Shown: one piece after another, positions 1 through 64,000 of the stretch
Layout of the letters: each line of letters begins with the position of its first letter
Numbering within the stretch: position 1 is the first letter of the stretch
Assembly: GCA_000146045.2 (NCBI GenBank)
Contig: BK006938.2
Location: 1,120,001-1,184,000 of the forward strand
Source: TPA_inf: Saccharomyces
Taxonomy: Eukaryota
Length of the DNA stretch: 64,000 nt
Reading direction: 5' to 3'
Notes under the pieces: model-generated
Database searches by the model: none
What the model was told of the DNA's origin: nothing
Seen by the model: only the letters and a program-made list of their open reading frames with translations
Made by a program: the position numbers and the translations under genes

Positions 1-233
1 CAACTGTTAATATTTCGGCAGTTGACAATACAACAGAGCAAAGTAACTCAAGGAAAAGAACGAGATCAGAAGCGGAGCAAATTGACACATCCAAAAACCT
101 GGAAAACATGAGTATTCAAGACACGTCAACTGTAGCAAAAAATGTAAGTTTTGTTTTACCTGACGAGAAATCAGATGCAATGTCCATAGATGAAGAAGAT
201 AAGGATTCAGAGTCTTTCAGCGAGGTCTGTTAA
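1..233 (+). CDS. YCG1: 3' end of the condensin subunit Ycg1. Partial CDS in frame 3 (codons begin at position 3) with the stop codon TAA at 231-233. The C-terminus is ...DEEDKDSESFSEVC*.
   Basis: Open frame runs from the window edge to TAA at 231. Acidic C-terminal tail. Sits immediately upstream of YSP2 (YDR326C) in systematic order. Confidence 0.6.
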   Translation, partial: TVNISAVDNTTEQSNSRKRTRSEAEQIDTSKNLENMSIQDTSTVAKNVSFVLPDEKSDAMSIDEEDKDSESFSEVC

Positions 234-608
234 AATTGATATGCGAGCTCTTCATCTATTTAAGTTGATTTTTTGGTTGTAAACATATTTGTATTTTATT
301 CTTAGGTTTGTTAATTCTTCTACGCTTACCAGATATAGATGCTATATGTTATTGCATTACGCACATTACCCGGTGGGACAAATTATGGAAATATTCCAAG
401 GCTATAAATTCTTTGGTGAAAGGAACTGAAATTATGTCCAGTAATGCACCAGAAATGGACATATAAAACTATTAATGCATTTTATTACAATTATCCTAAG
501 AAAATATCCTATATATAATTAAAGTAAAAGAAATAAGATCAAAAGAACAAAATAAAGTCGAGTAGAATTTTCCTACTTGACTATATTAGAACGAAAAATG
601 TTATTTTA

Positions 609-4928
<4,320 letters not shown>

Positions 4929-5433
4929 TTAGGGATATCTGTACAGCTGCTGCTTCTATATATTTATATGTGATTAGCAATCAATATACCCTATTTTAGA
5001 TGAATAATTTAAAGCAAAGGGTTAAGCTGGTGTTGAAATGCTCGAAGAAAATAAACTTGACTTAAAATTTAGACCAAATATTTCACAAATATGATTCAAA
5101 ACGGAGTGTTTACAGCTATCTGTCCTAAATTTATCCCGTCTCATCATGTAAACAATAGCTTTTATAACTCAATAATTTTCCTTTTTTCTTCTTGTCACTT
5201 TTGCGGCTTTTAGAAGACGCCTATCGCTACACACGACGATGGACCACACATCTTATTGTAGTTTGAAGTTTATGTAAACTGTATACATATATAATTCATA
5301 CATGCTTGGTTATGGTGGACTAACGTACACATTGCATGACAGCAAGCCTTGTTTGCTTATTTTTGCCTATCTTGCTCTGAAATGGCGCATTATCATCGGA
5401 AGAAAGGATCACAGTCATCAGAGGAAATGTAGG

Positions 5434-6018
5434 CTAACGGTCTTCAGCCCATTCATTTTCACGCCTAATGGCAGCCTCCTCCTCTGGAGTGAAGTCGTTG
5501 ACGATATTAAACGTTCTTCTAATTTCCTCGGGAGACCTTCCCCTGATCATTTCAGCAACCACCTTGCAGCCAGCGTCAAGCAAGGGCTTGATGTTGAGGT
5601 AGTTTGCCGCCAGAATAATTTCGTATAGCATCTCTTGGTCCACTTTCAGGAATTCTCTGTCCCATGAGTCCACGGGAGCACTCTTTCTGGAATCGTCGTC
5701 ATCTTCGTCAGGGAAGTTAGAGTCTCTGTGGTGCTCGGCCCATTCGATAACCTTCTGCAAAACGGAAGACCGAACATTGGGCACGGGCATCACAATCTCG
5801 TCGTCATCCTCATCGTCGTCGTCACCGTTATTGTTGTCTTTGCTTTTGTGGTTCGTTTCCGAGTCTGAATCTGATTCTGAATCTGAGTTGTTTTGTAGGT
5901 TGCTGTCATGCATATCGTTCAGATAGTTTTTCAATAGCAGGGATCTCTCCGCGATTTTCTTGTCTACGGTGAATCGTTCACCCTCACCACTCACTAGGAC
6001 AACATTAGAAGTCACCAT
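5434..6018 (-). CDS. SKP1: Skp1, a subunit of the SCF ubiquitin ligase and of the CBF3 kinetochore complex. Length 194 aa.
   Basis: [33 protein letters not shown]... with the characteristic acidic insert ([13 protein letters not shown]) and the C-terminal WAEDR. 194 aa. Confidence 0.95.
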
Positions 6019-6269
6019 ATCTGCGCTACGTTTGTTAGTATTCCTGTATTGTTTATAACGTCTTTTCTGTTATATCTTTGCCAACGTTGGGCTATCACTT
6101 TCTCTGCCCTCAATATATCAACCTATTTCTTCCCTTTCTCTTCTTTTCTCCAAGACGCCCGTTAAATCGCTGCAGGGTAATGTCATGTTACCTATTGCAC
6201 ACTTACTGTATTAAAGATTACGCTATATATATATATATTCTGGTGTGAGTGTCAGTACTTATTCAGAGA

Positions 6270-7595
6270 TTAAGGCTTGAAGGAAAACGAGCTGGAGACG
6301 CCAAAGTTGCTGTATACGCTGGCGCTCAGATCATCGAGCGGCTGCACAGAATCCAGAGTGGCCAGGTATTCGTTCACGCTGCCGCTATGGGAAGACCCGG
6401 CAGTTGTTTGAAGCATTTCTTGGCAACAGTCTTTCATCGACATAGCGAAAACTGCCATTTGATACTGTTGCTGATCTTCTTGGCCAGGTTTTTTCTTGGC
6501 TATTGTCTTTATGCCGACCTTGTTCATTATGAAATGGAATGATTCATTTATTAGAGACTCTAACACTATGGATGTTGCTGTGCTTTCGATACATTGGGTC
6601 AGTTCATTCACCAATTGATTAAAAACTAGTGTGTTAGAGTGAAAACTTGTTAAAGCATCCGCGTCAAGCGTCTGTGACAGAAGAAACTCCTGTCCACTGG
6701 AATCTTTAGGAAGCAAAATAGACGTGAGGTTATTATTATTTTGCTGGAATATTTGGGAATTCGTGTTCCGGAATATGTTCGTGAGACGAGAACTAAATTC
6801 TTCTAACGTTAGAGTATCTCTTGGGTGTATGCCGTCAAATTCAATTTCGATTTGATTTGTAATTATTTCATTGTAACTCAACCACCCCTTGTTAAGAATC
6901 CACCATGATAGTGATAGGAAAGCTTGCTCATTAATATACACTTCCTGGCCTTCTTTCTTTGACTTTTTTGCTGCCATTACCATTGCATCATCCGCTTTGT
7001 CCTCCGGATCGCTCCACCACGATGTAACCCAGTTATAGAACCTATTCTGTAGTTTGTTGCAGTTTTCCTGCTGCATGGTTAATTTTATTGCGGAGTCCAG
7101 GTACTCGTTTCTTGTCAGGATATTTAGTTGCAGTCTTGTTAAAAGAATCAGCGACGATACTGTGTACGTCACTGTCACCAGCTTGATCAAACTCTTTAGT
7201 TCTAACTCGTTCCACAACTCAGCTTTACTTTTTAACGGCGAACTTTCTCTGCTTTCACTAGACTTTGCTCTAGTCAACTGGTTCTTTTGGTCCTTTAATT
7301 GGGTAACGATGCTGTCCAAATTCAAATCGTTTTCATTCAAAACCATTCTCCATACAGGAAGTAGCTCGTATATTGTGTACAACGAGTCTTCCTGTGTCTG
7401 CTCGAACCTTCTTTTGATCTGTTCTTTGATGAAGTGTTGCTCAGTAATCCGTAACTGCTGTTTATACAACCATCTCTTCACGAAAAACACTACCACCGAC
7501 CCTGTGGTAAATAAAGCAGCTATTCCAGTCAATGAAATGAGTACCTTTCCTCGATGTCTCTGCAGAAGCGAACGTGATCTTTGATTTGGGGCCAT
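6270..7595 (-). CDS. PEX3: Pex3, a peroxisomal membrane biogenesis factor. Length 441 aa.
   Basis: The 441-aa ORF has an N-terminal TM segment (LISLTGIAALFTTGSVVVFFV). Length and position match YDR329C. Confidence 0.85.
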   Translation of the reverse strand: MAPNQRSRSLLQRHRGKVLISLTGIAALFTTGSVVVFFVKRWLYKQQLRITEQHFIKEQIKRRFEQTQEDSLYTIYELLPVWRMVLNENDLNLDSIVTQLKDQKNQLTRAKSSESRESSPLKSKAELWNELELKSLIKLVTVTYTVSSLILLTRLQLNILTRNEYLDSAIKLTMQQENCNKLQNRFYNWVTSWWSDPEDKADDAMVMAAKKSKKEGQEVYINEQAFLSLSWWILNKGWLSYNEIITNQIEIEFDGIHPRDTLTLEEFSSRLTNIFRNTNSQIFQQNNNNLTSILLPKDSSGQEFLLSQTLDADALTSFHSNTLVFNQLVNELTQCIESTATSIVLESLINESFHFIMNKVGIKTIAKKKPGQEDQQQYQMAVFAMSMKDCCQEMLQTTAGSSHSGSVNEYLATLDSVQPLDDLSASVYSNFGVSSSFSFKP

Positions 7596-7871
7596 CCTTT
7601 TAGTGGTTTGCCTCCTTGTTTCGTGCTTCTGCTTTTACGATGACTAGTATTAACTACCTCAATAATATACCCCATGCTCATATAAGTCGAATAACGCCCT
7701 TATCATTACACACGATTACCAAAATGCAAGGAATTTTTAAGGAAAAAGGGAAATATTCATACATTCACGCAAACTCTACTACTTGTTAACGACATCTTAG
7801 CTATGATCGCTCAATAGTGTCACTACAAACGCATAGACTACGACGTGTGGCAATAATAACATACCTTTTAT

Positions 7872-9374
7872 ATGTCAGAGGGAAAAGTAGACGAATTTAT
7901 GGCCATCACTGGCGCTGATGACGCTGCTATTGCCACTCAATTCATCGAAATGGCAGACGGGAACTTGAACACAGCCATATCATTGTTTTTCGAAAATGGT
8001 GGGGCTGCTTTACTGAGCAGTAACAACACACCTACTCCGTCTAATTCGACTCCTATGGCGCCCACCTCTGTAGATTCAGATGCCGATGCACAATTAGCGG
8101 AGAGGTTGCAAAGGGAAGCTTACCAACAACAACAGCCTGACCAAGATTATGTCAGGCCACCTGATGAGGCAAGACATGAAGTACTTACTGAAACTTCAGG
8201 ATTCCCAATTTCTTACGGCGGCATTGGCGGAAGATTTGAACCATTGCATAGGGTGAACGACATGTTTGACGAAGGAAGACCTGAAAGCATTTTTAATCAA
8301 CGATTGGATGACACAAATACTAATACATACATCAATGACAACTCTTCAGATTCCTTGGACTCCGAGGAAGAAAATGACGACGACGAATATGAGTATGTGG
8401 AAGAGCCGGTCATCGAACTTGATGAAGACGGCAATATCAAGGAGTACACCAAATTAGTGAGAAAGCCTAAAACCATTTCCAAGGAGCAGAAATTAGCTTT
8501 GTTATTTAGGCCTCCATTTTCAATCATGTCCAAACTCGACTTAGACGCTGCAAAGCAAAAGGCAAGGGCAAAGCAAAAATGGATAATGATTAACATTCAG
8601 GATTCAGGAATCTTCCAATGCCAAGCCCTCAACAGGGATTTGTGGTCGTCCAGACCGGTAAAAACTATAATCAAAGAGAACTTCGTTTTCCTACAGTATC
8701 AATATGAATCACGTAATGCCCAACCCTATCTTCAGTTCTATCACTTGAATAATAAGGATGATTTGCCCCATATCGCGATACTGGATCCAATTACCGGTGA
8801 ACGTGTCAAGCAATGGAATAGGGTTGTTCCCATTCCAGAGCAATTCATCTCAGAAATCAACGAGTTTTTGGCCTCATTTTCGCTAGATCCAAAGGTCCCT
8901 AATCCCACGGTTAATGAACCTCTTCCTAAAGTGGATCCAACAACTTTGACCGAAGAGCAACAAATGGAATTAGCCATTAAAGAGTCATTAAATAATAACT
9001 CGAGCAAATCAAACCAAGAAGAAGTGCCGAGTACTGGCGAAGAACAGAAACGAGTACAAGAACCGGATCCATTCAGTACCATTGAAGCCAGGGTGCATCC
9101 AGAACCGCCAAATAAACCAGGGATCACTACAAGAATTCAAATTCGTACCGGTGATGGCTCCAGACTAGTTCGTAGATTCAATGCTCTGGAAGACACTGTG
9201 CGTACTATTTACGAGGTTATCAAGACAGAAATGGATGGTTTTGCCGATTCAAGATTCACACTAAATGATCACCAAAGAGAGGACTTGATTGATAAATTAA
9301 ACATGACCATAGCGGACGCCGGCTTAAAAAATAGTTCTTTACTACTTGAGAAGCTTGACCCTGAAATAGAATAA
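7872..9374 (+). CDS. UBX5: Ubx5, a Cdc48 cofactor carrying UBA and UBX domains. Length 500 aa.
   Basis: N-terminal UBA-like region (EFMAITGADDAAIATQFIEMADGNLNTAISLFFENGG). Thioredoxin-like middle. C-terminal UBX beta-grasp region (TRIQIRTGDGSRLVRRFNALEDTVRTIYEVIK). 500 aa. Confidence 0.85.
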   Translation: MSEGKVDEFMAITGADDAAIATQFIEMADGNLNTAISLFFENGGAALLSSNNTPTPSNSTPMAPTSVDSDADAQLAERLQREAYQQQQPDQDYVRPPDEARHEVLTETSGFPISYGGIGGRFEPLHRVNDMFDEGRPESIFNQRLDDTNTNTYINDNSSDSLDSEEENDDDEYEYVEEPVIELDEDGNIKEYTKLVRKPKTISKEQKLALLFRPPFSIMSKLDLDAAKQKARAKQKWIMINIQDSGIFQCQALNRDLWSSRPVKTIIKENFVFLQYQYESRNAQPYLQFYHLNNKDDLPHIAILDPITGERVKQWNRVVPIPEQFISEINEFLASFSLDPKVPNPTVNEPLPKVDPTTLTEEQQMELAIKESLNNNSSKSNQEEVPSTGEEQKRVQEPDPFSTIEARVHPEPPNKPGITTRIQIRTGDGSRLVRRFNALEDTVRTIYEVIKTEMDGFADSRFTLNDHQREDLIDKLNMTIADAGLKNSSLLLEKLDPEIE

Positions 9375-9587
9375 ACAAATTGTATGGTGGCAGGTACCTA
9401 GATGTAATTAGGTATGTAAGCACTTATAACACGACGGAAATACCCGGATATTGTATTTTTATTTTTTTCCCATTAGCACGCCAAACATAAGAAAAAACGC
9501 ATACAAAGACGTAAAGGAATAGTTCATAGGTGTAAATACAAAATATATATCACATTTAAGCATAGCAAATTGCAAAAGCCGAACAAA

Positions 9588-10823
9588 ATGCGTATAGCGA
9601 TGCATCTGCCGCTGTTGCTTTTATACATATTCTTACTACCCCTTTCAGGTGCAAATAACACAGATGCTGCACACGAAGTTATAGCAACGAACACAAATAA
9701 TTGGGCCGTATTAGTATCCACGTCGCGGTTCTGGTTCAATTACAGGCACATGGCTAATGTCCTTAGTATGTATAGGACTGTAAAGAGGTTAGGTATACCG
9801 GATTCACAAATAATATTGATGCTGAGTGATGATGTGGCCTGCAATTCAAGGAATCTATTTCCTGGAAGTGTTTTTAACAATAAGGATCACGCTATTGACC
9901 TTTACGGAGACTCTGTAGAGGTTGACTACAGAGGTTACGAAGTTACCGTGGAAAACTTTATAAGGCTGTTAACGGATAGATGGACAGAAGACCATCCTAA
10001 ATCTAAACGGTTGTTGACGGATGAAAATTCAAATATATTCATCTATATGACAGGACATGGTGGCGATGATTTTTTAAAGTTCCAAGATGCTGAAGAGATT
10101 GCTTCTGAAGATATTGCAGATGCATTCCAGCAAATGTACGAAAAGAAAAGATACAATGAAATCTTCTTTATGATAGATACATGTCAGGCAAACACAATGT
10201 ATTCCAAGTTTTATTCTCCAAATATTCTGGCTGTAGGCTCTAGTGAAATGGATGAAAGCTCGTACTCGCATCACTCGGACGTAGAAATAGGGGTTGCTGT
10301 TATTGATAGATTCACCTATTACTGTTTGGATTTCCTAGAACAAATCGATAAAAATTCCACGTTAACTTTGCAGGACCTCTTCGATTCATTCACCTTCGAA
10401 AAGATTCACTCTCATGTGGGTGTCAGGACTGATCTGTTTGATAGGAATCCGTCAGAAGTATTGATTACTGATTTTTTTGCGAATGTGCAAAACGTAATTC
10501 CTGATGATTCAAAACCTCTTTCCGTAAGTCATTATCATCATTACAAAGATCATATCGATACTGCTCAGTATGAGCTTAACAATAATGTGCTGGATTTGGC
10601 CTTGGAGACTTACCGCAAAAACAATCAATCCTCCAAGATTGAAAAAAAAATCAAAGACATCAAGTCTACTAGTGTATTGGATGTTGATATAGATTCCAAC
10701 GAATGTTTCTTCACCTCCTTCAAACAATCAGCTACCATAATACTGGCGCTTATAGTAACTATTCTGTGGTTCATGCTGAGAGGAAACACTGCTAAAGCAA
10801 CCTATGACCTGTACACTAATTAA
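9588..10823 (+). CDS. GPI8: Gpi8, the catalytic subunit of GPI transamidase (C13 cysteine protease family). Length 411 aa.
   Basis: The track ORF begins at TTG 9570. The first in-frame ATG is at 9588 (MRIAMHLPLLLLY...), giving 411 aa. It has a signal peptide, a legumain-like catalytic region (FIYMTGHGGDDFLKFQD ... FMIDTCQANTMY) and a C-terminal TM segment. Confidence 0.9.
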   Translation: MRIAMHLPLLLLYIFLLPLSGANNTDAAHEVIATNTNNWAVLVSTSRFWFNYRHMANVLSMYRTVKRLGIPDSQIILMLSDDVACNSRNLFPGSVFNNKDHAIDLYGDSVEVDYRGYEVTVENFIRLLTDRWTEDHPKSKRLLTDENSNIFIYMTGHGGDDFLKFQDAEEIASEDIADAFQQMYEKKRYNEIFFMIDTCQANTMYSKFYSPNILAVGSSEMDESSYSHHSDVEIGVAVIDRFTYYCLDFLEQIDKNSTLTLQDLFDSFTFEKIHSHVGVRTDLFDRNPSEVLITDFFANVQNVIPDDSKPLSVSHYHHYKDHIDTAQYELNNNVLDLALETYRKNNQSSKIEKKIKDIKSTSVLDVDIDSNECFFTSFKQSATIILALIVTILWFMLRGNTAKATYDLYTN

Positions 10824-10880
10824 AACACTTTTATCCATTTTTTTTCGTATAAGCATATTTTACATCTTTATATATATTTA

Positions 10881-10894
10881 TTTTTTTTTTTTTT
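10881..10894 (+). promoter_or_regulatory. T14 tract in the 177-bp GPI8 3' end / IRC3 promoter interval.
   Basis: ATATATTTA, then T14, then ATTTTGG. This very short intergenic region must hold both the GPI8 terminator and the IRC3 promoter. Confidence 0.4.
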
Positions 10895-11000
10895 ATTTTG
10901 GTAGAATAGATTACATATACAACTTTTTCATAATGTCAAACTATAGAGTTTTATTTCACATAACGGAAGAAGCCTATTGGAGCCATGAGTATAATAAAAT

Positions 11001-13070
11001 ATGACCTCAACACTAGCCACTAGACTCTCGACATATTCTATTTCATTAATACTGCAGCGCATCAAAATTATAAAACGTTGTTACTCAGCTCCCGTACTCA
11101 GAGATTACCAACAAGATGCTATAGATGCATGTGTGAATTCTATTCGACAGGGCACCAAGAGAATTGGTGTATCATTAGCCACTGGTGGTGGTAAGACAGT
11201 GATATTCTCAAATCTTATCAATCAATTGCGCCAAAACTATTTTAAAGAACGTCAAGGAAATTTTAAATCGTTGATCCTGGTTCACAGGAGGGAGCTGGCC
11301 TTACAAGCGACGGCCACTCTTAAAAAAATATTCCCCGACTTAAAGGTTCACATAGAAATGGGAAAATATGATTGCGATATTGAAGATTCTGACGTGATTG
11401 TTGCATCTGTTCAGACGTTGATTAGAAGACTCCATAAATATGATACTAATTCAGTGAATCTCATCATCATTGATGAAGCACATCATTCTGTGGCTAATTC
11501 TTATAGAAGTATCTTAGATCATTTCAAAGCTTCAACTGCAGAAACCAAAATCCCTGTTATTGGCTTTAGTGCGACTTTCGAAAGAGCAGATAAAAGAGCT
11601 TTGTCAATGGTAATGGATAAAATTGTGTACCACCGGGGAATACTGGAAATGATCGATGACAAGTGGCTATGTGAGGCAAAATTCACGTCAGTCAAAATTG
11701 AAGCAGACTTATCAGATGTAAAAAGCACTGCAGATGACTTCCAGCTGGCACCGTTATCGTCTCTAATGAATACGAAAGAAATTAATGAAGTAATTCTGAA
11801 AACTTACCTTCATAAAAAGCAAGAGAAATCACTAAAATCAACATTACTGTTTGGCGTTGATAAAGCCCATGTACAAAGTTTGCATAAATTATTTAAAGAC
11901 AACGGTATTAATACGGACTATGTCACCTCGGATACAAAACAGATAGAACGAGATAATATAATTCAAAAATTCAAAAATGGGGAAACTGAAGTACTCATGA
12001 ACTGTGGAATATTCACAGAAGGAACGGACATGCCAAATATTGATTGTATACTACTGTGTAGGCCCACAAAATCGCGTTCACTTTTGATTCAAATGATTGG
12101 AAGAGGTTTACGGTTACACCATTCGAAAGACCACTGTCATATCATCGACTTCATTGGAGCTTCTAGTGTTGGAGTGGTTTCAGCGCCCACTCTACTGGGT
12201 ATAAGGAGTGATGATATCGAATTTGATGATGCTACAGTTGAAGATTTAAAAGCAATCCAAGGAGAGATAATAGCTAAACAACAAAAAATCGACGAAAGGT
12301 TAAGGGCTTTATTTCAGACTGATGAAGCAGCAATGGAAAATGTAACTGAAAGAAATAGCGTTGCCGATTGGATTCACAGTGCAAATTCGGTTGATTTAAC
12401 CTTGTGCTCCTTTGATAGTTTTAGGAATTTTACACAGAGCAATAACTCATATCCATCTGGCAAGGAGTTTGATGAAGCTTCTGAAGCTGTAAAAGAAATG
12501 GAGCTGTTGATGAACTCACAATATCCGTGGGTGAAATTTGCCTCAAATGCGTGGGGCCTCCCTTTAAAAGGTAAGAATCATTTGAGAATATACAAAGAAA
12601 AATCCGAAGACAAATTGTCGATGGTATATCATCTAAAAATGTATCGACAATTACCGTGTTTTATAACAAATAAATACGCGGACTATGTTCCAAAAAGTAT
12701 AATAAAAGACGCTAATCTTTGGAATGTAATGTCAAAGGTGGAAAAAATCATAAATACTCTAAATTCGGACTTGGAAGGACAAACAATGCAATACCAGGCA
12801 ATATCTAGTAAATACTCGAAATGGAGACAAACAGTTCCTACGTCAAAACAAAGAGACTTTGTTTTCAGAAAGCTAAAGAAAGTATATGGTGAGTCCTCAA
12901 AAGATTTTATTAGATTATCTTTGGATGATGTTACTACTTATGTAAATACTAAGATGACGAAAGGAGATGCTTCCAACTTAATCTTTGCCAGCAGTTTGGC
13001 ACCTGTCTACCCGTTGAAATCATTGTTACGAATATTAGAATATCAAAAAAGAAGATCTTTTATAAAGTGA
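11001..13070 (+). CDS. IRC3: Irc3, a mitochondrial DEAH-box SF2 helicase. Length 689 aa.
   Basis: Walker A motif GVSLATGGGKTVIF, DEAH motif (IIIDEAHHS) and helicase C motifs (LLCRPTKSRSLLIQMIGRGLR). 689 aa, matching YDR332W. Confidence 0.85.
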   Translation: MTSTLATRLSTYSISLILQRIKIIKRCYSAPVLRDYQQDAIDACVNSIRQGTKRIGVSLATGGGKTVIFSNLINQLRQNYFKERQGNFKSLILVHRRELALQATATLKKIFPDLKVHIEMGKYDCDIEDSDVIVASVQTLIRRLHKYDTNSVNLIIIDEAHHSVANSYRSILDHFKASTAETKIPVIGFSATFERADKRALSMVMDKIVYHRGILEMIDDKWLCEAKFTSVKIEADLSDVKSTADDFQLAPLSSLMNTKEINEVILKTYLHKKQEKSLKSTLLFGVDKAHVQSLHKLFKDNGINTDYVTSDTKQIERDNIIQKFKNGETEVLMNCGIFTEGTDMPNIDCILLCRPTKSRSLLIQMIGRGLRLHHSKDHCHIIDFIGASSVGVVSAPTLLGIRSDDIEFDDATVEDLKAIQGEIIAKQQKIDERLRALFQTDEAAMENVTERNSVADWIHSANSVDLTLCSFDSFRNFTQSNNSYPSGKEFDEASEAVKEMELLMNSQYPWVKFASNAWGLPLKGKNHLRIYKEKSEDKLSMVYHLKMYRQLPCFITNKYADYVPKSIIKDANLWNVMSKVEKIINTLNSDLEGQTMQYQAISSKYSKWRQTVPTSKQRDFVFRKLKKVYGESSKDFIRLSLDDVTTYVNTKMTKGDASNLIFASSLAPVYPLKSLLRILEYQKRRSFIK

Positions 13071-13259
13071 AATCCGTAGCTACATAAATGTGCATATATT
13101 AATATACAGTCACTAGTACATATGTAAACGTCGGACCACTCGTATATGCATTTTCTTTTGGATCACACCCTTTCTGAACTATGCAATGAATAACGTTAAA
13201 TTCAAATAAGTGCTTTAGCCTTACTCTGCGTACTAGAAAATGAGCTGCAACATTTCTTA

Positions 13260-15431
13260 TTAACCCTCATTTTCATTTGACTCTTCATTTTCATGAATGT
13301 ACTGTTGCAAAGATATTTGTCTAATTTGATTCAACAGGTCCTCATCTTGCATTCTTTCTGCCTGAAGGACAGCTAAATCCTTTTCATTAATAAAGGTTTT
13401 GATGTTTTCAACCACTTCGATTGATTCTTTTGACGTAGGCATTGGTGGTAATACGTCAAACTCATATACTTCATTATCAGACCAGATAAATGATGGAATT
13501 GCAGCCATTACAGAAGACTCCTCAGATAGTATGGCGAATCTTAATAAGTTAATTGGGATTCCCGCAATAAAGAAAGGTGATTGCAAGTTGTTAATGTTAT
13601 TGTGATCTTGCCCATCATTTGAATCGATTGTAACGTTTCCTCTATGGTAATCCTGTAAAATACTCGACATTTCATCATGCAAAAATGTTACCTCTTCGTT
13701 TCTATTCCAAAGTAACGGGAAGCGGGCCATATATGCCTTTAATTCCAAGTTTTCTGCCGAATGGCCATCAATGGATAAATCTTTAGTTAGCGCATGATCG
13801 CCCAAGAGTTTCTCCTTGAAAAGTTCTGACAGTTGTAAAGGATGATGCTTAAAGGCTTTTAGAAGCGCATTGCGGGCGGAACTCATCTCATTTATTCTTA
13901 GGAAGCTTAGTACTACCGCCAAGGAAAATCCTAAAGTATTCCACTGTTTATAACAGTTCATTAATGGAGAGTTGGATAATTCTATAATGTACTGATAGTC
14001 ATTATTCAATAGAAAATAGTGATCGAGGAAATACCTGCATCCTAAAGGATCTTCCAATGGGCTCAGTGACCAGAGAACTTTTGTCCATTCACTAGCAGTT
14101 CCTATAACACCTCTTTGAGCAAGAGATTGGATGTATCTAAATATTGCCAAGTAAAACTGTCTGTTGAAGAAGTATATATAAGGTAGTTGACAATTCAAGG
14201 AATCGAAAATAATATTTGCTTTCAAAGCTCTATCAAAGACAAAGAGTGCTCTTTGTAACAATCCATTAGTGTTTGATCTATCACCTTGCCTAATAAATAT
14301 CAAAGCAACTTGTAGCAGTCCAGGCACATGATACGGAAATTTAGAAGAAATCAAATTTATAAGGGCTTCATGATCAGGGTGAACAATAACACTTAAGTAG
14401 AAGTCCATCATTGATTTCTTGCTCAGGTCGGAATTTAAAGGTTCGAACTTATAAAAAGAAATGAATTTTTGCCACTGACTGACATCGTTTTGGATAACAT
14501 CCTTCCAATCTAACGGCCTTTCCCATAATTGCCAATCTAAAAGATCATCAGAACTTAAAAGTTTCATAGAGAGCTCACCTCTTTGAGTTGGGATCCAATC
14601 ATCTCTGATCTTGGTAAACTTCAAATGTTGCGGGTGCATTCCGGGGCCATTAGGTGCCAATCTATGATCTTTTCCGCCCCAGTTTCTAATTAATCTTTTC
14701 AGTCTCTGAATCTGTTTCAGCTGCTGAGGGGAGACAGGTGTGGATGTCATCGAATCAATATCTTCAAGAGACTCTGGAGATATATCGTCAAATAAAAGTT
14801 TGAATTCCGTATGGGGGTCCAATTTCTTGAAATCATTTTGAAAAAATTTGCAAGAATGCCTCAAACATGAAATGGGGAACTTTGTGAAGCCCGGATCACT
14901 TTCTAAGCTTAAAAATGACTTCCAAGGTTGGCTAGATGCTTCCTCTGGTTCAGATGCCGTGAAGAAACCTTCCTCATTAGTGTCATCATTTTTAGTCTTA
15001 CCGTACTTCAATATATCAGTTTTTTTGAACTGTTGGATAATCTTGTCGAATTCTTCATCATCATCATCATCATCGGAACCCTTGTCTTTTGCAGCCTCGG
15101 CGGTATGGTTTTTTTGCTTCCTTTTTGCCTTTTTATTCTTTTTCCTTCTAGAAGACTTGGATGCTAGTGTAATTCTTTTAGGTTGACCATTACTTTGAGT
15201 ATCACGCTCCCCAGCAGCAGCAGCTTCTTCATCCTGCTCAGACATTTGTCCTTCATCAGTGCTATTATCTGAATCACGTACGTTATTCATCATAGAGAAG
15301 ATGTTCTCCCGTTTCTGAATATTACCGGCAGTACTTTTACCACTCGTCATTTTATTCGCATTTGAATTCGATAGCAGCGACTCTAGCAGAGCATTATCAT
15401 CTTGTAATCTCCTTAATGCTCTAGAGCTCAT
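13260..15431 (-). CDS. RQC1: Rqc1, a component of the ribosome quality control complex (Tcf25 family). Length 723 aa.
   Basis: The track ORF starts at TTG 15467. The first ATG is at 15431 (MSSRALRRLQDD...), giving 723 aa. Basic and acidic low-complexity N-terminus, then a TCF25-like body. Confidence 0.8.
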   Translation of the reverse strand: MSSRALRRLQDDNALLESLLSNSNANKMTSGKSTAGNIQKRENIFSMMNNVRDSDNSTDEGQMSEQDEEAAAAGERDTQSNGQPKRITLASKSSRRKKNKKAKRKQKNHTAEAAKDKGSDDDDDDEEFDKIIQQFKKTDILKYGKTKNDDTNEEGFFTASEPEEASSQPWKSFLSLESDPGFTKFPISCLRHSCKFFQNDFKKLDPHTEFKLLFDDISPESLEDIDSMTSTPVSPQQLKQIQRLKRLIRNWGGKDHRLAPNGPGMHPQHLKFTKIRDDWIPTQRGELSMKLLSSDDLLDWQLWERPLDWKDVIQNDVSQWQKFISFYKFEPLNSDLSKKSMMDFYLSVIVHPDHEALINLISSKFPYHVPGLLQVALIFIRQGDRSNTNGLLQRALFVFDRALKANIIFDSLNCQLPYIYFFNRQFYLAIFRYIQSLAQRGVIGTASEWTKVLWSLSPLEDPLGCRYFLDHYFLLNNDYQYIIELSNSPLMNCYKQWNTLGFSLAVVLSFLRINEMSSARNALLKAFKHHPLQLSELFKEKLLGDHALTKDLSIDGHSAENLELKAYMARFPLLWNRNEEVTFLHDEMSSILQDYHRGNVTIDSNDGQDHNNINNLQSPFFIAGIPINLLRFAILSEESSVMAAIPSFIWSDNEVYEFDVLPPMPTSKESIEVVENIKTFINEKDLAVLQAERMQDEDLLNQIRQISLQQYIHENEESNENEG

Positions 15432-15619
15432 GTTCGAGTACTTTACAAATATATTTAGATGATTCAACGACCTGTATGTTAACCTTCAACTGGTGGACTG
15501 TATGTACTACCTATGGACATTTTTCACTATACGTTGATGCAGTAGTGAACATATTGCTCGCATAATGTTACCCGTTTATACCTCTATACGATTATTAAGG
15601 GAGGGTAATACTTTCTCAA

Positions 15620-15701
15620 TTTTTTTTTTTTCAGTTTTTAATATTATTTCCTTAAGATTTTTCGGTGGCGTTTCGCGACAACTTACGAGAAAAAAAAAAA
15701 A
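15620..15701. promoter_or_regulatory. Paired T12 (15620-15631) and A12 (15690-15701) tracts in the divergent RQC1-SWR1 promoter.
   Basis: Homopolymer runs 60 bp apart in a 500-bp divergent intergenic region. Confidence 0.45.
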
Positions 15702-15931
15702 GAGGAGACTTGAAGAAAGAGTGCAAAGGGATAGCGGGATTCTAAAGTGTTTACGTGCAAAAAGGATAGATTTTGAGCTTTAAACTAGATAAGACCCAAA
15801 GCATTCGATTACTGCATTTGAGAGGTATTCAACAATACCATTTTAACTCTTAGAAAATATTTCCTTAAGCTGAAAATTTATGAATTCTAACTGCTCTTTG
15901 CATTTTCCAAGTTATTGCATTACAAGAATAT

Positions 15932-18900
15932 ATGACCACATCTCGTAAATCGCATGCGAAAGACAAAAAGGCTGGTGGTGAACAGGATCTGGCGGATTTG
16001 AAGTTTAGGTATGATCTTCTGACGAATGAACTGTTCCATTTAAGAGAGTTTGTTTCATTGGTAGATTATGATCCAACCCATTTTAATGATTCTGAAAGTT
16101 TTCAGAAGTTTCTCAGGGAAACACACTTGTCGTTAGAGGAGAGAGGAGAAAAATTCACTGATGACGTAGCCAAGAAAGGCACGAATGGTGATCTTACTCG
16201 CAGAAGGCGAAACCTCAGGACATCGACAGTTGTTAGTTCAGAAACGACTAATGAGAAAAAGGGTGATATAGAACTGAAGTTAGAAAGCATAGCACCATTA
16301 GTACGAAATAAATGTGAGGAGCTAAAATACAAACTAAGTGATCATTCAAATAGGAAATCTATAGTACCGCAAAAAAGACCAATACAACATTTGAAGAAGA
16401 GAGAAGCAGCGAAGTCCTTGAAGTTCAAAAGTGAAAGAAAGGAAAATCCACTGCCATTGCATGAACATATAGCTGAAGAGAGATATGATCACATCGCAAA
16501 AGTTGAAGAACCCTCTGAAGCCTTCACTATAAAGTGTCCTTCTGATGATAGCTCCTTTGAAAATACTAGTGAACATTATAGTGATAATTTTTATTTCACC
16601 ACATCATCCGAAGAGGAAGATATAAAGAAAAAAAGAGGTAGAAAGAAAAAGAAGCCTAGAATAAAACTGGTAGTCCATCCTCCAAAGCAAACCATAACGA
16701 ACCCGTTGCATGTAGTCAAGCCGGGATACGAAAGCTTGCACGAATACATCGCTTCCTTTAAGTCATTAGAAGACGATTTAACGCTGGAAGAATATAATAA
16801 ATACATCGACGAACAAAGACGGCTTTTATCGAGACTCAAAAAAGGTATTGAAAATGGCGCATTGAAGTATGACAAAGAAACGGACTCACTACAACCTATA
16901 ACATCCAAGGAAATCAAGACTATCATAACATATAAACCAGACCCGATTTCATATTTCTATAAACAACAAGATCTGCAAATCCATACCGATCACTTAATTA
17001 ACCAAGGTATTCATATGAGTAAGCTGTTTAGAAGTTCAACAAAGGCAAGAATAGCAAGAGCCAAAAAGGTTTCTCAAATGATAGAACAACATTTTAAACA
17101 CGTAGCCGGAGCAGAAGAAAGAAAGGCAAAGGAGGAGGAGAGGCACAAAAAGTCGCTAGCCAGGTTCGCAGTTCAAGCTGTTAAAAAAAGATGGAATATG
17201 GCTGAGAAGGCTTATAGGATTTTGAGAAAAGATGAAGAAGAACAGTTAAAAAGGATTGAAGGTAAGCAACACCTTTCTAAAATGTTGGAGAAAAGTACAC
17301 AATTGTTGGAAGCTCAGCTAAACCAAGTAAATGACGATGGGAGAAGCAGTACCCCGTCTTCTGACTCAAACGATGTATTGAGTGAAAGTGACGATGATAT
17401 GGATGACGAATTATCAACATCTTCCGATGAAGACGAAGAGGTCGATGCTGATGTGGGGCTAGAAAATAGTCCAGCATCGACGGAAGCTACTCCAACAGAC
17501 GAATCATTAAATCTGATACAATTGAAAGAAAAATACGGGCATTTTAATGGTTCATCGACAGTATATGACTCAAGAAATAAAGATGAGAAGTTTCCGACAT
17601 TGGATAAACATGAAAGTTCAAGTAGTGAAAGTTCTGTAATGACTGGAGAGGAGTCCTCCATATATTCATCCTCTGAAAATGAAAGTCAAAACGAAAATGA
17701 TCGAGAATCGGACGACAAGACTCCATCTGTGGGTTTAAGTGCATTATTTGGTAAAGGTGAGGAATCGGATGGGGATTTAGACCTTGACGATAGTGAAGAT
17801 TTTACGGTTAATAGCTCATCTGTAGAAGGTGAAGAACTTGAAAAAGACCAAGTTGACAATTCAGCTGCTACATTTGAAAGAGCAGGTGATTTTGTTCACA
17901 CTCAAAATGAAAATAGGGACGATATAAAAGATGTCGAGGAAGATGCTGAAACAAAAGTACAAGAAGAACAGTTATCAGTGGTGGATGTACCTGTGCCATC
18001 TTTATTAAGAGGAAACTTAAGAACGTACCAGAAACAAGGTTTGAATTGGTTAGCCTCTCTTTATAACAATCACACAAATGGTATCCTGGCAGACGAGATG
18101 GGGTTAGGTAAAACTATTCAGACAATTTCTCTGCTAGCATATTTAGCTTGTGAAAAGGAAAACTGGGGGCCACATCTTATTGTTGTTCCTACATCAGTTC
18201 TGTTGAACTGGGAGATGGAATTCAAAAGGTTCGCGCCTGGGTTTAAGGTTTTAACATATTATGGTTCTCCCCAGCAACGTAAAGAAAAAAGGAAAGGTTG
18301 GAATAAGCCTGATGCTTTCCATGTTTGTATTGTTTCTTACCAACTTGTAGTTCAAGATCAACATTCCTTTAAGAGAAAGAGATGGCAATATATGGTGCTG
18401 GATGAAGCACACAATATCAAAAACTTCAGATCTACAAGATGGCAGGCTCTATTGAATTTCAACACACAAAGAAGGCTTCTGTTGACTGGTACACCTTTAC
18501 AGAATAACCTTGCTGAGCTGTGGTCATTATTATATTTCTTAATGCCCCAGACTGTTATTGACGGGAAAAAGGTTTCTGGATTTGCTGATCTTGATGCATT
18601 TCAACAATGGTTTGGACGCCCTGTCGATAAAATTATTGAAACGGGTCAGAATTTTGGACAGGACAAGGAAACGAAGAAGACAGTTGCCAAGTTGCATCAA
18701 GTTTTACGTCCATACCTCTTAAGAAGGTTAAAGGCCGATGTTGAGAAACAAATGCCAGCGAAGTATGAGCATATTGTTTATTGTAAGCTATCTAAAAGAC
18801 AAAGGTTCTTATATGATGATTTTATGTCTAGAGCTCAAACGAAAGCAACACTAGCCAGTGGAAATTTTATGTCAATTGTCAACTGTTTGATGCAATTGAG

Positions 18901-20476
18901 AAAGGTGTGTAACCATCCCAATTTATTTGAAGTGAGGCCAATATTAACATCATTTGTCCTTGAACATTGTGTAGCTTCCGACTACAAGGATGTAGAAAGG
19001 ACTCTGCTTAAATTGTTCAAAAAAAACAATCAAGTTAACCGGGTTGACTTGGATTTCTTGAACTTGGTGTTTACGCTTAATGACAAAGATTTAACTTCTT
19101 ATCATGCCGAGGAAATCTCAAAACTGACGTGTGTAAAAAACTTCGTTGAAGAAGTCAATAAATTGAGGGAAACCAATAAACAGCTTCAGGAGGAGTTTGG
19201 AGAGGCGTCTTTTTTAAATTTTCAAGATGCAAATCAATATTTCAAGTATTCTAATAAGCAGAAACTTGAAGGGACAGTTGACATGCTAAACTTTCTAAAG
19301 ATGGTAAATAAACTTAGATGCGACAGAAGACCCATATTCGGAAAGAACCTTATTGACCTATTAACGAAAGATAGAAGGGTTAAATATGATAAATCAAGCA
19401 TTATTGATAATGAACTAATAAAACCCTTGCAAACCAGGGTATTGGATAATAGAAAGATCATAGATACCTTTGCAGTGTTAACCCCAAGTGCCGTCTCACT
19501 AGATATGAGAAAGTTGGCATTGGGATTAAATGATGACAGTTCGGTAGGCGAAAACACAAGGCTAAAGGTAATGCAGAACTGTTTTGAAGTATCCAACCCA
19601 TTACACCAACTGCAAACCAAATTAACAATCGCATTCCCGGACAAATCGCTGCTTCAATACGATTGTGGTAAATTGCAGAAGTTAGCAATTTTATTACAGC
19701 AGCTGAAGGACAATGGACATAGGGCACTTATCTTCACACAAATGACAAAAGTTTTGGACGTTCTGGAACAGTTTTTAAACTATCATGGTTATTTGTATAT
19801 GAGACTAGATGGTGCCACAAAGATCGAAGACCGTCAAATCCTAACAGAGAGATTCAACACTGACTCAAGAATAACGGTATTTATCCTATCAAGTAGATCA
19901 GGAGGGCTAGGTATCAATCTGACTGGGGCAGATACAGTTATTTTTTACGATTCAGATTGGAATCCAGCCATGGACAAACAGTGTCAAGATAGATGTCACA
20001 GAATTGGACAGACTCGAGATGTGCATATTTACAGATTTGTCAGCGAACATACCATAGAAAGCAATATCTTAAAAAAAGCCAACCAAAAAAGACAATTGGA
20101 TAATGTTGTTATTCAAGAGGGTGACTTCACAACAGATTATTTCAGCAAACTTTCGGTGAGAGATTTATTGGGATCCGAATTGCCCGAAAATGCTTCAGGT
20201 GGAGATAAACCACTAATAGCAGATGCAGATGTGGCAGCCAAAGATCCCAGACAACTGGAAAGACTTCTTGCGCAAGCGGAAGATGAGGATGATGTTAAAG
20301 CTGCAAACTTAGCCATGAGAGAAGTCGAAATTGACAATGACGATTTCGACGAAAGCACAGAAAAAAAAGCAGCTAATGAAGAGGAAGAAAATCATGCTGA
20401 ACTTGATGAGTATGAGGGCACTGCCCATGTTGACGAGTACATGATCAGGTTTATTGCCAACGGTTATTATTATTGA
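15932..20476 (+). CDS. SWR1: Swr1, a Snf2-family ATPase that exchanges H2A.Z. Length 1514 aa.
   Basis: 1514 aa. HSA region, then SNF2_N motifs (GILADEMGLGKTIQTISLLAYL, DEAH at MVLDEAHNIKN) and helicase C (LIFTQMTKVLDVLEQFL...LSSRSGGLGINLTGADTVIFYDSDWNP). A long insert splits the ATPase lobes, as in Swr1/Ino80. Confidence 0.95.
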   Translation: MTTSRKSHAKDKKAGGEQDLADLKFRYDLLTNELFHLREFVSLVDYDPTHFNDSESFQKFLRETHLSLEERGEKFTDDVAKKGTNGDLTRRRRNLRTSTVVSSETTNEKKGDIELKLESIAPLVRNKCEELKYKLSDHSNRKSIVPQKRPIQHLKKREAAKSLKFKSERKENPLPLHEHIAEERYDHIAKVEEPSEAFTIKCPSDDSSFENTSEHYSDNFYFTTSSEEEDIKKKRGRKKKKPRIKLVVHPPKQTITNPLHVVKPGYESLHEYIASFKSLEDDLTLEEYNKYIDEQRRLLSRLKKGIENGALKYDKETDSLQPITSKEIKTIITYKPDPISYFYKQQDLQIHTDHLINQGIHMSKLFRSSTKARIARAKKVSQMIEQHFKHVAGAEERKAKEEERHKKSLARFAVQAVKKRWNMAEKAYRILRKDEEEQLKRIEGKQHLSKMLEKSTQLLEAQLNQVNDDGRSSTPSSDSNDVLSESDDDMDDELSTSSDEDEEVDADVGLENSPASTEATPTDESLNLIQLKEKYGHFNGSSTVYDSRNKDEKFPTLDKHESSSSESSVMTGEESSIYSSSENESQNENDRESDDKTPSVGLSALFGKGEESDGDLDLDDSEDFTVNSSSVEGEELEKDQVDNSAATFERAGDFVHTQNENRDDIKDVEEDAETKVQEEQLSVVDVPVPSLLRGNLRTYQKQGLNWLASLYNNHTNGILADEMGLGKTIQTISLLAYLACEKENWGPHLIVVPTSVLLNWEMEFKRFAPGFKVLTYYGSPQQRKEKRKGWNKPDAFHVCIVSYQLVVQDQHSFKRKRWQYMVLDEAHNIKNFRSTRWQALLNFNTQRRLLLTGTPLQNNLAELWSLLYFLMPQTVIDGKKVSGFADLDAFQQWFGRPVDKIIETGQNFGQDKETKKTVAKLHQVLRPYLLRRLKADVEKQMPAKYEHIVYCKLSKRQRFLYDDFMSRAQTKATLASGNFMSIVNCLMQLRKVCNHPNLFEVRPILTSFVLEHCVASDYKDVERTLLKLFKKNNQVNRVDLDFLNLVFTLNDKDLTSYHAEEISKLTCVKNFVEEVNKLRETNKQLQEEFGEASFLNFQDANQYFKYSNKQKLEGTVDMLNFLKMVNKLRCDRRPIFGKNLIDLLTKDRRVKYDKSSIIDNELIKPLQTRVLDNRKIIDTFAVLTPSAVSLDMRKLALGLNDDSSVGENTRLKVMQNCFEVSNPLHQLQTKLTIAFPDKSLLQYDCGKLQKLAILLQQLKDNGHRALIFTQMTKVLDVLEQFLNYHGYLYMRLDGATKIEDRQILTERFNTDSRITVFILSSRSGGLGINLTGADTVIFYDSDWNPAMDKQCQDRCHRIGQTRDVHIYRFVSEHTIESNILKKANQKRQLDNVVIQEGDFTTDYFSKLSVRDLLGSELPENASGGDKPLIADADVAAKDPRQLERLLAQAEDEDDVKAANLAMREVEIDNDDFDESTEKKAANEEEENHAELDEYEGTAHVDEYMIRFIANGYYY

Positions 20477-21167
20477 AGGACCAGGTTCTACTCTTCACCG
20501 CTGCCTTAGTTGTCCAAATCGGACTATATACCTATTGTGAATATTTTAATGATATATAGCCATAATGAATCAACAAATTGTATTATTATTTCCGACAACA
20601 CTATCGCCTCTTGGTTTTTATGGTAATGTACTCACCATGGCATTGTTCCTTGGTCACCAATTTCTATTTACCGGGTGATGGCGGCGCGCCACAGCGGAGG
20701 GGCATTGCCACATTGCTGCGCGATCAAGGTTGGTTTTTCCAAAGAGACTTCAAGAGTACTAAGCTTTTGATGTAGTAATATTTGTCAAAGAGTTTTAAGA
20801 GCAAGATTCCATTGAACAGAGGTGCTGGAGTGACGAGCGTGTGTGTTTTTAGCCTATCTTTATTCGTTGAGCCTGTAGAAGAGCCGTTCTTTTAAGTACA
20901 CCCTGATTAGATCCCCCTATTTGTTGCAACCGTTCAAGTTTTGTAGATCGGAAGAAGAGCAAAACAGAAAAATAAACAAGGCGAGAACGTAAGGTGTCAT
21001 TGCATTAGCCATTAAAAACCATATTCACTCTTTACATTCGTGTAGCAATTGTTACTGTGATAAACTATTGAAATTATTTATAGTATATTTTGTTTTCTTC
21101 CTTTTAATCACTTTTTGAATTTTTAGAATCTGAAATTTTTTTTCTAACGTTGATTGGAAGAAAAGTA

Positions 21168-24100
21168 ATGGATTCCACAGGCGCTTCTCAGATTGTTAGC
21201 GCACTAGATGTTATTTACTCCCCCAAGTCTAACAATTCTCAACGGCAAGAAGCTCAGAAATTTTTAGATGAAGTGAAATTATGCTCAGAATCGCCCTTTT
21301 GGGGCTACGAAATTGCATTGCAAAACCCCACTAATTCTATATTGAAATACTTTGGACTAGGATTACTAGACCATGCAGTGAAGAAAAACTGGAATGATTA
21401 TGACGAGGGGAAAAGAGTGGCCCTGAGAAAATGGGTCATGGAACTTAATTTTGGGGTGCAAGATTATGATACCAGATATATTAAGGAAAAATTAGCCACT
21501 TTATGGGTAGAGGTGGCAAAAAGAACATGGGGTGAGGCTCTTAAGCAGACAAACCCTACGGAAGAACAGTTACTCACATCTTGGGTGGACATGGACAATA
21601 ACCTTTTCGAACTTTGGAACATAAATCAATCGTCAAGAGAACTAGCATTAATAATTTTCAGAATCCTTTTTGAAGATGTTTTCTTGTTGGACGACCTAAT
21701 TGTTTTGAAAAGGATGACGGTTATTCAACCCTTATGTGTAATGATTGTTTGCCCTATTGAAGTTTTCGCAATAAAATACAAATTCAGTGATAAATGGACC
21801 AAATTTAAAGCTAATGAAGAGGGCTGGTTTTCTGTTTGGATTCCAGAGTTGAATAATGCATTACAACAGAATAATTCTGAATACATCATAAGGCTTTTAG
21901 AAACTCTGAAGACGTGTTTAAACTGGCCATTAACAGAGGTCATTGTAAGAAATGACGTGTTATCCTCCTTATTGACTTGTTTATCCAGCAATATCCCAAG
22001 GGCGCAGTCAATGGCATTAGACTCGATACATATTCTGTTGACCCGTCCCTATAGTAATGAAAGCCATTACCAAATGACCATAGATCGAGTTTTTGATAAT
22101 ATGGACTTATTAGATAGCGTTTATGAAAGCTTGTTGTTTGATCCTACAGATGATATAGATGAAACGAAATATCCTATAATTAAAAAGTTCGTGGATATGA
22201 TCAGTTGTCTCTATGTTTGTGTCCCAAAGATTAAGGAGACAAATGGCCAAATTCAAAAATATTTTAAGCTTGTATTAAAGACAACTTATAACCCAAGCTT
22301 AATCGTTAGCGGATTAACATTAGACCTATGGTGTACCTGTCTTCGAAACGATGAATACTTACCCAAGCTGGAGAAATATGTCATTCCTGATCTACTACAG
22401 TTTGCCGCGGATGCTTTAGTCTATTATGAACAGATTGATGGTCATATTTCCAAAAAATTTGCGGAGATTGATTTTCAATCCAAGTCCGAATTTCAAACAT
22501 TTTGTTCCACTTATAGGAAAAGAATAAGAGACATCATTAGGTTGATTTCTTGCGTCGAATTAGACCTTACTTATGATTGGTTGAACAACAGATTAAACAA
22601 TTATTTCAGCTCTCCATTTGGTCAGCAGGTCTTAAGTTCCACATTTTTGGACCATAAATTAGAGCCTTATTTAGGTGCCCTCTCCCAATACATGATTGTT
22701 GAATGTTTCATCAATGGTTGTATAAGATGGAAGATCTGGTATCCAACAGGAGATGATTATGACGAAAAACTAGATTCCATATTACAAAAACTGGAAATTT
22801 TGTCAAACCAGTTAATTGCATTAAATTTAAGAGAACCATTGTTATTGAAGAAACAAATCCAAAATTTTGCACTTTTTTTGACAATGTTAAAAGATAATGT
22901 GCTTTTCACACTTTTAGAAAAAATCATAACAAGCGCCACGATGGACTATCCAGAAATTAATTTGGAAGAGAGAGGCGCTGAATCAGACGCAGTTAGAGAT
23001 TTGAGATATGCTTGTGGTATCGAGTTGAATAGGATGGCTTTATTAATGCCCGAATCTCTGAAAAAAATATACCCAGACCTTGAAAGTGTCATTGCCAGAA
23101 TCATGCCCAACTTATCTTACCATGAAAAAATTTCCTTCAAATCCTTCTTATTGATCATTGTATTGAAGTCTTCATTAGATATGAAAGAGGAAAGATTTGC
23201 GGCTATTGTGGATCCAGAACTTTTAGCCTGGTCTGATAAAACAACAGTTGTTGGTCTTTCTGATTTGCATTGGTTTATGGAACGCTTAGGTATTGTTCAG
23301 ATCGCAGAATATTTCCAGAGGCGTGATATCGACGAAAATAGTGACCTTTTATCAATTCCAATTGATGATGAGGGTAAAGAGCTGAAGTCGGAATTGACCA
23401 AACGTTGGCAAAGCTTGTTTCCTGTTCGTGCAACAAGAATGTTCATTCATTATTCAATGCAAAGTATAAAGACAGATGAAGAATTCAAAATGCTACAAGA
23501 TCTGTGGAGACCTAGGATTGTCCCAATATTACCTTACATCACGAGACTACTGTACCAATTGCAATCCTACCACGATCCAGATAATTGGAAAGGATTACCT
23601 ACGGTTGTGCAATCCTTCGTCAAGTATTCCACTATTGAAAGATTTTGGGAGGCCGGAGCTTCAAATAAATCAAAGGATGAGTTTATTGATGAACATATGA
23701 AAGCGATGCAAACCTTACGAGACTTCGCCGACTCCGTAGGACACATCATTAGGTATACAAGGGAATACACTCTACTTGTTTTAAGTGCCATATCATCACT
23801 TGGTAGTGTTTTTTACCTTTTGGACGAATCGCCCGACCTACTACTGAACTCTATTGCCATATTTAAGCCAGGTAGCAATGAGATAAGCCCTGGAGTTTCA
23901 ACACATGGATGGAAACACATAATGAATATAGCCATTCGTCCTATATTAAAAGGTTGTCCAAAAGATTGTCTGGGGAAATTCATGCCCGCATTTTTGCCTA
24001 AATTATTTGAAATCCTGGACCTGCTGCTATGTCAGAAATGGTCCTCGCATATGAATGATATGGACATGAACCCAGTTCCAACTGACGATGATCAAATGAC

Positions 24101-24842
24101 TGAAGAAATTTTGGAAGAGAATTTGTTGAGACAACTAACCACAGTTGTTGTTAGAATAGTAATTGATTGTGTTGGTCAAGGCAATGCCAATCCAAACAGT
24201 GCTAAAAGCAGGCTAAATAACCATCAAATGGAGATGAGAAAAATTATATTTAATGATTTAAACACCCTTGCTCCATTTTTGAAACTTTTGAACCATTTAA
24301 TTTCCTTCAAGGATACAAAATGTTCATTTAACTCCATCCTAGTAATGAAATGCTGCTTAACCTCAGTCCTTAATCAAAACAACACGGTGGATGAATATTT
24401 CACATTTGAAGTGATGAAAAATCTGTTGCTAAATGTGCTGTGTAATAGTGCGTTTAAGGATTCTTTCCATGAGGCACTATATGCTTTCACTGTGATTTTT
24501 TTGACTCTGTGCAAAGAATATCCCTCTGCTAGAGCGTTCCTTTTTGAGATATCTAATGGTTATAATATTGATGAGTTATACAGAAATTTAAGGAGCGTGG
24601 ACGAATACAAAACACAAAGGGCACTCATGATTGATTTTATAGATTGGGTTAAATCCACCAGTGGGAAAGAAGATGGTAATGTGGACCATGCAGGCGATGA
24701 GAGAAAAAGACAAGAGAAAAGGGAAGCTATCCTCAAGAAGGCAAATGAGAGATTAATTAAGAAGAATAAAGAAAACGGAGACATGCTGGATGATCCGAAC
24801 ATTGAAGACGGTGCTGTGGGTAATCTCTTTGATGACAACTGA
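21168..24842 (+). CDS. MSN5: Msn5, a karyopherin (exportin-5 family). Length 1224 aa.
   Basis: The track ORF starts at TTG 21150. The first ATG is at 21168 (MDSTGASQIVSALDV...), giving 1224 aa. The sequence is HEAT/ARM-repeat-like throughout. Length matches YDR335W. Confidence 0.85.
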   Translation: MDSTGASQIVSALDVIYSPKSNNSQRQEAQKFLDEVKLCSESPFWGYEIALQNPTNSILKYFGLGLLDHAVKKNWNDYDEGKRVALRKWVMELNFGVQDYDTRYIKEKLATLWVEVAKRTWGEALKQTNPTEEQLLTSWVDMDNNLFELWNINQSSRELALIIFRILFEDVFLLDDLIVLKRMTVIQPLCVMIVCPIEVFAIKYKFSDKWTKFKANEEGWFSVWIPELNNALQQNNSEYIIRLLETLKTCLNWPLTEVIVRNDVLSSLLTCLSSNIPRAQSMALDSIHILLTRPYSNESHYQMTIDRVFDNMDLLDSVYESLLFDPTDDIDETKYPIIKKFVDMISCLYVCVPKIKETNGQIQKYFKLVLKTTYNPSLIVSGLTLDLWCTCLRNDEYLPKLEKYVIPDLLQFAADALVYYEQIDGHISKKFAEIDFQSKSEFQTFCSTYRKRIRDIIRLISCVELDLTYDWLNNRLNNYFSSPFGQQVLSSTFLDHKLEPYLGALSQYMIVECFINGCIRWKIWYPTGDDYDEKLDSILQKLEILSNQLIALNLREPLLLKKQIQNFALFLTMLKDNVLFTLLEKIITSATMDYPEINLEERGAESDAVRDLRYACGIELNRMALLMPESLKKIYPDLESVIARIMPNLSYHEKISFKSFLLIIVLKSSLDMKEERFAAIVDPELLAWSDKTTVVGLSDLHWFMERLGIVQIAEYFQRRDIDENSDLLSIPIDDEGKELKSELTKRWQSLFPVRATRMFIHYSMQSIKTDEEFKMLQDLWRPRIVPILPYITRLLYQLQSYHDPDNWKGLPTVVQSFVKYSTIERFWEAGASNKSKDEFIDEHMKAMQTLRDFADSVGHIIRYTREYTLLVLSAISSLGSVFYLLDESPDLLLNSIAIFKPGSNEISPGVSTHGWKHIMNIAIRPILKGCPKDCLGKFMPAFLPKLFEILDLLLCQKWSSHMNDMDMNPVPTDDDQMTEEILEENLLRQLTTVVVRIVIDCVGQGNANPNSAKSRLNNHQMEMRKIIFNDLNTLAPFLKLLNHLISFKDTKCSFNSILVMKCCLTSVLNQNNTVDEYFTFEVMKNLLLNVLCNSAFKDSFHEALYAFTVIFLTLCKEYPSARAFLFEISNGYNIDELYRNLRSVDEYKTQRALMIDFIDWVKSTSGKEDGNVDHAGDERKRQEKREAILKKANERLIKKNKENGDMLDDPNIEDGAVGNLFDDN

Positions 24843-25091
24843 TAATAAGGTGCCATATATACGTAGATGTGTAGATGAAATTAGAGAAAGCAAATAGACA
24901 TCTGAATCGTGCTAAAAATTGTAATTATTGTGAAAAAAAAAATTCTGTATTCGCAATTTTTTTAATGAAAGTCGGCAGCCGGTAAATATGCATATAATCA
25001 AGCGTTTTAATGTGGGTCTGAACAAGGTATTTCTGAAGATTTTTTCTTCACATATTCCCTAATATTTTAGCGAAATAGGAAACCATTGGCA

Positions 25092-26036
25092 ATGGAACAA
25101 CTGTGTAAGAGGTACGTGCATACACCGGCGGCTTTTATACAAAACATTGTTGCTAACACTAAAAGAACAACGCTAGCCACGCAATTATCTGTTGAAAAAG
25201 CTAAAAAAAAAGTTCCCAAGACAGCTCTTAAAAAGAAACTTAATAGTAGGCCAAAAGAAAGGCTTCCGAATTGGCTAAAACTAAACGATGTTTTTAACAT
25301 ACATTACGAAAAGCCATCTAACTCTGATATAAATAAGGTTAACAGATTCTTCAACAAGGCTAAAGTGGAATTTGAATGGTGTGCAGCTAGTTTTGATGAC
25401 ATACCAGAAAATCCCTTCCTGAATAAGAAATCTCATAAGGACATATTGAAAGATCATGGGGAATGTGGAACTACATTGATTGATACTTTGCCAGAAGTCA
25501 TCTTTCTCGGAGGAACTAATGTGGGGAAGTCCTCTATCTTGAACAACATAACCACCTCGCATGTAAGCAGAGATTTAGGAAGTTTGGCAAGAGTGTCTAA
25601 AACAACAGGATTCACAAAAACTCTCAACTGTTATAATGTGGGAAATAGACTCAGAATGATCGATTCGCCTGGTTATGGCTTTAATAGTAGTAAAGAGCAA
25701 GGAAAAGTCACTTTGCAGTACCTCCTGGAGAGGAAACAACTTGTCAGATGCTTTCTCTTACTCGCTGGAGATAAGGAGATAAATAACACAGATAATATGA
25801 TCATTCAATACATTCATGAACACGGAGTTCCTTTTGAAGTTGTTTTTACGAAAATGGACAAGGTTAAAGATTTAAATAAGTTTAAGAAGAAGGTTATGAG
25901 TTCAGGGTTAATGGACTTACCAACTCTACCCAGACTTGTATTGACTAACTCGCTTACGTCCAGTACATCTCCTAAACGGTTCGGTATAGATCTTCTAAGA
26001 TATGTAATATTTCAAAGCTGTGGTTTGATTTTATGA
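25092..26036 (+). CDS. MRX8: Mrx8, a mitochondrial EngB/YihA-type GTPase. Length 314 aa.
   Basis: The first ATG is at 25092 (the track used TTG 25086). G1 motif GGTNVGKSS, G3 DSPGYG and G4 TKMDK. 314 aa. Confidence 0.75.
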   Translation: MEQLCKRYVHTPAAFIQNIVANTKRTTLATQLSVEKAKKKVPKTALKKKLNSRPKERLPNWLKLNDVFNIHYEKPSNSDINKVNRFFNKAKVEFEWCAASFDDIPENPFLNKKSHKDILKDHGECGTTLIDTLPEVIFLGGTNVGKSSILNNITTSHVSRDLGSLARVSKTTGFTKTLNCYNVGNRLRMIDSPGYGFNSSKEQGKVTLQYLLERKQLVRCFLLLAGDKEINNTDNMIIQYIHEHGVPFEVVFTKMDKVKDLNKFKKKVMSSGLMDLPTLPRLVLTNSLTSSTSPKRFGIDLLRYVIFQSCGLIL

Positions 26037-26312
26037 TCACAATATGTATCTATATATTGCTGATTGCATTTCAGCTTTTAACGAAAGTCCGCTATGCAAA
26101 ACAGGTAACATAGCTGTAATACGTGAGCTCAACCAGCTTTGTTTGATCTTTTCTTATTTCGCCGTTCCACGGTTTTCCGTGATAGAGCAAGCAATATTGA
26201 TTTGAAAAGAAAAATGAAAAGCGGTCAAGGTTAAAAACTTGCAATAAGGGTATTTAGCACTAGGTAGTCGCAGGTAAGCCTCTTAACACCACATTCAGGT
26301 ATTTGAAGATAA

Positions 26313-27179
<867 letters not shown>

Positions 27180-27378
27180 AATAATTTGAATCATATGTAG
27201 AAAAGCTTGTAAATAAGAAACCGTCATATTCTTTTTTTTTTTTTGACCGCGTATGAATCAGTAATTTATTTCATTTTGAATTACATCATTATAAAAAGTT
27301 CTTAGTAATATATGCATTGGGTATACAATCACGTGTACTATCAAATAAAGAAATGAAAATACGGATATACCTCTGTAA

Positions 27379-29466
27379 TTAAGCCCCTAAGAGGGCTGTG
27401 TTTTCATCAGGATCGTCTGAGTCTGTTAAATACTCATCGCTATCTACTTCATCATCTTCGGTTTCTTTCAAAATCTCAGCATAGGTCATAATTTTGTCCC
27501 AATCGGGAAATAATACGTAATAAGCCTCAACTAGCCCAATTAAAAGCATGGCACTTCCAATACCAATCCAAAGACCATACAATTTCATGTCAAAGAACCA
27601 ACTTAGGATGAGAGCCAGGGGAATTCCAAATAGATAGTAAGCCATTAAATTTACTATACTTCCTAGAGATTGCATGCCTTGACCCCTGAGGCAAGACCCA
27701 GCAACGGCATTAAGCGAGTCGAAATTTTGCACAATACCCACCAAGGGCAATACTTGCGCAATTAATTTGATGACTTCGGGATCTTTTGAGTAAATGTTGG
27801 CGATTAGATTACGTCCAAATACTAGTATGCAGCAATTGATGAACCCCGCAATAAACGAAAATGACAACCCAACTTGAGAAGAGATGTGCGCGAAATCGGT
27901 TCTTTTTGCACCAATGAAGTTCGCAATTCTCGTAGAGGTAGATATACCTATTGCAAATGGGATCATATAGAGCAATGCAGCCATAGTAGATACTGCCGAC
28001 TGAGCTGCTAGATAACTGACACCGTAATATGCACTAAATAACGTCAATAGTTCATATGACAGCTCTTCCGCCTCCAACATAATAATACCTGAGAAGGCTA
28101 AATGCCCTAAATCATTCCAATGGGTGAAAGCCTTCCTTGAGAATCCACCCCAGCATTTTCTTCCATCAATATACAATGCATAAAACAATAGTAAGAAAAA
28201 CATTAGCCAGAAGTTAAGCACAACGGCAATTGCAGCCCCAATAAATCCAACACCAATGTACTTGTTCCAAACGAGAGTGTAACTGACTAATACGTTTAAG
28301 GGAGCACATATTGTCAAAACGTAGATGCCTGCATCGAAAATACCTTGGGCTTGTAAAAATCGTTTTAAATTTTCAAAAAAAATATACGCTGGCGCTCCCA
28401 ATATTAGTACTCTTAAAAATCGTGACGTTAGGTTGATTAATTCTTTCTCAGGGATGATATAAGAAAGAAGAGGTTCAGAATACCACCACATGACAGCAAA
28501 AGGTATATATATGACCAATGAAAAAGCAATGCAACGTTGAAGGTGAACTCCTACACTGTAGAATCTCCCAGAGCCATACGCTTGAGGGCATAGAGTATCT
28601 AGACTAGTGGCAATACCCTCGAATATCGCTAGTGTTATATTAGAAGTCATGGATGCTAAGGACACAGCTGCTAGTTCATTTTTGCCTAAGTGGCCCACAG
28701 TTAATGAACATACCATAGGGAAAATCTGTTCCAATAAGAATGTGAAAATTAGAGGGAAGGAATAAGATGCCAAAACTCTTGCTTCTGATTTGAAGGTGAC
28801 GTGGCTGTGAGCCAATTCTGCTAGTGCCTCAGAATCGTTCTCGTCGATCTCTTGGTAAATTGTGGGAACTGAGCCTCGGCTAGTCACAGATACGAATGAT
28901 GGTCTTCTGTGATGTGAGGTGCCTTTAGCGTCTGTTACCGCACTTCGAGTTAATTTCTGTTTCTGAGCTTGGAGTCTATTCATAAATTCGTCATATTCTA
29001 GTTCTCTTCCAGAATATTCTTGTATTCTATCTGGTGTGTTGCTTTGACTTGCTTCCTCATTATCAGAGTTGCATACCGATGAGTATCGTCGTTCATGTTC
29101 ATGTAGAATCCAATCAACATCTTGTGGCGAAAGCTCAGGAGTTTCTGATACCCTTGATGGTAGAGAAATCGTTCTGCTCAGTTCGCCATCTTCTTCATCA
29201 TGATAGTAAAGGTCAGGTTCCTCATCAATATTACCTAAGTACGGATTTGGTTCATGGACGTTACTTCCAAAATCATCTGTTAAAGATCTGAAACTCCTCT
29301 GATCAATATTTCTCGTTCTTGCACGAAATTTTCGTACCAGAGGATTCTTCTTGTTGGGAGGTAGGAAGCCTAGCGATATCCTCCTGTGAGTGTTACCGAT
29401 ACCCATACCATTTGTTCGGAGGGAAGGATGCACTTCTGAAAGAGTCTTTGACAAAATTCCAGCCAT
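27379..29466 (-). CDS. YDR338C: A MATE-family multidrug and toxin efflux transporter. Length 695 aa.
   Basis: 695 aa. A hydrophilic N-terminal ~230 aa is followed by about 12 TM helices with the MatE signature. Position and length match YDR338C. Confidence 0.8.
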   Translation of the reverse strand: MAGILSKTLSEVHPSLRTNGMGIGNTHRRISLGFLPPNKKNPLVRKFRARTRNIDQRSFRSLTDDFGSNVHEPNPYLGNIDEEPDLYYHDEEDGELSRTISLPSRVSETPELSPQDVDWILHEHERRYSSVCNSDNEEASQSNTPDRIQEYSGRELEYDEFMNRLQAQKQKLTRSAVTDAKGTSHHRRPSFVSVTSRGSVPTIYQEIDENDSEALAELAHSHVTFKSEARVLASYSFPLIFTFLLEQIFPMVCSLTVGHLGKNELAAVSLASMTSNITLAIFEGIATSLDTLCPQAYGSGRFYSVGVHLQRCIAFSLVIYIPFAVMWWYSEPLLSYIIPEKELINLTSRFLRVLILGAPAYIFFENLKRFLQAQGIFDAGIYVLTICAPLNVLVSYTLVWNKYIGVGFIGAAIAVVLNFWLMFFLLLFYALYIDGRKCWGGFSRKAFTHWNDLGHLAFSGIIMLEAEELSYELLTLFSAYYGVSYLAAQSAVSTMAALLYMIPFAIGISTSTRIANFIGAKRTDFAHISSQVGLSFSFIAGFINCCILVFGRNLIANIYSKDPEVIKLIAQVLPLVGIVQNFDSLNAVAGSCLRGQGMQSLGSIVNLMAYYLFGIPLALILSWFFDMKLYGLWIGIGSAMLLIGLVEAYYVLFPDWDKIMTYAEILKETEDDEVDSDEYLTDSDDPDENTALLGA

Positions 29467-29950
29467 TTTTTCAACCTTTTTTTTATCCGTATATATTAAG
29501 GTATGCTATATGTGTATTTTCCAATGTTTAGTTTTTATAATAATACTTCTTCAGCATCAAATATGCTTGCTTATGTAAAAATACAATCAAGTTTTGTCCC
29601 TTGCTTGCGCGAAGATGAAAACTTCCTTAAGAAATATTCTGCATCGCGTGGAACCCATGGAAGAGGATAATAGCTGACAGTGATATTATGAAAAGATGCC
29701 AAATGGTTACCGTTTATAACTGTTACTGGTCGCGTCTCAAACGCCCTCTTTTTTCTCCTTGCATTTGCGTTTCTTTAGAGCAATTATTGAGTAAATGGTC
29801 TTGAAAAGAAATAGAAATATCCTTAGGCATTTCAGTTCATCTGAAAACATGCTCCAATACGGGCAAACCATGAACTTGTTGTTATGAAATTAATATACAT
29901 ATAAACCAAAAACATTGCACTACATACTTAAAGAGTGAATACACAGTAGT

Positions 29951-30520
29951 TTAAAAGACATCTGGCAATTTTTCAATGACGTATGCGTGACCGCCTACGC
30001 TCATCAAAGGAATTCCAGGGATTTTTCTAATTCTTTGTTTCAGGCCGGCATCGTTTGTAGCTACGATGTAACACTTATGTTGTAAGACTCGATGCACTAA
30101 ACAGTCATCCGCGTACGTACCCTTGTGCGAACAGCTTAGTCTCTTTATTCTAGGATCTCGAGCCAGTTTCAAGGCGATACGGTACTTGGGGCCCAATTTT
30201 TCTAACTCTGCCATCACACAATCTGTGATTAACGGGTTACATTTTGCGAGTAGACAGTCCATCATTCCTCTAACAATATCGACTTTTTTCTGGATAGAAA
30301 AATTTATAAAATTGGTATCTATCAGTACTTGATAAGGTGGCTTTATAGCTTGATTGTATTGAAAGAAAAGTGCACTTGATACTTGTGGTATATTCCTGGT
30401 TAGCTCAGGGTCTTCTTTAGTTTTGATATTTTCCTGGTTTTTCTTCAATCTTTGGTCTTTCTTGGTGTTCAAAGTTCTTTTTACGAGGCCAAACTTTCTT
30501 GTTTTCTTAGCTTTACCCAT
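29951..30520 (-). CDS. FCF1: Fcf1, a PIN-domain nuclease of the SSU processome. Length 189 aa.
   Basis: The track ORF (203 aa) is extended upstream. The ATG at 30520 gives MGKAKKTRKFGLVKRT... and 189 aa. PIN-domain acidic residues are present (VLIDTNF...). Confidence 0.85.
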   Translation of the reverse strand: MGKAKKTRKFGLVKRTLNTKKDQRLKKNQENIKTKEDPELTRNIPQVSSALFFQYNQAIKPPYQVLIDTNFINFSIQKKVDIVRGMMDCLLAKCNPLITDCVMAELEKLGPKYRIALKLARDPRIKRLSCSHKGTYADDCLVHRVLQHKCYIVATNDAGLKQRIRKIPGIPLMSVGGHAYVIEKLPDVF

Positions 30521-30828
30521 AATTAACTGTTGTAGTATATCGATATTTCCGTTACAAGTCACTGTTATTGTGTGTTAATGCACAGTAATGTTTAAAGAGG
30601 CATCATTCAAGAATAGTAGCAAGCTGAAAAATTTTAGCCGTTCATAATGATACCTTTAGAAATATGCCAAATTTTTTTGTTATATCTTCCAGTAGGAACC
30701 GATAGTTTGAGTAATGTTTATAAAATCATTGCAAGTGAATAAGCAATTAATGGCAATAGTCCACAAACGATAGGTACATGAAGGTGGCTCACAATCAAAA
30801 AAATCAAGCTTTAAAATAGTGGATGTAG

Positions 30829-30834
30829 AAAAAA
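30829..30834 (-). terminator. Pol III terminator: a T6 run on the minus strand, 8 nt downstream of the 3' end of tRNA-Ser.
   Basis: Plus-strand AAAAAA at 30829-30834 directly 3' of the tRNA on its coding strand. Confidence 0.6.
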
Positions 30835-30841
30835 TAAAGTG

Positions 30842-30941
30842 CGTCACAGACAGGATTCGAACCTGCGCAGGTAAAACCCAATGCCTAATTGCTTTTCTGA
30901 GGAAATAGCAGGCATCGCCTTAACCACTCGGCCACTGGGAC
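30842..30941 (-). tRNA. tS(GCU)D: tRNA-Ser, anticodon GCU (loop CUGCUA), class II with a long variable arm. It carries an intron of about 19 nt 3' of position 37, at roughly 30887-30905.
   Basis: Minus-strand sequence GTCCCAGTGGCCGAGTGGTTAAGGCGATGCCTGCTA[TTTCCTCAGAAAAGCAATT]AGGCATTGGGTTTTACCTGCGCAGGTTCGAATCCTGTCTGTGACG. The D-arm GCCGAGTGGTTAAGGC and T-arm GCAGGTTCGAATCCTGT are canonical for Ser. The intron pairs with the anticodon. Confidence 0.85.
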
Positions 30942-31038
30942 TGAAACACTTTGAAGTGAAAGTGTTTCTAGTTTTCTATATCATTACTATGGTGAAAATC
31001 TATATTTTCTTGATTAGGAATAAAATCATGGAAAGAAG

Positions 31039-31368
31039 TGTTGGAATAAAAATTCACTATCGTCTGTCAACTAATAGTTATAGTATCAATATACTATCAT
31101 ATACGGTGTTAGATTATGACATAAGTTATGAGAAGCTGTCATCGAAGTTAGGGGAAGCTGAAGTGCAAGGATTGATAATGTAATAGGATAATGAAACATA
31201 TAAAACGGAATGAGGAATAATCGTAATATTAGTGTATAGAAATATAGATTCCATTTTGGGATTCCTATATCCTCGAGGAGAATTTCTAGTATATTCTGTA
31301 TACCTAATATTATAGCCTTTATCGACAATGGAATCCCAACAATTATCTCAAAATTCACCCAATTCTCA
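31039..31368 (+). mobile_element. Solo delta LTR of Ty1/Ty2, about 330 bp, in plus orientation. It begins TGTTGGAATA and ends TCTCA.
   Basis: Near full-length match to the canonical delta, including ...TATTATCATATACGGTGTTAG..., GGATTGATAATGTAATAGGATAATG and the AATGGAATCCCAACAATTATCTCAAAATTCACC terminus. It lies about 100 bp upstream of the 5' end of tRNA-Ser, a typical Ty1 target. Confidence 0.85.
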
Positions 31369-31369
31369 A

Positions 31370-31440
31370 TTTGATAATTGTTGGGATTCCATTGTAAAGA
31401 AAATCGGTATTTCTACATTATAATATTACGATTATTTCTC
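31370..31440 (-). mobile_element. Inverted, internally deleted delta LTR fragment that abuts the 3' end of the full delta tail-to-tail.
   Basis: The reverse complement reads GAGAAATAATCGTAATATTATAATGTAGAAATACCGATTTTCTTTACAATGGAATCCCAACAATTATC, which matches the delta internal and terminal regions. Together with the adjacent LTR it forms a ~68-bp palindrome at 31327-31394. Confidence 0.65.
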
Positions 31441-31802
31441 CTTTTGTTTTTTATGGTTTTCATTACCCTATCACATTATCAATCTTTATATTTCAGATTC
31501 CATTAAATTTGATAACTTGGTTGATAGATGACAGTTAATTCTTTTTCCAATAGAAACAACGAAGACTTTTTTCTTACTTTTTGTTGATGTTTTTCAAGTT
31601 CTGTTTGACCCGTATTTTTCTACGTTAAAATCGTGATTACTTTACGAATCTTGTTTTCTTATTTTTTTTCGATCTATTTAATGAAATGTGGACAATGGCC
31701 CCTAACAAAAAGATGGCAAGGATTGAAATAATCCGTTTATACAATTTATATCCAATTATAGAAATAAAACACATTTGAAGAATGGCTTGGTGGAAAAGTT
31801 TA

Positions 31803-33626
31803 TTACATTCTTTCTACGGGAGTTAAACCTAACAAGCGCATACCGTTGTATAAAACTTGTCTTGCAGCACCATATAGAGCCAGACGGGCAGTTGCTAATT
31901 CTTCAGTTTGACCAGCAACCCATAAGACGTCATAACAAGAAGAAACCTGGTGAGTCAATTTGAATAAATATGTGACCACGGTTGTTGGCTCGTGGGTTTT
32001 GATTGCATTTCTCAAAACATCGGGGTATTGGCCTAGCAGTCTAATCAACAGTTTTGCGGCAGGTTCTTTTAATAACGAAAAATCGGCATTTATCCATTTT
32101 TCTTGGGTGATACCAGAAGCATTTCTTTCAACTGATCTTAACCTTGAGTGAGCATATTGAAGGTATGGACCAGTGTCACCTTCGAATGAAAGCATTCTTT
32201 CCCATTTAAACTCGTAGTTGTTGATACGCTTACCTTGCATATCTTGAATCATGACGGCAGAGATACCAACTAAATCGGCAACTTCTTCTGGATGCTCAAT
32301 TTGCGCGTATTTGTTCTCATTCTTTTTCATAACTTCGTGCATTTTTTCCTTAGTTTCCTCCAAGATATTATCTAAGAAGACAACAGTACCTTTTCTTGTT
32401 GACATACCTTGGACCATACCAAAGTTGACATGCTGTAGATCTTTAGCCCACTCAAAGCCCATCTGCTTCAAAATTTCGAAGAATTGGGCAGCGTGCAAAT
32501 CTTGTTGAGAAGCGATAACGTAAATCATCTTGTCAAAATGATACTTTTCATAACGGTCCATAGCTGCACCAACGTCTCTAGTTAGATATAACGTAGTACC
32601 GTCCGATTTTTGAACAATAGCCTTTCCTAACTTTTTGTTAAATTTTGTCAAATCGATCAAAACTGCACCCTTATCCTCATGTGTTAAGCCCTTTTCCTTG
32701 AACAGGTCGATAGCTTTGAGCATGGATTCTTTAGAAACTTGAGATTCACCAGAGTAAACATCATATTTGATGTTCAAACGTGCATATGTGTCAATATATT
32801 TTTCAATAGAAAATTCACGGAATCTCTTCCAAATTTTTAAAGCTTCCTCGTCACCATCTTCCATTCTCTTGAAATATTCACGAGCTTTTCCATTGGTGGA
32901 TTGTTCTAATGGAATACTGTCACCTTCTTCCTCAATATCCTTGTTGATACGAACGTAAACATCGAACAGGTGGTGAATTGGATCCTTAACTAAAGCCTCT
33001 TCATTACCGTATCTTTCAAAACCAACAGCTAAAAGACCAAATTGTTTACCCCAGTCACCCAGGTAGTTCATTCTGATAACCTCCCAACCTAATTTTTCAT
33101 AAAGGTTGGCCAAAAAGCCACCAATAATAGTGGATCTTAAATGACCAGCATGAAATGGCTTGGCAATGTTGGGAGAGGAGAATTCAATAATAACTTTCTT
33201 GTTTTCAACCAATTTGCAAGAACCATAATCCTCCTTTCTGGTTAAGATATCTGGGATGACAAGTTTTGCTAAAAATTGAGGGTTGAAGAAAAACTGGATG
33301 AACGGGCCATTCGCTTCAACTTTCTCCAAGAAATCTCCACATGGAAATTTTTCAGCCCATTGGACTGCCAAATCCTTTGGATTGGCACCTTTGATTCTCA
33401 ATCTTGGGATAGGAATCAACAAATCGCCTCTCTCCATAGTATTTGTCCATTCTAATGCTGGAAAAATAAGAGACGAGTCTACGCCGGAAATCTTGCTTAA
33501 TTCTTGTGAAATGTAATTTCTCATCAAATCCACGATATTTACATCAGGATGAGAATCCTTGGCAACCGCAGGTTCCGCGATAGATAGTTTCTTTAGTTGA
33601 GAAATCATATTTGCTGTGCTAGCCAT
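31803..33626 (-). CDS. YDR341C: Cytoplasmic arginyl-tRNA synthetase (class I). Length 607 aa.
   Basis: The ATG at 33626 (MASTANMISQ...) gives 607 aa. The track ORF has a 19-aa upstream extension. HIGH-type motif PNIAKPFHAGHLRSTIIG. An ArgRS DALR anticodon-binding C-terminus ends ...ARLALYGAARQVLYNGMRLLGLTPVERM. Confidence 0.9.
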   Translation of the reverse strand: MASTANMISQLKKLSIAEPAVAKDSHPDVNIVDLMRNYISQELSKISGVDSSLIFPALEWTNTMERGDLLIPIPRLRIKGANPKDLAVQWAEKFPCGDFLEKVEANGPFIQFFFNPQFLAKLVIPDILTRKEDYGSCKLVENKKVIIEFSSPNIAKPFHAGHLRSTIIGGFLANLYEKLGWEVIRMNYLGDWGKQFGLLAVGFERYGNEEALVKDPIHHLFDVYVRINKDIEEEGDSIPLEQSTNGKAREYFKRMEDGDEEALKIWKRFREFSIEKYIDTYARLNIKYDVYSGESQVSKESMLKAIDLFKEKGLTHEDKGAVLIDLTKFNKKLGKAIVQKSDGTTLYLTRDVGAAMDRYEKYHFDKMIYVIASQQDLHAAQFFEILKQMGFEWAKDLQHVNFGMVQGMSTRKGTVVFLDNILEETKEKMHEVMKKNENKYAQIEHPEEVADLVGISAVMIQDMQGKRINNYEFKWERMLSFEGDTGPYLQYAHSRLRSVERNASGITQEKWINADFSLLKEPAAKLLIRLLGQYPDVLRNAIKTHEPTTVVTYLFKLTHQVSSCYDVLWVAGQTEELATARLALYGAARQVLYNGMRLLGLTPVERM

Positions 33627-34130
33627 TCTGTAGAAAAACGAGCTATTGCTTTTTCTTTGATTAACAGAATTTACAACACTCAAGAATTTATTTCGTAACC
33701 TTATAATATCCTCTCCATAGATGCATTGTGAAAATTGAAGCTAAAAATTTTTTTCGCTTCGCATCATGAAAGTAATTTTTCTTCTTTTAAGTGACGGGCG
33801 ATGAGTAAGAAAGAAATAACTGACTCATTAGACACTTTTTGAAGCGGGATACAGAAAAAGAAGATATTTCCCATTTCAAAAAGGCTCTACTATATCCTTA
33901 CCATTTACCAAACTAACCAAAATTTGTAGACGTGGGTCTGCAGGCAAAATTGGAATATTTGTGAATAACAGTGCGGTCGGTAAACAACTGACTTCTTCCC
34001 ACTTTGCATTTCTCTTTAAAGTTTCTTTGTCTCCGTCCCACTCAACTTTCTGAGAACAAATGATCAAAAACTTGAAAATTAAACTGTATTATTTTGTATA
34101 TATTAAAAACGTATTTACTTTTCAAGATAT

Positions 34131-36027
34131 CATTAAAAATATAAAATTAGAATTAGAGTACATTTCAAATGCACAAATTAGAGCGTGATCATGAATTAAT
34201 AAAAGTGTTCGCAAATTATTTGGTGCTGAACATTCTCTTGTACAATGGCTTGTCATCGTGAGTCATTTCTTCAGCGTCGTAGTTGGCACCTCTTCTGGAT
34301 GGTGGAACCCATGAGGCAGACTTCCATGGTAGAACACCTTCTTCCCACATGGTGTTGACTTCTTCCAAAGTCAAACCCTTAGTTTCTGGAACAACTAACA
34401 AAACATAGAAGAACATGAAGACCAAACAGCCCATGAAAACGTAACCGTAGTAGAAGTTAATAGCACCAGTAATAAATGGAGTGAAGAAACCAATCAAGAA
34501 ACCCCACAACCAATTAGCAGCTGTAGCAATAGACATAGCCTTAGACTTGACTCTCAATGGGAAAGTTTCAGAAACAACGACATAAGGAATTGGAGCCCAT
34601 GTAGTAGCAAAACAGAAAATATAGAAACAGGCAAAGACAATCATACAGTTACCAGCACCCTTGGAAGATGGTTGGTCTTGACCATTTGGCCATAATCTGG
34701 TGACACCCACGGAAGCATAGACAACCATACAAGCAGTCATGGATGCAGCACCCCATAGCAAACAAGTACGACGACCATATCTCTCAACAACGTAAATACC
34801 AACAAAGGTGGAAGCAAAGTTAACAATACCCAAGACAATAGAGGTTTCGAAAGAGTCACTCAAACCAACAGCCTTGAAAATAGTAGTACCATAGTAGAAG
34901 AAATAGTTATCACCTGTCAATTGTTGTAGAGATTGAATCATAGCACCCATGATCAAACGCTGAAGGACCTTTGTCTTGCTACTAAACAATTCACCCCAGG
35001 ATGCATTACCAGCTAATTTCTCTGCCTCTACACCAGCCAAGACAGCTTCGACTTCAGCCAAAACAGATGGATCATCAACAGCAACCTTGTTAGAAACGGC
35101 AATAGAACGTTTGGCTTCTTCGATCTTACCGACTTCAGCCAAATAACGTGGAGACTCTGGAACAAATGTCATACCACCAATCATAAACAAAGCCCAGGCA
35201 AAACACAAACCTAATGGAACTCTCCATTGCACAGAGTTGGAGTAGTTCTTAGTACCGAAGTTGGTACAGTAACCCAAGAAAATACCGGCAGTAATCATCA
35301 ATTGGTAGCAAGAGACTAAAGTACCCCTTAAATGCTTTGGGGATACTTCAGAAATCAACATAGGAGATAAAACGGCAATACCACCAACACCCAAACCGGA
35401 AATAATTCTACCGATGAAATATTGGTACCATTTGTTGATAGATGCAATTTGAATAATAATACCGATGATGTAGATGACAACAACGACAATCAAACCCACC
35501 TTACGACCGTACATATCACCCAATTTGGAAAGAATAATACCACCAATGGCACAACCAATGTTGAAAATGGAGACAATCAAACCAGTTCTAACCTTAGACA
35601 AATAATTAGTACCATCTTTATGCTTCATACCAAATCTTCTGATGAAATCGGTTTGATTGATGAAACCAGAAATGGTACCAGTATCCCAACCGAAAACGAA
35701 ACCACCAAAGGCGATCATGATACACATAATAGAGACAGTGACATAGGCAGAAGCTGGTCTCTTTGGAATTTCAACGACAGGTTCGTGCTCTTCACCTTCA
35801 CCATAAGCTTTTATTTCATCTCTTTCAGCCTTGTTTGATGGTGTAGATAAAACCGAGTGGGAGGCTGAGTCAACAGCAGAGAGATGCTCCACAGGAGTTT
35901 GCTCTGCAATAGCAGCGTCTTGTGACATTTTTTGATTAAAATTAAAAAAACTTTTTGTTTTTGTGTTTATTCTTTGTTCTTAGAAAAGACAAGTTGAGCT
36001 TGTTTGTTCTTGATGTTTTATTATTTT
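34131..36027. repeat. Tandem duplication unit 1, about 1.9 kb. It holds the HXT7 CDS with about 85 bp of 3' flank and about 100 bp of 5' flank.
   Basis: Near-identical to 39523-41419 at a constant offset of 5,392 bp. Identity is lost on both sides at the stated boundaries. Confidence 0.85.
34216..35928 (-). CDS. HXT7: Hxt7, a high-affinity hexose transporter (MFS sugar porter). Length 570 aa.
   Basis: 570 aa with 12 TM helices and the sugar-porter signatures (GRR, PESPRYL, PETKG). It is the first (centromere-proximal) copy of two near-identical tandem genes. Its C-terminus is ...[18 protein letters not shown]. Confidence 0.9.
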
Positions 36028-36078
36028 ACAATAGCTGCAAATGAAGAATAGATTCGAACATTGTGAAGTATTGGCATA

Positions 36079-36086
36079 TATCGTCT
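36079..36086 (-). promoter_or_regulatory. Candidate TATA box (TATAAATA on the minus strand), about 150 bp upstream of the HXT7 ATG.
   Basis: Plus strand has CTCTATTTATAC. The element lies outside the duplicated unit. Confidence 0.35.
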
Positions 36087-39000
36087 CTATTTATACTTTT
36101 TTTTTTTCAGTTCTAGTATATTTTGTATTTTCCTCCTTTTCATTCTTTCAGTTGCCAATAAGTTACAGGGGATCTCGAAAGATGGTGGGGATTTTTCCTT
36201 GAAAGACGACTTTTTGCCATCTAATTTTTCCTTGTTGCCTCTGAAAATTATCCAGCAGAAGCAAATGTAAAAGATGAACCTCAGAAGAACACGCAGGGGC
36301 CCGAAATTGTTCCTACGAGAAGTAGTGGGTCATAAAAAGTTTATTCCCTGGAAAAAAAATTTTGCGTTGCCTTTCTGGAGAATTTTTTCGAATTAGCGTG
36401 CTGCCACTGCATGCATTTCTGAGAAGTGTGGGCATTCTTCCACCAGTTGTTCCTCCTAAAAAAAAAAAAGATTTCCTACCCCGCACAAATTCCTGCATAC
36501 CCCTCATTTCCACGGGGTAAAAAAAAAACATCCCGTAGCAGCCTCTGACGGAGCCGTATGGAACAATCCTGGATAAATATGGCGGAAAAACGGCTCTGGC
36601 TGCGGCTTTGTTTAAGGCAGAAACTAGATGAGATGTTTGTTGTTACGGAAAAAAAAATTTGTTGCGCTTTCTGTAGTGGGATTTGTCCTCATAACTTCTC
36701 CATGAAGGGGCCATTAAAATCTAGCCCTCTAGTAAAGCGTTATGGGAGCACTCTTGCGGCGTTCAACGGTGCTGCTTTTTCACTTTTACAGTATGATATG
36801 TCTTTCACATTGGGTTTTAGCTATAATTAGATAAAAATATTTTAAGTTGCTTTTGAAGTGTTTAGTAGGGCGTGTTTAGCAGGGCATGCTTAACAACCCC
36901 AAATGATCTTAGCGATGAGAGTACTATTTTCTAGGGTTGTTTTGTGCAGCCTGTTAATGTAGACATCAAGAAATTAAATGCGATCTTAATTCATTCGGAA
37001 TTTCTTTTCACCGTGTGAATGAAATTTTTCGAGATGCTAAGTATAATAAAAATAAAAAAATAAAATCGCTTTTCTTCTAGAGAATTTTTCCGTGAGAAAG
37101 TAAAAACACATAATACTAGCTTAATAAACTTTTCTTTCCACCACCCATAGGATACGCTAACAATTTTTGCTGTCAACTGCTTGCCATTTTGTTTTCTTCC
37201 GACTACTATCACTTAGGGCTATTGGCAGTATATGCGTAATTTTATCAATTACCATACTTGTCAAACATAGATCAGGAAAAATATTAACGTTCCTGTCAAT
37301 CTAAGACTTGAAGATTACAGGACTTTTTTTTTTCTTACTGTATTTTTCCGTAGAGTGCACCATTCGGCAGATGGATCGCGGGGAAATTGAGAGTTTATGC
37401 AAAAAAATCCGAAGGTGGAATTAAATGGGTCCCGCTTTGGAAAGCCCCGGATTTAATCCCCCATTAAGGCAAATTACTCCTCATCCTAGGTGGAGAAAAG
37501 AACCGGAAAAAAATGCAGTACCTTTTTTGTTCCCATTTCTTTTCCAAGTAAACAGGCGGAGAATCAAGCTGCTGCAGTTAGTTCTCAGAGTTCACTTAAC
37601 GTTCTCCTGTAATAAACATAAGGAACAACCATCACCCCACACTTTTATCTCTTCCTCACTAACATTGTGTTAGCTTGCATGTTCTTTGAGACTAATGACC
37701 GATTGTTTGATCTCTTCTTCCGATTATTGCTGGTCCGATCCCTTGAGCATCGAAAACCAAACGACTGTTTAAGATCTGTAATTGATTAAGACCCATTGGC
37801 GATTACTCACTCATCGGCAAAAAAAAATGGTCTGAACATGCGTTGAAAATTTTGCTCCCATGAGATTTTTTGTCTCATGTAGTAATTATTTTATTTCTTG
37901 AGCAATCTGAGCTTCAACAAGACAGAAAACGAATATGGCAACTGTTATTTCGTTATATAGTGTTGCTGGTGACCGAACACAAAAATGATCTTAGAATTGT
38001 AACTCAGGGAGCATACGAACAAAAGATTATTAGCATTTCGTACTTTCTAAAAGTTGAAGAAGTTGGCATTTGTTGATTTTATCATATCCTTAATAAAAAG
38101 TTGACGTCAGCATACAATTTGAAAATAGCAATATCGAATGCCTATTCCTCCTTTCGTTGTTTGAGTTTACCTAATATATCGATGCATTTTTGCAAAAGTG
38201 TGGTATTGAGCACGCGGTACTAGAAGGAAAAATCTCTTCTTTTTACTACGTGTCCTGCATTTCTATCATGGTGAAGATAATCATTATTTTATGTCAAAAA
38301 TTACTAGTTAGCTGTCAGAATTTTTTGTTTAAACATTGTTGAATTCCTGTCGCAGGTTAAAGAAATCGAAAAATAGCCAATGAAGTAGACAGAATCATTT
38401 GACCAGTTAGGTAAATTACTGTGTCAAATAATTCAACAACGCGTTTCTACGTGGTGGGCAGAAGTCCCTGGAATACTTTAGTGATGGTACACTTTTCGAC
38501 ATTAGAATTGTCTCTGAATTGTCACCCCGCTAATAAGTTATTTGTATGGACGCCAATAAAACCATACAAACGCGGCTTTCTGGTACTGCGTTTAATCTTG
38601 CATGAACTTTTCCGTCCATTGGGGCGAATATTCACTGTGCGATGTATACTACCTTTTTAGCTACTGAAGCCACTCTTAAAGCATGATTTTTTTCCTTCCT
38701 GCCATCTAAAGGTTACTTACGGCAACCTTTCCATAAATTGTTGCTGAAATAACATATAATAGTACCAAATGGGCCTATCAATAAGTTTACAGCCTACAAG
38801 ATTTTCTTCCACTAAAATATATTCGAATAGGACTTTGGCCAAAAACTGTTCATTAAGGGGCAGACTGTTCATGTTTTCTCGCAAATTACCTTTTTAACAA
38901 GGTGAAATTATTTTTTTTGGGGAATGCTAACTGTTTATCATCTGCCAGGAAAGAAAACTTAGATCCTCTTTACCAATCGCCGCCAGTAGTACATCATTTC

Positions 39001-39522
39001 TTATTAAATAAAAACATTTTCATATCATTAACCCTTTTTCAAACATATATGGGATGTAGTTTGCCAAGGATGATCATAAAGGCCTAATATGATCCCCATT
39101 TTCTTTTTATTACCAAAAATTCAGGTTTATTGACAAGCCTTCTCTACTCTGTCGCAATGCCAGTTTAACATTGAGGAGTTTAGTAGCTTCATTGTAATGA
39201 GGTGACTCTATTTAATTTCAGGTAGAAAAGCGCAGTACCGAGGTGAGCCCTGCATATGTACACTGATTGTGAAAAGCTCCGGCTCATAATTAATTTTTTT
39301 GATGAATTATAGAGTACTTTGTTTATAATAGAAGACTTTTTTTTTCCTCCTAAGGTAGCTTATGCGAGAAAGAGCGCCTACTTCGCTTCTAGCGCTACAA
39401 AACAATAACTTTGAAGGGTAAAGCTGTTAACTTTTCTTCAAAGCTTAGAAAAGAAAAAAAATTAATAAAAAATTATACTTCTATTGGCAACATCTTGCCA
39501 TACAATATAAATCGTAAGGGTT

Positions 39523-41419
39523 CATTAAAAATATAAAATCAGAATTAGAGTGCATTTCAAATGCACAAATTAGAGCGTGATCATGAATTAATAAAAATGT
39601 TCGCAAATTATTTGGTGCTGAACATTCTCTTGTACAATGGCTTATCATCGTGAGCCATTTCTTCAGCGTCGTAGTTGGCACCTCTTCTAGATGGTGGAAC
39701 CCATGAGGCAGACTTCCATGGTAGAACACCTTCTTCCCACATGGTGTTGACTTCTTCCAAAGTCAAACCCTTAGTTTCTGGAACAACTAACAAAACATAG
39801 AAGAACATGAAGACCAAACAGCCCATGAAAACGTAACCGTAGTAGAAGTTAATAGCACCAGTAATAAATGGAGTGAAGAAACCAATCAAGAAACCCCACA
39901 ACCAATTAGCAGCTGTAGCAATAGACATAGCCTTAGACTTGACTCTCAATGGGAAAGTTTCAGAAACAACGACATAAGGAATTGGAGCCCATGTAGTAGC
40001 AAAACAGAAAATATAGAAACAGGCAAAGACAATCATACAGTTACCAGCACCCTTGGAAGATGGTTGGTCTTGACCATTTGGCCATAATCTGGTGACACCC
40101 ACGGAAGCATAGACAACCATACAAGCAGTCATGGATGCAGCACCCCATAGCAAACAAGTACGACGACCATATCTCTCAACAACGTAAATACCAACAAAGG
40201 TGGAAGCAAAGTTAACAATACCCAAGACAATAGAGGTTTCGAAAGAGTCACTCAAACCAACAGCCTTGAAAATAGTAGTACCATAGTAGAAGAAATAGTT
40301 ATCACCTGTCAATTGTTGTAGAGATTGAATCATAGCACCCATGATCAAACGCTGAAGGACCTTTGTCTTGCTACTAAACAATTCACCCCAGGATGCATTA
40401 CCAGCTAATTTCTCTGCCTCTACACCAGCCAAGACAGCTTCGACTTCAGCCAAAACAGATGGATCATCAACAGCAACCTTGTTAGAAACGGCAATAGAAC
40501 GTTTGGCTTCTTCGATCTTACCGACTTCAGCCAAATAACGTGGAGACTCTGGAACAAATGTCATACCACCAATCATAAACAAAGCCCAGGCAAAACACAA
40601 ACCTAATGGAACTCTCCATTGCACAGAGTTGGAGTAGTTCTTAGTACCGAAGTTGGTACAGTAACCCAAGAAAATACCGGCAGTAATCATCAATTGGTAG
40701 CAAGAGACTAAAGTACCCCTTAAATGCTTTGGGGATACTTCAGAAATCAACATAGGAGATAAAACGGCAATACCACCAACACCCAAACCGGAAATAATTC
40801 TACCGATGAAATATTGGTACCATTTGTTGATAGATGCAATTTGAATAATAATACCGATGATGTAGATGACAACAACGACAATCAAACCCACCTTACGACC
40901 GTACATATCACCCAATTTGGAAAGAATAATACCACCAATGGCACAACCAATGTTGAAAATGGAGACAATCAAACCAGTTCTAACCTTAGACAAATAATTA
41001 GTACCATCTTTATGCTTCATACCAAATCTTCTGATGAAATCGGTTTGATTGATGAAACCAGAAATGGTACCAGTATCCCAACCGAAAACGAAACCACCAA
41101 AGGCGATCATGATACACATAATAGAGACAGTGACATAGGCAGAAGCTGGTCTCTTTGGAATTTCAACGACAGGTTCGTGCTCTTCACCTTCACCATAAGC
41201 TTTTATTTCATCTCTTTCAGCCTTGTTTGATGGTGTAGATAAAACCGAGTGGGAGGCTGAGTCAACAGCAGAGAGATGCTCCACAGGAGTTTGCTCTGCA
41301 ATAGCAGCGTCTTGTGACATTTTTTGATTAAAATTAAAAAAACTTTTTGTTTTTGTGTTTATTCTTTGTTCTTAGAAAAGACAAGTTGAGCTTGTTTGTT
41401 CTTGTTTTTTTATTATTAA
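39523..41419. repeat. Tandem duplication unit 2 (HXT6 copy).
   Basis: See unit 1. The 3'-flank identity starts at CATTAAAAATATAAAAT and the 5'-flank identity ends at ...GAGCTTGTTTGTTCTTG. Confidence 0.85.
39608..41320 (-). CDS. HXT6: Hxt6, a high-affinity hexose transporter. Length 570 aa.
   Basis: Second tandem copy. Its protein is identical to the upstream copy except for at least residue 556 (A versus T, ...EEMAHDD...), with a few silent changes near the 3' end. Confidence 0.9.
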
Positions 41420-41479
41420 AACAGAAAAATTGGAAAAAAGAAGAAGATAGTTACAAACCATATGTCTTTTCTCGAGCTC

Positions 41480-41487
41480 TTTTTATA
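41480..41487 (-). promoter_or_regulatory. Candidate TATA box (TATAAAAA on the minus strand), about 165 bp upstream of the HXT6 ATG.
   Basis: Plus strand has CTTTTTATAT. It lies outside the duplicated unit, so HXT6 and HXT7 use different promoters. Confidence 0.3.
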
Positions 41488-42956
41488 TGTTTCTGTGCTT
41501 TCTATATTGTATACCCATTTGCTCTCCATTGTCTGCAAGCCAAAATCTGCATACAGATCCGAGACATCTCTTGGATTTTTTTCAATGAAGGCACGGAGGG
41601 CATCTGAATAATCTCAATGAGTAAGAAACGAAATTTTTTAAGGAACATTTTCAATTTGCCTACGGACTATTCTCTGCAAAGTTCCAATAATTTCTCCTTT
41701 TTTTCCAGCGTTTAAAGGAAAAAAACTGGTTTTCGATGCCGGGGCCCCACAATGTACCTGCACTTTTTGTGGGGTAAACGTGGATAAAACGAATCTCCGT
41801 TGCCTAAAAAACATTTTTTTTCGTACGGTCCCCTCTGCGTTCAGGAAAAAAAGAGATCGGGTGGTGAGGCTAGGTAGCGTAGCCCCTTGGAGAAGCATAT
41901 GAAACATTTGTCTTGGCGCCGCACACAGGAACTGCGCACTTCTTTTTGTCCTAGGTTGCTTATCACACCATATGGTGCACCCGTGCTCGTTGTCACTGCC
42001 TTTTTTTAACAATTCTTCCTTTGTTCCTCTGAAAGCACGGGCCGGCGCACTCCAATTACCCCTACATTAATTTCCAAGTAGTAGCAGGGGGATGAACATG
42101 TGAACATGTTGCAACAACTGCGGTGTCTTCTTAGGCTTGTGTTCGGAATTTCTTCCTCCTGTTTCGGTGTGTGTTGCTTATTTTTTCCTTGCCCCTTTGC
42201 GGCATCACAGCAGCCGTTGTTCCGTATTCCGGCTGATAAGCATGGAAAGATTTTCCAACAATACTCATGAAAAAATGTGTTGGTGTCTGAGTAAGCTAAA
42301 TTTTCCCAAATTTGATGCCATTCAACCCGAAAACTTAAAATGTAAAAGGGGTTGAGATAGTGCAGCTGTGTGGCAAAAGTCAAAAAAAATCTGTTCCTTT
42401 CAAGGAAATGAAAAAAGGAAGGAAAAAATGTCCAGGACAGAAAGGCCATCCCCTTAGTAAAGAAACCTGCTTAGAGATTCTTGAGGCTCGAAAATGGTTG
42501 GTGGTTGGACTTCTTTTGAGTTTTCCGTCCGGATTTCAAACGAAATCCATCATCACGTTCCTAGCAACAAGAGGATTATTGGACGATTGTCGGGAGTAAA
42601 GATTACTCAGTTGGTTTTCTAACTCTACTGCGCACTTCTTCGTGGGTATAACAAATTGCACACACATACATTCTTATTATTTGATACTGCTTACGATAAC
42701 CGGAGACTTCTTTTTTTTCCTGTTCGGCTCTCGCCGATGGTATGAAGTTAAATGGTAGAAAAATTGTTTGTTTTGTTTACAAACTGGATCAAGAAATGTT
42801 AAAATTCTGTTTGATATCATGTACCAATGTCTTTTATTAACTGTATCAGAGAATTATATATATAAAGTCATAAATCTTGTGTATTATTTATCATTATTGA
42901 CTAGCACATCGAATCTTAAAATACACTATTATTCAGCACTACGGTTTAGCGTGAAA

Positions 42957-44660
42957 TTATTTCTTGCCGAACATTTTCTTGTAGAATGGCTGGTCATCAT
43001 GCATCAATGCATCAGCATCGTAGTTAGCACCTCTTTGAGATGTTGGAACCCATGAAGCAGACTTCCATGGTAGAACACCTTCAGCGTACATATCATTGAC
43101 TTCTTCCAAAGTCAAACCCTTAGTTTCTGGCACAAAGAAGAAAACGTAGAAGTAGGCGAAAACCATACAGCCCATGAAAACGTAACCGTAGTAGAAGTTA
43201 ATAGCACCAGTAATAAATGGAGTGAAGAAACCAATCAAGAAACCCCACAACCAATTAGCAGCTGTAGCAATAGACATAGCCTTAGACTTGACTCTCAATG
43301 GGAAAGTTTCAGAAATAACAACATAAGCAATTGGAGCCCAAGTGGTAGCAAAACAGAAAATATAGAAACAGGCAAAGACAATCATACAGTTACCAGCACC
43401 CTTGGATGAACCATTACCTTCACCATTTGGCCATAGTCTGGTGACACCAACAGAAGCGTAAACTACATAACAGCAGACCATACCAATGGCACCATATAAC
43501 AAACAGTTACGACGTCCAAAACGATCGACAGTGTACAAAGAACAACAAGTAGAGAAGAAGTTGACGACACCGAAAACAATAGAAGTTTCGAAAGAATCAC
43601 TCATACCAACAGCGTTAAAAACGGTAGTACCATAGTAGAAGAAATAGTTATCACCAGTCAATTGTTGTAGAGATTGGATCATGATACCCATCATAGTACG
43701 CTTAAACATGGCCGGCTTACCAGTGAACAACTCACCCCATGATGCTGAACCAGCAGCTCTAGCTTCTTCAACACTAGCTTCAATAACTTCCAACTCTTGT
43801 TGAATGAATGGATGGTCTGGGGCAACCTTGTTAACTTTGGAAAGAGATGCTCTTGCTTCGTCAATTTGACCAGCTTCAACCAAATAACGTGGGGATTCTG
43901 GAACGAAAGTCATACCACCGATCATAAACAAAGCCCAGGCAAAACACAAACCTAATGGAACTCTCCATTGCACAGAGTTGGAGTAGTTCTTAGTACCGAA
44001 GTTGGTACAGTAACCCAAGAAAATACCCAAGGTAATCATCAGTTGGTAACAGGAGACTAAAGTACCTCTCATTTCCTTAGGAGCGACTTCAGAAATCAAC
44101 ATAGGAGATAAAACGGCAATACCACCAACACCCAAACCGGAAATAATTCTACCGATGAAATATTGGTACCATTTGTTGATGGATGCAATTTGAATAATAA
44201 TACCGATGATGTAGATAACAACAACGACAATCAAACCCATTTTACGACCGTACATATCACCCAATTTAGCCAAAATAATACCACCAATGGCACAACCAAT
44301 GTTGAAAATGGAGACAATTAAACCAGTTCTAACCTTAGACAAATAATAACTACCATCTTTATGCTTCATACCGAATCTTCTCAAGAAATCAGTTTGGGCG
44401 ACGAAACCAGAAATGGTACCAGTATCCCAACCGAAAACGAAACCACCGAAGGCAACCATAACACAACAGATAGACACAGTGACATATGCACCTTTACCTG
44501 TATTTGGGTTGGTAAGTACTTGGTCGGCCTCAGCTTGGAAATCATCTTGAACACCTTTTTCTTCAGGCATGTTCATTACCTGAGAGCTATTCGAAGGCAG
44601 GTCAGCATTCGAATTCTCACTTGACTTTTGTGGAGATATTAAATCTGGAGTTGAATTCAT
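42957..44660 (-). CDS. HXT3: Hxt3, a low-affinity hexose transporter. Length 567 aa.
   Basis: 567 aa ([36 protein letters not shown]...). Sugar-porter TM core with long segments identical to HXT6/7 at the nucleotide level. Confidence 0.9.
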
Positions 44661-44764
44661 GATTGTTTAACTCAGATGTAAATTTTGTTTGTGATTCTAT
44701 TATTTATGAAAAGCTATTAAGTAAAATTATGGAATATTCATGCTGAAGATAAAACAGCGCCTGT

Positions 44765-44772
44765 ATTTATAT
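44765..44772 (-). promoter_or_regulatory. Candidate TATA box (TATAAATA on the minus strand), about 105 bp upstream of the HXT3 ATG.
   Basis: Plus strand has CTGTATTTATATGC. Confidence 0.3.
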
Positions 44773-44972
44773 GCAACCCCCAAGCGAAAAAAAACTTTGA
44801 CTTTTCTTCTCTTCTGGAGAAATTCTCTGGGGATATAGTCCCCAGATTTTTTGAGTGGGCCCCCAATGTCCCACATCGTTATTGAGTTGTTTCTTTCTCC
44901 AGAAGGTCGTTGTACAGTCATTATAATGGCGGTCAGTATAATGACCTCCGGAAATACCAACATCGGGGAAAG

Positions 44973-45198
44973 CGGAAAATCTGGAAAAATTCTCCACGAA
45001 GCTTTCTCTGTGATAATCCGCGACCGAGAGTTTAACCGAATCCGCGGAACGAGATATTCCGTGTTTATTGCGGTATTATATGAGCCGGACGAATCCGGAA
45101 AAACTACGTGACAGGAACGATGACCGGGCAGCAGGCGAAGCTGGAAGAATATAGCTAAGAAAATGCGCACGGAAAAAAAACACTCCCGAATTTCTCCG
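44973..45198. promoter_or_regulatory. Cluster of at least seven Rgt1-type CGGANNA motifs on both strands, 310-540 bp upstream of HXT3.
   Basis: Motifs: CGGAAAA at 44973, CGGATTA (minus) at 45014-45020, CGGAATA (minus) at 45054-45060, CGGACGA at 45087, CGGAAAA at 45096, CGGAAAA at 45170 and CGGAGAA (minus) at 45192-45198. For a 5-fixed-position motif this is roughly 16-fold above the random expectation. Confidence 0.6.
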
Positions 45199-47213
45199 TG
45201 AAAAGAGCCTACTAGGGGATAATAGTAGGTATCCGTTAATATTACCGAACTATTGAAAACCTACCAAATGCAAGAAGATGCAAACGAGCTAGAATGTTCC
45301 GCGAATAGCTCATCTTACAATTTTTTTCTTTTTTCAAGAAAAAGAAAGTATTTTTTTTTCCTTTCATTTCATTGCTCCTCCTCCAGGTGTTATCTCGAGA
45401 AGATGAAGGCTGTCTGCGATGACGAATAGGAAAGAAAAAATTTTCCTTAATTTTGCTTGCTTAATTCTTATACGAATAATTCTTCTTAATCAACATCGGG
45501 CTTCATATTTACCAACACGCATTATTGATTAACAATACTTGCCTTAGGTTGAAATTGGACGCCGGAAGAGAATTTATAGCTAGTCAGTGTTCTTCGGCGT
45601 AATTTTATTAATGGACATACAGTGTACTTTTCAAACTACACCGCCATTTGATATACCGGTGTAATTTTTGATGAAGTGTCAGAATTAGCCGCACAGTTAA
45701 TTGAACACTTCGCTGTAAGGTGTGGATACAGATTAGATAAGAGCATTAGGCACCACATTTCTTCAGGCTTTTCCTGATGCTGGTTTGGATATTGCCTTCA
45801 TCCCGCACCAAAGCTGGCGTCCCGCATGAGGAAAATGAAGAGTTGTAAGCAGCACTAAATTCCGAAATTAAAGGGCGGGCGGATGCCACCAGTAAAATAT
45901 TCTTGATCAATCTTTGATATTTTCAAATGATCTCCCATTGTAATCTGAGAACTGCTCTTGTTTGGCTACGTAAGGCAGTATGAGGGTTGTAGTTAGTAGT
46001 AACCCTGTCTAAGATTCCCGGTGCTATGTACTTCTCTCACAATAATACAAGTAGTGAATGTCACTTAATAAATTTTTGTAATAAAAAGTCTACAAAGTTT
46101 GTTTGTGACTTGTCGAAATTCAATTCTGTTGCTTTCATTTTTCTGTAGAGAAGAAATAATATTCCGACAAAATGTAAATAAATATGCTAAAGTGGGTTAC
46201 GACAAATTTCTTGAGAGCCATTGATTTTTGCTATAGAGGCATGAAAGCATACTGCACACACATCCAATACTTAACTTTGGCAAATGAGGAGCCTAATTAC
46301 AGAGATAACTTCAAACTACATAAAGAACCAAGATACTAGTTAATGGAACGCCTAGACGATCATGCTTAACTGAACGAAAAGTAACTAATGAAATACAAGT
46401 CTCTTTTCGCCGAAATTTGAATTTAACAAGTCTAGTATACCCATTGTTAGTGCATTTCTCCGTGTTTTGAGACGCTTTTTTTACATGCTTCTAAATAAAG
46501 GCATCATCCATGCTCGGCAGCCGTAGAAAATCATTAGCCCCTAACTTCCAAAAATAGACTGCGCGCTACGTGAGACGCTTACTTCAGCTGTAGTATCCTA
46601 ACGTGAAGGTTTTTTTAATTTACCCCATAAGGATCGCGTCAATAGGATCGTTTCCATTTTCCGACTTTGCAGATTAGATGGATCCCTAAAACGAAGTGCA
46701 TAGTTGCGGTATTTTGTATTTGAGCCATTTAAAATAGTCTGGAAGGTTTTCTTTTTGATTAAATACATTTGGTGTTTCATTAAACCTGGAACAATACATA
46801 TGATCACTTCATCCCGATAAATACCAAGCCCCAGGAACGTACTTACTCCTACCAGCACCTGTATTATAACCTTTTCTGAGAGTTCTTTTGTTTTGCTTGC
46901 AAGGGTATATTTCGCAGATATCCACGAAAACTTTATTCATTTGCTCAGGCTATATTACATTATATATATATATGTATGGATACATAAGAAAAATGAGATG
47001 AATAAAAACGACAACTATTTATTATGGCAACATTGTTTACTGTGGCTATTTCTCGCATCACTCTTATTTTGAACAATAGTATCGATTATGTGACGCAACA
47101 ATTAAAAAGGGGTATAACGATAACTTGCTATAATTATTAAAATTTGCAATATTAGATTTGTGTAGTATTAAATCACAGATAGGAAAAAGCATACGAGACC
47201 TTCCCACTTTTGC

Positions 47214-48659
47214 TCATGCTTCATTGTAAGACTCCTCACTAATCACATCTGATTCAGAAATGAATGTTACTTCGGTCCAAGCTACACCGTGAATTTTCTC
47301 CCCGCCATTTATTTGTAAAGTTGAGCTTTTTGGATCAGCATATTGGTATATAAATGGCTTAGTACCAGCAACACCAGAGACGATGTTTTTAACAAAACTT
47401 GGAATTTCGCCCATCACATCAATTCTTTCAACTAGGTTGTTCAACGGACCCTCCACAACAGCACAGATCTTATTTTCTTCTGCGACGTTCTTGTATTCTT
47501 CTTCCTCTTCATCTTCCTTTTCATCTTCCTTTTCATCCTCTCCTTGTAAAGCTTGTTCAGTCCCATTCTCGGATTCCAATTGTTCATCCTTGACTTTGGT
47601 ATTGATACCTTTGAAGGTGATCTTAATATCTTTTGGAACTTTCCAACCAACAGAATCAATTTCTGAGTTTAAGTGCTCAACAAGATTGTTAGTTGTCATC
47701 GCTAAAACTTCTTTATCATCGGTAATAATACCAGCAGAAATTTTAGTGTTGGCATATGATTTTGGTGTAGTGAACTCCATCAACACCGCGGAATACTTTT
47801 CGGAATGGAAAAACATGAAGTTCCATGCCTTAGCTGCGTGATGAGGCTTCATGCCTTGGAAGGCCATTATAAATGTCGAAATCGCAGGGTCTTCCTCTTT
47901 AAAAGTAATCGTACGATCTTCATAGGTGATTTCGACTTCTTCACTGTCGCTTTCTTCTTCACTACCAGATTCCTCCTCAGAATCACCAGACTCTTCATCT
48001 TCGTCTTCATTATCATCCTCATCAGCTGAGGATTCTTCTTCATCAGATTCTGGAATAACTTCTTTCTTAACTTTGATAGTACCGTGACAAGCATTCCTTG
48101 GCCAGAAAACGTGTCTCATGCTACCCCATGGTTCATTGATATTGTTACCATAATAAGTCGCAGGATCATCGCCTATCTTGGCTCCAGGGGTTAACCTTCT
48201 TATATGCAAGTCAACGACAGATAAATCACAAACACTGGATTGAATGTGATAGCTTTCACCGTCTTCACTTAATTCTACAGAAAGATTGTCGGCATAGAAG
48301 TTTGGACCTTCGATGTAAAAATTTTCCAACTTGGTGGAAGTCCAGATATTCAAATCCTCTGGATTCTTCGAGTCAAAAATTCTGAAAGTAAATTGGGATG
48401 CAGTGTGCAACCCAATGATGTTCGAATGAATAACCTGGGCAAATCCAAAGATACCTGTTTTCAAGTCACTGAAATAAAAGATAACCGATTCAACGTTTGT
48501 ATGGTCAGGAGCTTGCCAAAAAAAATCTTCACGACTGGTTTCTCTGTAAGGCTGCTTATTTTTTACCCTATCAGCAACACTATGAATGTAATCTTTCCCA
48601 TATTCAGGCTCAGCCATACCAGTGACTGCTGAGATCCCACCTTTTATCCACTTCAACAT
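47214..48659 (-). CDS. SVF1: Svf1, a survival factor with tandem lipocalin-like domains. Length 481 aa.
   Basis: 481 aa (MLKWIKGGISAVTGMAEPEYGKDYIH...). Two acidic low-complexity inserts (EEESSADEDDNEDEDEESGDSEEESGSEEESDSEE and EDEKEDEKEDEEEEE). Confidence 0.85.
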   Translation of the reverse strand: MLKWIKGGISAVTGMAEPEYGKDYIHSVADRVKNKQPYRETSREDFFWQAPDHTNVESVIFYFSDLKTGIFGFAQVIHSNIIGLHTASQFTFRIFDSKNPEDLNIWTSTKLENFYIEGPNFYADNLSVELSEDGESYHIQSSVCDLSVVDLHIRRLTPGAKIGDDPATYYGNNINEPWGSMRHVFWPRNACHGTIKVKKEVIPESDEEESSADEDDNEDEDEESGDSEEESGSEEESDSEEVEITYEDRTITFKEEDPAISTFIMAFQGMKPHHAAKAWNFMFFHSEKYSAVLMEFTTPKSYANTKISAGIITDDKEVLAMTTNNLVEHLNSEIDSVGWKVPKDIKITFKGINTKVKDEQLESENGTEQALQGEDEKEDEKEDEEEEEYKNVAEENKICAVVEGPLNNLVERIDVMGEIPSFVKNIVSGVAGTKPFIYQYADPKSSTLQINGGEKIHGVAWTEVTFISESDVISEESYNEA

Positions 48660-49147
48660 TATATTATATTATACAAAAGCTTATTCGTTTCTTTTTTCTT
48701 GATTCGATGCAATAAATGACTGAATCTTTTGATCTTCTACAGATTTCAAATTATCAAACGAATACAAAAGAATTCTATCAACAGGCTCTATCTATATATA
48801 ACAAACGAAAAGCCGTGCTATTCGTGAATCTCAAGGAGTAATCTTGCAAGATATCCCCGAATGTTTCAATCAACCAGCTGTCATTTCGCTTTTGTTTTCT
48901 CCCACTCATCGCAAGTTTGCCTCCTCAACAACAAAAAAACAACGAAAAAAAGCGGTACTAAACCGGACCTGAAGTTCCGTGGAAAGTGAGATTTATATTA
49001 TGCAGGATTTTGCTCAGATTCTCTCAAGAGCAATATCATAATGCATAAGTGATGAAAAGTATGGCAGAAACGGTGGGAGGAACCGCAGTTTTAGCTAGGA
49101 TCTGGAAACAATCAGTGATTTGCCATTTAACAGCTGGGGGAATCTAA

Positions 49148-50143
<996 letters not shown>

Positions 50144-50325
50144 ATGAAACTGGTAATGGGAATTTTTTCCTTTTGATATAAGTTGGTAGTCTCTGTAAAT
50201 ATATAAAGTCAAACTATTCGTAATGTGTATATAACGTGGTCTTAAATTATTTTTATTCGTATCTCTCCCTTTTATTTGCCTGGCTTTGGTGTCTCATAGC
50301 TTCTTTTCTCTCTTTTAAGCTCACT

Positions 50326-51825
50326 TTACTGACTTTTCCTGCCGACCTTTAGACTTTTTACTCTGCTCAGTAATTTGCTGCCCGTCGATTTCTTTTTCAT
50401 ATTGGGCTCATTGTAGCGCACACCCAAATAAACGTCTTCCTCATCTTCATTGTGATCATCTTGGCCGTCGAAATCAGTAGTATAATTGGACTTATGCGTT
50501 CTGTTAGGAGAATTAACGGTTTTCGACCTTCTAACACCTTCATTGCTGTGACCAACATCATAGTTGTCTCTACTTAAACTCAAGTTTCTTCTAACGCCTG
50601 TCATGGGGGCATTGCTATCACCGGATCCTCCGAGACCTAATCGTTGAGAAAGTGACTTATTTCTTTGTAAACCACCGTTACGATTATGATAGGAATGGGC
50701 TTTTATGTCGTTTCTAATGGCAGCTGAGGAGGCCGGCGCCCCATCTAAAAACGTACTAGAACCTAATCCCGCAGTAACTGGCCCATGAACCAATTCTGTC
50801 TTATTTTTGGCATCCATTTGTTGGACGTTACCCACGTTTGCTTTTATTGCGTCCTGCGTATCACCACCTCTCCTTAGAGTCTGCGAACTGTACTGGTATA
50901 TATCAGAATCATCTGTATCATCTCTCCCAAAAACCTCATCCAGGGCAGACTTCTTGGTTGAAGCGCCACCGATGGTACTGTTTGGACCATCGACCGGAAA
51001 TGCTAAAACAGGCGCAGCTTTGTTATTTTTATTTCTATGAGGTGTTACTGCATCGAATGGGCCGTCATGATGAAATGAGCCACCGAACAATCCAGTTACA
51101 TCTAACTTATCGATAGTATCGACGTTCTTAGGAACAATAACCTTACTTTTTCTCTTTCCCTTCTTAGAAGGCGTTGAAGATGAGGAAGCTTCACGGTGAT
51201 GGTGGGATGAAGATCTGCGTGAAATATATGTGCCGCTGTTGCTATGTTCGCGGTGAGAAGAAGGACGAGAAACCTTTTCCTTTGGATATGCACGCCTTGA
51301 TCCATTGGTTGAAGTGATCTCTTCGTATGAGGGTGGTAGGTCAGTGTTTTCTCTTGTGTTACCTACTGTACTTACGTCACTTTCCTCCAAATATCTTTGC
51401 CTTAATTGTTCTTTTTCTTCTTTAGCAGTGGGATGATTTTTATTCCTTGAAACAGGTGGGGGAGACCTTCTAAAATCGGTTGCAGAACTCACATCGTCTA
51501 GGAAAGGATTCTTTGAGGAAAGAGGTCTCGAAGGTGGTGATAAACTACCACTACTAAAGCTCTCCAAACCAGAATAAAAAGCACCCTGCTGATCTGCGTT
51601 TCGCTGGGGTTCATCCTCTGGAATGTTTGGGAATGATAATTGTGAAGAAGTTCTTGTGTTCAATTGTGGCATATCAAATGAATTGGTACGAGATTGGTTT
51701 TTCGCCCACTCCTGAAACTGGGAGTCATTTTTATACTGATTAATACTTGAATCAACTGTGGCATTTCTAAACGGGTTATTAACAGAAAATGGCCTACTAG
51801 AGGTACTACTGTTTCTATTCTCCAT
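50326..51825 (-). CDS. PAL1: Pal1, a Ser/Pro-rich protein of early endocytic sites. Length 499 aa.
   Basis: 499 aa. Strongly S/P/N-rich low-complexity sequence. Position and length match YDR348C. Confidence 0.75.
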   Translation of the reverse strand: MENRNSSTSSRPFSVNNPFRNATVDSSINQYKNDSQFQEWAKNQSRTNSFDMPQLNTRTSSQLSFPNIPEDEPQRNADQQGAFYSGLESFSSGSLSPPSRPLSSKNPFLDDVSSATDFRRSPPPVSRNKNHPTAKEEKEQLRQRYLEESDVSTVGNTRENTDLPPSYEEITSTNGSRRAYPKEKVSRPSSHREHSNSGTYISRRSSSHHHREASSSSTPSKKGKRKSKVIVPKNVDTIDKLDVTGLFGGSFHHDGPFDAVTPHRNKNNKAAPVLAFPVDGPNSTIGGASTKKSALDEVFGRDDTDDSDIYQYSSQTLRRGGDTQDAIKANVGNVQQMDAKNKTELVHGPVTAGLGSSTFLDGAPASSAAIRNDIKAHSYHNRNGGLQRNKSLSQRLGLGGSGDSNAPMTGVRRNLSLSRDNYDVGHSNEGVRRSKTVNSPNRTHKSNYTTDFDGQDDHNEDEEDVYLGVRYNEPNMKKKSTGSKLLSRVKSLKVGRKSQ

Positions 51826-52385
51826 GCTAAATCTTGCGTATATGTATCAATTTTTCTAAAAATGGAAAATGCTGGCAAAGTGTAATGGAACCTACAATGT
51901 ATCAACAATTAAGCAGTCGAAGATTATGGTAAAATGACGTTACGTGTTCGAAGGGATAGGTCTGCAAAACACTTAAATTCCTCGAATAAAAATAACAATA
52001 AAAAGAGCGAGGTAGATCGGATATATTTCGGATTCTACACACTATAAAATACAAATTAGAAATTTTACAGAGTTACCTCCCAAGAAAGAGTATCTTCATT
52101 TTCTAGTGAATAACCTATCGCCAGTCACCATGATCTGCTGTTGAACCAACCTCGAGGCGGGAAAAAAAACAAAAAAAAAAGTAACGCGATTTACGCTCCG
52201 TGCACGACGATTCTTTGAGATGGCTGCCAATGGTTGATCACAAGTACTAGCTTCTACACAACTGGATAAGAATGACGCATATATACTTTTAAGTATGTTG
52301 TTATTAAATCTGCTATATAATGATGTTATACGTGCATTGGTCAAGGAGAAAAAGGTTTTATGTTATGAACTTTTGTTAAAACCAT

Positions 52386-54176
52386 TCAAAGAACAATAAG
52401 TATCGAGAATATCGAAAGTAGTAGCAAGGAAGCTATACGAGTTACATGTCCAGCTGGATCTTTGTTAAATGTATAAGGACTGCTCAATCGAACGCCTGCT
52501 CCCGAAGCACTGCTGGTTCTATTAGTTGAATTTGACCACTCTTCTGAGGCTGACACAGAAAAGCTGTCGAATTGAGTACTGGATGGTCTAGCACTTGTGC
52601 TTGCTCTTGAAGTATCATAGAATGACCGGCCCGCACCTGTAATCACACCGTTTGAGTATGCTGCTGTCAGTTGACCTGGGACAGTGAACATATAGCCTGA
52701 CCTATAGGATGGATAAAGAGTCAAGTTTCTTGTATTACTACTATTCATCACTTTTGCGTAAGGAATGTAACCAGATTTGATCTTCTTGATGATAGTGGAC
52801 GCGGTAGTTTCATTTGTCTCTTCAGTAACTGCGTCATCTTCAACCTTCTTTGCCTGTGCAATGGCTATAGTGTTATCCTCTAAGTCCATTGCCATATATA
52901 TATTTTTTATGAAGGCTTCTCCGAGTATGTTTACTCCAGTATTTGTATTAGCGTATAGTGTTAGAAAACAAGCTTCCTGTCCAGAACTGAAAAACATTGA
53001 AGAATTGGTGGATGTATCGTAAGTAGATGATAATAAATCACGTAGGGGTATTTCAATTGTCAATTCTCGAAGCCTGAAACCCAAGGAGACACCCATATCT
53101 GCTATAGAACATTGGACTAGCCACCTATCTAGTGATTCCACATAAGTGGCCGCAATTTGAACGGCAATCTGAATAATGGTACTAGTTGGCAGGTAACTGA
53201 CCGAAGAAGTTGAATCAAGTAAGGCTGGGCTCAGAAAGTCCTTCGAAGTCATATTCAAACTTTGTCCGCTGTTAGACACAATATAAATAGGGCCTAATGG
53301 CACAATTGGGTACCCAACACTAACAGCATTACTCACTGGGTCAACGTAAGGAATTAAGTCAAATTTTCCCAGTGTACCGGTAAACAGCGAAGGATCCACC
53401 CCTCCAAGAAGTAGCTTCCCACAATTAGATATTGGATCTCTATATGTTTTGTACGTGGAAGTGTCTCCAGCCAACCACAGTGAATATGACGAACTTTCAA
53501 TGATATCTGCATCTTTCAATAAGGATAGAAAATAAGACTGTTCTGTGTATTGTGAGCTATCGATAGCATTGCCTGGGTTTGTGACCTTCCCGCTTAAACC
53601 TAACAAGCCTGAAGTCTTAAAGTTCGAGGACTGAATATCAAAGAAGGAAACGTTTGAAATGGATAGGCTCCCCGAGTTAAATTGTACGTTATCTCGAGTT
53701 ACCATTAAATCGGTTATCAAAGCGGTCGAGGAATTTTCTGAGGAAACATTTGTAAAATTCATATCGTCTGTCACCAAAGTACAGTTAACAGCTCTACCAT
53801 CAATGAAAGAAATCTCATATATTTGGCCAGGAGAAACAGGAACAGATGATGTAGAGTCATTCATGAGGTAGCTGGGATGCTTATGATATACACCGGAGTA
53901 TTCGTTATGACTTTCGCTTGTTCCGGAAACCAGATTTATGTACGGTTGGATAATATCCACTAGCAAACGTTGGCGTTGACCGGGAGTGCCAAATGTGCTA
54001 TTAACATAGTAGTTTCCTCTACCATCTTTACCCACGGCTAGTACAGGAAACGGCTCCTCCGTTGACGAAGAGGTTCCAGACTTTGCTGTAGTTGTTGTAT
54101 TTGCAGTACTAGCCGTTGCAAACTCTAACTGAAAAGTTGATATGAGCCACAGATACCATAAAATTAGGCATGTCAT
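52386..54176 (-). CDS. YPS7: Yps7, a GPI-anchored yapsin-family aspartyl protease. Length 596 aa.
   Basis: The ATG at 54176 (MTCLILWYLWLISTF...) gives 596 aa. The track ORF starts at TTG 54203. Signal peptide, a pepsin-like fold, then a Ser/Thr-rich stalk and a hydrophobic C-terminus (LLLLSIFSILIVL) consistent with a GPI anchor. Confidence 0.75.
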   Translation of the reverse strand: MTCLILWYLWLISTFQLEFATASTANTTTTAKSGTSSSTEEPFPVLAVGKDGRGNYYVNSTFGTPGQRQRLLVDIIQPYINLVSGTSESHNEYSGVYHKHPSYLMNDSTSSVPVSPGQIYEISFIDGRAVNCTLVTDDMNFTNVSSENSSTALITDLMVTRDNVQFNSGSLSISNVSFFDIQSSNFKTSGLLGLSGKVTNPGNAIDSSQYTEQSYFLSLLKDADIIESSSYSLWLAGDTSTYKTYRDPISNCGKLLLGGVDPSLFTGTLGKFDLIPYVDPVSNAVSVGYPIVPLGPIYIVSNSGQSLNMTSKDFLSPALLDSTSSVSYLPTSTIIQIAVQIAATYVESLDRWLVQCSIADMGVSLGFRLRELTIEIPLRDLLSSTYDTSTNSSMFFSSGQEACFLTLYANTNTGVNILGEAFIKNIYMAMDLEDNTIAIAQAKKVEDDAVTEETNETTASTIIKKIKSGYIPYAKVMNSSNTRNLTLYPSYRSGYMFTVPGQLTAAYSNGVITGAGRSFYDTSRASTSARPSSTQFDSFSVSASEEWSNSTNRTSSASGAGVRLSSPYTFNKDPAGHVTRIASLLLLSIFSILIVL

Positions 54177-54835
54177 AGCAAAAATCAACGGCAAATAAAG
54201 CAAGCACGCAGTTACGATACGTTCAAAGATCTTTCCAAGTTCTGTATCCTTCTAGAACGATTAGTCTAATGCAACTGATATGTCCAACATTCTAAATATA
54301 ACTTATTTTGGTATTAGCTGCATCATTCTACCATGATGAGCTGCGGCGTTCAATATCTCATTTTTTTTTGTTCGGGGTAACGAGGTTCATTGTTGCAAAT
54401 AGCACGACCAAACGAGCGGTATGATACAAAGCACTGCAAGTCATAGCTGAGGTAAAAAAAAAAAGAATGAAGATCTCATTGTTTGGGTTAAATTACTTTC
54501 AAGAGCCTCTTTTTTAGGCTCGGTTGGTTAAAAGAGCAAGAACCGAAACACTAGTGCATCAATTTTTATAACAATTTTGTAATTATGTTGATAATTGGCA
54601 GTAAAGTTACAAAATACACACTAATTAAAATATTGAACACTTACAATATAAAGCTGATATCAAAATAAATATCGAACAATAAATACAACTCTCTCCAATA
54701 TCAATATACTGCCGTCGTTATTTAAAAAATTAGCCCACCTGGGAACATTATAGAAAGAGATTTGTTTTTTGGTCTGGCAATGTGTCATAATCAAGCTCTT
54801 TGCAATATACATCCCCAACTCATATATTTGTATAC

Positions 54836-54957
54836 AGGAAGAAGAATCGACCACCATCTATCGACTAGCATATTATCATATACGGTGTAAAAAGATGACA
54901 TAAAAGATGAGAAACAGGGTAATCCCAACAATTGTCTCAATATTTACCTATTTCTCA
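54836..54957 (+). mobile_element. Degenerate, internally deleted delta LTR remnant of about 120 bp.
   Basis: ...CCACCATCTATCGACTAGCATATTATCATATACGGTGT..AAGATGACATAA.. joined to ..GGTAATCCCAACAATTGTCTCAATATTTACCTATTTCTCA. The 5' and 3' delta segments are present but about 200 bp of the middle is missing. Confidence 0.55.
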
Positions 54958-55316
54958 CATTGTCACCGCTCGAAAGTGCATTTTATATACGTTCTTTTGT
55001 GACGACTACTTTTGGCGGGAATCTTAGCGCCTTAAATGCAGTGAAAGATTACTCTTTTGAGTTATTGCCTGAATTTTGTCTGCAAAATTGTTATTATTCA
55101 GGAATTTAGAATAATTCAACTCTGGAGGCCTGCGCTGTACTACGGGCTCAAGTAATACCGGAGTGTCTCGACAATCCTAATATAAACAGTCTTAGGGAAG
55201 TAACCAGTTGTCAAAACGGTTTATCAGATTAATTCACGGAATGTTACTTATCCTATATATTATATAAAATATGGATCATACTAAATGGTGGAAGCGCGGA
55301 ACCTTGGATCTAAACT

Positions 55317-55647
55317 GTTGGAATAAGAATCCACTATCGTCTATCAACTAATAGTTGTACTATCAATATATTATCATATACGGTGTTAAGATGATGACAT
55401 AAGTTATGAGAAGCTGTCATCGAAGTTAGAGGAAGCTGAAGTGCAAGGATTGATAATGTAATAGGATAATGAAACATATAAAACGGAATGAGGAATAATC
55501 GTAATATTAGTATGTAGAAATATAGATTCCATTTAGAGGATTCCAATATCATCGAGGAGAACTTCTAGTATATTCTGTACACCTAATATTATAGCCTTTA
55601 TCAACAATGGAATCCCAACAAGTCTCTCAAAATACACCCATTTCTCA
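55317..55647 (+). mobile_element. Solo delta LTR of Ty1/Ty2, about 331 bp, in plus orientation, about 180 bp upstream of tRNA-Met.
   Basis: Full delta running from TGTTGGAATAAGAATCCACTATCGTCTATCAACTAATAG... to ...CATTTCTCA. The Gag start codon remnant is retained: ATGGAATCCCAACAAGTCTCTCAAAATACACCCATTTCTCA encodes [13 protein letters not shown]. Confidence 0.85.
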
Positions 55648-55828
55648 TAAACCAATTGTTCAGGCATTTATACGTTTAGATAGCCCAGCTATAGAAGGCG
55701 GAGTTTTACCTCATGTTGCTCAATCTGTTCGTTTTCTTAGGTTTCATATGTGTTCTATGAACGTTCAGGATAATGTATTGTCATGCTGACGTATCCCATT
55801 CTGAGATGTAACGTCTGTACAAAACAAA

Positions 55829-55901
55829 GCTTCAGTAGCTCAGTAGGAAGAGCGTCAGTCTCATAATCTGAAGGTCGAGAGTTCGAACCTCCCCTGGAGC
55901 A
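55829..55901 (+). tRNA. tM(CAU)D: Elongator tRNA-Met, anticodon CAU, 73 nt, no intron.
   Basis: GCTTCAGTAGCTCAGTAGGAAGAGCGTCAGTCTCATAATCTGAAGGTCGAGAGTTCGAACCTCCCCTGGAGCA. The anticodon loop is CUCAUAA. The A-box is TAGCTCAGTAGG and the B-box is GGTTCGAACC. This is not the initiator type. Confidence 0.9.
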
Positions 55902-55906
55902 TTTTT
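55902..55906 (+). terminator. Pol III terminator, a T5 run immediately 3' of tRNA-Met.
   Basis: ...GGAGCA followed by TTTTT and then GCCG. Confidence 0.6.
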
Positions 55907-56119
55907 GCCGAGCACGGTACTTTTTTTTATTCTCAGTAAATGAAATCCAAGGGCTCATTTATTTGAGAAAGTAAATAAGGTATTAGAGGTAATAAAGTAA
56001 CCATGGGCCAAGAAGACATATTCATAAACTTATGAAAAAACTTTGTAGGTATTAATAACTTATGGGTAAATTACTATCTATGAATGAATATTTACTATTT
56101 ACTAGTGCTCATCTGGATA

Positions 56120-58174
56120 TTAATTTAGACTTTTCAACGTCTCTCTTATAATATTTGTACATTTATTAACATCATCATCATTAAATCTAGGCTTGCCATC
56201 TTCTTCGAACATATCTTCGTCAGTAAACAGGGTGCTATCAGTAGGTTCTTTAATGTTATTATTTTCCACCAATTCCGTCAGTAAAGTTTCGTCAAAGTTT
56301 TTGGGAAACGGCCAGCCTTGGTCTTTTATTATCTGTATCAAAGCCATATGCCTGATTTCAAAGCCCCCGAAGAGTATCTTATTGTACCAGGAGCGTGCTC
56401 CTTTTTCGTCTCTCATTTTGACATAATGCATTACCATTGCAGAACAAAATTTAAACGTTAAAGGCACCCCATTTTTATGCATCACCTGTAGCAATTCTGA
56501 TAGTTCAGCCTGCGTTAATGTATGATTTTTATAGGCTACTATGGAAAAGGGACATAGCGTGGTAGTTAAAACCACTTTTTTGGCGAAAGGTTGAGAATAA
56601 AAATCCAGAAGAACATTGTAGGCCAGCCTTGGTTCACGAGCTTGGAATCTAATATAATTTAGGAAAACATTGAGGATTCCGGTATCATTTCTCCAATACC
56701 TGTATTTATGAGCTTCCTCGGAAAGAAAACTCTTGTACTTGTAATATAAATCAAGAAGACAATTCTTGAATTGACCACTTTCCAGTGAAACAGAACTCGA
56801 AGATAAAAGGCTTCTATACAGTTCAGTTAAAATTGGAACAGTCACTGGTGATCCTATTCGCATTGTGTTCGGTAGAATATTATTTTTGTTCTTCAGCTCT
56901 CTTGCTAACGTAGGAGCTGTCAAAGTCGTTGATTTTGAATGATAGAGCCACCCCCAAATCCCTAGGGCATTCAGAATATTAGCAGACGCCTTTGAGCTGT
57001 ATGATGAGAGGAGATATTTACACACCAATTTCGGGTCACGAAAGGCTTGAAAAGATGCAATTAATTCACCCATTAAAAACTCCTTGAACAATTTATATTT
57101 CATCAGTGGGCTGCTTTGTAAGCAGGAAATTACATTGAAAAGCTCCTCCTGCCTATTAGATATTCGGAGCAGATTCAAGTAGTGGTGAATGGGAAAATTC
57201 AATATGTGTTCGTTTCCATCAATGTGATTAAGCAATCCTGAGCTTACAATGAATTTCAGTTCCTCTTGAAAGGTTTTGATGAATAACTCAACATTTCCAC
57301 TTTTCAAAAGGTAATAAAGTAAGGTATTGTTGAACTTGACATAACGCAGGTTCTTTTGCTTTGCTCCATCTTTACCAGAATAACAGTGCTGTTCCAACTT
57401 CTGTAGTAGAGCTTGAATAAATACTTTAATGAACCTAAAATTTTTCGCCTTAACAAGGCCATTTACTAGAGCGATTAAGCTGTCAAATGTATGCAACTTC
57501 AGAACTTTTTCCATTATAAATTTTATGTTTGTCTCATCATGCAAAAATATTTGGAACGTGGCTAACTGCCTCTCCATCTCAGTTCCTTTTATCAGCCTAT
57601 TGGTAAATCTCGTACAGTAGTTAGAAGTAAAGAGAAGAACATCACTTTTCAAAAGAAAAAGATAGTGATTAAAAGATTCTGATTTTGGAATATGATACCA
57701 GAACCATCTGTGGACCTCACCTGGTAGATAAAATCCAATTTTTCTTGCCACCTCTGGGTATAACTCGTGTTGATGCAAAATGATATCATATAAAAGTTTC
57801 TTCTTTTCATTTTCTGAGCAATTATTTATATGCAGGGCATTTCGTAGAGATTCAAAAAAAGAGGCGTATTCAGTTACTCCAAAAGTCTCACTTAATACAG
57901 TTTTCAATTGTCGGAGCTCGTATAAACGCTTCTGAACATTTTTCGAAGATCCGCTCTTCCTAGAACATGGCACCTGTCGTTCAAAATCGCCAAACTGCAA
58001 AGGTTCTGAACGATTTGATTTAATTTTCAATGGACAGTTTTTCGTAGATAAATGGCGCAGATTTGTAATAGGTAGAATTGTGTATGTCCCTGCGCTACCC
58101 ATATGTTTAAACAGCGGTGAAGTGACCATTTGAGCCAAAGGCTGGGAATAGACACGGCATATACATTTTAACAT
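56120..58174 (-). CDS. ATP22: Atp22, a mitochondrial translational activator of ATP6. Length 684 aa.
   Basis: 684 aa with a predicted mitochondrial presequence. Length and position match YDR350C. Confidence 0.75.
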   Translation of the reverse strand: MLKCICRVYSQPLAQMVTSPLFKHMGSAGTYTILPITNLRHLSTKNCPLKIKSNRSEPLQFGDFERQVPCSRKSGSSKNVQKRLYELRQLKTVLSETFGVTEYASFFESLRNALHINNCSENEKKKLLYDIILHQHELYPEVARKIGFYLPGEVHRWFWYHIPKSESFNHYLFLLKSDVLLFTSNYCTRFTNRLIKGTEMERQLATFQIFLHDETNIKFIMEKVLKLHTFDSLIALVNGLVKAKNFRFIKVFIQALLQKLEQHCYSGKDGAKQKNLRYVKFNNTLLYYLLKSGNVELFIKTFQEELKFIVSSGLLNHIDGNEHILNFPIHHYLNLLRISNRQEELFNVISCLQSSPLMKYKLFKEFLMGELIASFQAFRDPKLVCKYLLSSYSSKASANILNALGIWGWLYHSKSTTLTAPTLARELKNKNNILPNTMRIGSPVTVPILTELYRSLLSSSSVSLESGQFKNCLLDLYYKYKSFLSEEAHKYRYWRNDTGILNVFLNYIRFQAREPRLAYNVLLDFYSQPFAKKVVLTTTLCPFSIVAYKNHTLTQAELSELLQVMHKNGVPLTFKFCSAMVMHYVKMRDEKGARSWYNKILFGGFEIRHMALIQIIKDQGWPFPKNFDETLLTELVENNNIKEPTDSTLFTDEDMFEEDGKPRFNDDDVNKCTNIIRETLKSLN

Positions 58175-58330
58175 GCCAATAAGAACATTAAAGTGAACGC
58201 TTGGAAGATTTGAAAGCCCATTCTTGCCAGTACGCCAATAAAGTGTGTCGCGCAGAATAGATCTTCATGTAATTCCTTTTTCCCTTTTATGCAATCTATA
58301 ATGTTAATCAGCGTAGATCACTATATACGC

Positions 58331-58346
58331 TTTTTTTTTTTTTTTT
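58331..58346 (+). promoter_or_regulatory. T16 poly(dA:dT) tract in the divergent ATP22-SBE2 promoter, a probable nucleosome-excluding element.
   Basis: An uninterrupted run of 16 T at 58331-58346 between two divergent ATG codons (58174 and 58666). Confidence 0.5.
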
Positions 58347-58665
58347 CAGCTCCGATTAGAGAGCAAAAGAGATGTAACATCGATCCTGCTATAATTAGAA
58401 TACAAGTGTTGATCTTTAATTGTACTGTTTCTGCGAAAGCTATCGAGCATTTGGCTGTATTCCACTGTCCATTGTATTTTTAACTCTCCTTTTTATCATT
58501 CTGAAACATAGAGCTGTTTTGACAAAATTCAGTTTTTTCTCAATTAGTGCTTTCATTCATACGTTCGTTACAAGCTTTGAATTTTAACTTTATTTTCGGG
58601 CTTCCACCTTTGCTTCATTATTTTACTTCAGCTCTTTAGCTTTCTGTGACATTCAATTTTATTGT

Positions 58666-61260
58666 ATGACAGCACGTCGTTTGATTAATATAGTTCCTAA
58701 TACGTCTAAGCTAGACCCTTTAAAGGAGGAGGACTCAACGCATCTGAAACAAAATCAACCTAAGAAGTTTTCCACAAAGGAGTTGATGCTTTCAGAATAT
58801 ACCGAACGCAAAAGTTGCAGCCTTCCGTTGTCTAAATCCCGATCAGGCAGTAGTGCATCCAGTAGCACTACAGGTTCGAACGGAAAGAATATTGGAACAA
58901 GACGCCCTAGCTCCAACCTAGATTTCAATTTCGCTAGCCAAGATGTTGTTAAAAATGTATTAGGTAATAATAATCCACACGTACCCACAGCGAAGTGCAT
59001 TAGGCCAATATCAGATGATTCTATAGGTACATCGAGCACAGAGATATTTTCTTCATCGCACTCAAATACGACATCTGATTCTTTATGTACATCAGATATA
59101 AGCTCAGAAGAGGGTGAAATAGCAAACAGTAAGATGGAGGATAACTGCTTCTTCAAAAGTATGAGAGAAGCTGACCATAGAAGCAATATTACGCCCTTAA
59201 AGAAAAGCCGACCGGGATCAATACTACAGAAAACACGTACAGCAAGTAGCGCTGATAAAACAATCTGCTCAATGAGTACCATAACTACATGCATTCCATC
59301 TCGTCAAAATTCGGTGTCAACTCCTAAACTCTCCAGGACAGTAGGGCTGCCTGGATCGAGCAATACAACCAACAGTATAGCCGCATCACAAACTTCATTC
59401 ATAAGCGAGAATGACTCTCCTCTTAAACATCATTGCATGAGTACCGCAACTATCCAAGAACCAAAACTCATGCCGATCACAAAAACGCCGTATGTGCATT
59501 CCAATAGTACTTCTGTAATATTACCATATAAAACAACCCAACTTACTCCTTCTCAACGTTACCGTTTAAGGAAAGAGCAAAATGACCAATCTTTGCGTAA
59601 AGCCATAAAAATGAAAGAAAAATTTTATGAAGATCAAGACGTTAACTTGGAACTTCAAGAGGGCGATGTCGACGGCTCGTTAATTTGGAACATTCCAATG
59701 GCATCTTTATCGACCAGTTCTTTTTTAACATTATCTAAGTTTAATAGAAAAGAAATGAGTTTAGATTCAGCGCGGGGGGATGAAGAGATATTAATACAGG
59801 AGAACAATTGCGAAGGCAAACAACACTCATCTTCGGCTCTCTGTGTGGACAAAACTTTCCATCAGGTTCATAGTACTAGAAAACATACATCAAATTCAAG
59901 TAACACTTTAAAAGAATCATGTCTGGACTATAAGGAGCTTCCGCCAACATGCATTCCTGGTATATCTCCTGTGTCTGATTCACAGTACATCCAGGATACA
60001 ATGAAAAATCTCTCCCAAATATACCTGCATAGTTCCGAAAAAATCTCCAAAAGTATTCTTTCTGGTCGTTCAAGATCTGTACAGAGTTTACCACTGGAAT
60101 TTAAAGAAGCCAGTAGTCAGGGAATGGAAGACCTAATGCTAGTTTCAGAGGACAAACTAAAGGCCGTAAGTCATTTCCGTCCGAGTTGGCTCCCGCCCAA
60201 GGATTTCAAAGAGAGGAAATTGCAAGATAAACAAATCTACAAAAATATCGACTTAGCATCAATGGAAGAGTTGCAAAAAAATAAAGAACGTGACGAAAAA
60301 GCCAAAAAGAATGAGCAGAATAAGGTCAAATTCCAGCATTTACTGGACCGAGGCATTACTCGTAACTCGTCATTAAGTGAATTAAAGAAAATTATTTGGG
60401 AAACACCTTTGATATCTAAAGTACGGCTTCAAATATATAGTCAACTTCTACAAAGTGACAATTGCTTGATAACAAAATGTTTTATTGAATCATTTGAGGA
60501 AGTAATGCAGCTACTCAACAAAATGGATTTTCCCAAAGATAAAGAATTTGAAATAAGACAGCTTATTGAACACGATGTACAGGAAAAGGTTTTTTATAAA
60601 AATGGAACAGATAAGCAAGTGGTTTCTGACTTGATGCTATTACTGCAACTGAAATCTATATCTCAACAAGGTTTGGTTACTGGTGATGAGATGCTATTCT
60701 ACCATTTTTTAACTGATCAATCTTTTGGGACTTTGAAGGAAACATGGGAAATGGTCAACTTGATACAGATGACGTGCTTCAGTGAAATTTGCAAGGAAAA
60801 ATACGATTCAAGAATATTAAATCCCAGAGGAATTGTTGCCCATCTTTTACGAAAAGATGAGTTCAAAAATGAATTCAATGGCGGATGTTTGAATAGCAAT
60901 ACATGGTGGAACATATTGCAAAGAATGGACCATAAACTTTTTATGTGGGTAATGGATGTAATTATCGTTCATAATGGCCAAAACTTTGCAAACTACCCCG
61001 TAAAAATGGAAATATTCAAAGACAAAGTATGGGAATACTATAGATCTAAGAAGGTTATTGTAAATTATAAGATTTTGGTTTCACTAACAGTTAACGTATT
61101 GTTAAACTACCACTTCGGATATGATAATCTGAAACATTTATCAGATTTGGATGATAAGCATTTTTGTATTCCACTGTATACGGAGGATAGTATCGAAGAG
61201 GAAAACCTCAATAATATTTTCACAAAGTGGTGGTTGCACTACTACCGAAAATTACGTTAG
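58666..61260 (+). CDS. SBE2: Sbe2, a Golgi protein involved in bud growth and cell-wall component transport. Length 864 aa.
   Basis: 864 aa. The N-terminal half is Ser/Thr-rich and disordered, and the C-terminal half is structured. Matches YDR351W. Confidence 0.75.
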
Positions 61261-61800
61261 CGTGTATGTGGCACGTACTAAAAGTTTGGTGACCAGACTA
61301 TCTCTTCTTAAGTTCATTTTCACTCTGAAACTTATAAATGCATACATACAGAAATTACTTTCGATTAATATAATAATATATTTTTAATAAACAATGAACT
61401 AATGCCCTTATTGTGTTTTGTTATTAACCTTTTCATCACCATTTTTTTTTGCTAGCTTCTACGGCATTCACTTACGTGCTGCAAAATTTCGCAGCATGGA
61501 AGAAATTGTTCGCGAAGAAAAAAGATTTCGCTCAGTGATTTGTAGTGACAATAGGTACCAGTGTTATCACTAAGTATATCTTTTAGTATATCTCTTCGCT
61601 TGAGGAGGGATCAAAAAAAAACAAACGTAAACGTGCACATAAACGTCAAGTACTTTTTGCAGGCATTAATATTCGTCTCCAACAAAGACAAATAAAGAAG
61701 CAATCTTTTCATTACCTTAAGCCAGTATCTATTGATATCAATCGATAAGGTTCGTTGTTATCGGTGCTAAAAATTATAAAGTGAAAATAAGAATCTTTTC

Positions 61801-62754
61801 ATGTCGTGCTCAAACGGCATCTGGCCTACTGTATCTAATTTGTGCGGATCATTATCCTTCTTCACCTCTGTTATTTCATTGTTTCCACAAATAATTGAGA
61901 CTTATCGAGATAAATCTGTCGATGGGCTATCGCCATATTTTTTGCTGGCTTGGTTATGTGGGGATATTACCTCGCTGATAGGGGCAAAGCTAACAGGGCA
62001 ATTGTTATTTCAGATACTTTTAGCAATTTATTTTCTATTGAATGATTCTTTTGTATGTGGTCAATATTATTACTATGGCGTGCTGCATGAAAATAAATTG
62101 GCGACTGTCGGCCATGAGCCTAAACCTCTTCTTCCCGAACTGGTTGAAAATGGTGAGCTTTTGAGGGAGGAAGAGGACATGATACAAGGTGGTAGCAGTG
62201 CAGAAAGCCCTAGAAGCAGTAGAAGAAGGTCTGCCATTACAGCAGCCTTGGCTATAGCTCATACTATAAGTACAGCTAGCGCATATCCGCTAAATGTAGG
62301 CTCCACCCAATCACAAGTGGGGCCTCCCGGAGATGGTAAAAACAGCCAGCTGGGTACAATTTTATCTTGGATTGGCGCTTCCTTCTACGTAGGCGCACGT
62401 ATCCCACAACTAATCAAGAATTACAATAGAAAGTCTACAGACGGCTTATCTCCCTTCCTATTTGCTACTACACTACTCTGCAATATCACGTATAATTTGA
62501 GCATCTTCACAAGCTGTAGATTTTTAGATAATCAGAACAAGAGGGAATTCATCGTGAATGAGTTGCCCTTTATATTTGGAAGTGCTGGAACAATTGCGTT
62601 TGATTTGATATACTTCTACCAATACTATATCCTTTATGCAACTGATATGCAACTACGTGAACTGGAAAGAGAACTATACAGTCCTGAAGAAGACAGTGCA
62701 GCGCAACTAGTGACAGAACGTACATCACTGTTGTCTGGTGAAACGCAAACATAG
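61801..62754 (+). CDS. YPQ2: Ypq2, a vacuolar PQ-loop cationic amino-acid transporter. Length 317 aa.
   Basis: 317 aa with seven TM helices. Two PQ-loop motifs: LSPYFLLAWLCGDITSLIG, and the second repeat LSPFLFATTLLCNITYNLSIF. Confidence 0.8.
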   Translation: MSCSNGIWPTVSNLCGSLSFFTSVISLFPQIIETYRDKSVDGLSPYFLLAWLCGDITSLIGAKLTGQLLFQILLAIYFLLNDSFVCGQYYYYGVLHENKLATVGHEPKPLLPELVENGELLREEEDMIQGGSSAESPRSSRRRSAITAALAIAHTISTASAYPLNVGSTQSQVGPPGDGKNSQLGTILSWIGASFYVGARIPQLIKNYNRKSTDGLSPFLFATTLLCNITYNLSIFTSCRFLDNQNKREFIVNELPFIFGSAGTIAFDLIYFYQYYILYATDMQLRELERELYSPEEDSAAQLVTERTSLLSGETQT

Positions 62755-63106
62755 TTTTCCCTACGGAGTACTACCATTTATATTTAAACAATGCACTCTG
62801 CTCTTGGGATAGTCCTTGCGAGACCCTTTTTTCCCAATAGGAATACTACGTTCGTACTCTGTGTAAAAGTACCCAACTATAGTTAGCGCCAGTTTTACGT
62901 AAAACCGTCTATGTCTTGTTTGCATTCGCAACAGCTACAAACACATATAGTTTGTCACACTAATATTAATAATGAAAGTTATTATGTATTCACTGTGAAC
63001 GCTTCAGTATACAGTACGGCAGTAAGTGTTTCATTCTGTTCTGGATTAATAATCTTTCACTTTGCCTAGCCATTTGGGGGCGGGTTTTGGCTGGGTTAGC
63101 TTCTCC

Positions 63107-63113
63107 TTAGTCA
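63107..63113 (+). promoter_or_regulatory. Candidate Yap1 response element TTAGTCA (reverse complement TGACTAA), about 190 bp upstream of the TRR1 ATG. A GGGGCGGG GC box lies at 63076-63083.
   Basis: Exact match to a T(T/G)ACTAA-family Yap1 response element in the promoter of a known oxidative-stress gene. Confidence 0.45.
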
Positions 63114-63298
63114 TGGAGAAAAAAAATCGCCCGCAAGTATCTCGAAAAAGGAAAAAATGCCCACGCGTATAAGAGTGGACCCAACTGCTCGAGGTTTCAA
63201 GAGCTTGTAGATTAATTTCTGTAGTTCAGTTATACTTGCCTACAAGTGCTATACAGCAAATAGCGAACAGTACGAAAGTAAACATCATATTATCAATA

Positions 63299-64000
63299 AT
63301 GGTTCACAACAAAGTTACTATCATTGGTTCAGGTCCAGCTGCACACACCGCCGCCATCTATTTGGCCAGGGCAGAAATCAAGCCAATCCTATATGAAGGT
63401 ATGATGGCGAACGGTATTGCTGCCGGTGGCCAGCTAACCACCACTACAGAAATCGAAAACTTCCCAGGTTTCCCAGATGGTCTAACAGGTAGCGAACTGA
63501 TGGACAGAATGAGAGAACAATCCACGAAGTTTGGCACTGAAATTATCACGGAAACAGTTTCCAAAGTTGATCTGTCTTCCAAACCATTCAAGCTATGGAC
63601 CGAATTTAACGAAGACGCAGAACCTGTGACGACTGACGCTATAATCTTGGCCACAGGCGCTTCTGCTAAGAGAATGCATTTGCCGGGCGAGGAAACCTAC
63701 TGGCAAAAAGGTATTTCTGCCTGTGCCGTGTGTGATGGTGCCGTCCCCATTTTCAGAAACAAGCCATTGGCCGTCATTGGTGGTGGTGACTCTGCATGTG
63801 AAGAAGCTCAGTTCTTGACCAAGTACGGCTCAAAAGTGTTTATGCTTGTCAGAAAAGACCATTTGCGTGCTTCTACCATTATGCAAAAGCGTGCTGAGAA
63901 GAACGAAAAAATTGAAATCCTTTACAACACTGTTGCGCTAGAAGCTAAGGGGGATGGTAAATTATTGAATGCCTTGAGGATTAAGAACACTAAAAAGAAT
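63299..64000 (+). CDS. TRR1: Trr1, the cytoplasmic thioredoxin reductase. 5'-partial: the CDS continues beyond the window.
   Basis: [29 protein letters not shown]... with the FAD-binding GxGxxA motif and the redox-active CAVC motif ([14 protein letters not shown]) at 63721-63732. Confidence 0.9.

Follow-up and report, generated by a model that had tools for sequence, protein, structure and literature searches.

The HXT7/HXT6 Tandem Repeat of Saccharomyces cerevisiae S288C: Repeat Edges, Position-Specific Promoters and Concerted Evolution

Two neighbouring genes of nearly identical sequence can be a young duplicate, or an old duplicate whose copies are kept alike by exchange. HXT7 and HXT6 in the HXT cluster of S. 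cerevisiae S288C raise this question. It is very likely that they are an old tandem duplicate kept alike by recurrent exchange, and that their repeats are a substrate for unequal recombination.

Genes and repeat units

The window (the whole stretch of DNA analysed, 64,000 nt) contains the HXT3-HXT6-HXT7 hexose-transporter cluster of S. cerevisiae S288C, and nothing contradicts this identification. HXT7 (34216-35928, minus strand) and HXT6 (39608-41320, minus strand) each encode 570 aa followed by a stop codon. The exact-sequence look-up indicated that both proteins are residue-for-residue those of S288C, Hxt7p (NP_010629.3) and Hxt6p (NP_010630.1). The Pfam domain Sugar_tr (PF00083) is present at full length in both proteins (profile positions 1-452 of 452, residues 68-528), with a score of 603 bits against the cut-off of 22.3 (E = 4e-181 for HXT7). 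Both proteins belong to the sugar porter family of the major facilitator superfamily. High-affinity glucose transport is their probable function, assigned through their identity, residue by residue, with Hxt6p and Hxt7p, which are characterised proteins.

HXT3 (42957-44660, minus strand, 567 aa) is a third tandem paralogue and an exact match to S288C HXT3. It shows about 85% nucleotide identity to HXT7 from about codon 60 to the stop codon. HXT3, HXT6 and HXT7 are three Sugar_tr ORFs on the same strand, arranged head-to-tail. HXT3 is absent from the preliminary description of this DNA. The gene order Pal1, Sod_Fe_C, Svf1, HXT3, HXT6, HXT7, Arg-tRNA synthetase and Fcf1 is the same in all assemblies compared, and the pair lies between HXT3 and the arginyl-tRNA synthetase gene in each of the S. 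cerevisiae assemblies among them. The HXT7 (YDR342C)/HXT6 (YDR343C) locus on chromosome IV of S288C is identical to the one described here, with no difference between them, and what the window holds appears to be the reference sequence.

The self-comparison of the region with blastn indicated a single ungapped direct repeat with a period of 5,392 nt. Repeat unit 1 (the HXT7 unit, 34130-36025, minus strand) comprises the CDS together with a 97-nt leader on its 5' side and 86 nt of 3' UTR. It matches repeat unit 2 (the HXT6 unit, 39522-41417, minus strand) over 1,896 nt with 8 mismatches and no gaps (99.578% identity). A 1.9-kb repeat of 99.6% identity cannot be a chance match. The preliminary description had reported two nearly identical 570-aa genes with the same period, and an abrupt end of identity about 85 bp 3' of the stop codon and about 100 bp 5' of the ATG. 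The blastn match bears out the former, and the repeat homology was measured to stop 86 nt and 97 nt away, respectively. The intervals given there, 34131-36027 and 39523-41419, are equal at 1,887 of 1,897 positions (99.47%). Their right edge lies 2 nt too far and their left edge is 1 nt short; otherwise the placement is right, and the pairwise comparison gave over 99% identity with no extension well beyond these boundaries.

Past the repeat edges, the in-register identity is at background (0.2-0.4 per 50 nt). No homology was found between the two upstream flanks or between the two downstream flanks by blastn with word sizes of 11 and 7. Over the 75-100 bases next to the edges, the identity in register is not significant against other offsets as the null (p about 0.05-0.2).

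The mismatches are clustered at the edges of the repeat. Three are in the 3' UTR (34148, 34160 and 34205), three in the CDS (34252, 34263 and 34297) and two in the 5' leader (36013 and 36015). All 8 fall in the outer 181 nt, no more than 168 nt from the 3' edge or 13 nt from the 5' edge. The central 1,715 nt of the repeat has no mismatch. The chance probability of such clustering is about 7e-9, and none of 200,000 permutations gave an equally long clean run.

The codon comparison showed that the three linked coding differences constitute a 3' block (codons 559, 556 and 544; 34252-34297 in HXT7 and 39644-39689 in HXT6, minus strand). The block is TCC-ACT-GAC in the HXT7 copy and TCT-GCT-GAT in the HXT6 copy. 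The sole residue difference between Hxt7p and Hxt6p is T556A, with ACT (T) in HXT7 and GCT (A) in HXT6. The differences at codon 544 (TCC/TCT) and codon 559 (GAC/GAT) are silent. This is exactly the earlier observation that coding differences, T/A at residue 556 plus silent changes, are present only near the 3' end.

Upstream regions and TATA boxes

A unique spacer of 3,496 bp (36026-39521, minus strand) contains the upstream/promoter region of HXT7 and the sequence downstream of HXT6. It has no homology to the upstream region of HXT6; in S. paradoxus (72.7% over 3,647 nt) and S. uvarum, the HXT7 spacer is its sole match. The spacer contains no ORF over 90 aa, no tRNA gene, no inverted repeats and no exact ARS consensus; the sole tRNA gene of the window is at 55829-55901. 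The unique upstream region of HXT6 (41418-42956, minus strand) extends for 1,539 bp up to the stop codon of HXT3. Its only alignments are to the corresponding regions upstream of HXT6 in S. paradoxus (76.7% over 1,633 nt) and S. uvarum. The ORF list includes a 147-aa ORF inside this region, at 42006-42449.

The proposal that each copy has a separate regulatory region is supported by these flanks, which show no detectable homology to each other, and by the promoters, which match their positional counterparts only. Judged from their sequences, promoters that were never duplicated cannot be told apart from promoters that were duplicated long ago and have since diverged. Both copies have in common the 97 nt that immediately precede the ATG.

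The candidate TATA box of HXT6, TATAAAAA, is at 41480-41487 (minus strand), and that of HXT7, TATAAATA, is at 36088-36095 (minus strand), corresponding to -167 to -160 from the ATG. Both were read from the sequence. TATAAATA is the only match to TATA[AT]A[AT][AG] within 1.2 kb upstream of HXT7, and a weaker TATATG is seen near HXT7 at 36080-36075. The TATA position proposed previously for HXT6, 41480, is correct, but the one for HXT7, 36079, is about 9 nt off the best box. The boxes of HXT7 and HXT6 are in exact register at the offset of 5,392. This register is not claimed as proof of an originally longer duplication, as the flank identity is not significant. Rgt1, Mig1 and STRE-type motifs occur in similar numbers in the two promoters (3/3, 3/3 and 4/7, respectively), and these motifs are too degenerate to inform on differential regulation.

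Age of the pair and exchange between the copies

The syntenic loci of other S. cerevisiae strains, S. paradoxus and S. uvarum were compared. The layout and the repeat edges are the same in every genome examined. The 5' edge precedes the ATG by 82-97 nt, the 3' edge follows the stop codon by 86-89 nt, and the period is 5,326-5,427 nt. The shared edges and the position-specific promoter alignments in all genomes indicate that the duplication predates the split of these species. The exchanged segment has kept its edges since before the split of S. cerevisiae and S. uvarum.

The identity between the paralogues HXT6 and HXT7 varies among genomes. Four S. cerevisiae strains show 99.9, 99.7, 99.6 and 99.0%, strains ADQ/CLN 96.2%, S. 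paradoxus 93.8% and S. uvarum 92.7%. In the neighbour-joining tree, each HXT6 groups with the HXT7 of its own genome rather than with its positional counterparts, and this holds for all five genomes. In the distance matrix, HXT6 and HXT7 of S. paradoxus are 94.5% identical to each other and 90-92% identical to either S288C copy. Paralogues within a genome are closer than positional orthologues between genomes, indicating concerted evolution.

The copies are mosaics. Copy-specific blocks were observed at CDS nt 15-120, 940-970 and 1340-1425, and in the 3' block (codons 544, 556 and 559). Ancient blocks of this kind that survive in S. paradoxus and S. uvarum have been erased in S288C. At CDS nt 1340-1425, the HXT6 of S. 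paradoxus shares 89.5% identity with that of S. uvarum, compared with only 74.4% for S. uvarum HXT7; here both copies of S288C are of the HXT6 type and both copies of strain ADQ are of the HXT7 type. At CDS nt 15-120, S288C HXT6 is 100% identical to ADQ HXT7, and ADQ HXT6 matches S. paradoxus HXT6 (95.3%). The HXT6 version of the 3' block is found on both copies in three other S. cerevisiae assemblies, and the HXT7 version on both copies in S. paradoxus. Homogenisation has run in opposite directions in different strains of S. cerevisiae.

The diverged S. cerevisiae alleles of ADQ/CLN carry ancient copy-specific blocks. Introgression from S. paradoxus was considered for these alleles and rejected, as they are only about 90% identical overall to the S. 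paradoxus copies. Further HXT genes, HXT3 for example, may be the source of some patches that distinguish the copies in other genomes; such patches would then not be ancestral.

The clustering by genome, the positional promoters and the surviving copy-specific blocks therefore argue for an old duplicate maintained by exchange. Homogenisation of the copies by exchange had been proposed in the preliminary description, and is borne out by this clustering together with the erasure of ancient blocks in S288C. The shared 1.9-kb segment would be held near-identical by gene conversion, by cycles of unequal crossing-over (expansion and then contraction), or by both. Exchange would be unable to pass the repeat edges because there is no homology there, so that differences would persist only beside the edges.

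The homogenising pathway is inferred; gene conversion and expansion-contraction through unequal crossing-over are not distinguishable on sequence alone. It is possible, although doubtful, that homogenisation proceeded mainly by crossing-over cycles, in which an array of at least three copies returns to two, and not by non-reciprocal gene conversion. Expansions, deletions and circles are frequent and documented at the HXT6/7 locus, and a single crossover could confine the S288C differences to one end. The strains with the HXT6-type 3' block on both copies also fit the contraction of a three-copy array. However, the copies of S. paradoxus, S. uvarum and ADQ are fine mosaics in which short identical and diverged stretches alternate, and in S288C the N-terminal block is of the HXT7 type while the internal blocks are of the HXT6 type. 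Several exchanges are needed for this pattern, and short conversion tracts are the simpler explanation.

The TATA boxes lie about 65 nt upstream of the 5' edge of the repeat, and the edges roughly bracket the likely transcription unit. If exchange were coupled to transcription, or used cDNA made from transcripts as its template, homogenisation would be confined to the transcribed region and the promoters would evolve freely. Such coupling or templating is improbable. A more modest reading would be that the near-identity in S288C is a recent two-directional mosaic overwrite of an ancient pair, with HXT3 also exchanging with HXT6.

The very high identity and the sharp edges are also consistent with recent copying of the 1.9-kb segment in the S. 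cerevisiae lineage, where 99.6% identity would reflect too little time for divergence. One review terms HXT6 and HXT7 "recent gene duplications" (PMC3497230). Such a young origin is very unlikely and is already largely refuted: the tandem pair, its edges and its position-specific promoters recur in S. paradoxus and S. uvarum, the copy-specific blocks are common to several species, and the between-copy identity ranges from 92.7% to 99.9% among genomes. The comparative data argue against the label used in that review. A full-text literature search for HXT6 and HXT7 with "concerted evolution" returned reviews only, and PMC3497230 contains no analysis of the pair. The old and concertedly evolving pair is a small addition, set against the recent-duplication view of at least one review, and it matters for dating duplicates and for reading HXT6/HXT7 polymorphism.

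An assembly artefact, in which one gene was duplicated or mis-joined, can practically be dismissed: short-read assemblies break here and many database contigs with the gene are only 1.9-2.0 kb, but the copies differ at 8 positions, sit in unique non-homologous flanks, and show the same two-copy layout in at least 8 independent chromosome-scale assemblies, two other species included.

Gao and Innan reportedly described in 2004 old yeast paralogue pairs that look young through gene conversion. HXT6/HXT7 resemble such pairs in that the paralogues cluster by species though the duplication predates speciation.

Amplification, circles and related arrays

Amplification, circle formation and the fitness effect are taken from the literature, and the present analysis concerns the anatomy, the gene identity, the conserved architecture and the concerted evolution of the pair. 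Two 1,896-nt repeats (99.58%) flank the 3,496-nt spacer, an arrangement that constitutes a substrate for amplification and circle formation. The spacer and one repeat together make the amplifiable unit of 5,392 bp. The two direct repeats would allow unequal sister-chromatid or intrachromatid recombination, which would gain or lose 5,392-bp units (one chimeric ORF and the HXT7 promoter spacer) or excise circles. Extra units would raise high-affinity glucose uptake and would be selected under glucose limitation.

Unequal exchange and the amplification of HXT6/7 under glucose limitation, both named in the preliminary description, are indeed published (PMC2586090, PMC3084205, PMC7430651). The same papers are the source for amplified or excised units whose junctions fall inside the repeats. 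Unequal mitotic recombination and amplification of HXT6/7 were described by Gresham 2008 (PMC2586090), where Brown 1998 is cited for them. Kvitek & Sherlock 2011 (PMC3084205) reported arrays of up to about 10 ORFs, in which N ORFs are accompanied by N-1 HXT7 promoters. Prada-Luengo 2020 (PMC7430651) reported an HXT6/7 circle and the chromosomal amplification HXT6 HXT6/7 HXT7. Copy-number variation of HXT6/7 is also seen in wine strains (PMC5427499). The HXT6/HXT7 region is collapsed by short-read assemblies.

HXT6/7 chimera arrays and circles arise repeatedly under glucose limitation, and the locus is a textbook case in which direct repeats allow fast and reversible adaptation via copy-number change. 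The HXT7/HXT6 repeat is confirmed here, but it is already known and thoroughly studied, and its description is correct but ordinary. The recovery of a known locus from raw sequence indicates that the first-stage reading is reliable, and it brings no new biology.

The literature groups the CUP1 and ENA arrays with HXT6/HXT7 (PMC7430651; PMC12157680). The CUP1 and ENA1/ENA2/ENA5 arrays are, like HXT6/HXT7, near-identical tandem direct repeats that change in copy number by homologous recombination and form circles. CUP1 repeats the whole unit including the promoter, whereas HXT6 and HXT7 share only the 1.9-kb segment of leader, CDS and 3' UTR. Their promoters are unrelated, and amplification therefore multiplies the HXT7 promoter only.

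Exact matches to the ARS consensus are not enriched in the window (5 against 3.3 expected). The consensus search identified one candidate origin element inside the repeat, the exact 11-bp match TTTTATATTTT at 34136-34146 (minus strand), which is duplicated at 39528-39538. The HXT6/7 circle is stated to carry a replication origin (PMC7430651), and the match at 34136-34146 sits 6 nt inside the 3' repeat edge.

Structure of the tandem repeat

Two transporter ORFs of 570 codons each are located on the reverse strand, at 34216..35928 and 39608..41320. Both proteins show a full-length match to Sugar_tr (PF00083; E = 4e-181). By exact-sequence match, the first is S288C Hxt7p (NP_010629.3), the second is S288C Hxt6p (NP_010630.1), and the next ORF on the same strand (42957..44660) encodes S288C Hxt3p. 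Thus, the window carries the reference HXT3-HXT6-HXT7 cluster. HXT3 shares ~85% nucleotide identity with HXT7, starting near codon 60 and continuing through the stop codon.

Self-comparison of 31,000-44,800 gave one ungapped match between 34130-36025 and 39522-41417, with a length of 1,896 nt, 8 mismatches and 0 gaps (99.578% identity). The period of 5,392 nt is the sum of this repeat and a unique spacer of 3,496 nt, which is the HXT7 upstream region. The preliminary description placed the copies at 34131-36027 and 39523-41419; these edges are 1-2 nt off, but the near-identity was borne out by the pairwise comparison proposed there, with 1,887 of 1,897 positions matching (99.47%). The abrupt loss of identity, put at ~85 bp 3' and ~100 bp 5', was measured at 86 nt past the stop codon and 97 nt before the ATG. 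Outside these edges, in-register identity falls at once to a background of 0.2-0.4.

All eight mismatches are confined to the unit's outer 181 nt; its central 1,715 nt contain no difference. This clustering has a chance probability of ~7e-9, and an equally long clean run did not occur in any of 200,000 permutations. As described before, the coding differences are confined to codon 556 (ACT, Thr, in HXT7; GCT, Ala, in HXT6) and the silent codons 544 (TCC/TCT) and 559 (GAC/GAT). Of the remaining five mismatches, three are in the 3' UTR (34148, 34160 and 34205) and two mark the very end of the 5' side (36013 and 36015). Each transporter gene also contains an antisense ORF of 138 codons with a TTG start (35422-35838 and 40814-41230, forward strand), which is duplicated because it lies inside the repeat. 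Nothing in the ORF list of the window supports it as a gene.

Promoters and age of the pair

Neither the two upstream flanks nor the two downstream flanks matched each other by blastn at word size 7, consistent with the earlier proposal that each copy has its own regulatory region. In the first 75-100 flanking bases, in-register identity was not significant (p ~0.05-0.2 against other offsets). The best TATA boxes are TATAAATA for HXT7 (36095-36088, reverse strand) and TATAAAAA for HXT6 (41487-41480, reverse strand); the position first proposed for HXT6 (41480) was right, while that for HXT7 (36079) was ~9 nt off. With an offset of 5,392, the two boxes are in exact register. Both lie ~65 nt beyond the end of homology, and no significant similarity of the copies was found between the boxes and the edge. 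This register hints that the duplication may have been longer at first, and proves nothing.

Syntenic loci were compared in S. cerevisiae BDN (L001), ADQ/CLN (L002/L003) and five further S. cerevisiae assemblies (L007-L011), in S. paradoxus (L005), and in S. uvarum (L006 and the metagenomic contig L004). In L009, a run of 2,719 N breaks the locus and one copy is readable. All complete assemblies share one layout: the 5' edge is 82-97 nt from the ATG, the 3' edge is 86-89 nt past the stop codon, and the period is 5,326-5,427 nt. Identity between the HXT6 and HXT7 repeats is 99.9% in L008, 99.7% in L011, 99.6% in S288C, 99.5% in L007, 99.0% in BDN, 96.2% in ADQ/CLN, 93.8% in S. paradoxus and 92.7% in S. 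uvarum.

The S288C HXT6 upstream region aligns solely with its HXT6 counterparts in S. paradoxus and S. uvarum, and the HXT7 spacer solely with the HXT7 spacers of these two species. Neither S288C region cross-matched the other type there. The spacer (36026-39521, 3.5 kb) contains no ORF longer than 90 aa. S. cerevisiae and S. paradoxus share just 73% identity across it, yet it aligns from end to end; with S. uvarum, the long alignment is restricted to the ~650 nt closest to HXT7 (roughly positions -760 to -150 relative to the ATG). Since the promoters align by position only, the tandem pair with its two distinct promoters is older than the split of S. cerevisiae, S. paradoxus and S. uvarum.

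The neighbour-joining tree of coding sequences joins HXT6 to HXT7 of its own genome in each of the five genomes. Such pairing, despite promoters orthologous by position, is the signature of concerted evolution and agrees with the initial guess of homogenisation. Old duplicates of young appearance are a general phenomenon familiar in yeast, so the age of this pair is a minor refinement; it is the sole departure from some of the literature. A review terms HXT6/HXT7 'recent gene duplications' (PMC3497230); against this, the comparative data show an old duplicate of young appearance. Full-text literature searches on gene conversion or concerted evolution of HXT6 and HXT7 gave no sign of a dedicated analysis of the pair, as judged mostly by title and abstract.

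In ADQ/CLN (positions 9903-11799 and 15329-17224 of the fetched locus), HXT6 and HXT7 are only 92% and 95% identical to S288C, and the flanks 95-99%. Diversity within S. cerevisiae at the locus, in this comparison, is far above that of the surrounding sequence. In 34 of 46 index blocks, the longest contig with this exact protein is below 2 kb (examples 1,936-2,019 bp; L012-L014). This size is close to the repeat length, which indicates that the repeat edges are where short-read assemblies break. The HXT7 copy is present without a gene call in three chromosome-scale assemblies (L002, L008 and L010).

Copy-specific blocks and sequence exchange

HXT6-HXT7 differences in other genomes are clustered and reveal what are probably ancient copy-specific blocks. 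At CDS nt 1340-1425, identity between S. paradoxus and S. uvarum is 89.5% for HXT6 with HXT6 and likewise 89.5% for HXT7 with HXT7, against only 74.4% for S. paradoxus HXT6 with S. uvarum HXT7. The HXT6 type is present in both copies of S288C and BDN, and the HXT7 type in both copies of ADQ. At CDS nt 15-120, where the two types differ by ~19%, ADQ HXT6 is 95.3% identical to S. paradoxus HXT6, ADQ HXT7 is 93.4% identical to S. paradoxus HXT7, and S288C HXT6 is 100% identical to ADQ HXT7. From these block types, the near-identity in S288C is best read as a derived mosaic overwrite in both directions. Of three linked 3' differences, the two versions are kept in S288C and L007, the HXT6 version is in both copies of L001, L008 and L011, and the HXT7 version is in both S. 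paradoxus copies.

The HXT6 type at nt 1340-1425 is 96.5%, 97.7% and 93.0% identical to HXT3 of the same genome in S288C, S. paradoxus and S. uvarum, respectively, and shares species-specific variants with it; for the HXT7 type, identity to HXT3 is only 75-79%. The pattern is suggestive of sequence exchange also between HXT3 and the adjacent HXT6.

The comparisons shown here indicate that exchange between HXT6 and HXT7 wipes out interior differences. Exchange would halt at the repeat edges, where homology ends, and differences would for this reason persist only near the edges. As the route of this exchange, short-tract gene conversion is favoured by the fine mosaics, and expansion and contraction through unequal crossing-over would be a real contributor in view of the well-documented copy-number changes.

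Amplification of the locus

The locus is the reference HXT6/HXT7 pair, and its reading as a substrate for unequal exchange and HXT6/7 amplification, given in the preliminary description, is already known and published (PMC2586090, PMC3084205, PMC7430651). Amplification by unequal mitotic recombination between the 99% identical genes recurs when glucose is limiting, and its selective advantage is reported as 1.094 (PMC2586090). In evolved clones, the ORFs number up to about 10 and the HXT7 promoters always one fewer (PMC3084205), as the anatomy of the S288C locus predicts. An HXT6/7 circle with a replication origin aboard forms repeatedly and precedes stable chromosomal amplification as HXT6 HXT6/7 HXT7 (PMC7430651). 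HXT6/HXT7 copy number also differs among wine strains (PMC5427499).

Each repeat contains an exact match to the 11-bp ARS consensus, TTTTATATTTT, 6 nt in from its 3' edge (34136-34146 and 39528-39538, reverse strand), and no exact match is present in the 3.5-kb spacer. The match at the edge may relate to the origin of the circle; across the window, such matches are no more frequent than expected by chance. The sole tRNA gene in the window, tRNA-Met (CAT) at 55829-55901 on the forward strand, is unconnected with the HXT repeat.
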